A DNA stretch of 64,000 nt from Pavona decussata. Lineage: Eukaryota. Positions 1-64,000 of this stretch are shown piece by piece; position 1 is the stretch's first letter, and each line of letters opens with the position of its first letter. The stretch covers positions 310,001-374,000 of the forward strand of contig CDRNST010000165.1 of NCBI GenBank assembly GCA_977016875.1. Reading direction: 5' to 3'. Both the position numbers and the translations under genes were made by a program. The notes under the pieces were generated by a model that did no database searches, was not told where the DNA came from, and saw nothing but the letters and a program-made list of their open reading frames with translations.

Positions 1-1087
1 CCAGGGTATTAAAAGCTTTTCCTATTAGGCGATAAGGAATTTCTTCTCAAATGGATATATTTGAACTAGAGTCACGAAACCTCCTGGGTCTTGTAATTTC
101 CGAAACTAAGAACTACACTAAAGTGAAAATGGATTACAACTTGACAAAATTAGCTCTTCCCTTGTAGTTTTGGGTGGATCAACGATCAACCCTCAAGGTG
201 ACGTCATAGCCATGAATAGGTTGGTAGAGCCACAATAGTGACGTCATTTTAGGAAACAATAGATCTGGAAGGCTGGCCTAAACTTGTCTAGAATGGTATG
301 GTACATGCGCACCCATATAATCACCCGTTGTTTACTTCAGATATAGGCACTAATATAATTGACCTGATTTTCTCGCAGTTGGTAAAAATATAGGTTGAAA
401 GCGTTCGCCGATGTTTTAGGAACCACTCAAGCCAATCATACCGTAAATTGGGATGTGTTTCTGGCTTTCAAATCAGACACTAAAGCTTTTGCGTAATCTC
501 TTTTTTTTTACGGTCCGTTACTCCACTAATTATGCAGCATGCAGTGATCCGAATCCAAAACCTAAATTTGCATACAAACTCTACTTCTTAACAAAAGACA
601 ATTGACAGCTTAAGTTTACAGAAATAATCAATTAAAACATCAATTAAAACAGTCGAATGATAAATACTTGCTATTAAACAAGACACATTTTTTGAGAAGC
701 CTTAAAAATTATTTTATTGCCTTTTTTTAGAGAATACTTTCTATAAATGAACAGCAAAAGGTGTCTTTCTATTTTTGCTGACCTTGCCTCCTCCTCGTCC
801 TCATTTCTATTGTTTTCCTGTTTGAGGAGGAGGAGGAGAAGGAGGAGGAGGAGGAGCAGGGAAAACATTAAAAATGAGGAACATAGTTTTTTGTTCGAAA
901 AAAAAAACAACTTTGTTTTCAATTTCAATAGAGTTTAGACGCCCCTTTAATTCTTTTTAATCCATGTAGCACGTCATTTTAAACAAATTGAGTCATTATG
1001 TTTGTGTTTTCTTATATTTTAATACGTTTTAAACCATTTTTAAAACAGTGTAAACATTTGTTGCATTTTTATCCTCTTTATGTTTAG

Positions 1088-4000
1088 TGGTAATCGCCGA
1101 GGCACCGGCCTGGAAATTGATGTAACAGTTCAAGATCAAGCTGGCTCACAGACCAGTCACAAGGCTTCCAGTGATAGATACTTGGACTACACAAAATGGC
1201 ACGAAATCGCCGTGCGATTTCAAGACACCCAATCACTCATCAGAATTTTCGTAGATAATAAGATGGTAAAAGTCGAGTCCTTTGGCGGGTTTGATTCATT
1301 CCCTTCTGATGCAGAACTTCGCCTGGCGCAAGTTTTTGAGATTGGTCTGGAGAGTACTGCCAGCATTACCCAGAGATTCGAGGTTAGCTGTTTTTATCTG
1401 TCACGCAATCTTTTCCCATGTGTGGCTACAAAACTAAGAGAGGCTCCTTTCAATACACTCTTTTTTGTAAGAATATCGAGGCTGAAATTTGCGAAATTTT
1501 AAGAATATTTTAAGATCAATAAACCCGAGGCTGAGACTTTGAAAAGAATGTATTTTGTGTTGAAAATTTGTAAATGCAATACAATTATATGTTTTAACTA
1601 AACCGAATAACATTCTTCCTTTCTCTAAATGGTAAAACTAGCCAATAAAACGATAAAAACCTGCACTGGCCAATTGTTCGATGCTAATGACAGCTCGATA
1701 CAGATCTGGATACCAAACACTTATAATTGATACCCCAATACATTCCAAAACAGAAATGTCATACACTATAACCTAAGAATATTCAAAAGAATATCTTCAG
1801 CCTAACATCGGTAGAAAAATAAGAATATTCAGCGTGGTTAGGGTTAGAAAAAAAGAGTGTATACCTTATACGGCATTTTTATCCATTCGAAGACAGTCCT
1901 ACCAACCTGTACCAAACGAGAACGCTGTTCTTCTTCTGTTGCTTCTCCTGTTGTCCTCTACTGTTCAGATGAACTGAATGGTTCGTTTCTGTGGAATTTC
2001 TGTTTGGAACGACATTAGCCGCCTATAAAAAAGAAAATTGAATTAAAAAATTCAATTGCATTACTGAGTGTAACTATTGATAAGGATTTAAGCTTTAATA
2101 GTCACATCTCACAGATATGTGACAAGGTTAACAAACAATTCAGTGTTATTAAGAGACTTAAAAAACATTACCAGTAACGTTATGCTACGTCTATACAAGG
2201 CTTTTATCCTACCCCACCTTCAATATTGCTCTCTTATTTGGCATTTTTCTTGCACCAGAAATTGTGATAAACTGGTGTCTTTGAACAAGCGTATTTTACG
2301 ATTCTTTTTTAAAGATTCATTGTCTAGTTACGATGAACTGCTAAAGAAAGCAAAGACAGTATCATACAATGGAAGACCTTACAAAATTGTTATGGTAGTT
2401 TTCAAGAGCTTATTTGTTTTTACGTATCCTGGATATCTAAAAGAACTATTTGTTTTCCGTAACTCCAGTTATTCATTAGGACGAAAGAATATCTTGACCT
2501 CACCTGATCTCACCTATACCAAGAAAAACAAATTGTGGACTTGAATGCATCTGATATTAAGTTGCAAAAATTTGGAACTCGCTCTCGGACAGTATGAGAA
2601 CAATAACATCATTTAAGGATTTTAAGATAGCCATAAAGGAAATGAACTTCTAGTATTTGTTTTAATTATTATATTTGTCGTATTTTTAATCTTTGTATTC
2701 TAATAACTTAATTGATTTATGTATTTCCTTCTCGAAGATATTAGCTCAATAGAGCTACTCTGATAATTCGAGTTTAAATAAATTCCTCTTAAATTTTAAC
2801 AAAAACTAGCGTTTTCTTTAACTCGTCTCAAACTTTTGCAACGCTGAAAAATGATCCCTTTTGTTTTGGTTTTTGTTTTTTTGGTTTTTGCTTTTTGTTT
2901 TTGCTAGCTAGCAGTTTTGGAAAGTTAAAAGTAGCTCGTAAATTTGGGTAGTAAGATTCAGTCCCCTTAAATGTTCGGTAATTTAAATTTTCAGCACAGA
3001 TCAAAGTGTGTTAGCTTCCACACATTTGCCTTTTAAAAGGCCATGAACTGATCTGGGAATACAGGAACAACATTTAAACATTTCCTTCAATGTTCTCGTT
3101 GGGTGGTAGTGACTACGTGGAATTATCTGCCTCTAGTCATGGAAAAAAACAACAGCACTTTAATATACAATTGTAAACTCTTATCGAACAACGTTTTATG
3201 TTCTAAGAAAACTGAACAAGTTGTGGTGTTGTAAAGAGATAGTCACTATTGGCGATTTTTGTAAATCACGGCTTATAATTCCTTTCACGCATATCGTTTT
3301 CACCGACAGAGTTGTAGAGCAAATATGAATGTTATATTTTCTTATTTTCAGGGAGCTCTTCAAGACGTCAAGTTTCGTTTGGGAACATCTCTAGATAATT
3401 GTTCTCCCCTCCAAACAGTAAGTGGTCACAAACAAATTAAAGAATGTACTATTGCTGTTACTTTTGAGCACGCGGATGGAATCTTAAAATGCAACTATCC
3501 ACTCAAGTGAACGCTGTTGCGCAGCGCTGTAGATAAATGTTGTTTTGTTTTGTATTTTACCGTTTTATTTGTCGGAGCGAGCTTTTGCAGTGGTGATTTT
3601 CCGTTCTTAAAAGAACTGAAACACTCTGCGTCATGTAAATAAGTGAAATACTATACGTCAAGTTTGCACCAATTCACAAAAGCCGGCTTTTGTGAACAAG
3701 TCTGGGCTGAAAGCGGCCGCTTAAGCTGTGACATGCTAAAGATTTTGATTTACATAGTCTGTAAATCTTTTCTCTTACAGTGTAAATGTGGAGATGTTGT
3801 TGGACAAAAGCAATGTGTGATGGAAGGGCTCAGATATGAAGATGGGAGCCGCTGGAATAAGGACAAGTGTACAATTTGTGACTGCAAGGTAGGAATGCGA
3901 ACTTAATGACACTGTGCGGCTTTTTTGGCTCAGAGAGAAAAGAAAACTCTAAGGACTCTCTAAGCAATAACCGACATGGCCGTTAAATTACAGAAAATTT

Positions 4001-6653
4001 CTGTGGCTTTGATTTAAAGTTTTGTTCGTCGTTGCGATTGATTTTTGAAACGTTTAAACAGCTAAAAAGCCAACTAAGCATTGAAACAGTACGTGAAACT
4101 TGTTAAATTTATACCTTTTCTCGGCGAAGGTATTGATAGCTGGCGAAAAAATAGCGTTCAATGTAGGGTAATGCTTACGTGTTTACCAACAATCTTTCTT
4201 TCATGTTCATTGGCTTGCAGGGGTTGTTTCAGCTGTCTCTTCTAATTGGTTCATAAGATTCACAATTTATTACCATCAGCTACATGTAATGGATTTACTT
4301 GGCTTGGTTTTACCGCAATTACTTAAATATCTCTTTTCATTTTACTGTTTTATTTATTCAGTGGGGACAAGTTATCTGCACTCACACATGCGCAGTGTGT
4401 AAAGATGATGGCAAGACATATATTCACGGAGACACTTGGAAATCATCCAATGACAGCTGCCTGACATGTCGTTGTGAGGTGTGTAAAAGTAACATGTTAG
4501 AACCTGTTTCCTCGGCAGCTCCGTCTCAGTCAGATTCTCTGGCAGATTTCTTTCGTGTGTGAAAACGATTTGGATGTTTCTGGGTGCAGACTTTGAATTT
4601 ATCAAACTTGATTATCATTCACCAGCTGTGATTCTTTGTGATTAAATAAAAATGAAAACTGCTCGTTGCACGAATGCAGTTATTCAATTTGTACGCGATA
4701 ATGCATGCAGCTTCCATATAAAAAATCCTCAGTGTTCGGAAAAAATTCCCTTGATTTAAGAAGCGCCAACACTTGACAATGTTCACTCCAGTTAAGCCGG
4801 CGGCTTTCTATTTTGCTGTTCTAATTTTTGGTTGCTTCTTCCTTTGTTGTTTTAGGAAGGCAAATCGATTTGTTCTCCACCTTTTTGCCCAACACCTGAT
4901 TGTTCCGGAAAATCCGGTGTTCAAGTCATCCCTGAGGGACAATGCTGCAAAGTTTGCAAAGGTTTGTATTTTCAACGGGAAGTTTTCAGTTTAAACTAAA
5001 AGTGAAGTGGTTGCGATCTAACGCAGCTGAGTTTCTCTACCACCAGAAATTTCAAACTGAACGAAACAAGTTAATATTTAGTTTTTATTTCAATGACGAG
5101 TAAAACAAACTAGTAATAGTCAAGCTATGGCGCACACGTTTCAGTGGTATGTTTACTTTGAAAAAGCGGTTTTTAATTGAGTGTCGGCGAAACGAAAACC
5201 AAAGTAATTACTCTGCGGTGCTGTGTTGGTGGGAAGTTAAAACGAATAGTTGGTTTATCAACAGAGTTCATAACTAAAGCCGGGTATATTGGCCACCGTA
5301 AAGCGCTCGAACTTCGAACTGTTACAACACGGGACATGCAATTACGTAAACCAAAATGTAAAAAAGAAGTGGCGAGGAGACATCAAAGAAACTGTAAATT
5401 GGAGATTTAATATTGTTCATAGTTATTGCCGATTTCAGTCTACATCGTCAAGCGAATTGTGTTTATTAGGGTCCTTGGATAAAGACACAAAATTCCTTAA
5501 TTTTTGTTCGACAGTAGTTAAAGCCTTTATTTCATGAAATTAGTTGAGTAATCAGCAAGGCACCCTATATTACGCATACTTACAATCTTGGAAAGAACAA
5601 AACTGGAAATTAACTGGCCCCTCCCCCCAAAATCAGTGATGAATTCGTGCGCAAAGCAAAACACGCCGTTTTTCCATCATTGAAATGGGGGGCAGGGGTG
5701 GTGTTAATTTTTCATTTCATTTGTCCAACATTGTAGCTGTATCATTTTTATTGACACTATTTGCATTCCTCATAATTACTTAAATTCCTGATTGTTTACT
5801 TTTGCAGAGGACCAATGTCTGGGGACAGGAAAAGTTTACAAAGCATGCGGTTGCAATACGACGTGTGACAACTATATTAGCTTCTTGCAGCAGGGAAAGA
5901 CGTGCCAGTCATGTACCGAGGGATGTTTCTGCGCAGATGGGCAAGTGTTGAACGAACAAGGACAATGTGGGTCGACTGTCGGCTGCCCCTGTATGTACCA
6001 AGGAACGAGATATGAGGTACGTAAGGTAGAGTTCTCCGATAACAATCTCCTTTACGAAAAATTATCCCGAAGAGAAAACGTTTCCTCGAACTGAAAAATA
6101 TTCTCCAAGGAAAAAATTCCCTCAGCACGGTAAATAAAATCGTCCTCGCGAAAAAGAGCTTCGGTAAAAGAATCCTTCGGCCAAAATCTTCTTTGGAAAA
6201 ACCTCCTTTGAAAAAATTCCCGTCGGGTCACTGGTATATGTATGCAGTAGCCTTTGTGGTTGAGTTTAAGGCTAATTTAGGTTCAACCGTATGAGCCAAT
6301 TTACATGTTATAATTTATTGACCGATTTCTTTTTCTGTTGGTACAGTGCAAAGGCGAGAGCGGTTGGAAAGAAAATAATGTTAATGGGATAAAAATATAA
6401 ATCTTTGCTGTATGTGATGAGAAAAGCTACAAATCAAATCCTTTCAGATTGCTTCAGGATACTCAGAAAGTCTCCAAATCCCTACACTCAAATGAATTCC
6501 AATCCAACAGCTTGTTCTTTTGTCCTCGGTTTGCACTGATAAAAATTCTGCTTTCTTTATTTCTAACAGCCTTTGGAAAAAAAGATAACATCCTGCGAGT
6601 GGTGCATCTGTGTTGGTGGTGAAATGAAATGTAAGAATTTCTGCAAAAAATGA
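1088..6653 (+). CDS. 3' part of a secreted cysteine-rich protein (LamG/TSPN-like domain, VWC repeats, TIL domain, terminal VWC/TILa-like module); kielin/chordin- or NELL-like architecture; 5' exons not found in the window
   Basis: Phase-consistent GT-AG exons 1088-1382, 3352-3417, 3781-3888, 4362-4478, 4856-4961, 5808-6016, 6570-6653 (TGA 6651-6653). Translation includes KWHEIAVRF..IRIFVD..LRLAQ..RFEGALQDVKF (LamG/TSPN), CVMEGLRYEDGSRWNKDKCTICDCK, CKDDGKTYIHGDTWKSSNDSCLTCRCEEGKSICSPPFC..PEGQCCKVC (VWC), CLGTGKVYKACGCNTTC..CTEGCFCADGQVL..C (TIL) and CPCMYQGTRYE-PLEKKITSCEWCICVGGEMKC. Confidence 0.85.
1454..1861. mobile_element. MITE-like non-autonomous DNA element (intronic)
   Basis: Inverted ends TACACTCTTTTTT (1454) and AAAAAAGAGTGTA (1861), with subterminal AAGAATAT..GGCTGA / TCAGCC repeats. 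Confidence 0.55.
2060..2782 (+). mobile_element. 5'-truncated, frameshifted CR1/L2-type LINE fragment (C-terminal RT region plus 3' UTR)
   Basis: Reads LLSVTIDKDLSFNSHISQICDKVNKQFSVIKRL, then after a frameshift MLRLYKAFILPHLQYCSLIWHFSC..KLVSLNKRILRF (ORF 2119-2544), typical of the post-RT region of CR1/L2 ORF2. AT-rich tail with AATAAA near 2777. Confidence 0.8.
5580..5738. repeat. Short dispersed MITE-like repeat; inverted copy at about 15541-15702
   Basis: Shared core CCCCCAAAATCA(G/A)TGATGAATTC..GCAAAAC(A/G)CG.C.TTTTTCCA.CATTGAAATGGG, with TACAAT.TTG / CAA..TTGTAG-like ends in both copies. Confidence 0.6.
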
Positions 6654-7019
6654 AGCCATCCATAGCAACCATCAAGAACAACTCATTCTTCACCAATATT
6701 TAGAAACAATTTGGTAATCAACAATTTAAGCTGCATTTGTACAAAAATGAATATTAAGGCACCGTATGAGCATAAGTAACGAATGGGCAAATGTGTAGAT
6801 TTTTCAGTATAATACATTACCTTGCATCTATAAATAGACGTGTTATAAACTAATTTTATAAATCAAGATCCACACTGAGTTTTCTAAACATCGCGTGTTT
6901 TGTCACATGTATTATTACTTTTATTATTTTTTTACGAGTTAATTTTTTGACCTAACATATGACTGTACAAATCTTTGCCTCTTCGAGTCTTCTCGTTCTA
7001 AAAATTTTATCTGAATGTT

Positions 7020-7210
7020 TAAAGGATTTCATCCAGACTCAAGTTGGAATCACTTTGTATAACATAATAAAAAGCACCACAGGAAAGTACTGCTCAGTAG
7101 CTTTCATAAAGGTCACACTTTAGGATTTCATCCAGACTCAAAAGTTAGAACCACCTTGTACAGCATAATAAACAACAACAGAGGAAATAACTGCTCAGTA
7201 GCTTTTGATT
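7020..7210 (-). repeat. About 100-bp-unit dispersed minisatellite family; other copies at 11200-11465 and 25230-25400
   Basis: Unit GTGTGACCATTCAAATGAAAGCTACTGAGCAGTAC..TGTACAAGGTGGTTCTAACTTTTGAGT..GGATGAAATCC occurs 2-3 times at each of three loci. Confidence 0.75.
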
Positions 7211-8473
7211 TGGATTGCCAAAGCTTATTTTTTTTTTTATCTACAGATTTTTATGATTTTAGGCTAGTCTCCGGGAAAGTAAGAGTTTATTTACTTTATA
7301 AAAGATATAATTATAGTTTAGTAAGTAAATGTTAGCTTGCCATTATCGTATCCATCATTTGCTTTCTTATAAAAATAAACGTAAATCAAAAAATTGAAGA
7401 AAAAAGTGTTTTTGTCATCATTTAACAGGCCCAGAAGGGGTGTTTGGGGTATATGGTATCTTGAGTGTTTTTCAACAAAGTATTCGGTATTTTTTCGGAT
7501 AAATATGGGTATCTAATAATAAAAATAAGCGAGTATTTTGTAGGGTATTTCGGTATCCCTGGCGACCAACCGCTGGCCAAATATCCTGAGGACTCTGGGT
7601 ACGAGATTGTGCCAAAATATCCACCACTAAGAGCTAGCAGGCCGGGTGAAAACAAATTTTAAAACTTGGCGGTGATCCTGTTCGTAATGGCGTGATCGAT
7701 TGGGTTTATTCTGTTGTAGCATTGTAAGTCTACTCCAGTCCACAGCCAGTCGAACACCCTCAGTATGTTAACCCCAATTTAGGGTGAACAGGCGGAAAAA
7801 CGCGCGAAAGCAAGTCACGATTGGTTTGGACATCACTACTAATTTGTTGAGGAATCAGCGCGAGTTTTGATAACTATTTATAAATCATAAAAAAAGAAGA
7901 CAAAGTAAAACGAGAAATTATTTAGGACACTCAAAGGAAAACTGCTCTGTGAGTGACATTACTTTCTTCAAATTCAACCTCAGCAAAACTTGTCAAGAAA
8001 ACGTATTAAACCAGACAAGCAGGGAATGATCGTTTTCCACTTCGAAAAGTGCCCCGTTAAGGCGTAAAGCACCCGAAAATGATTTTCGGTGTTCCTCAAT
8101 TTTGGACATCAAAAAAGTCGCGTAATTTTCCCCGATAAATTTCGGGGCCTCGAAAGCTCCGGAAAGGCGTTTTAGGGAACTTTTTTCTTTTCCAGTTGAG
8201 TTGGAGCAAGGCTGCCGGGGCACTATTAAGGTATCTAACACGAGAATTTGAATTAGTTGATAGATATCAGGCTAAATTCGAGTTAAAACTTAACAGAAAT
8301 CGCTGAAAGTGGCACATTTACATCCGTTAATAGGCGCAAGAAATTCGTGTTCATTTGAGCTTAGACTTTCTGTCACTCCGATAGCTGGTGCAAAACGCGG
8401 AAAACATAAAACCGGAGTCAAGCGCAGAAAAACAAGGAATCTTAAGTCAGGAAAACGTTCCAACACTACCAGG

Positions 8474-9451
8474 CTCGGGAAAACATAAAACCGCGGACCT
8501 GTGCCAAGCGCGGGAAAACATAAAACCGCCGAAGCGCGGGAAAACAGAAAACCGCCGGCCTGTGCCAAGCGCGGGAAAACATAAAACCGCCGACCTGTTC
8601 CAAGCGCGGGAAAACTTAAAACCGCCGGCCTGTGCCAAGCGCGGGAAAACATAAGACCGCCGGCCTATGCCAAGCGCGGGAAAACATAAAACCACGGCCC
8701 TGTGCCAAGCGCGGGAAAACATAAAACCGCGGACCTGTGCCAAGCGCAGGAAAACATAAAACCACGGCCCTGTGCCAAGCGCGGGAAAACATAAAACCAC
8801 GGCCCTGTGCCAAGCGCGGGAAAACATAAAACCGCCGGCCTATGCCAAGCGCAGGAAAACATAAAACATCCGCCCTGTGCCAAGCGCGGGAAAACATAAA
8901 ACCACCGCCCTGTGCCAAGCGCGGGGAAACATAAAACCGCGGACCTGTGCCAAGCGCGGGAAAACATAAAACCGCAGACCTGTGCCAAGCGCGGGAAAAC
9001 AAAACCGCCGGCCAGTGCCAAGCACGGGAAAACATAAAACCGCCGACCTGTGCCAAGCGCGGGAAAACATAAAACCGGCGGCCTATGCCAAGCGCGGGAA
9101 AACATAAAACCACCGCCCTGTGCCAAGCGCGGGAAAACATAAAACCGCGGACCTGTGCCAAGCGCGGGAAGACATAAAACCGCCGACCTGTGCCAGGCGC
9201 GGGAAAACATAAAACCGCGGACCTGTGCCAAGCGCGGGAAAACGTAAAACCGCCGACCTGTGCCAAGCGCGGGAAAACATAAAACCGCCGACCTGTGCCA
9301 GGCGCGGGAAAACATAAAACCGCCGGCCTATGCCAAGCGCGGGAAAACATAAAACCACCGACCTGTGCCAAGCGCGGGAAAACATACACTCGTCGACCCG
9401 TGCCAAGCACGGGAAAACATACACTCGTCGTCCCGTGCCAAGCGCGGGAAA
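8474..9451. repeat. 35-bp minisatellite array (about 28 units)
   Basis: Consensus TGCCAAGCGCGGGAAAACATAAAACCGCCGACCTG repeated head-to-tail. It explains the spurious repetitive ORFs at 8290-9674. Confidence 0.97.
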
Positions 9452-10119
9452 CACACGTACACCTAAGCGAGTGATGGGGCACGTGTTTCCCTCCTGACCA
9501 GTGCACTCGCTTTCCCTCCCTTTCTTGAGTAGGGCCTCGGTGGGATCTCTCTCCCTGGCACGGATGGATACCGAGCCTGTTTATTGGCAAAAAACAGCAC
9601 GTTCCCTTCATTGAATAGGACATTCTGCAATAGTTTTTTTGAAAAATTGTAAAGCCAAACCGCAAGCAAAACAAAGCAAAGGCAATGAAATACGTGTCAC
9701 CAAATAAGATACTTTACTGTACAAAGTAAATTTTATTCCATTCGTTTTGTTTAGCGGCACAAGTCTTTATCAAAATATTATATCGCTACCTTGCGTGTGT
9801 TTTTTTTCTCTTTTCAAAATTATGACATGACTATTGCACGCGATGAAATTCTACGGACAACTCAAGGAAATTAAAAACACAAAACAATAAATAAAAAAAA
9901 AGCGTAAGGGACGTACTTCGCACCACTTGTTAAAGACCAATAATTGCCTTGTTTTTTTCTTTTCCTACGACAAAGTATCACCGCCGGTAGAAGAATTAAA
10001 ACTCAACATTATACGTTCTCGTTTTTGAACACCACTAACGTATGACAACGTTATGTTTGGAGCGAGGGTGTGACAGGTTTGCGTGACAGTACTGCGTGAC
10101 GAGGTGGAGACTTCGACGG

Positions 10120-13100
10120 TCAGGTCCTTCGGCTTCTTGATGTTGATTTAGAATGAGTAACAAGTGTTAAGGAAAGTCAAATTCATGGTGAAATGGCGTG
10201 ACTTTCGGTGCCTGGATTCTCTCCGTATTCTATACGATGGAGACTGCCAGGTGCATTCGAATTTAAAGACGCCCCCCCCCCCCCCCTCACCCACCCACCT
10301 TTGCGACTATGCGCGGTTTATAACTATGAGGGGAAAGCTGATCTCAGAAAGGGCTCAATGTTGGAATTCCAAAAGAAGAAATTGGGGGTAACAACGCATT
10401 TTTCAGAGATAATTAAGAAAATGTCAGGCATTGTTACATGCTTTAAAAGCTTTTTAGAATTCTTGTTGCTTAATTTTCTCTGAAAAATGCACGATTATCC
10501 ACTATTTTCTTTTTGGATTCAAGTAGTCCTTGCTAAGATCTGCTTTTCCCACATAGTCATGATCTGGCACAAAAGTACTTCTGGAGGCACCAACGAGTTG
10601 CACCGATTGATTGATCCCCACTTCTATCTCTAATACACCAAACAATTCATTCAAAACTCTACTGGTAACACATGGTTAGCTATATTATTGGCTGAAGAAT
10701 AAGGGAAGCGGAGGTATATTTTCTGAAAGGATATTGTTTTTTGGATCGTTCGTCCTCCTTGGCCTCGTCATCTTTGACTTCAACGTGACGCGACTCTTTC
10801 TGCAACGCACAAAAGCAACTATCTTTACTCAAAATTTCGTTTTATCGACGAATTTGGTGAGGTAATTTGGTCAATAATTTGGTTAGAGAGCTGACGTTTC
10901 GAGCATTAGCCCCTCGTCAGAGGGAAACATGGAATTGTGGGTTATGTGTGGTTTATGTAGTGAGCAGCAGTAATAGCGTATCTACACTGCTCACTTTATA
11001 AACGACACACAACCCAAAATTTCTTAATTCCCTCTGACGAAGGGCTTATTGCTCGAAACATCACCCCTTAATCTCTTTAACCTCACCAAACCGGTTGATA
11101 CAACGAAATTTTCTTTGCAATTTGCCTAACGAGCTTATTGAAAGAACCTTGCTCAAATTCTCTCCTTCCTAGAGGCAGACAAGTGATATACCTAATATGT
11201 GGTTCTAACGTTTGAGTGTGTGTAAAGCCATTAAAATGAAAGCCACCGAGAAACCATTTGCAATGGTGGAGTTTATGTTGTACAAAGTGGTTTCAAGTTT
11301 TGAGTTTGTGAATGAAATCCTAAAGTGTGACCATTCAAATGAAAGCTACTAAGTAGTACTTGTGGTGTTGTTTATTACTCTGTACAAGGTGGTTCTATTC
11401 TTTGAGTTTGTGGATGAAATCCAATTGTGACCATTCAGTTGACAGCTATTGAGCAGAACTTTGTCGTCGTGATCTCACCACTAGAGTATTACCTTTTTAC
11501 TCGCCGCTGTTTTAACTTCCTTGTCTTTGTCCCGTTCTTTATCTTTGTCTTTATCTTTCTCCTTATCTTTCTCCTTTTTGGCCGGCGGTGAAGCGTCGGA
11601 TGCTGTTTTTCGTACAAGTTTCACTTTCGGCTTATCCTATCAGCATCATACAATGAAATGTTTCAGTTTTACTTGGGAGTTTCCTTTGCGTCGTCCCATT
11701 AACACTGAGCTACAATCGTGGGAAAAAGTGCTAAATTCTACCTTGACTTCACTTTCCTCCCCTCCTCCACTATCAATGTTGAGTTTTAACGGTGACCCTT
11801 TACCCATTATTCTTCGTGGGAAATCCAACATTGAACAAGAGGGGGGGGGGGGGGGGGGAAGGTGGGAAACGACAAACCAAGACTTAAACATACCTAGGCA
11901 ATAAAAATTGCTAGACCACCAATAGACCATCACTACCTCTAAGAAAAACAAGGATCTACTTGTAGTGTAAATGTGTGCCGTTTAGAATCTTATGAACAAC
12001 AAGCTGATAAAACAAAGTCATCCAACTTCACGGTTGATGCGGTTTCTTCAGAAATTGATGCCTGTGTACCTTAAATAATATGGAGCAAGCTAAACAGACA
12101 ACCCACTCAAGGAATGTTTAACTCGCATTTTATGTCCAGAAATTACTTTGGGTTCGTCAAATTTAACAGAGTCATTTGCCATTGTCACGTTGTTTGACAG
12201 AATTACTGAAGTATAGCTGAGGACTGGGGCGAGGGGGACACTCTATGATGCCTATCATAAAATGTATGCACCTTATCAGCGTGTATTTCTACATTCCGCC
12301 CCAGCTCCCCAGACCGTAGTGACAGTTTAGCATTGCTTACCTCACTCTTGACCTTGGTTTTGCTCTCAGATCCGTGCGAATTCGACGTCTTGGAAACTAC
12401 AACGGTTACGTCGCCATCCTCTCTTCTTCTTTTAGCTTCCTTCCCTTCAGCGGGGTCCAATGACGACTACAAGTCAGAAACCGGAAATTTAGTATTTTGG
12501 AAATTTTAAAATTCTCAATCTTATTAATAATTCATGAAGAGAAGATAAAGGAAATTATTAGCGTCAAATGTGACCTTAATTATCATAAATTTGGTGAACT
12601 TTTGCTTTGAATTTCACCAAGAATTATTACTGGTTTGAGAAGCTATATCAAACACTCGAAAGAATGTTTCATCCTATTTCCAAACACCTCGAAGTTGGTT
12701 AAAAAAAAACTCGACTGCACCTCGTTTATTCAACTCACTTCTCGGTGTTTAGGAGCAAGTAAGCCACGCGCGCTGTACTCACACCGCTCGCTTGCCTCAC
12801 AAATGTTTCTTCCGTTCTCCTCCCGACGAGAGAGCCTGGTGTACGTTTCTCAAAGCTCTCAATACAATATTTATTTTCCCATATACACAACATTTACAGC
12901 ACAAGATAAAAAAAAATGAAGAAAATTGATGAAAGAAGATAACTGGCGAGAAAACCTAATTAAAAATGACTGAATGAATTCTTATATACCGCACATATCA
13001 CCAAGTCTCATGGCGGTTTACATTTCTATGGGGTGAGATCGGACGTCAGCATGTGAAGGCGCCTCTGGCAGCCGCTATCGGTCCTTATTAGATCTCACCC

Positions 13101-16100
13101 ACCCACCAACTTAACCCAAGCATGAGTGTGAAAGATAAAAGAAACCACGAGGCAAGTCGTGGCTTCCTCACTTACGAAGAGCTTTGGGACCCACAGGTAT
13201 TTTTCCTATCCCATTTCTACAGATTACCAGTTATTTTTCATATTTTTCAACTCAATGTTTCTTAATCTTGGAGAACTAAAATGTTCTCCTTTTAAAATTT
13301 TATCAAAAATTGAACTTTTGGTAATGAATTTTGTGCAAGTAAAATACTTTTTCGGGTCTGAAAACATTACAACTAAAAACGAAGCACGTATCAACAGTAG
13401 CCATGACAGACCGCAAATCTTACCCGTTTTCTGTCCGACTTCGATGTCTTCTCCTTTTCGTGTTCCACAACTTTTGATTTTCTTTCCTGATTTTCCGGGC
13501 TCTAATAATGGAAAAGCAAACGAAGATTATTCTCGAAAGATTGAAACACGTTTTATCTGATTCTGGAAAATTGTCAAAGTAACACAAGTTTATCATCTTT
13601 CAGGCGCTAAAAATACAATAGAGAGATTTAGCATCGCGTTTACGTGAAACGGCAACCGTCACCTTGCTGTTTCACGTTTCACGTAAAATAGCGTGAACCT
13701 TTTGACTTAAGCGTAATTTTGCGAGTTGCGATGAGGCTGCTTAGCGACTCACTGTGGTGAGTTCATAAAGAAAAATGCTGTAAGGAGTGAGTTGTGAAGG
13801 ATTTTTAAACATGAAACTTAATTTGCCCTGGTATGACTTGCCGGAAAAACTATTGGGGTACTTGTTTTCATCAATTAACTACTTCACATATGCATAAGAA
13901 AACAAGGAAGAAATACTTACGGCAAACGCGAAATAACCTGTTTTCACGTAGAAACGGCGACCGGCAAACGCGAAAATGGCGAGATAATCGTACCAGTCAC
14001 GTGGTCATTTTTGCCGTTCGCGTTTCACGGAAACGCGATGCTAAATCTCCTTGGCCTCACACCTTTGTATGTGAACTGCTCTTTTCCCTCATCATCAGCA
14101 TTGAGGGAAGGTACAGGGAAACCTGTGCGACAATTCAAAAATTACAAAAAAACTCACCTTGAACGAGTCGGATTCATGTCCCCCTCCTAAATAACCTGGC
14201 GAGTTCTCCTAGGGAAAAATGACAGTCTACAGTTAATAACATTCATTTGCAAGCGCGGGCATTTAATTATGTTTACGGTCACATCAGAGAAATACCACTA
14301 GCGCTTATATTAAACTGTAGTTAAATTCTTCTTTCCCTCAACCAGAATTGGGCTGCAAAGCGGTCGCTGTCCCTGGTCCACTGCTCAATTCCATTGAAGC
14401 GAAACAAGAAAGAAAACCTCTTGTGCCACGTTGATTTTACACTGCCTGGCTTTGCCAATAGGCCATTTTCGAGTTGCTGTGAGCCTCATTATGAAAACGA
14501 GTCTAAGTGCGAAACTTTTCATATGAAAATTAGTTTTGTTTGCATATGAATGAAAACTAATTTTCATAACAAAAACTTTGCACTTAGCCTCGCTTTCATA
14601 ATGAGGTTCAAAGCAACTCAGAAATGGTCTATTTTAACAGCTGACTGAGCCAGCGGTTTTCCGAAGCGGTGTTGCTTAGCAACATGACATAGCCCGCACA
14701 GTGACATGTTCACGTGACGCCTTTAAGTGCTGGTGCTAATTCTTGTTAAACATGACAAACCTGAGACGAAGGAGACGAGATCCCTTCGAGTCTGCGCCGC
14801 TTAGCCTCTGTAAAAATAAACAAGAAGAGAACAGTAAAATTGGTCAAACTATAAAATGACCTGATCCTGGTCAAAATCAGACAACTTATGATGCAGAAGT
14901 GAGAACGATATCCAGAGCAACAACAACCAAACAGAGAGAAATACAACAACAAGGCATAGTGTGTTCACCAATTGAACCGGCTGTAGACCAATACAGATAT
15001 TGCTGCCAAGTTTATCGGCACTTACACGATTCTCAGCCAAAAGAGTAAAAGTATGAGCTCACAACCTGTTAGAAGGAAACCAATCAGTGCGCGCACTTCA
15101 AATCCCATATCCAGAGGCTTTCCTTGCCATACCTTTCTCGTATTCACCATCCCTGGGTGACTCTTGCACCACAGGTGATGAGTGTTTGCTTTTGCTCCCT
15201 GATCTCTCCCTGTCCTTCTCTTTCAGTCTTTCTTTCACTTTATCCTTCCCTTCCTTTTCCTTGCTCTTGCTTCGTTCTTTCTCCTTATCCTTTGTTTTCT
15301 GTTCTTTTACCTTCTCTGTTTTTTCTGCTTTCACCTTTTCCTTGGGTTTGTCATTCTGTTCCTTGTCCTTTTCTTTGTCTTTGTCTTTCTCTTTGTCCTT
15401 TACTTTCTGTTTACTGAAAATATATTTGAATAAAACTTCAGTCAACCCATCTTACACAGCTTCATGTTGGTTTGCACTGCTCAGCCAATCAGAAAGCAAC
15501 TAGCTCGGGATGTAGGGAAGCCAGACCTGTCACGTTTTGTAGCCACAATCTTGGACAATTCAAATGAAATTTAAGACCACCCTTAGCCCTCCTTCCCATT
15601 TCAATGGTGGAAAAATGACGCGTTTTGCTTTACGCGTGAATTCATCATTGATTTTGGGGGTAGGGTGGGGGGGTTAATTTTCTCTATGGCAAAGATTGTA
15701 GTTCTCTCCTTCAAACTAAAATTTACTTCATTTCTCAGCGACTGTCTTGCATTCGCAAACTCGCATTATTTTAACGTGAACGTCTGCCAACAAAAGATAT
15801 TTACTTTAAACCTCAGAGAGCTAGTGGAAAGAGTTATCGCAGTTAGTGAAGTTTTGCCATGCGAAAGCAGTTTTCCCCCAGCTTTCGGAGAGTTTCCAGT
15901 GTTAACTCTTCAGGTCCCAATAGTGAGATACCATTGCTTCATCAAACACACAGGTTGTGGAAATAAAGAAAATGATTAAAAATAACCAAAGGTCGTGATG
16001 CCTAAACAAATTCTCCCAACTAGTGCCATAAGAAATACATGAAGAAAAGTTGGGAGATTATGCATGTTGATATTGGGATTAAAGGTTTTGCTGACTACTG

Positions 16101-19100
16101 GCCTCCTGGAATGGTGAAACTCCTGGGGTCCGTTTCTCGAAGGTCTCGAGAAATTGCCGGGCCCAAAATGTGTCTTAGGTAATTAATGCTTCTCAACAGA
16201 AGTCAATTTTTAATTGCTTTGAATGCTATACTCTAAAACCTTGATGATTCTATAAAAACATTGGCCAAGTTCACACTAAAAAATACCATGCCTGTAATCA
16301 ATGAAAAAAGGTTTAATATACTTATTGGGTCCGGTAAGTTATCGGGAATTGCGAGAAACTTGCCCTGGCCTGGCGGGTGTCCTGGCCTTTTGCTGAATGT
16401 TCACAACTGCCATTTGCTAACAAAGCGTGTCATTCTCCATCATTCACTCACCTGCTGTCAGTCTTCTTGCTGGTGGATATGGTGGACACATCATTGCCGT
16501 TAGTACTGCTTTCTGTTTTGACTGTGGTGGGTGTTTTTGTTCCTTTGGAGCTGCCAGAGGAGGCGGCGGGTTTAGAAGCTTGTTGACTGGAGCTACCGCT
16601 TGTATTAGCAGATCTGACATTTAATCCAAAATGGGATTTAATTTTAACTTTACTTGCGGGGAAGGAAGTCACTGCTTTATAAAATATCTTTACTTTCGGA
16701 GAAGGCATCTCCGCTTTGAAGAAATCTTTATCTTCGGACCTTTACAGTAGTTGACGAAGGTGGCCAGTTTCATTGGTTTGTAGGTAAAGCTGTGTGATTG
16801 GGACGGACACGTAAAGTGGCAATAGTTTAGAAGGGTGCTGATTTGGGAAGGTGTGTGGGAGACATTAGCTGAGTTGTTCCAAACCCAATTAGCACTAATT
16901 CCGGGTAAACTGTAAACAAAACCTATAACTCTTTAGTTGTCATGGTAATTAGCCTGGATTAGCGCTTATTGTACTTTACCCAACCCGGCCCAGAGTCGTA
17001 AATTTAATATCAAAATAAACAATTTTCTCACTTGCTACTCGGCGCATTCCTGCTTGGTGAGTCAGCAGGACCTGTCCGTGATGAGGCCGCGCCACTTGGG
17101 GTACTGGTGCCCGATGGCTTGTTATTGGATGAGCCTGCATTGGATTTACCAGCGGCCTCTTTTTGAGACACAGATGTGTTCTCGGTTTTTGTCGTGCTAG
17201 GACTGGGAATGAAAATAACAAATTATTTAATGAACAACGGCTGGCGCTGGTCTTATACGCCAAAATGAGAAGTTGTGTTTTATTATTCTATTAGGGTGGA
17301 ATTATACGTACCTCGAAGATTTTGAACCATCTTGCTCCTTCTTAACGTTCACTAAGAAAAAAGAAAGACGTTTTACTTTAATTTTTGACAACTTTCTGCG
17401 CCAAAATCTCGACGAATCAGTCCAAATTACAGTAGACAAATGAGCCCCACGATGGCTGTAATTCAAAAGCTACTTTCCTGAGCTAAAAATAAGCTCTTAG
17501 ATTGATGAACGTTGGCCCTACTTGGATCTATTTCTAATGCTACTGAGCAATAGGAACTCAGCTGTATATCCAACTGAATTAAATTCTTCTCGTTGAGCAA
17601 AGGGAAAGCATCACCCAACCCGGAATAAATTAAAACTAAAAGGTATTAACCTTTTGAAGTTGATTTACACGAACGCAGACAGCAAAGACATGAATACACC
17701 AAAATTCAAGGATAAACAACGAAATCTCAAACCTGTTACTTTGGGTTTAACATCAGATTCACTCTTAACGTTTTCTACAAAAAACCAAGACAAATTGATT
17801 TTCATCAGTTGATGGAGGTGGGTGGGAGGGGGGGGAGGGGTGGGTCGAGTCCTGCAAAGGAGAATGGACTGATGACATGGTTTTCATAGCATGTTGGCAG
17901 TGCTCGTATTATTTCTGATTGGAAAATAAAAGTTCAGCAAATTTTTGGGTTCTTTGCCAATGACTTTTTAATAAAAAAAAAATTAACTTACTTGTTGAGT
18001 CTGCGTTCGCTGACGAATTCGTCTGAGCTTCCTAAAAGAAAAATCACGGTCATTCCGTCTGTTGTCCATCTTTTATTTATTTTTGTTTTTTGTTTTTTGG
18101 CACCCAACATGCATTTTCGGTTTGCGGTGGCTACCAATTCAGTTGCACCGGCTTTTCCCTTCCAGTATAAGGCTCTATCCACAAATGACCCTGTTATTAT
18201 TTGGCTGGGAGTGCAGAAAAAATTCATGTCTTAGTCCAGGTTGTCGCTTTTAGAGATTTTTTACACCGTACACAATTTTACAAAAAAACAAAACGAGTCG
18301 GAGACTAAACACCCACTGGAATAAAACAACAACAAAGCCGCTACAGTCTGTTTGGCAATGCCGTCTTTGTTTGTTTCTTTCTTTCTTTCTCACCAAACTC
18401 ACCGTTTTTTCTTGCTTCACAGTTACAGCCTCGTTCTGGTTTGTTGCCGGAGCAGCTGCAGCGGGAGGCTGGGGAGAACAAAATCGTTTCGTATGCTAAG
18501 GAAGCTGTTGAACTAGAAATCTTTGAGGATTCTATTTAAACTAAGCTGGAACTTTGATCGGTTAACTGAAGAATAAGCAAAGAAATATTGCAAAAATTTA
18601 ATGTTGAAGCAGTTCTTTACCTTTTCCTTGTGATGGAACTCACTCTCTACAACCATATCTCGCTTTTTCGCCTTCAAACGACCAGCATACCTAAAATGGA
18701 AACAAACAAACAAACCCTCAAATCATCGTTTTTCCTGCTTTCCATAAAACGTTTGGGTAGAAATGTCAAAACAACAAAATTCATTCACAGCAGTAACACA
18801 CACATGAATCTAGTTTAATGACCTTAGCTCCCACAAGTCTCCTGTAGCTCAGTGGTAGAGCATCCGAACTAGTAATCGGAAGGTCTTAGGTTCGACTCCT
18901 GTTGGTACAGCTTTGATCTTTTTTCAGAGTATCCTTGTGTCACCGACTAAGAAAAGACATCTTTGTCATCCATTCGTATTGTTCCGCCAGCTGTAAACCG
19001 ACAAGCGCCGATTCTGTTGAAGACTTGCCGCCGGAATTCGTAGCAAGTGTACAGCATGCTGACAATTTAACGTTACTTTGTAGACCGACGAAACACTGAC

Positions 19101-22100
19101 TGTCCGCCTCGTGCTGAGCATGCCCGCCCGCTCTTACAATAATTATGAATTCTCTTACCCTACAGCAAGAACATAAATATCCTGACGCTTCTCCTTCTCC
19201 TCTTCACAGATCTTGTCGATTCTTCTTTCCAAGGCTTGACCAAGATTTAAAACTTTAGGATAATACGGTAAAATCTGCAAAAACGAGTGAGACGTAATCA
19301 AAAAAAACCCTCAACCGCAGTGGAACTTCATACCCCCACCCTCACACATAGCTGGAGACATACCTTTGTTAAAACCATGATTGTGTTTCGAATCTGTGTA
19401 TAATCCTTTGACTCCAAACACACTACAAGAGCCTGAAAAAACAAAGCAAGAAGAAGATCAATGGCCACACGGACTGTTTCTTTAGTTTCTTGTCACGCTA
19501 AGTTTAATTTGTTCCATGCCCAACTTGCAATAAATAGAAACAACTTCAAATCAGTTTTCTAATTTTAGAGCCTTTAACTCTGTCCTTTTGGGAACAACGG
19601 TTGAAAGCGTCGCAATAGAAAACTTAAGTTCCAGTCATAATTGGTTAAAACGATTGTAATTTACTGGGAAAAAATGTTCAACCGCATTCACAGCTAGCTA
19701 AAACACTGATCAACAAACTCGACCGTAAACAGGGGTCTTTCCTCAACACTACACCAAAAAGACAACAAGGCAAACACGACTCACTAGAGAAAGCTGACGC
19801 CCATGACACGGCTTCTGATTCTCAACAACCAATAAAAAACTAAGGCGCAAACTCACAAGAAAGAGTTTCCACACGAGTTTGTCATCGCGAGTGTTACAAC
19901 TGAAAACCACAAGCCAAGCCAGTTATCACTAAGATAAACCGCCATACATCACACAAAACACATTTCTATGACAAGTAAACACAAAATTTACATGGTAGTG
20001 AAAAAGGTAAACATACAATACCTTGGTGAGTTTATATTGCCACTTGTGGCAGACATGTCGATAATTCTCGTAATCCAAGTGGTCGGCTTTGTCGTTGTTT
20101 GTAGCTCTTAAAACTGTAACAAATCCTGGATAACTGCCACATTCCTGTCAAACACAGAACCAAAAACAGATAATTCTTTACAGTGTGAAATGTTGTTGTC
20201 GATATATGTGTGCAATCTGTTAGTCTGCAAGTAACATGTCCTCTGCAAGGCTGTTGCCTAAGAAACTTTTCAAGGAGCCCTCAAGGCCAAAAGCCAAGAA
20301 GTTGAGAGCCCAACATGTGAAGTGTTAGGTGCTGTGTTAGGTAGCCCCAGGCTACCTTGCTCTGCGATACCGATGCATTGCTCTACCATTTTGTGAATTC
20401 ACATTGTACCCGTAGAAGAGCCCTGCCTGGCAAGGGTCGGGATATTTGCAAGAAATGCCTTTAAAACACTCTGCGCGCTTAACTGACCTACCTTCTCATA
20501 AGTCTTCTTATCGCCATGCCATCTCATTACTATTTCAAGCATTGAACATAAAAATCGACCTACAAAGATAACGAGATGAGATGAGAACGCACGACAACAA
20601 ACACCAAGAAGCTGGACGCATACAAGGATAATCTCTAAAGAGAATCCCTTGGAGCCCAAAGCAACATGGCGGGCCGCCATATAACTGCTTCTAACGTAAC
20701 ACACAGGGTGAGTATTTCACTTTAATGTGATGTTCCTAAACACTTACCGTATCTACTGGCTTCATTTTCTGTACAGCTTGCTACCGTGTATGAAATGTCT
20801 GAAAACACCTACAATGAAACAGAATGACAAAACGCCCTCAACACCACAAAAGCTTTCCTTCTTTGTTTGCTTGTTTGTTTGTTTGTTTGTTTTTTTTGCG
20901 TGATATGATTTGTTCAGTTTTGGAACTGACAAAGGATAGCGACAAAGAGACAGAAAAGTCAGCAAACACAGTAGTTATTTACTTACTCTGTCGAAGCAAA
21001 GTAGCGTTGAAAAGTTGGGTGTTTTGAGGTTGTGGAGCATGTGAACAAACTTGGCGCAGTACACAGCATCACTGGCTGTAAACACACATCTCGGAAACAT
21101 GCAAAGCTGCAGAAACTGTGTGATGGTTTCACTCTTTGTCGCTTCTACAACACAAAAGAAAAACATCAAAAGAGTTTCTTTTGGCAAAATATTAATATTA
21201 TTACAGTCAAACTCTTAAACTTGGCGAGCCTACAGTCATACTTTCAATATGGGCAAGTTCAGGTAGATGGTCAAAATATTTCTTCTCTCAAAAGTTAAAT
21301 ATTCCATAAGTTTTAGTTCCAAAAATAAGCCAGTTAAATCAGTGGAATATCCACAAGTTAACCAAGCTATCCATCTGTGCACTGTCAGTTTGACATTTTT
21401 ATCCTATAACTTGAAAAAAATATATCCAAGTTTACAGTAGTCAAGATACTGTTCTAGCTGTTGTCTAAGACAATCACGGTGATGTATTCTTTAAAGAACA
21501 TGCATCTTCCTTCACTCAACTACCCTTTGTGACATCGCTGTGTTTATCAGCCACAACTTACTTGCAGGCAGCCACGTGTCTCTCTCATTCTTCAGTGAAG
21601 CCATCACTCTCTGGCCGTGCTCCTCCTGTTGTTTCAGTTCTTCTTTCAATTTATCGGCTAAAAGCGAACATCTTTCCTTTTCCTTCTTCTTCTTGCTGAC
21701 AGGCTGGCAATTGGAACAAAATATATTTTAAGTTTTCCGTATGATGTTCTTCATACTTCAACGATAAGGGTGTTTTTTATCAGTCAATTCTTGAATAAAA
21801 AAACTGGCAGAGTTGAAAAAGGATATTCTTATCTTGACATTATGGCATCACTTGACCACAACTACCAAAAATATGCTAAATAAAGAGCTGCAACAGAGTA
21901 TATCCTGCTTATGGAGTGTACATAAATGTCACAGTTAACAAAAAATATGCTTCCTTTGGTTACTGTTTGTTTAATGCGGATTTTAACAAAACAAACGACA
22001 GTTGAAGTCACGATTAAGATGTCCGTGTCTAGTGGTGATTTTTACAGCAAAGGTGGAGGGATTTGAAACTTATGAAACTGTCCAGTTAATAAAGGGTATC

Positions 22101-25100
22101 CACTTAATACAGTCTTCACTTAATACAGGTTTGACTGTATTTGAAAAGGAAAACTAAATGAATTCTGGTAGTTGTAGTCAAACACAGCCATCATGACAAT
22201 AGCCTATTAAAATTCACAGTGACTGTCACAGTGACTGTCACTGTTAAGAAGGGATATTCAGTTTGGTTTTAAATGTCAGAGTTTATGTGGTACTGTAAAG
22301 CATAGTAAGGATTGAGCCATACCATATCTTTGTTGTCTTCTAACTGTGCGAGTTGTTGCTTCAGTTTATTCAATTCTTGCTCATATCTTTCAGATGGGAC
22401 GTAAAGATCAAACATGGACAATGCCCAAAATGTAACATACAACTGAGGGCTGTAATAAGAAAAAAAGACTGTTGTCATGATTACTATTATTGTAACCTTC
22501 AACTGACATTTTCACACATACTTGCACATCATAAAATTATACTTTCATTGGCAGAAAAAAACTGCCAAACTACCCAAGGCTACATATAACTACATGTAAC
22601 TACACAAAACATGTACAAGAAACAGATTAAATCGCCATGGCTTAGCGACAGTGATCATCATCTCAGGCTTGGCCGTAGATTTAGAAATGGTAAATGGAGT
22701 GAAAGTGTAAAATAATTTAGTTTTCAACAACAGGTCTTTATAATATAATGAAAGTAATAACATTACATTAAATAAAGAAGACAAAAAAAAAAAGGAAAAC
22801 AGTAAAGGAACAGCTATAAAAAAAAGTTACAGAACAAAACAAAGAACTAAAAAGGTTCAAAAGGTTAGAGAAAGAAAAAAAAAGGAAAAACTTTACCTGA
22901 TGCTGTTCCAAACTTTGGGCGCTTGTAAGAGCCGAGCACTTTGAAATACAGGTTCCATAACGAAATTCGTTGCATCAATGTAACACTGGAAAATTTGCTA
23001 ATAACACACAAAAAAAACTAGAGTAAGAAAAGAGTAAACATTTGTGGCAACTAGGAATTGCCATCTGAAACTTTTGATCCCCCAACACTTTCCTTTCAGT
23101 TTTTTTGTGTAAGCTTTTTCTGTTTATATCTTGTTATATTATTCTTGTGGTCAAATAAAATTGGTTTGACACATGACAGTAACTGTCACTGATAAGCGTC
23201 AAAGAATTCATTGGTTCACAAAAAACTCATACAGCTGTAGTAATCTTATTCATCCTCATTATCAAGTGTCATAAATGAGTTTAGCTGTCGGTTGTACTAG
23301 ACATACATGTATAATAAACTAATATTAAGTTCGTGATAATTTTTAACTCACTTTTTGCTGAAGTTGCTTTCCTTTCGGAGTCTCAATGGCTTTCTTTAAC
23401 TCATCAAACTTAATCTGGCAGAAAAGAAAAGTCATTTAAAAGGCATGTCCACATTACTTTTCTTTATAGTGGTAATGCATCAGTCAATTCCAGCGGTGCC
23501 CATCCCCCCCCCGGGCAACCCCGGGGCATTTGCTCACGTTGTCAGTCCCGGCGGCGGGGCATTCGTAATTTTATCGCGGTCCAGGGGCTGGGCATTTGCC
23601 TACCCCGGGGCGACCCCCGGGCATTTGACACACGTGTTTTCGAAAGTGCTATGGAGGAATTCATCGGCAAAAGACGAGGCGTTTGTTGAGGATTGGCTAG
23701 TAGTTCATCAGGGACTACACAAACTTGTGGATGTTTTTTTAAAAGGTATGTTTTCTCAATTTTAGATATTTCTTCATTAGTTGTAAGCATATAGATATAA
23801 AAAGCAACAACTTGAACTATACTTTGTTTATCACATATCGAGAAGTCGGAAACAATCAATGTGAACACGACTACAGCTGTATTTCCCATTTCGCATTCAA
23901 AACTAACCTAGCATTTTTAAATTCACGAAAGTCAACCTGGAGTGCACTTTAAAATACTTTAGGCTTGCGAATTCATATGATGCGATCTTCAAGACAGATC
24001 AATGCATCGTAAATAGAAAACGAAGCCTGCAAATACAGGCGCCTATCATCGCTCGCAGCAGGAGGGAAGTCCGCCGCAGTCCCAGCACAGTTTAAGCTCC
24101 CTACCTTTTTAGCAAAATATAAAAAGATAAATATAATCATAATCAACTAACACGTCCTGTTGTCCTTGAAGTCCTACCGTTGCATTAAAATGCTGAAAAG
24201 TGGAAAGTTTTATTCACTGATAATGATTAATATAAAAATTGAATTGGTGTTGGAAGGCGACGATACCGGGGGCGGGGCATTTGCCCTCTTCCTTCATCCC
24301 CACCCCGGGGCATTTACACAGCTTATGTGTCCCCACCCCGGGGAATTTGCCCATTTTTTTAAAAAAAATGTTAATGCCCGGGGGTTAGCCCGGGGGGAGG
24401 GGGGGGGATGGGCACTGCTGGAATTGACTGGCGCATAAGCATTCATTACCAAGGCACTGCTCTGACGTAGCATTTCATCTCAGCCAAGAGACTCTTCAGA
24501 GACCTTTAGAATTTCGAAATGCCATGTCAGACTAGCCACAAACATTTCACAAGCACGTATTGACAAGTTTTCTATTCTGTATTGTATAAATTGATGTTCC
24601 CATGCTAAAGAGAGTGACAGTAAATACAGGGAGCTATTTGCATTTGACTAGAAAGAATGCATTCCTAACTGCATTTGGAGTCAAGATTGTTTGGGACAAT
24701 GAATGGATCTTGGGATGCATATCTGGCATCCCTGGCATATTTTGCAGGGGCGGATGACATCATCACCAACTTGGCAAAGGAGAGAGAGCTGGAGATTGAG
24801 ATCATCACATGCACTCCATAATCTTTGATTATTACTACATGTAGTTCTAAATGTATTCTTACTAAGCTCACCTCTATTTGGTGAACAAACATGGGCCTTG
24901 AAAGAAAAAATGCCACATCAGGAGTAAGGTGATATGATTGCCCTAGAACATCCAGTGATGGCAGATGGGATTCATACTCTTCAGAAGTTAACTGAGTGGC
25001 AAGGAAGCCTCCAAACTGCACCAGTGTATCTTGACACTGAAGGAAGAAAAACACACATATTTAGTGGCTAGAAAACCTCCATTACTGTGGCCTTTACCTT

Positions 25101-28100
25101 TGTTGCCACACCCTTGAGTTATATGATGTACATGTGGTTCTAGCTTTTTAGTTCCTAACATCTTAACATGACAATATTCTAAAGAGTGACAATTTAAATG
25201 CGAGTTAATAAGCAGCACTTTTTTGTGGCAGAGTTTATTATGCTGTACAAAATTTATCAGGTTGTTCTAACTTTTGAATAAGTGGATGAAATCCTGAAGT
25301 GTGGCCATCCAAATAAAACACACTGCGCTGTACTATTGCTGTACAAGGTGGCTCTAAATTTCGATGCTGTGTCTGTGGATGAAATTCAATTTTATGACAA
25401 TCCAAATTAAACTTTTTAAGGTGAGGTTTCTTTATCTGTCAGTGCATAAAGAATAAAATTTTGAGTTTAATTTTAGGCCCCCAAGAGAGAGGCAGGCTAT
25501 ACTTCCATTCAATTACTACTTTTGAGCAGTGCATTCCTGGGAATTTAAATTTCTCAAGGGTAAAGAAAAATAATTGAGCTACATGTAGATTTGTGTCTTC
25601 AAAGAAAATGATTGAAGAACCTTTTAGCCATATAAAGTAACACTCTGAGCTTCACCTGATCATACAACTTTCCAACAAGCTTTAAATGCCTCTCGGCATC
25701 TTCAAAAAACACTATGCCATTCCTCTGTTGAGCCATCAACAGGCAGAGTGGCAGGTCTAACTTTCCTTCTAACAGTGTGTCACGCAGCCTCTGAGAAGAC
25801 TTCTTTGTGTTTCTGATCTGACCAAAGTAGCCACCCTGTAAGGAATGCAACAAAAAAATTCAATTAACAATGCTTTGATGGAGTGACTGGTTTAAAACAA
25901 GATTCCTTCAATTTTTACCTCAGCTCTGAGTAATTCTCCTCCTGATAAAGCTTCAAGCTGTGCAGCAGTCACTTCTTCTGATATCTCAATTCCTGACATT
26001 TTTTGCACCACTTCCTTGAGTACAAGCAAATCAAAACTCTTCCCAGCTTTGAGCTGATTGGCAACATACTGCAGGAGACCTGTCAGCTCAATAGAGTACT
26101 TGCGGAATACAGTGCCACAGAATACTGCTAAACCTAGAAAACACAGCGAGTAAGTATTTATACCAAATTGGCAAATTGACTCTCAAACATGCAACCCTTG
26201 GATTTCAGAACTATGAATTGTTGGTTTTTACAGGGAAGGAAAATTTGAAGCTCCCAGAGAGAAACATACAGTGCAAAGGCAAAAATGAAAAACAACTTTG
26301 ACCCACATATCACATCAAGTAGAGCCACACTGGTGGAGGGTGGGTGCTTTTATCACTACTCCATCCCAGACGAACCCTGCTTCAAGTGAACTAGGAACTT
26401 CTGCCAAGCAAGGAACAAATAATTCCTGGACTGTGTAAAAATGCTGCCAAGACATTCCTCATCAGTTGAGATTGTTATCACAATTGTCAAAGATTTTGAT
26501 TAAACATCATTTGAGGAATGAACACTGCATCTGTATACATTAAAGGGATCATATGATTCCAAGTTTAATGCTTAAGTAAATCGTAAATAAAAACAGAGAA
26601 GCTAAACTGCAACACTGACATGTCGCATGTCCATACAAATTTGCGCGCTATAAAAAAACATATTGTGCCATTTTAAATAAAAAGAACATTACATACTTTT
26701 TAGCCATTCTGAGATGTTAGTATCCTCATGCTTTAGTCTTTCCCTCTCTGGATTTGCCAAAGCTTCTATAATGCAATCTGTTTAAAAATTAAGGAAATGA
26801 CCAAAAGCAGTGTTTTTACAATACAAGTGTTTTGTTTCCTGATCCTGCCATATTTAGAAGTTTTGAAAACAAATTAGTTTTCAGGATCCAATAAAATCTA
26901 AAGTATTCTAAGCTTTCGATTCCTATGCGGAATGTTTTTCAAGAAAGTGAAAATGGTAATTTATGTCCCGTGAATTGAGGTGGTGCGAGTAACGTGACAA
27001 AATGTCCAAAAATACGGCTGTCTTGATTGAGGGTAAGGCCGTGGCACAGTATCTCAATGGCCTTTCTGATCTTCCTTCTTAGGATGTTTTGATGCTTTCC
27101 TGTATCTTCTTGTTATAATGAGTGTTTTTATTTATCTGTTATAAAGGATACAAGCTAATACATCATAAGCCAGTGGAGTGAGGTACTTCAGTGAATCCAC
27201 AACAGGCCCAATGAAGTTATCATACTTTTGAATCTGTGACAGCAGCTGCATACAAACAGTAACACAAGATTAGTATCCAGAGTCTCCTTACTGCTTTTAA
27301 AATTAAGTAAATACCAGTATAATAATTTATTGATTGATCAGCTAACAGTGATTGATTCACTATTTTAGGTCACATAATAATTTTCAAGAAAAAACTTGAG
27401 TTTACGGCTGAAAATGCTTTTGAAGAAGGTAAGAAAATAATCTTTAAATCCCCTGGATAAACATCAAAAGCCTTTGAACAACTAGAGCCTTTGAGAAAAA
27501 TGCACCTCAGAGCAAAAAACCTGTCTTGTATGTGTGTATATATGATGTTGTCTAAGAACGCAACACTGTCACAGAACTGGATAGAACATGTTTGATCTTT
27601 TTAGGCTTGGCTAAAATAGAAATTCATAACTACCTATTAGTTAAGTGGAACATGTACTATAAACATTGGCAAACTACAAACTATAACTCACATATTCAAA
27701 CAAGATGCCTGGGTTACTGTGACTTAGTTTACCAATCTGCCTTCCAGAAGGTTTGACATTCTCTTTTGTTAGACGCCTACAAAATAACAACAACAATAAC
27801 ATAAATATATAGTCAAGTGTACCACGATGTTTAATAATTTTCAAGCTTAAAACTTGGCAAGGAAACTTCACAGCCCATACTTGGTGATGTACTTTGCTCT
27901 CTTGATTGTTGCAGCTTTTGCCAAAACCAGTTTTGGATGGCTGGTGTATGACTCATTTTTCCACTGACCGTAAAGCCGATACCTAGCAAAAAGACACAAA
28001 GTTGCATGTGTTACATGAAGTGTGTTATCATCCAAATACTGACAGAGCAAATTACACCCATGAAAACTTTAATTTGAATTCATAATTCCAATGAGATTTA

Positions 28101-31100
28101 TTATTAATACTGTACTACAACCACTTAATGGGACTCTCATTAAACACGTTGTTGAGTGGGATTTTAAATTTTTGTGGAATTCTAAAAATGTGGACTTTCA
28201 CATAAACAATGGAAGATTAAATCCTGAAATGTCATCAGTAGCAGCCAACTGAATATCATCACCAGCAACTACAGCAAAGCTAGCCAGCTGCTTAGAGTTT
28301 CAAGGTGAGTAAAAGGCAATAGACATGTTGGACTTTCTTTAGTTTAAACGTATGTTCAGCTACTTTTCTTGCAGAGCCAGCCCTGGTGAAAATCAGATGC
28401 AAATTTTTTGAGATCTATTCTTTTTGTGCACAAACTCTTCTTTCTAATACCCCTTAAATTTTGTCAATATACATGTACCTGCAAGTAGACCCGAGTAACT
28501 GATCTGTCATAAAGATTAAGCAATAGGGAGGGCACATACATGCAAGATCATCAGCAGCTTGGCCAGGCAGTAAAGGAGTGGTAAAGGAATGGTCTTGTGT
28601 TATCACAGAGCAACATGTTTATGGATGAACGAATGCAATGACAAATACTCTAGTCACAGCATCAGAGATCCACCTTTGCTTTTGGAAGCTTGCTGCATGA
28701 ATGATTAGCAAATAACCAAATCTCCTCCATGAGAGGAAAATTAGCACACCATCCATGCAATAGAGCTGCACTTCCATCCATTCACTTTTAAACACCGAGT
28801 CATTTCTAAGCACATACACCATGTAAAAACACATGCACACACAATTTTGTCAGGACGCCCAATGGGCTAATGTTATATTCAGCTGTAGTAACCTGAACCA
28901 GTACACTGACAGTACAGTGTACACGTACTGTAAGCACTCTCATGGCCAGCTGTTTTGCACCATGCACCTTCAAAGTTAGCACAGCATAATCTTTGTTTTC
29001 TGAAAATATAACCCCGTGATAAGCTTAAGCTCTCTTTACATGTGGATGGTGAAGTTCACTAGAAGCCAGCTCTTACTGCTGTAGCTACCTACAGGTACCT
29101 GATGTCACACAGTTAACATGGCAGAATTGAAATACAACAGAATACTATCTAGACGGGAGTATTATTCTTACAAGTTATGATAAATTATTACACACCTGAG
29201 CTCGTAAGGAAAGCGACACAACATGGCCCAGAGTTCTTCTGCCAAACTAGAGTTACACTCCAGTAATGAAATTGAAGGCAATAGAACTTCATCCACCAGC
29301 GTTAATAAGCCACTCCAGACTTTCTCAACCTAAAAATGAAAAAAGAAATGGTGTTACAGGACAAAAGAATAGACAATCATCATGCAAAATTACTGCATTG
29401 TCATTTTGACCAAGTGTTGTCAATGAAAGAATAAAGCACAAAATGAACCAATTAATAAGCTGCATGCGTAAGACATGTGAATATTAAAAACAACTCAAGA
29501 TGGGGGACTGGATCTATCATCTATTTACGGTGCGCTGAAAATTAATGGTCACAAGGTTTAGGATCATGTTACCAATACGACTGTTATTCTAAGATACATG
29601 TATTAGAAATTCCTTCAATCTACTTGATTTTATATACAGAATGCTGTGGTTTCTTACATTCTCAAGGAGACAAACAGACAGATTTTGGTTCTCAATGGAA
29701 AAGACGTTCAACAAGATACAAACCTGTAAGGCACTCTGATCCTTATCTTCAAACACATTTGGATGCTAAGAAAGGAGAGTAGACAAGAAATTTGTTTAAC
29801 AACAACATCTCTCACAACAAATTTTTGCAGACTAAGCAATCTTGCTGTCAGTTAATTCCTCATCAGTTGAACCTTTTATCATGTAGCTTATCAAAGATTT
29901 TGATTGAACATCATTTGAGGAACTGAACTGCCCACAGCTGAAATCCAACCGGTAATTAAAGTGCAAAGACAAGTGAGATTGATAGAAATTACTAGGGATA
30001 CTGAAAAACTTAAACTGTGAAGCTCAACAAAAAAAAAAACATTTGTAATGGATAATAGAGTGTCAGTTTTCTTAATAATAGAGACAAAGTAAAGCCTCAC
30101 TACTTTGATTGTGCTCAAGAAAGTTTAAGTCTTCAAGTGATTAGGACTGACTGACTGACTGACTGACTGACTGACTGACTGACTGACTGTGACCAACCAA
30201 CCGACCACCAACAGAATAATAGAACGATACAAGGAAAGATGAATGGACAAAGTGATTGTGTGAGTGTACTATAGGGTGCAGCATATACTCAGTTATTAAG
30301 GGAAGGGTAACTTACATCTTTCATGAAGCCTTTACTGATTCTCAGGATTTTAGCCATGAGTATTGGATCAGTGGACAGATGAGGACCAAGATGCAATAAC
30401 ATAGGAAACACACTGTGCGGCAAATCAGTGAACGCTTTACACTGTGGTGGGCCACCTGGTACAGGAACATAGGGACGCCCTCGAGCAGCCTTAGAAGAAT
30501 GTCTAATAAAACACAGCAAAATGCATCATTTAAATATTAATTTAACATTCTCATTAAAACATCTGACTGCATTAACAAAGTCATGCTGCTGCTTTACTAC
30601 AATTCAACCATGTCTGGCAAGAAATTGGGCCAATCAGCAAATGTTCTGAACTTAATGACCAACCACTGCAATAAAGTACAATGTATATGTTGTGGTTCAA
30701 AATCTCTTTGGTTTAAAAATTTTCAAACCAGTTTGATATTTATTTCCCATTGTCTCAGATTATGGTAATGAATATTGCACAAAAGAAAATAAATTAAAAA
30801 TTTAGCTGGTTTGAAAAATTTTAAACCACAACAAATTATAAATCATATTAAACCATTAAGTCCCAAAAGCGACCAGCATTTATTAAGTTCCCCTCACTAT
30901 ATCACTATCTCATCAAAAAAATAGGTAATGAGAATAAAGGAAATGTCTTGATGGTTAAACAAATTCTCCTAACTAGTGCCATAAGAAATATATAAGAACT
31001 GTGAGGAGAAAACACATGTTAATATTAGGGCCTAAAGGGTTAACAACAGAAACAGCATTAATCCTTTTTGTTCAGACTATGAACCTACCTACGATACAGT

Positions 31101-34100
31101 GGTTCAATTGTTGTATGAACAAGTTTACATAACCCTTTGGATATTGCAGGATGCGACACAGCAGCAAACTGTGGTAATCTCTCAAGAATTGATCTGGCAT
31201 GGTCCCATGCGCCAACCATAAGCAAGGCTTCACATATGCCAAATTTCTGATTATCTGGAACCTGAAAATACAAGAATAAAATTAAATGCATGATTTATAC
31301 CATAATTATGTACATGTAGTCAAATGTAAAGAACTTCCTCTTCTTCTGTTTTAAGAGTGCACAGTTCTTCCAGACTGTCAACAATAATTATGAACTGTCA
31401 ATCTAGAAATGTACACGCAGATAATGCAACTTGGTCATTTTTTTATCAAAGAATGGCACAGTGTGCACTCGGCAATGTACAATGTACTTTTCAATAACTG
31501 TGTTTTGGAGGGCAGCTACACCAGTCAATTTCATTATCCATATCGCAATTTCCTAAAATGTACCTTAACTTGTGAGGAAATCTCTACTTTCAGGCCACAG
31601 GCTATTCCCTTTGCCTTCGAAAATGTACAGCATTGCACTTAAACAACAAAATTATTATCAGGAGCAGAGCAGATTCCTTTAATGTACACATGTCCATGTA
31701 CTCATTGCAATTCATAACAAAAACCCCTTGTTCTTGATATTCTCACAAATGTTATTTAAAATGTCAAGAACAACAACAACAATCTTTATTCGTGCCCAGA
31801 AATTATATAGTGTCAACATAAATGCAAGAAAGAAAAATTACTAAGGAAGAGAGCACAGCCACTTAGAAATAGCAAGCTAATTGAGCTAAGTGGCTGGGCC
31901 AAGTGGAAAATTTTTGCAAATACCCTACATTAACATACTGTAGAACCTAGGACACGATTTACCATTCACACATACACGCACACACAAAAATAACAATAAA
32001 CAAAGGGAAGTGCACATGCAAAAACTGGAAAATAAAGTACATCAATGAGCCAGTCAGTCAACACTTACAATTGTTGGTTTTTCGCTTTCCTTATTATTTT
32101 CCTTGTTGTTTTCTTCATTGTTTGCAGCAGCAATTTCCTGGGATGAAAATTAATGCAATCAACGTTACATACTGTGGCCTAATGATTAGAATACTAAGCC
32201 TGAGATCCACAGGTCAAAGGGACAAAAACCTGGGCCCAGTTATTCAAAGCCCGATTAAGCTAATCCTGGGTTAACATGAACTTTGATTCGAGTATACATG
32301 TATTTACTAATCTGTAAGGATTCGTCCAAAAGATTTTTGTACCTTAGTTTCGCCTTAGACTTTTCTTTACCATAAGTTTAAAATGAGCCTTTAAAATCAT
32401 TTTAAACGAGCGAGATGAACCTTGGTTAACTTTTAATCGTGAATTAGCGTTAATCGGCTTTCAAACAACCCGGCCCTGGTGGTTAGTGGTCCACTTGTAA
32501 AAATTATGATTGAAGTAAAGTCTGTGTTCCATCATGATGTTGAAAAATACATAGAGCATGGTAATATCTAAACTTCAGTCACATTTTGGGTGGTATGCAA
32601 ATTACACCTGTGCCAGATGTTGGAGACATGAAGCACCTGAGAACATTACATGTACTTCTCTCCCAGAGATAGAGTTCCACACCTGGGTGGGGAGAGGTAA
32701 TGTAGTAGAGCTCCATGTGTATGGAAACAACAGCAGCCAGAGACCTGGCTTGAGTCTATATCAATGGTTCAGCCAAAGTGCAATGTGCCAACTGCTAGAA
32801 CAACAAGCTCTCAACTCCACTGTTCTAAGACAGCTGTATAAATGGCACCAAAAAACTGTTACATGTAGCTGCTAGCAGGGAGGCCTTAGTAAAAGAAATG
32901 CTGGGAACTGGTAGGGATGTTTGATTCTTAACACTTGGTATGGCTGAGTTAGCTTGACAGCAGCTTTATTTTATAGCTGTTTTAATTTAATCACAAAAGA
33001 AGACCTCTCTTAATAGCAACAAGAACATATGTACTCCATTATTAATGGCAAAGCATCCCACAGGGCTGGTGATGCTCTTAATGACCTAAGCAAGAGTGTG
33101 TGGTCACACATTAAGCTTGGCTTTTTATGTGCAATAATGACCAAGTTAACATTGCTATGAAATGCAGTGATCATCAACTTACAGCCAGCACTGCCATGTT
33201 CATTTTTCTTGCCTCCTGCTTGGCTTCATCCATTCTTGTTGTGTGACTAGCAACTATGTCAGCATCTGAAGGACTCAGCTTTAAAATAAAAACAATAATC
33301 TCCTACACGTCAACACAAGTAAACAATGAAAACAAGTGAAATAGAATAAGACTTGTTAGACACTGGCTCTGCCAAACATCAATAGCTGCCAATGGACCAA
33401 GATTCACTGTAATTTTAAAGCTGTACATTCCAAAAAAAAAAAAAGATGGCCGCACTGATGAATTGGCCCACATTCTGCCAAAAGATGACAGAATTTTGGA
33501 ATTATTTCTATGAAACCTATGGTGAGCCCTGGACAAACTGTGTTTCAGAACACATCAAGGCAGAAAATTATCGAATGAAAATCATCATAAACATCAATTA
33601 CTTCAAATGACACAAAAAAAAACAAAAAGATGGCCACACTGATGAATTGGTCTGCAACTACACCCTTTTTAAATAGTGCTACCCACATTCTGCCAAAAGA
33701 TGACATAATTTTGGAATTATTTCTATGAAACCCACGGTGAGCCCTGGACAAACTGTGTTTCAAAACACATCAAAAATATACAGTCATAAAAAAATATATA
33801 TTTTATAAACTATGATCCATGTACTCACATGAAGATAAAGATCATCCAAGTCTAGAAGTCCGTGCTTTATTAAAAGTGCTGCCAGATGAAACAGTGAGGG
33901 AGGGGTGGGTAAGTCTGGCTGATCCTACGAAAGTTAAGAGACAACAAGGAACATTTCAAAGCCTGCATGACAAACTACAAAATGGAACTTTTACAGTACC
34001 ATATTTTCCAGTGGATAAGTCGACCTTTTAAGTCTTGAAAATCAGTTAAAAAAATTGAACTCAACTTATACACCGGCCAAAAATCGCCGGGTGAAAAAGA

Positions 34101-37100
34101 AAACACTTCATCTGCATAACAATAGACTCCAAAGTAGCTACACAAATAGCTTGGAGAAGAACGTTCAATGGTAAGTAGCACGATAATGATTTGCTTTGTC
34201 ATTAACAATGATGTCCATTTTCACCAGACAGTATTCAACAAGATACGGTAAAATCCGATAGGACCCTGCAGAGATCCAAAATGGTAATTATCCTATGGAA
34301 ATCCTACAAGATTTTTCAGGATCGCGTAAAATCTTACTCTAAGAATTCTGTAAAGGAGTCTAAAGGATTTTACACAATCTTGCAAAATCTTATTTAGAAT
34401 CCTATAAAGGTCACTTTCAAGATTTTAGAGGGTTCTGACTACAGAATCCCAAAGGATCAGAAGCTGCTGAAAACAAGAACCTATAAGATCTTTCTTAAAA
34501 CAAATGGGAGTTTTCCAGCTGATCCAAGGTTAGGATCATACAAGATCTGTTAAGCCCTGGCTAAACTATCTAACATTGTTGTACAATATTTGTTAGTTCA
34601 ACAATGTTGAAATGTTTAGCACCCTATCTTTGATGACATGTATTTTTTTGTTAAAAGAATGTTTTGCTTTTGATCAGACATTTCGGCCATCTTCACAAAT
34701 GCCTAATGTCGAAGCGTTTAGCCGGCTTTTCGACATTGTTGAGCTAACAAATGTTGTACAACAATGTTAGATCATTTATCCGGGGCTTTAGGCTTTTATT
34801 AGGATCCTCTGTGAATTTTCTACCTTGGAATCAGGAATACACACACCTTATAAAATTGGAATTTGAATCCCATGATGTGGCAAAGAGCAGTGGATTCACA
34901 CTTCTCCATGTACAACTTCAACAGAGGAAGAAAGAAGTCTTCCAATTCGATGTTACATTCAAACGAGTCCAGGAGTACATCCAAAGTTTTGTTGGGATCA
35001 AGGTTAAACCGACCTGCAGATAGAAAACACGTTCTTCTGATGTTAGTTGCAAGAAATTGCTATTACAAGGAAAAGTTGGATGTTGATCATCTGTGAATGG
35101 AAGGTTTCAATTAAAACATCTGAGCTAAATTTGCTTTGTCAACATTTGAGGGATCAGGGCAAGACAAGCATATTGAGTGTTTCTTGCATTGGAATCCAAA
35201 TTGCTTCAAATTATCTCTCCTACTCTCTAACTCACATTGCTCTAACTGAAGATTCTCATCAGCTGTCTCAGTATACAGCCTCAACATCATGTGAGAATGT
35301 TATTTGTATACTTTTTTCTTTTGGACTTGAAGGCTGAAGCTACATAATTTTCATGTACTTGCGTGAGGTCAACTACTCAAGTTAAAGGAACAGTAATAAT
35401 TTTTATTGGATTCTTCTACACTGTAATTCAAACCTTGTCTTGAGGTCAACTTAATATGGATCTATGTTTCTTACACAATATGAAGTCTGTATGTCAAAAC
35501 ATAGCAGATCAAGCAATTCAGATTTTAAGGCCAAAATTGCACCTGTCTCATTAACAAAACTTTTCATCTGTTTCTTTAAACCTAATGTTTACCAGTATTG
35601 TTCATTACAAAGACATAGTCACTTAATGTTGTTTGTCACCACCTCTTAATAAAAACCTACAATCAAGCAATTCTTACCAATCAAAGACTTGATATTCTCC
35701 AGTACTCTCGCACTTGTAACATGTCTGCTGATTTCCTGACCCAGCTCTGTCACCAGCTTCGCATATCCTTCACTTTCCTCTCTCAAAAGATTAAATTTCT
35801 GCTGCTTGTAGCTAAAACAATCAAACTTTAAAAGTAAGCTGAGTTTTGAAGCACTAGAAGAAATGTTTCCACTGGCTTTAAACTATGGAAAAGAAAACAT
35901 ATACATGTACTTGTATCCCACACATTCAAAACTGCCAACCCAGCAGAGACTGTCTTTGACCAGTTTCAATCTCTCTATGAAAAATTATTTCAGTCTCTCA
36001 TTAAAATAAACAATGACAGCTTTTATATTCAAAGACTGTCTGACAATAATAAGGCAGAAAACTATAGAATGGAAATGCTCATAAACATCAATTACTTCAA
36101 ATGACAGCACCACATACATGTAGCTTAAAGGACACCCTCAGTTATTTCAAAGAAATATATTTAGTTTACCAGACCTTTCCTCTCTTTCACAAATAAAAGA
36201 AAACTTAACAACAACTTTGCTGCATTCTTTAGCTATTGAATACTCCTAATAATCCAATCCAAAGTAACATAAATTGAAGCTAGGAAAAGAAAACATACAA
36301 CACACAGATAACTGTACATAATTACAGATACATCTACACATGTATTACCCTGCGAGCAGAGGCCTTTCGATCTTCCAAGATAAGTTGGGACTCTTCCTGA
36401 CTTATCTAGGAAGATCCAAGGGCCTCTGCTCGCAGGGTACACATGTATAGGCAGAAATTATCCTATAATCAAGTTACAACCAAAGTATGGTAAATTAGAT
36501 ATATGTCTAGCCAAGAACTGTATACACACAATAGCTTGGTCTTGGTCCTAACATATTTCTGATTGAATGCCTTCTGTGATGGAATGATTCCCAATGTGTC
36601 CAACGTCTCCACATCCAGGCGTTCCTTGAGCAGAGCTTCTGGGACAACTCCCTGAAAACCAAGTGCAAAAAAAGATCTTTACAGTCAAAGATTGTGGCTC
36701 AATGTATCATTTTACATCAGTCTATTTTTTACAAATTAAAAGTACCAATCGAAGCACTGATGCACTCCAACAAAATAAACAAACTGCCATTTTAGATGTA
36801 ATTTTGTTCAGGAATAAAAACATTTCACATTGTATAGTTCCAGAGAATATCCATCCCCCCCGCCCCCTCTCTTCCCCATCTCCATGGAAGGGACTTCTTT
36901 CTAAGACAACTGATCCCATACCTGCCTGCAAATTCTAATTAAGCTTCGTACGTTTCTTTACATATTTGGCCTCTGAGGCCCCCTTCCCCACCCCCTGACA
37001 TTTCCAATTCCTTCTGAGGGAGATATGGATATTTTCTGGTTTTGTGCACAATGAAATATCAGATTGACAAGAATGATGTATTATTCAGTAATGACACAGG

Positions 37101-46922: not shown

Positions 46923-49900
46923 TTAAACATATTCTTCGTCTTTCTTTCTTGGAGGACTCGAAGAATCTTTCAACTGCGCAATATCTTTATACACTCCTCT
47001 GAGATTATGATAACGCAGTCCCCAGTTTAACACATCATCCCAATTGAATAAGTCTTTAGCCCCATTCACGGGCTTATTACTCAAAGCGTTCGGTAAAATT
47101 TCTTCGTCGCTAAGGTTTAACGTACTTAGTGATCCGCGGTGAGAACTTCGCCCTTCGTGTTCCGCTCGTTCGCTCGTGTTTTTGTCGTTGCCTGTCGTGT
47201 CTCCATCGGCAAGCTTCGAAAACACCATACTTCCACGATCGTTATCCTCCCGGCTCGGTTCATCATTGTCATATTCAAATTCACTGCACGTGAAGGTATC
47301 ATCAGAGCTCTCACTTGAGGTATCGGGAACTTCGAGCACACTCGACAGCTTATCGATTGTCGGAGCATCTTCGTCACTTATAGAAGACACAGCATCCAGT
47401 AAACTACCCGAGGGCGGTTGTTTCCGAAGTCGCTCGATCTCTGCCGCCGACAATCCTTGAGGCTCCCGACGGTTTAACGAAGGGTCTCTAAACGTGTTCG
47501 GATCGTATTGATAAGAAACTTCACTGTAACCGAGGCTTGCAACCTCAATGTCATAATGCTCCAATCGTTCTGAGTTGTTATCATCAGACCTGTGCCCGGC
47601 ATCGGAGAAATCCGGTAGTTCGTCGCTACTCGACGAGCCCAGCGAACCTTTCCGAAAACGTCGCGAGGGTGGCGGGTTAGTCGGCCCGCGCAACCTTGGG
47701 TCTAGAATGGTTCTGGACAGCGGTTGCCGTTTATCCACGCCATGTCTGAAGTGAGGATTGGGAATTTTCCGCTCGCGATTTCTTGGTCTGTTATTCGACG
47801 AAGGACGGCTCGTTTCTTTCTCCAACGGTGTACTACGATGGTTTGGGGTTCGTGATAACCTGGATGCATCTCCGATATCAATCGGTGTTTCCCTGATCAG
47901 GGCCATATCATTGCGCATGATAAACTCTCCGTCAGACTCGGAGAAACCCGGGTCGATTTTCTCCTGTGATGATTTAGTGAGTTTGATTTGATAATCCTCC
48001 GGGGCGCCTACATTGTGTATTACGATGTCCTTTCCGTTCTGAAGCGTGGATTGTCGTAAATCTGTCAGGGACTTCTGGCTGGGATTGCGGATTACCACGC
48101 CGCTGTCGTCACTGCTGTGAGAAGGTGATGTACGTTGGGAAGCGTCTTGCACGTCTGCCGCCACTTCAGCGCCCGCGGTAGCGTCAAACTCCACCGTAGG
48201 CTTGCTGCTGGCTTGTTGTCGGAGACGCCGATAACGGCGTGCAAAAATTACTGCAATGACGATCAATATCACCAAAACTATAAAGAAAACAATCGCTGCG
48301 ATTACCCCCGGACTCAGAGAACTTTCGTCATCTCCAGTTTGAAGATCCCCCTTGACGCACTCGTACTTCCCCGAATCACCAGCGCGACAAATCTTGTCTC
48401 CACACGGATGAGGCCAGCAGACTCCGGGCACTGAACATATATCTCCTTTGAAATCTCCATCGCATTTACACTTAAAGCTGCCATCTTTCTGTGGAAGACA
48501 AGTGCCGTTGTTTTTACACGGGTTCGGTTTGCACTGAGCGTCGCTGATACAGATGTGTTGCTCCCACTCCTCGTAACAGTAAGGTTTGGTCGGATCCGGG
48601 CACTGAAATGAAGCACATGAACCAGAGCCGTCACAGCCTTGCTCCACGGCTCCGCCTTGTGATGAAATCAGCGCGAACTTATTTGGCCCTGAGAAAGAAA
48701 CATGAAGGCCATCGATGCTTAGGTCTTCCATACATCCGCGGAATTTAGTTAAAACCCCGAGCGAAGAATTAAACCCGCCCAAGTACCAGCTCTGGATGTT
48801 CTTTCCAAGGAAATCATGCGCGGTAGCGTCGAACACTTTGTCGTATGATTTGCCGTCGAGCGTGACAGTCACGCTTTTACCTTGGTGAAGAATGGTCACG
48901 TTATGCCACTCGCCATCTGTCACAGTGGTAGCCGTCACTACGAAGCTCGCAGTATTGCCTCCGTTACCGAAACTGTACTTGATGTTGCTTTCCTTTATCT
49001 GTAAGTAAGGAAAATGAGCATTACAAACGGCTGTAATCAGAGCATAGACCGTTACCTGCTAAATTCATTATTGATAAACTGGTTCAAAAGCTCATGAAAC
49101 CGGTACAAGGGCTGGGAAAACCGATGGAGTCAAACGACGATCGGCACGGGTGGGTCGATACCATTATTTCAAATCGATACCATAGGACCACGATACTTCA
49201 CCAGTTTTAGCATATTTTTTACATGATAAAAACGAGCAGAGAATGCGTAAACTGCCTGCGATACTCCGTTCGAGTGAAGAAAGCAGCAGAATAACAAAAA
49301 TCGCGCTTACTGGACAAAGAATTTAATCTTAGAGTGGAGCACGCCACTTATTCCCCAAGAAGCCACATGAACCGTATCGAAAGCATCACCTGAGTATCGA
49401 TATTTTACAGAAGCCCCAATACCGATGGTATCGAATATTTGATATTTTCATTTTGCTTCCGATTTGCCGAAAAGAGGGTGATAAGGTAAAGCAAGGCGCA
49501 CTATTTTACTAATCATATACAGATGTCGCTCCAGAACAAAGCTGACACACAAAACCAAATGCATTACAGTGTTCAAGCGGGTTTAAATTGACCTTAGCCA
49601 AAGTAATTACACTGGCATTTAATAGGATATTCTTTGGAGAGACGATAAAAAGCTTTCCAACTTACTTCCAAAGTAGTGTATCCTGAAACACTGATTCCAG
49701 CTGAGTCACTAGCGAGAAGCAACAGTCCATCGTGTCGAGTGCGGAATCGAATGGAAAACTGCTCTGAGCTGGAAGAAGCTGCTCGCCGCTTGCGAGCGGA
49801 ATTTCCTTCTTTTTCTTTCCGTTGTTGTTCGCGGCGATATCTCTCCTTAAACTTTAACACCAGGAAGCTGTTTACGCCGAATTTCACAGGTTTTACTTCT

Positions 49901-52900
49901 ACAAAGAAATGAATTGAAGCAGCATAAGGCAGTGAATACTGAAAGAAAGCTATAAACTAAACAGAGCAGGAATCTGCAGTCACAGGGAGGCTCACTTGTC
50001 TCGCACGCGAGCTGCCACCAAGGAATACCTCCCTGTACGACACCAATTTCTTTTTACTTTTACTTTTTGCTAGAATAACATGAATGATGGATAAGAGAAT
50101 CAGCTCTACAGTGTATGTGTTAAAGGGAACCCATGAATTTCCTACTGAGCGTTAGCCTAGTAAGGAAATGGCAAACTATATGAGGCAAAGAAAAAATCTT
50201 TTACTGCGGCGGGAATCGAACGCACGACCTCCGGATTTCAGGTTCCTTCTATGGGTACCAGAGTAGAGACGACGTAAAACAAAAGAAACAAAACAACTTC
50301 AAACAAGACCTAACCACAATAGGTCGAAAACAGTACAAATACAATGCTCTCCGGTACCTGCAGAAAGACCTGGATTTCACCAACCACTGTTCTACCGACT
50401 GAGAATTAGCTCTGAACTATTATAAAGAAACTTGAAACTGTTTTTCGGTGTCCTAGATCACCATGTGTACAAGCAAAATGTAGGTGAATACATTACCTTC
50501 TTCACAATTTCTTCCGCTGTATCCCCGCTGGCACTCACAAACGTAGTCAAACCAGTAATCCACACACTTGCCGCCATTTTTACACTGCCCAGCTGCACAC
50601 TGGCCTTGTCGAGGGCAGCTGTCAGTAATGCCAGCGGACTCTGTAGCAGAAGTCGGGTCCATTTTCTTACCGTTGATGAACACATTTCGCATGCAGCCAA
50701 GGAAGTCATCAGTTTGAATGTGCTGTGCAGGATGACTCAGCGCTTGGTCGAAGTCTTTTATTCCACCCAGATACAGTGGCGAGTTCAACAAGTCCAGTTT
50801 CCTGTAGAAAGTCAGAGTCATGTGTTAGATTTCTGAAAAAGAGTTAAGTTAGAAGAACGTGGAAATATAAAACCTTATTGAAGTTTGTAGATATTGATAA
50901 CAGTTTAAAGAAGAACAAAACAAGAACAAGAACAAGAACTCTTTTTACCCTAGGACAATTGCGCAGTGGAACAATCTCCCACCAGAAATTACAACATCTA
51001 CTTCGCCATGTTCATTCAGGCAATCTTTGTGTGATCTTACATATTAGTAATTTTATGTTGTTTTATTCATTGTTGTAATCTTTATTATAGTTTAAAGCAG
51101 AGTGAAGACTTAATTGGTAAATAAAGGTGGAAGCAAAATCTTAAGCAGAAATTTAACCAAAGACAATACGTCGACGAATACCAGTTTCAAGTGGGTCTGA
51201 AATTTGGGCGCGGACTTTTCAAACTGAATAAAGTCAAGTTTCAGAAACAGGTGGCAGCCCAATACCAAGGATCTCCTATACCTGCCACCCACCCCTCCCT
51301 TCCCTATCTACTTACTGTAACTGTCCCTGAGATGTCACTGTCACTGGAACAGACCAATCAACTGACACTTGCCCAACCTGAAAATAATCCAAATATAGCG
51401 TTAGCAACGGAATGCAAATAAGGATAAATACACGTAAATCCTACGTCATCAGGCAATTCTTCTTCATCTTGTTTCGCAACTTTGTTGCGCCGTTGCGACA
51501 CAAGTTGCACGATAACATGACCTCAAATGAACATGTCTCGCAACGTTTTTCTTAAAGTCAGTGTTGCACGAAGAATCGTCTTCTAGTTCTCGCAACGATG
51601 GTAACAACAAGCATTTGCGAGACATGATCACTTCAGGGCATGTTGCAAAAGAAAAGTTTCGTACAACTTGTGTTGGAACACAATTACCAAACAAGTCGCT
51701 AAAAAATTGCCTTATGAAGCATAGGCTTAAAGACCTGACAGTTTCAATCCTAGAATCTCAGTTGTTATGGGTTTAAAAGTCCTGACGAAGCACCTGAAAA
51801 GCGCAGTACTAAATATCTTAGTTAGCTCTAATTAAAACGTCCCATTCTAATCGCCTCGAGTTCAATTCGAGTTTCAGGTGAGAATCAATTCCGCACTCTG
51901 TTCGACGTTTATGCTAATCAAAAGCAAAGTGCATTAGTTGTTGTCTGTGTGGATTCTGGGATGATTTACTTCGATTTTGCCAGTTTTTGTGGGGCTTGAG
52001 TCACATTTCACGCAACTGGAATGCGGTATATACACTGAACCTTCCACAAAAAAACCTTACTAGTGTTTATTCATGCGGAAATGTTACCAATCGCAAGCGG
52101 TTTTCAACTGAACCTAAAAAAAAAGCAAATACTCTGACCAATCAGAACAGACGCAAATAGCGCAATGAACCAATCAGAACTCGAAACAAATACGTGTAAC
52201 CGGCGCCAAGAGCGGGAAAACGCGTGCGACCAAGTTTGAGCAAACCACGATTGGTTCTGGCCAATTAAGACTCTGGAATTGGATTATCCAATAATCCAGT
52301 TTTTAATAAAGGGTTTGTAAGCCAAAACAAAAGTGTTGTCAGTTTGATTGTAAAAATGTAAAAGAAAAGCGAACAGAAAATCCACTGACCTTTCTGTTTC
52401 TGATTGCCGTGACCCTGTGCCACTGTTCATCAGCTACAAACTTGTCTGCTTCGACAACAACAGCAGTCTTGGTATCTCCGAGGTTAAAGGACATGCGAAT
52501 CTTTCCTTCGATGATCTGTATGGCGATGAAATCCGAATCCGTCTTGTTCTGCCCATCAGTGTTGTACAGCAACAAGCCGTTATTTTTGGACGTGGAGAAC
52601 TCGAATGTGATGTTGTTGAAGTCACCTTGTTGCAGACTCTCCAGCGTAGGAAGTTGTAGATATGCAGCGGAATCAAACCCGACACATGCGCACTGACACG
52701 CTTGGTTGGTAGCGCAGCTACACTTGGGCTGAGCCCATTGAGCAGATGTGGAAACGCGACAAAAGTCGAAACCAGAGGAGCAGTTCTTACCCAGGTATCC
52801 CGGTTTGCAGTCGCATTGGTAAGTCCCGACAAGATTCTTACAGGTTCCGCCACTCTGACAAGGATTCTGTGCACACTCGTTGACATCATCAGCACAAGTC

Positions 52901-55900
52901 AAACCTGTAAAACCGGTTGGACACTGGCATACAAACGCAGAGTCTTTATCTTGGCATGTGGCTCCGTTCTTGCACGGTTTTGAGTTGCAACCTTTCTTGC
53001 TTATTTCGCAAGTCTCGCCAACGAAACCCGGTTTGCACACACAGCTAAAGCGCCACTCATAATCTATCGATAGGAAGATGACAGGTACGGACTCAACAGT
53101 GGTTTGAGACCCCAGGGTTTGAATATAACTCGTGCACTCGCCTCCATTGCGACACGGACTGCTGGCTGTGCATGGAGTGTAGTCGACATTTTGGATTTGA
53201 ACTTTGCCGTTTCGTTCCAAATCATGTTTGCGATTCCTCAGCAAGCCAGAAAGACGTTCTCGTGTCATATAATTAAACGGTTGAGTCCCTTTCGCGGCCA
53301 CAGACAAATCCACGAGGCCATCTCCGATAGACTTCACACTGAAGAGTTGCGCGCTGTGTTCCGGTTGTGTAATACGGTTGATAGCATCCAGGAACAACTG
53401 GTACGACTGCGTGAGAAAGAGCTCAGGACTTGTGTTCTGTAATCGCACAGTTATGCTGCTGTCGAAAGTTTTAGAGTTGAAGGCAACAAATCGGACTTTC
53501 ACATCATAGGAAACCGCCCATCTCCCATCAGAACCGTTCACTCTCAGATCCAGCTCAGCGCTGCCGTCATACCTCCTGTTGGTCATCAACATACAGCTCC
53601 GAGGAGGAAAACTAAACAAGTTGTTACTATTCCGAATTATCTCGCACACTAAGACGTCATCCACGTCCGGGTCTTCAGGTTGTACGTTTGCTATGAACCC
53701 GGATGCGAAACTGTTGTTGCTGTTCACGTGCACAACACGTGTAGCCTGAAGAGGTCTGTTATCATTCTCATCCTGGACCAGAATGTTGCAGTGCGAAAGA
53801 GCGGATTTCTGTGGGGAGCCATTGTCTGTTATTCGGATAGACAAGTTGTAAGATGAAGTGGCCTCCCGGTCGAGTTGCGCGGTGGTCGTAACCAACCCAG
53901 TTCCACTGTCTAACTGGAACTTTCCGAAGTTAGTCCCAGTGATGGCAAAAGTGAACGGCCCTCGGTTAGGGTCTATATCAGGGTCATGCGGCTGCAGTGT
54001 CATAACATGAGTGCCAGCGCGTTTGTTTTCTCTGACCATACCCGTGCAGTTCGCAAAGAGGCGTGGCGCGTTGTCGTTCACGTCATCAAGACGGACAACA
54101 ACAGTAGCGTTTCCTGACATGGGCGGTCGACCCTGGTCTGTAGCAGTGACGGTCAGATGGTATTGTGGGACCGCTTCCCTGTCCAGCCTCTTGCCAGTCG
54201 TGATTGCGCCAGTATCTGCATCAATGGTAAAGACGTTACCGATGTTACCAGTCAGAATGCCGTATGTTATCCTCGCTGCAACTGGATGTTTGGCAAAGTC
54301 ATCATCTACCGCTGTAACATTAGCAACAAACGAACCTGGACCTACATCTTCCTTCACTCTCTCGTTGTACACATGTTGAAGGAACCGAGGCGCGTCATTG
54401 GCGTCCGTGACTGTCACAACGATCGTTGCTAGGTCACTGGTATCCGGTGTCACGCTTGTCTGTAACGCGTTTTTAATTAGAACCTGAAGCCGTACAATGC
54501 CAGCTTGCTCACTGTCCAATCTTCCGGAAACGCTTAACACCCCTGAGGAGTGGTCCAAGCTGAATCCTTGGTTGTTACTCTCACCAACCAGAACAAAAAC
54601 TACCTCACCGTCCGGGCCCTTGTCTTTGTCGGTTGCGTAAATCCGAGTCACAGACTGCCCCACAGGTGCGTTCTCGGCCACAGAAGCTGCAAACAAAGAC
54701 TTGTTGAACTTGGGTGTGTACTCATTCACGCTGGTCACATGAACCAAAACTTTAGCGCGTGGCCGCGATTCTAACTGTGGATTTCCGTGATCTTTAGCAG
54801 TGACAGTCAATTCGTATAACTCTTGGATTTCATAGTCAAACGGTGCTTTGCTGCTGACAACCCCAGTGGTCGCATTTATTTCAAATAACCCCAGGACACC
54901 CACGCCAGTGATGCTGTACTCCACTCGACCCCCGTCACGCTGGTCGGGATCTAGCGCCGTAACGGTAACAACCGGGGCCCCGGGTGCCGTATTTTCCGGT
55001 ATGTATCCATGATACACTTGCTCTGTGAAAACAGGTTGGTTGTCATTTGCGTCTAAAAGCGTAACACGCACGACGGCTGAAGCTGATCGAGGATTTCTAC
55101 CACCATCAGTCGCCACAACGTTCAGTATAATTAATTTTGTCAGTTCGTAATCCAAATGCTTCTGCACAAAGATAGAACCATTCCTTCGCCCAATTCCAAG
55201 ATAACCTGGAGGATCGCTGCTCTCTATATCGTAGAAAACTTGCCCGTTTGTCCCAGAGTCCTGGTCGGAGGCAGAGATTCTAACCACTTGTTTTCCTACA
55301 GGCAAGGTTTCCAACGGATTGGCTTGATACTGGTGACTTGAGAAGACAGGTGCAAAGTTGTTGGGTTCAATCACTTCCACGTACACATTGGCGCTGCCTT
55401 CCATAGTAGGATGTCCCAAGTCTTTCGCCCTGACCTGTATGTGGAACACTCCCAAACTACTGACCGAACCCGCCACTGTGACGTTACCAGTATCCGGGTC
55501 GATGTTAAACAGCGATGATCCATTCCCGCTGACTGTCTCATAGCGCACGCGTGCATTTGCGCCATCATCTTGCTCATCAACCGCCTCCACGCGGCCAACA
55601 CTCTCCCCAATTCCTGTGTTTATTACGACGAAGAAGTTGTACGACAGGGACGTGAATACAGGGGAGTGATCGTTAGAATCGGTGACTTCGATGGTGACAT
55701 TAACTGTTGCCTCGTTGAAGGGTGAATACGAATTCCTTGCTTTCACTGTGATATTGTACAGGTTCTCGTTTCCAATTCCACTTGGCTTCTTATAAACAAG
55801 CACTTTGTTAAGGTGCAAGGTACCAGTTTGACGATCTATGGTGAAAACGTCGCTTGAGGGAGATGGCAAAATAGAGTACAGAATCTCCGCATTTGTCCCC

Positions 55901-58900
55901 ACGTCATCATCGAGCGCAGTAACATTCATCGCCACGGAGTCGATAGGCAATTTCTCCCGGATTTTCTGTGTCAGATGATCCGAGAGGAATCTTGGTGGGT
56001 TATCGTTGATATCCAAGACGGTAACAGTGAAGTTGGACGTTGTTTTATGTAGTGAGTCATCAACCGTCACTTGTAGAATGTACTGAGATTTTTCCTCTCG
56101 ATTCAAAGCCTTCTGTAATGTCAAACTACCGTTACTTGCATCAAGGTGAAACACACTGTCTGGATTTCCACCCACAGCAAAACCAAACTGCATTTGAGCG
56201 TTATTTTTCGTGTCAGCATCTGTTGCGCTCAACACCGCAACTTGGTACCCCCTTGAGACATTCTCGTAAACAGATGCAAACAGTGGACCTACGAAAACTG
56301 GAGCGTTGTCGTTAATATCTTGTACGGTTACTACAACAACTACTTCACTTGCCATGGATCTGTTTGCCACGTCTTCAGCGCGAACCTTGAACGTATACGC
56401 TGCAGTGTTCTCTCGATCGAGTTGGACCTTGGTAGAGATACGCCCAGTCTTGAGGGACACATCGAATGCTGAACTTGCCTGGCTGTTTCCAGGGACCATT
56501 TTGTACTCAGTCTCAGCATTGGACCCTGAATCATCATCAGCTGCGTGTAACCAACGAACGGTTGTGTTCACAGGCATTTCCTCTTGGATTTCCACTCGAT
56601 AAACGCTTTGATTGAATAAAGGAGCATTATCGTTCTCATCAGTAACTGTCACATGGATTGTCACAAAGCTTGTGAGTGGCTGACTGCTTCCATCCCTCGC
56701 ACCGATAATGACATCATAGCTCATCTGTTGCTCAAAGTCCAAGTGTTTCAGGATCTTCAACTCTCCGCGAACTTTGTCCACTTCAAAAACATCTCCGATG
56801 TTGCCCGCTGCGATGAAATAAGACGTGTGCCCGGTAGCGTTTACAGTGACAAGTTCTGTCCCGAGTGGAGCCAGCTCGGACACCGTTACATTCACATCCT
56901 GGTGTTGGAATACTGGGAAGGAGCCCTGCACCACAGTAATTCGCACGTCAGTGGTAGCGGAGCGCTGAGGTGCATTCACATTAGTAGCCTTCACTGTGAA
57001 GACGTATGTTGCTTGGCCAGGGGGCACAGTTTGTGCCACGGTGATGATCCCTGTCCTGGGAGCAATTTGCAAAACAGAAGGAAATGACGCACTTGTTACT
57101 GTGTATACGGACTCAGCATTAGGGCCTATATCCTCATCTGTGGCAGAGACCATAATAATGAAGGTTCCTGGTAGAGCCCCTGGGGCAACTGATGCTGTGT
57201 ACAGGTTAGACTTAAACACTGGATCAAAGTCGTTAGCATCTTCAACAGTCACAAACAAAGTGGCTCTTGCTTCTCTTCTGGGATTGCCTCCGTCGGTGGC
57301 CAAAACTTTCAGCTCATACGAAGGCGTGTTTTCACGATTAAGCGAAGCTGTGGTTTTTACTTCACCAGTGTTCGGATGAATCTTAAACAGGTCAAAAGTT
57401 GTTATCAGAGAGTATGTTATTTTTCCATTAAGCCCAGCATCAGCGTCTGTTGCAGTGACTTGCAGGACGGGTGTGTCTGCAGGGGAGTTCTCCACCACTG
57501 ACCCCTTAAACACGTCCGGCTGGAAGACAGGCGGATTGTCATTTCTATCAGTCACCTTCACTATGACTACAGTTTCACCCACACGGGGCGGAGTTCCTCC
57601 ATCTTTTGCCTGCACTCGCAGGGTGTACAGCGCCTGCGTCTCTCTATTCAGAGCATTCCTCAGTCCTATTTGGCCAGTCTGACTGTCAATGGTAAAAACA
57701 CCTCCATCATTGCCACGGATAATATCGTACGTCACAGCACCATCTTTGCCTTCGTCACCGTCCACAGCTTTGACCGTGATGACATTGGCTTCCACGTGAT
57801 TTTCATAAACCTCTGCAGGATAGGAGGTTTTGGAGAAGGTGGGTGTGTTGTCATTGATGTCGCGTAACACAATCTTCAAATTCTCATCTGAGAACTGTGG
57901 CGGTGTCCCTAGATCAGACGCACGGATGACCAGGGTGTAATTGGGTGTGGTTTCACGGTCCAGGGATCTTATGGTGCTCAGGACTCCATTCATGGGATTC
58001 ATCTCAAATCTGCCATTCTCGTTTCCAGCCACAATGCTATAGCGCACTTCTGCATTGCTTCCTTGGTCTCTGTCAATTGCTAAAAATCTTACAACTTCAC
58101 TTCCAATTGAGATATTTTCAAAGATTGGCACCGTGCTCATTCCTGCCTGGAAAATTGGAGCATGATCATTAAAATCATCCACTATGACCGTCAGCCTCAT
58201 CTCTGCACGCTTTGACGGGTGACCCTGGTCAGTTGCAATCACTTTGACAACATACCTGTCTCTGACCTCACGATCTAAACTCCCTGATACCGGCAATACA
58301 CCATCACTTGCACCTAAACTGAGTGGAGCTAAAGCATCAAGCTTGACCAGGCTGAAGGTGATCTTGCTGTTACTTCCTGCATCTAAATCAGCCACCATGA
58401 TTGTTGTGATGATATCACCTGTTCTGGCATGCTCTGATACATGGGTGATATTACTGGATATGAAAGATGGGCTGTTATCATTGATATCTGTTAATGTCAC
58501 CTGAACTGTTGCTGTGCTGGATAGCTGCATTGCCACAGGTATCGCCTGATCTCTTGCCATGATGCTCAGTAAATAAGAACTCTTTTTCTCACGGTCAAAT
58601 GTTCTAAGGTTGTAGATAGTACCATTTGGATAGACTGAGAAGGTGCGGTCACTGTTTCCAGAGAGTATTGAGTATGTAATTAATGCATTGGTACCAAAGT
58701 CTTTATCAGTGGCTGATACAGTTACAATGCTACTGTATGGTACAGTGGCTTCAGAGACACTCACAGCGTACTCACTCTGTGAAAACTGTGGTGGGTTATC
58801 ATTCCTGTCCAGGACATTCACATAAACTTCAGCATAGGAGGACATGGGAGGGTTACCATGGTCACTAGCAGAAACATTCAAAATATAGACTTCCACTGCT

Positions 58901-61900
58901 TCTCTGTCAAGCCTCTGTGTCACCTTTAAATTTCCACTCAATGAGTCGACCACGAACACATCTCTGTGATTACCCACAATGCTATAGCTGATCCTAGCAT
59001 TCTCTCCAGTATCAGTGTCTGTTGCCGTCAAAGTTCCCATGACTCTCCCAACTGCTGTTCCTTCAAGGACGTTAAATGAATAGAATGGACTTGAAAACTG
59101 AGGGGCATTGTTGTTGGCATCACTCACTGTTACCATGACAACACAGTTTGAGTGCCGTCTTGGACTCCCACTGTCAGTTGCCGACACAGTTAGGGTGTAC
59201 CTTGATTGAGACACATGATTTAATTCTTTGTTGGTGGTGATCTCACCGGTTGAGATGTTTACTTGAAAAACATCATCATCATTCCCACTGACAATAGAAT
59301 ATTCTACATCTGCATTGAGACCTTCATCCTTGTCGACAGCAGAAACAACACTGACTATTTCACCAGGTGGTAACATCTCCCTCACAGTTGATCTGTAAAT
59401 ATTCTGCACAAAAATGGGAGGATTGTCATTCACGTCCAGCAAAGTGATTTCAACTGTAGCACTACTTGTCCGCGGGCTTGGGCCACTCAAATCCACTGCA
59501 TACACAGTAAGTGTGAACACAGATGTTGACATACTATCATAGTCAAGCTCAACAGCAGTTGTCACACTACCATTGTTTTCATTCACAACAAATGAGCCAT
59601 TGCTGGAATCTGCAGTGACAAAGTACCTCACATCTGCATCGGGTAAGCTTGGAGAGAAGGATGCCTGCACTTGAGTTACTGATGTCCCCAGGCGACTGTT
59701 TTCCTGAACAGAATCTCTATAGGTTGCTTTAGTGAAAGTGGGTCCACTATTAGGCTGGCCTTTCTTGAATACAGTCACCAAAGTTTCTGTAATTTGGTTA
59801 GGAATGCCTCTGTCACGAGCCGATACCCTCAGCCGAAAACTCAAACGGTCGCTGGGCAGCTGGGATTGTGTTGTCAACTGCCCTGTGTTTGGCTCCAATT
59901 GGAAAAGATTGGTATCTCCACTTTCAATGTTGTAAGTTACCTGTGAATTCCTCCCTTCATCTGCATCCCTTGCCAAAATGGTTGCAGCAACACTGTTAGA
60001 AGCTGCAATGCCAGGTGCAGTAACAAATCTGGGTTTGTTATCATTCACATCTTCCAGCACAATAGTGATTTCTTTGACAGCAGAACCCCGTGCAGATTCT
60101 GGCTGCGCACCATCAGTAGCTCTAATAACAAGTTTGTATGAAGGAGTGCGCTCACGATCTAGCTGCCTTCTTGTAGTGATAACACAAGTGTTGGGGTCCA
60201 CTTCAAAAGCCATCTCCTCGAGTGGTGTTTGACTGTCGATACTAAATGTTACGCGGCCATTTTCACCATTGTCTTTATCAGTCACAAAGCACTGACCAAC
60301 TTGAGACCTGGCAGTCACATTTTCTGGCAACCTGATGATACTAGGGTGATCTGCAAACACAGGGTTGTCATTCTGATTAATAATATTTACTGTAAGCCAA
60401 GACACTGCAGACTGAGGAGGGTTTCCACGATCATCTGCAGTAATGTTTAAAACATACTTCTTGGTCCTCTCAAAGTCAAGTGGCTTAATAAGAAAGACTT
60501 CTCCTGTCAAGTGGTTGATGTCGAACACAGCTTCTAAATTTCCTGATGTGATGGTATACGCAATCTCAGCATTAACACCTGCATCCCTGTCCACTGCACG
60601 AACAACTGCAACTTGAGATGATACTGGCAAATTCTCCGTGGCATTGACGAACAACTGGTTCTCGGTGAACTTGGGTTTATTGTCATTGGTGTCACCTACA
60701 ATAATTTCAAGCTGCACTTGAGAGTACATACTGTTGTTGACAACATCTGTGGCCTGAACAGTAATGGCATAGTGGTCCACCTTCTCTCTGTCAAGTGATT
60801 GGTTAAGAAAGAGATTTCCGCTCACAGGATCAATTGAGAACACTTCAGAACTTGGTCCACTCAGAATTGAAAATGTGAAGTTAGCATTGACACCTTCATC
60901 AGGGTCTGAAGCAATTACTTTGTAAATGATGGATCCTACTTGAGATGACTCTTTGGCTGTCACAAAAACAACAGAGCGACGGAACTCAGGAAGGTTGTCA
61001 TTCTGGTCTTCAATTGTAACCACCACTATAGCTGTGTCTTGTCTTGATGGTGTGTCACTGTACATTGCCTTTGCAAGAAATGTTATAACATTTTGTCCAC
61101 TTTGTGCAATTAACTGCTCCCGATCAAACAGTCTTGTTGTTATGATCATTCCGCTAGTGGAGTCGACAAAAAAGCCTCCATGCAAGTCAGTTAGAGAATA
61201 AACAATCTTCCTATGCTTCAGGGATTCATCTGATATGAGAAGCAGTCTGCCAGTGATGGTACCTGGCAGATGGTTTTCCACAACAGAGAATGCAAAAGTG
61301 TCATTAACAAACATGGCCTGATGCATGATGGAATCTGAAACATTAACTGTCACTGATACCACACTGGTGAGTGGTGGAGTTCCTTTATCAGTTGCAGTGA
61401 CTGAGATTGAATACACTGATCTTGGTTGGTTAAGTTTCTTGTTAACAAACAATATTCCATCGTGAGAAATTCCAAAGAAACTTTCTTCATTGCCTTTTGG
61501 TGCAATTATGTAAGTTACCTTGCCATTGTTGCCGCTGTCTGGATCTTGAGCTGTTACAGGAAGGATTTGCTTTCCCACTGGGGTGTCACTAGGAATACTA
61601 ACAGCAAACGAAGGTGACAAAAACCTTGGTGGATGATTGGTTATAATGACCACAGTTAACATGAAGGCAGAGTGCAGAGGAGGTGCTCCTAAGTCCGATG
61701 CCAACACTCGCACGATGTACTGAGAATCGTCTATGCTGGATACCTTCCTGGCTAACAACACCATTCCTGATGTCATGTTCACTGTGAAAAGTCCACTGCC
61801 ATCATCAGTCAACTGATAATGGACAACTCCATTTAGTTCAGCATCCTTGTCAGTTGCACCAGCGAGGTAGATTCCTTTCCCAACAGGCCAGGATGCATCA

Positions 61901-64000
61901 ATGGTCACTTCTGCACTTGAAGGTGAAAATTCTGGAGGATTATCGTTTCTGTCCAAGATGTCTACGTTCACTGAGGTTGTCGCTGATAAAGGACGTACAG
62001 TTCCCACCTTGGCTATAACACTTAAAAAGTACTTTGTTTTGGTTTCCCTGTCTACTTGTCCATCAACCATGATAATACCTCCAGCACGGTCAACAATGAA
62101 CAACTGGTGTGGATCACCTGACAAGATCTCATATTGAATACTGTCATTTTTGGATTTTGTTGTAGCAATGACTTTACCAATGTAAGTCCCAGATGGAACA
62201 TTTTCATATACTGAGAAGTTGTAAATGTTGTGTTCAAACTCAGGTGGATTGTCCGATTGGCCTTGCACAGTCACCTCAACTGTAGCTGCCTGCTGCGCGT
62301 AAAGGCCACCCATATCACGAGCTGTTATGTTCAGCTTGTAAAAGCCTTTGACTTTGCTATCAAGGGGAGTGATTGTTCTTATTTCACCACTTGATCTGTT
62401 AATAAAGAACTTACCATCACCTCCACTCACAATCATGTAGATGATTTGTCCATTGGTACCTATATCAGCATCAGTTGCTGTAACTTGAGTAATAACTCTT
62501 GGCTGGGTGTTAGATAAGATGCTCTCAATATAAGTAATGGGATAAAATGTTGGACGATTATCATTTACATCTGTAACGTGTATACAGACTAATGTTCTTG
62601 AAGACTGCCGCGGAACGCCATGATCACTAGCCATAATGGGTATGTCATAAGAGCTCTTCAGTTCACGATCAAGTTTAATTTTGGTAGTCAAAACACCAGT
62701 CCTTGCTGCAATACTAAAAGTATCCAGTATAACCCGAGAGGTAGAATCAATTTTATAAGTTACATTGCCATTAGCACCCACATCATCATCTGTTGCCTGA
62801 AGAGTAATAACAGCAGTCCCAGGATCCTTGTTCTCGGCTAATGTTGCATTATACACACCCTGGGAAAATCTTGGTGGATTGTCATTGGTGTCATCTATTG
62901 TTACTATGACAACAGTGGTACTATTGAGCGGTGGCAAACCATGGTCCTTAGCAAGCACAGTCAGTGAAACTTGCGGGAAACGTTCTCTGTCAAGAGACAT
63001 AGCAGTTGTAATGAGGCCTGATGTAGAGTCGATTTGAAACCACCGCAGTCCATTACCACTTAAAATTGAATAGGAAATCTGGCCATTAATACCAGTGTCA
63101 GAATCAGACGCTGTTATACGATACACAGAGCTACCATTCTGAGCTTGTTCACTAACTGATGCTAAGTACGCTGACTCATTGAAGGTTGGGACTTCATCGT
63201 TAACATCCACAACAGACAAAAGAACATGAACCGACGAATCAAGACTTGGACTTCCACCATCTCTTGCAGTGACAGTGATGTTGTACGATGCCAATCTTTC
63301 ACGATCTAGCAGTGTTGCAGTTTTTAGATTATAGACAGCCCCATTTAAATTTGTATTTGTCTTGACTAATTCAAAACTTCCATTACCATTGGAAATCTCC
63401 ATGTTTACGTCGGCATTTGCACCAGAATCACCATCTGTGACATAAAAAAGTGCCACACGTGTGCCAATAGCATCACTTTCAGAGATGTTATGTTTTGTGA
63501 GAATCACTCGTATTTGCGGCTTATTATCATTGACATCTCTAATGCTAATTTCCACATTTGTGCTGCTTTGTTTAGGAGAACCACTTTTTGGCTGGTCTTT
63601 CGCAATCACTGTGAATAAGTAAGACTTTTTTACCAATTTTTCGTAATCAAGGGGTGCCTTGGTTCTGATAACCCCTGTAGTAGTATTCAGTTCGAAATCA
63701 TTCGAATCGCTGTCCGGATCATTTGGAAAATAATACATCACTTTACCATTCCAAGCCTCATCCTTGTCTGTTGCGGAAACAGTTAATATATTGACTCCAG
63801 CTCGAGTATTCTCGTCAACTGTGGCATTGTACAAGTTTGCTGTAAACACGGGCTCATTGTCGTTTACATCCAGAATTGTAATGTTTACTAAACAAAAGGC
63901 ACGTAGCGAAGGTTTTCCTCGATCGCTTGCAGAGATATTTATCTGGTATAAACTCACATTTTCCCGGTCAAGACTGCCTTGTGTTATGATACACAAGGAA
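46923..64000 (-). CDS. FAT4: Protocadherin Fat4/Fat-like atypical cadherin, with the 5' end beyond the window
   Basis: Exons >=64000-52390, 51316-51377, 50497-50801, 49666-49898, 46923-48998, all phases joining. About 32 cadherin repeats (DxNDNxPxF, LDRE, AxDxG), EGF repeats, two LamG domains, a TM segment VIAAIVFFIVLVILIVIAVIFA, and a cytoplasmic tail with Fat/Fat4 motifs HYDIEVAS, TFTCSEFEYD, FNWDDVLNWG..GVYKDIAQL and terminal EEYV. Confidence 0.93.
51451..51714. mobile_element. Degenerate MITE in a Fat intron
   Basis: AGGCAATT..CTTGTTTCGCAAC ... ACAAGTCGCTAAAAAATTGCCT inverted ends with internal GTTGCA/TGCAAC-like repeats. Confidence 0.5.
52096..52262 (+). repeat. Dispersed repeat with CCAAT boxes and a single copy of the 35-bp satellite core; other pieces at about 5163-5215 and 7790-7950
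   Basis: GCGGTTTTCAA..ACTCTGACCAATCAGAAC..ACCAATCAGAAC..GGCGCCAAGAGCGGGAAAACGCG..CACGATTGGTT. Confidence 0.65.

Follow-up and report, generated by a model that had tools for sequence, protein, structure and literature searches.

A hairpin in a coral THOC2 intron is probably a decayed head-to-head insertion of a short retroelement carrying minimal hammerhead motifs

The fold-back within an intron of the coral THOC2 gene is real but ordinary, since its layout is typical of Penelope-like retroelements (PLEs). With a probability of roughly three in four, it represents the decayed, ancient, single-event insertion of a short non-autonomous retroelement with a minimal hammerhead (min-HHR) motif, present as a head-to-head double copy.

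Results

A repeat search of the window (the whole 64-kb stretch analysed) recovered a strong inverted repeat of 282 bp at 10831-11112, made up of three nested arm pairs with 79-85% complementarity. A scan for CTGANGA-N-GGGC-loop-GCTC-GAAAC gave exactly two matches in the window, at 10896-10920 on the minus strand and 11034-11059 on the plus strand, where 100 shuffles of the window lead to an expectation of none. Repeat search and pattern scan together confirm the 282-bp inverted repeat with one outward hammerhead motif per arm that the earlier note had described. The short central loop of that description is not retained: no spacer separates the arms, whose junction lies at about 10968-10971, and the apparent loop is only the surplus length of the longer arm. 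Folding of both strands, a check that had also been proposed, returned a single long rod in each case (-137 and -144 kcal/mol, z -15 and -17), an energy reached by 0 of 200 shuffles. The arms are 82% identical to one another over aligned bases, and the left arm is 76-87% identical to dispersed single copies of the same repeat family (Table 1).

Table 1. Features of the fold-back and of the surrounding THOC2 region, in window positions; family coordinates are counted from the C of CUGACGA
Feature	Position	Strand	Remarks
AT-AC (U12-type) intron	10157..10734	-	578 nt; RNA joint 10156/10735, GT..AT on plus strand
THOC2 exon	10735..10799	-	65 nt, between GT-AG and AT-AC introns; RNA joints both sides
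GT-AG THOC2 intron with fold-back	10800..11492	-	693 nt; RNA joint 10799/11493, CT..AC on plus strand
Left arm	10831..10970	-	5'-truncated family copy, about -47 to +95; 3' end is the "short" 3' terminus of the repeat family
Minimal hammerhead motif	10893..10920	-	sense to THOC2; CUGACGA-G-GGGC-UAAU-GCUC-GAAA-CG-UC; passes min-HHR descriptor
Right arm	10971..11112	+	second 5'-truncated family copy, about -63 to +95, head-to-head with left arm
Degenerate minimal hammerhead motif	11034..11062	+	antisense to THOC2; fails descriptor at 15.2-16.2 pair
Upstream THOC2 exon	11493..11635	-	RNA contig X1 record 1 piece, zero differences

With its cleavage triplet, the minus-strand motif reads GAAACGTC and the plus-strand motif GAAACATC. 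CUGACGA, GAAA and UC are kept in both arms; GUC has changed to AUC in one, and the THOC2-sense copy retains the full core together with GUC. Both arms, as well as 207 genomic copies, have an unpaired A or G between A9 and G10.1 followed by GGGC...GCUC. The minus-strand copy and the family consensus (CUGACGA-A-GGGC-UAAC-GCUC-GAAA-CG-UC) both carry GAAA-CG-UC, which makes ACGU self-complementary and the 15.2-16.2 positions palindromic. The plus-strand copy reads CA at this position and has lost the pair through CpG decay (GAAACAUC); its loop 2 is 5 nt. Helix I of the minus-strand motif is down to about 2 bp, and the lowest-energy fold of this motif is a hairpin that buries the core. For the consensus monomer the core-burying lowest-energy fold lies at -19 kcal/mol versus -10 kcal/mol for a hammerhead-like fold, while RNA cofolding of a dimer yields an extended duplex and is uninformative about catalysis. 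Ribozyme activity of the window copy is unlikely, and with its stem I gone and GUC turned into AUC in one arm the copy is probably inactive. This bears out an earlier suspicion based on the weakness of stem I.

Rfam hammerhead models (Hammerhead_1, RF00163 and relatives) found no match at E <= 10 in window positions 10000-12000, nor even on the consensus copy L045:4500-4950, and cmscan at E <= 10 gave only spurious plant-miRNA hairpin matches. The covariance-model check that had been suggested therefore came out negative, which we ascribe to a motif that lacks helix III rather than to a missing motif. A min-HHR descriptor scan of 329 kb returned 30 matches, 29 of which belong to this repeat family, and 0 in 20 shuffles. 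Within the family, no covariation was found in helices I or II or in the rival hairpin; one cell was altered on both sides, the same as in shuffles, and family variation is mostly CpG decay.

The repeat that carries the motif is dispersed and non-autonomous; the genome has at least 207 exact copies of the family pattern, against 0 for a reversed-pattern control. Its 3' ends fall into two classes, at about +100 or about +150. The 5' ends vary, lying at -7/-8 in about half of the copies and extending up to about -225 or about -660 in longer versions. A 3' module spans +29 to +150, with a 3' hairpin (UUAUCAAC/GUUGAUAA), and the 3' end shows no poly(A) and no simple repeat. Elements range from about 155 to about 800 bp without an ORF and have TSDs of 8-14 bp, for example 13 bp around a single copy in locus L034; a BLAST-selected set consists mostly of single copies.

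Among young insertions about 40% are head-to-head pairs. This layout is found at 8 of 21 sites in loci of this genome and at 52 of 127 sites, 46 of them distinct, in coral metagenome contigs; the latter loci come from coral-associated samples and represent young copies because they were picked by exact motif. Genome-wide, 22 pairs have both cores exact, and every junction is different. Direct tandems are rare (1 of the 127 sites, plus one in locus L038). Arms of one pair share 96.5% identity and different copies 92.6-92.8%, and long and short arms do not form lineages of their own. Twelve of 14 young pairs have a TSD of 9-14 bp around the whole pair, as does a pair in this genome (L032, 9 bp), and 16 of 19 pairs are asymmetric, one arm running to about +150 and the other to about +100, a difference of about 50 nt. 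Because the arms are closest within a pair, one arm is longer and the TSDs surround the whole pair, the sequences indicate that the hairpin is made anew at each insertion and is not amplified as a unit. The proposal that the palindromic two-ribozyme layout forms a multicopy family hence holds as far as the layout recurs genome-wide with TSDs, but not in the sense of a self-propagating fold-back family. The window copy itself has two short ends and no tail, and no convincing TSD was found at its flanks. Young pairs have 6-26 nt between the two cores, and no fold-back with a window-like spacing of 91-121 nt between exact cores was found in the genome.

The host gene is identified by two Pfam Tho2 matches (20975-21187 and 22269-22502), both on the minus strand. 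A single RNA contig splices exons 12340-12467, 11493-11635, 10735-10799 and <=10156, from which both the fold-back intron and the next, AT-AC intron have been removed normally; the donor of exon 10735-10799 reads ATATCCTTT. The GUC-bearing copy is sense to THOC2 and its cleavage site lies 94 nt upstream of exon 10735-10799, with 31 nt between the hairpin end and the 3' splice site. These RNA joints show the THOC2 and AT-AC geometry of the earlier note to be correct. Where contig depth over the arms is high, this is due to copies of the repeat at other sites. The element is also present in contigs of another coral sample at about 93% identity. Its divergence of about 7%, versus 4-6% in the flanking intron, reveals no extra conservation, and the differences show no A>G excess, though contigs without matched DNA are no measure of editing. 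An effect of the hairpin on splicing, as had been envisaged, is not borne out by an intron that is removed normally in one RNA contig and an element that evolves no slower than its flanks. The window copy is old, degenerate and common to a related coral; an arm identity of 82% fits this age, given that a coral with 4-6% divergence in the flanks has the copy too.

Discussion

Our results suggest a model in which one ancient retrotransposition laid down two head-to-head copies in a single integration. The element would have been short and non-autonomous, and close to its 5' end it would have had a type I hammerhead motif of the minimal kind that lacks helix III. The window copy would derive from a longer version of the family, its arms truncated at about -47 and about -63, and post-insertion decay, mostly at CpG, would have removed helix I from both arms and the 15.2-16.2 pair from one. 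Today the insertion would persist as an intronic hairpin that leaves with its intron at splicing.

The motif fits the published description of the min-HHRs of metazoan PLEs (Cervera & de la Pena 2014, PMC4209133), in which the core CUGANGA...GAAA...UH is kept while helix III and loop 3 are missing. Between A9 and G10.1 they have one unpaired nucleotide, G10.1 pairs with C11.1, and 15.2-16.2 is palindromic, which lets two copies build helix III together; single motifs do not cleave, and weak self-cleavage occurs as dimers for which two sense copies are required (PMC4209133). They form large dispersed families, reported in cnidarians among others, few of which map to full PLEs; the consensus families show compensatory changes and sit in flanking repeats of RT/GIY-YIG elements (PMC4209133). 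The coral family has every one of the structural features listed for these motifs (PMC4209133), and the earlier assignment to a minimal type I hammerhead of the Penelope-like kind agrees with their presence in the consensus. Unlike schistosome families, with a helix II of 7-8 bp, the coral helix II has 4 bp; nor was any coral copy found within a PLE pseudo-LTR, and compensatory changes are absent.

The insertions themselves also resemble those of PLEs, whose architecture has been described by Evgen'ev & Arkhipova 2005, Arkhipova 2006 and Craig et al. 2021 (PMC8557442). Described for PLE insertions are truncation at the 5' end, partial tandem copies, an inverted 5'-truncated copy immediately alongside and, on one side, a tail of 30-40 bp (PMC8557442). 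Coral copies are likewise 5'-truncated, with an adjacent inverted copy, a tail at one end, a hammerhead motif and no poly(A). They differ in an element size of about 155 to about 800 bp without an ORF, in a tail of about 50 nt instead of 30-40, and in the rarity of pseudo-LTR-type partial tandems (one or two cases). The favoured 5' end at -7/-8 differs from the predicted ribozyme cleavage site at +28, which counts against the preferred reading as far as a role of the motif in the life cycle of the element is concerned. Because the head-to-head architecture with a tail on one arm is that described for PLEs, we infer that the elements were most likely mobilised by a PLE reverse transcriptase/GIY-YIG endonuclease. 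Candidate PLE endonuclease genes are abundant: the genome contains 933 GIY-YIG candidates, and among 150 scored there are 13 -/+ pairs within 7 kb versus one +/- pair. A motif screen of about 0.9 Mb, with 21 ORFs of at least 300 aa, found no RT or GIY-YIG ORF adjoining any of about 170 copies; Pfam was negative on two long ORFs beside copies, and 0 of 100 motif sites lay near GIY-YIG sites among the matches listed. The PLE link is therefore one of architecture and motif type only. An inverted-pLTR Penelope derivative, one of the readings first put forward, fits the genome-wide anatomy of the family.

Non-LTR retrozymes of animals offer a second comparison. In these, units of 170-400 bp follow one another head-to-tail in tandem arrays (Cervera & de la Pena 2020, PMC7229834; 10.64898/2026.07.22.740005) and carry canonical hammerheads with helix III and contacts between loops 1 and 2, and circular RNA is abundant (PMC7229834; Li et al. 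2026 preprint, 10.64898/2026.07.22.740005). The stony coral Acropora millepora has >6000 type I motifs in 16 families, mostly minimal variants (PMC7229834; 10.64898/2026.07.22.740005). The coral family described here is similarly short, non-autonomous and probably PLE-dependent, with a type I hammerhead; unlike retrozymes, it is dispersed as single or head-to-head copies and its motif is minimal and without helix III.

Mobilisation of the same relic by a LINE-type, non-PLE reverse transcriptase, with pairs arising from twin priming or snap-back synthesis, is improbable. TSDs of variable length and 5'-truncation are to be expected of any target-primed reverse transcription, no PLE ORF was linked to the family in the DNA screened, and LINE fragments do occur in the window. 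One example is ORF 2119-2544, which had no Pfam match and which we take to be the C-terminal part of a LINE RT. Work by Ostertag and Kazazian from 2001 is said to have explained L1 5' inversions through twin priming. The coral pairs share with these an inverted segment from a single target-primed integration and one TSD around the whole. Twin priming of the L1 type, however, takes its inverted segment from elsewhere, upstream in the template, and joins segments that do not overlap, whereas both coral arms cover the same sequence and have the same 5' end. Against a LINE are also a 3' end without poly(A) or simple repeat and the combination of a one-end tail with a min-HHR, both PLE hallmarks (PMC8557442, PMC4209133).

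A MITE or foldback DNA transposon, in which the arms would be terminal inverted repeats amplified as a unit, would account for a short palindrome (about 265-280 bp in total) with flanking duplications and a stereotyped long/short arm layout. We regard it as unlikely all the same: most copies are single 5'-truncated arms, the inner junction differs in every pair, TSDs can be anything from 8 to 14 bp long, and an extension of about 50 nt sets one outer end apart from the other. Within a pair the arms are moreover more alike than long arms are among themselves, and this comparison of within-pair with between-copy identity largely refutes a MITE.

A one-off rearrangement, either an inverted duplication after insertion (for example by replication fold-back) or two chance head-to-head insertions, would suit a window copy that has no detectable TSD and arms just 82% identical. 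It is very unlikely, as about 40% of young copies have the same layout with whole-pair TSDs and near-identical arms, and the family's insertion process therefore makes the layout routinely; the same goes for the one-off local inversion named in the earlier note as an alternative. We consider it equally doubtful that the head-to-head dimer is a programmed integration product, with hairpins in host introns put to use by host or element. In about 40% of events, a unit of about 155 nt that starts exactly at helix I of the hammerhead would then yield two copies, made either from both nicked DNA ends or by snap-back, and intronic hairpins might serve as small-RNA precursors or splicing modulators, as could be imagined here, 31 nt from a 3' splice site and beside a minor intron.

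Least probable of all is a functional RNA, whether a viroid- or retrozyme-like source of circular RNA or an intronic hairpin exapted for splicing, editing or small-RNA production: the very stable predicted hairpin close to a splice site, the full core with GUC in the sense copy and retention in a related coral speak for it, but a transcript of the supposed two-polarity viroid-like rod, whichever its strand, has a single sense motif that pairs along its whole length with the antisense, and published min-HHRs do not cleave as single motifs (PMC4209133). Helix I is moreover lost and the core buried in the lowest-energy fold, the family is not in tandem arrays, the intron is cleanly removed in an mRNA contig, divergence is not below that of the flanks, and the differences show no A>G excess, although contigs without matched DNA cannot speak to editing.

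Under the preferred reading of a decayed head-to-head retroelement insertion, the fold-back came about as a side effect of mobile elements of a known class, and no new RNA replicon or regulator is therefore needed. Rfam-based screens miss minimal, helix-III-less hammerheads of this kind. The numbers obtained for the family are of modest value: about 40% head-to-head pairs, pair TSDs of 9-14 bp, a one-sided tail of about 50 nt and a favoured 5' end where helix I starts. How Penelope-type integration yields inverted structures is an undefined step in the literature (PMC8557442), and the family provides a compact, high-copy, ORF-less substrate with which to study them.

The fold-back and its host intron

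The segment at 10831-11112 is covered by three nested inverted-repeat blocks with a complementarity of 79-85%, and folding turns either strand into a single long rod, at -137.2 and -144.0 kcal/mol with z-scores of -15 and -17, a stability equalled by 0 of 200 dinucleotide shuffles. CTGANGA-N-GGGC-(3-6)-GCTC-GAAAC, for which the chance expectation in the 64-kb window is zero, occurs here twice, at 10896-10920 (-) and 11034-11059 (+), with the two motifs facing outward. Repeat search, folding and motif scan therefore bear out the earlier note, which had described an inverted repeat with one outward hammerhead motif per strand. The short central loop of that description corresponds to an apparent loop of 19 nt, which by comparison with the family consensus consists only of surplus sequence in the longer right arm; the arms directly adjoin at about 10968-10971.

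The host gene is identified by Pfam Tho2 matches in the minus-strand exons 20975-21187 (E 1e-20) and 22269-22502 (E 5e-13). A 988-nt contig (X1 record 1), from a run flagged as probable RNA, aligns to the minus strand as pieces 12340-12467, 11493-11635, 10735-10799 and at or below 10156, and in this one contig the intron bearing the fold-back is cleanly spliced out. The GUC-bearing motif is sense relative to THOC2, the 65-nt exon begins 94 nt downstream of its putative cleavage site, and 31 nt separate the end of the fold-back from the 3' splice site. The splice joints thus confirm the geometry proposed earlier, including the AT-AC intron that follows.

Hammerhead motifs and splice joints of the THOC2 region in the window
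Feature	Position	Strand	Remarks
Hammerhead motif incl. cleavage triplet	10893-10920	-	ends ...GAAACGTC
Hammerhead motif incl. cleavage triplet	11034-11062	+	ends ...GAAACATC
Splice joint	11635/12340	-	GT..AG, X1 record 1
Splice joint, 693-nt intron containing the fold-back	10799/11493	-	GT..AG, X1 record 1
Splice joint, 578-nt intron	10156/10735	-	AT..AC, X1 record 1; donor ATATCCTTT

Other repeats lie close by. The AT-AC intron holds a second hairpin-forming repeat (10314-10566; inverted arms 10372-10420 and 10466-10514) with spurious plant-miRNA Rfam matches on both strands; judging by its summed contig depth of 10^4-10^5 in all four runs, this MITE-like or fold-back repeat is present in very high abundance. 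At 11199-11470 a ~100-bp unit (GTGGTTCTA...TTTGAGTTTGTGGATGAAATCC...) is repeated about three times. This unit is by far the commonest sequence in every run: its summed depth rises as high as 5x10^5, and it shows numerous 'goes back' joints of the sort that tandem arrays elsewhere produce. Further out, a 35-bp minisatellite (8469-9451; 28 copies, 88% match) yields long spurious minus-strand ORFs of FSRAWHR... repeats, up to 352 aa. An Rfam tRNA match at 18838-18910 (35.8 bits, above the gathering score) probably represents the head of a tRNA-derived SINE or a pseudogene; ARAGORN finds no tRNA in the whole window. The stop-free minus-strand frame at 52342-63999 (3886 aa, continuing past the window end) may encode cadherin repeats, which its sequence resembles.

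Anatomy of a dispersed family

Searching the 602-Mb genome with the 282-bp fold-back gave 535 candidates. Every scored place except the window matched a single arm (the left in one orientation, the right in the other), and an arm thus represents part of a dispersed repeat. The pattern CTGACGA-N-GGGC-(3-6)-GCTC-GAAAC-R-TC has 207 exact genome matches, the reversed control none, and the consensus is CTGACGAAGGGCTAACGCTCGAAACGTC. Counted from the C of CUGACGA, copies share two common 3' ends, at about +100 (...AAACATTCG) and about +150 (...CCCCCTTATC). Across 140 sites conservation drops sharply between -7 and -8: 54% keep -8 to -1 and nothing beyond upstream, while 18% run on into a longer version, which extends upstream to about -225 in this genome and, in three metagenome copies, as far as about -560 to -660. 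This commonest 5' end coincides with the first base of helix I (as in loci L033, L039 and L041), whereas self-cleavage is predicted at +28. Family copies lack poly(A) and an ORF, and single copies may bear target-site duplications (TSDs), such as one of 13 bp in L034. Shared 3' ends, variable 5' ends and TSDs together form the pattern that target-primed reverse transcription of a non-autonomous retroelement leaves on insertion.

Five copies on one contig (C144, 2081620-2266623; L003, L013 and L029) lie within a larger segmental or tandem duplication, since homology reaches well past the element; they are spaced at intervals of about 11 kb and 100 kb. A tRNA-like sequence (GTAGCTCAGTGGTAGAGCA...) adjoins the copies in L008 and L010.

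Origin of head-to-head pairs

A one-off local inversion is an unlikely source of the fold-back because the same head-to-head layout recurs. In this genome an inverted copy stands directly upstream at 8 of 21 motif sites (20 loci), each junction being different, and 22 pairs genome-wide have both cores exact with 6-26 nt between them and differing junctions. Some are perfect palindromes with both arms reaching -8. A search for the exact 28-mer among contigs of public metagenomes gave 120 coral-associated contigs with 127 sites, comprising 74 single copies, 52 head-to-head (46 distinct) and one tandem.

On the question put in the earlier note, whether the palindromic layout is a multicopy family with TSDs, the pairs recur and are TSD-flanked but are not a unit of amplification. 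Arms within a pair are on average 96.5% identical (100% in three pairs) as against 92.6-92.8% between copies, and long arms are no closer to one another than to short arms; with higher identity inside pairs and no long-arm lineage, the pairs were not amplified as units. Arm identities indicate that each pair arose from one template, or that its arms were homogenised. Among young pairs with sufficient flank, 12 of 14 are bracketed whole by TSDs of 9-14 bp, and the L032 pair in this genome has one of 9 bp; such pairs were therefore laid down in one integration. Most are asymmetric (16 of 19), one arm running to about +150 and the other to about +100. The fold-back layout is thus a recurrent insertion product, neither a family nor an accident.

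Hammerhead identity and catalysis

Minimal hammerheads of metazoan Penelope-like elements (PLEs) possess a conserved core and lack helix III, and they have one nucleotide left unpaired between A9 and G10.1, a G10.1-C11.1 pair, and a palindromic 15.2-16.2 segment (ACGU) through which two copies can jointly build helix III; single motifs show no cleavage, and that of dimers is poor (PMC4209133). The family motif agrees with this descriptor at every point. Applied to 329 kb of DNA, the descriptor gave 30 matches, 29 from this family and one from another, and none in 20 shuffles. Neither the surroundings of the window copy nor one consensus copy matched an Rfam hammerhead family at E <= 10, an outcome that the earlier note had named among its refuting conditions and that reflects the motif's lack of helix III, not a lack of the motif. 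Helix I of the longer-version consensus can pair as 3 bp, a 4-nt bulge and then 5 bp (GAUUCGCU with AGC-ACUC-GAAUC), and is paired in 88% of cells in 27 copies chosen without motif selection; these copies hold no compensatory changes beyond chance, and family variation is largely CpG decay. The consensus monomer is predicted to fold at lowest energy as a hairpin pairing CUGACG to CGUCAG (-19.0 kcal/mol), compared with -10.0 kcal/mol for a hammerhead-like fold, a modelled preference that agrees with the non-cleavage of single motifs (PMC4209133). Identity as a minimal hammerhead is thus well supported; catalytic function is not.

The match outside the family (L042:3859-3886, plus strand; CTGAAGA-A-GGCA-GCAT-TGCC-GAAACGTC) lies about 900 nt from a family copy on the opposite strand, and so this genome hosts several minimal-hammerhead families that share one architecture.

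State and age of the window copy

Both window arms derive from the longer version; truncation has cut the left arm back to about -47 and the right arm to about -63, and each has the short 3' terminus. Over aligned bases the two share 82% identity, with several indels, and no TSD is recognisable around them. The sense motif keeps its core and GUC with helix I reduced to about 2 bp, in line with the weak stem I of the earlier note, and the plus-strand motif has lost its 15.2-16.2 pair by CpG transition. Contigs from two coral metatranscriptomes contain the whole fold-back (10834-11175) with 24 of 342 bases different, about 7%, against 4-6% in flanking intron pieces; the insertion is therefore older than that divergence and without visible constraint. 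Today the fold-back would form a long intramolecular duplex in THOC2 pre-mRNA. Its self-cleavage is very unlikely because the lone sense motif is base-paired along its full length with its own antisense.

Relation to Penelope-like elements

Craig et al. (PMC8557442) describe PLE insertions with 5'-truncation, partial tandems, an inverted 5'-truncated copy next to the element, and a tail of 30-40 bp at one end. The family fits this architecture except for rare tandems and a somewhat longer tail. GIY-YIG matches in the genome number 933 candidates. Among 150 scored sites, 13 -/+ pairs lie within 7 kb compared with one +/- pair; they are 0.6-7 kb apart (for example contigs C88:3334481-3335341, C250:176927-178115 and C435:41446-42790). 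Given a C-terminal endonuclease, the arrangement of canonical PLEs, this order means head-to-head. Tandem arrays also occur, with periods of 6.8-7.2 kb on C19 and 2.8 kb on C1115. PLE-type elements are plentiful and often head-to-head in this genome, and no RT or GIY-YIG ORF was found near any examined family copy. A PLE RT/GIY-YIG enzyme probably mobilised the family in trans, and the second arm would have arisen from priming at both nicked DNA ends or, alternatively, from cDNA snap-back at the template 5' end. The tail would be a by-product of the intermediate's resolution.

The inverted insertion architecture of PLEs is already published (Craig et al.), and minimal hammerheads in PLE-type repeats number thousands in one stony coral, in 16 families (PMC7229834). 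The fold-back family is a further minimal-hammerhead family, and the window copy is a decayed intronic instance of it.
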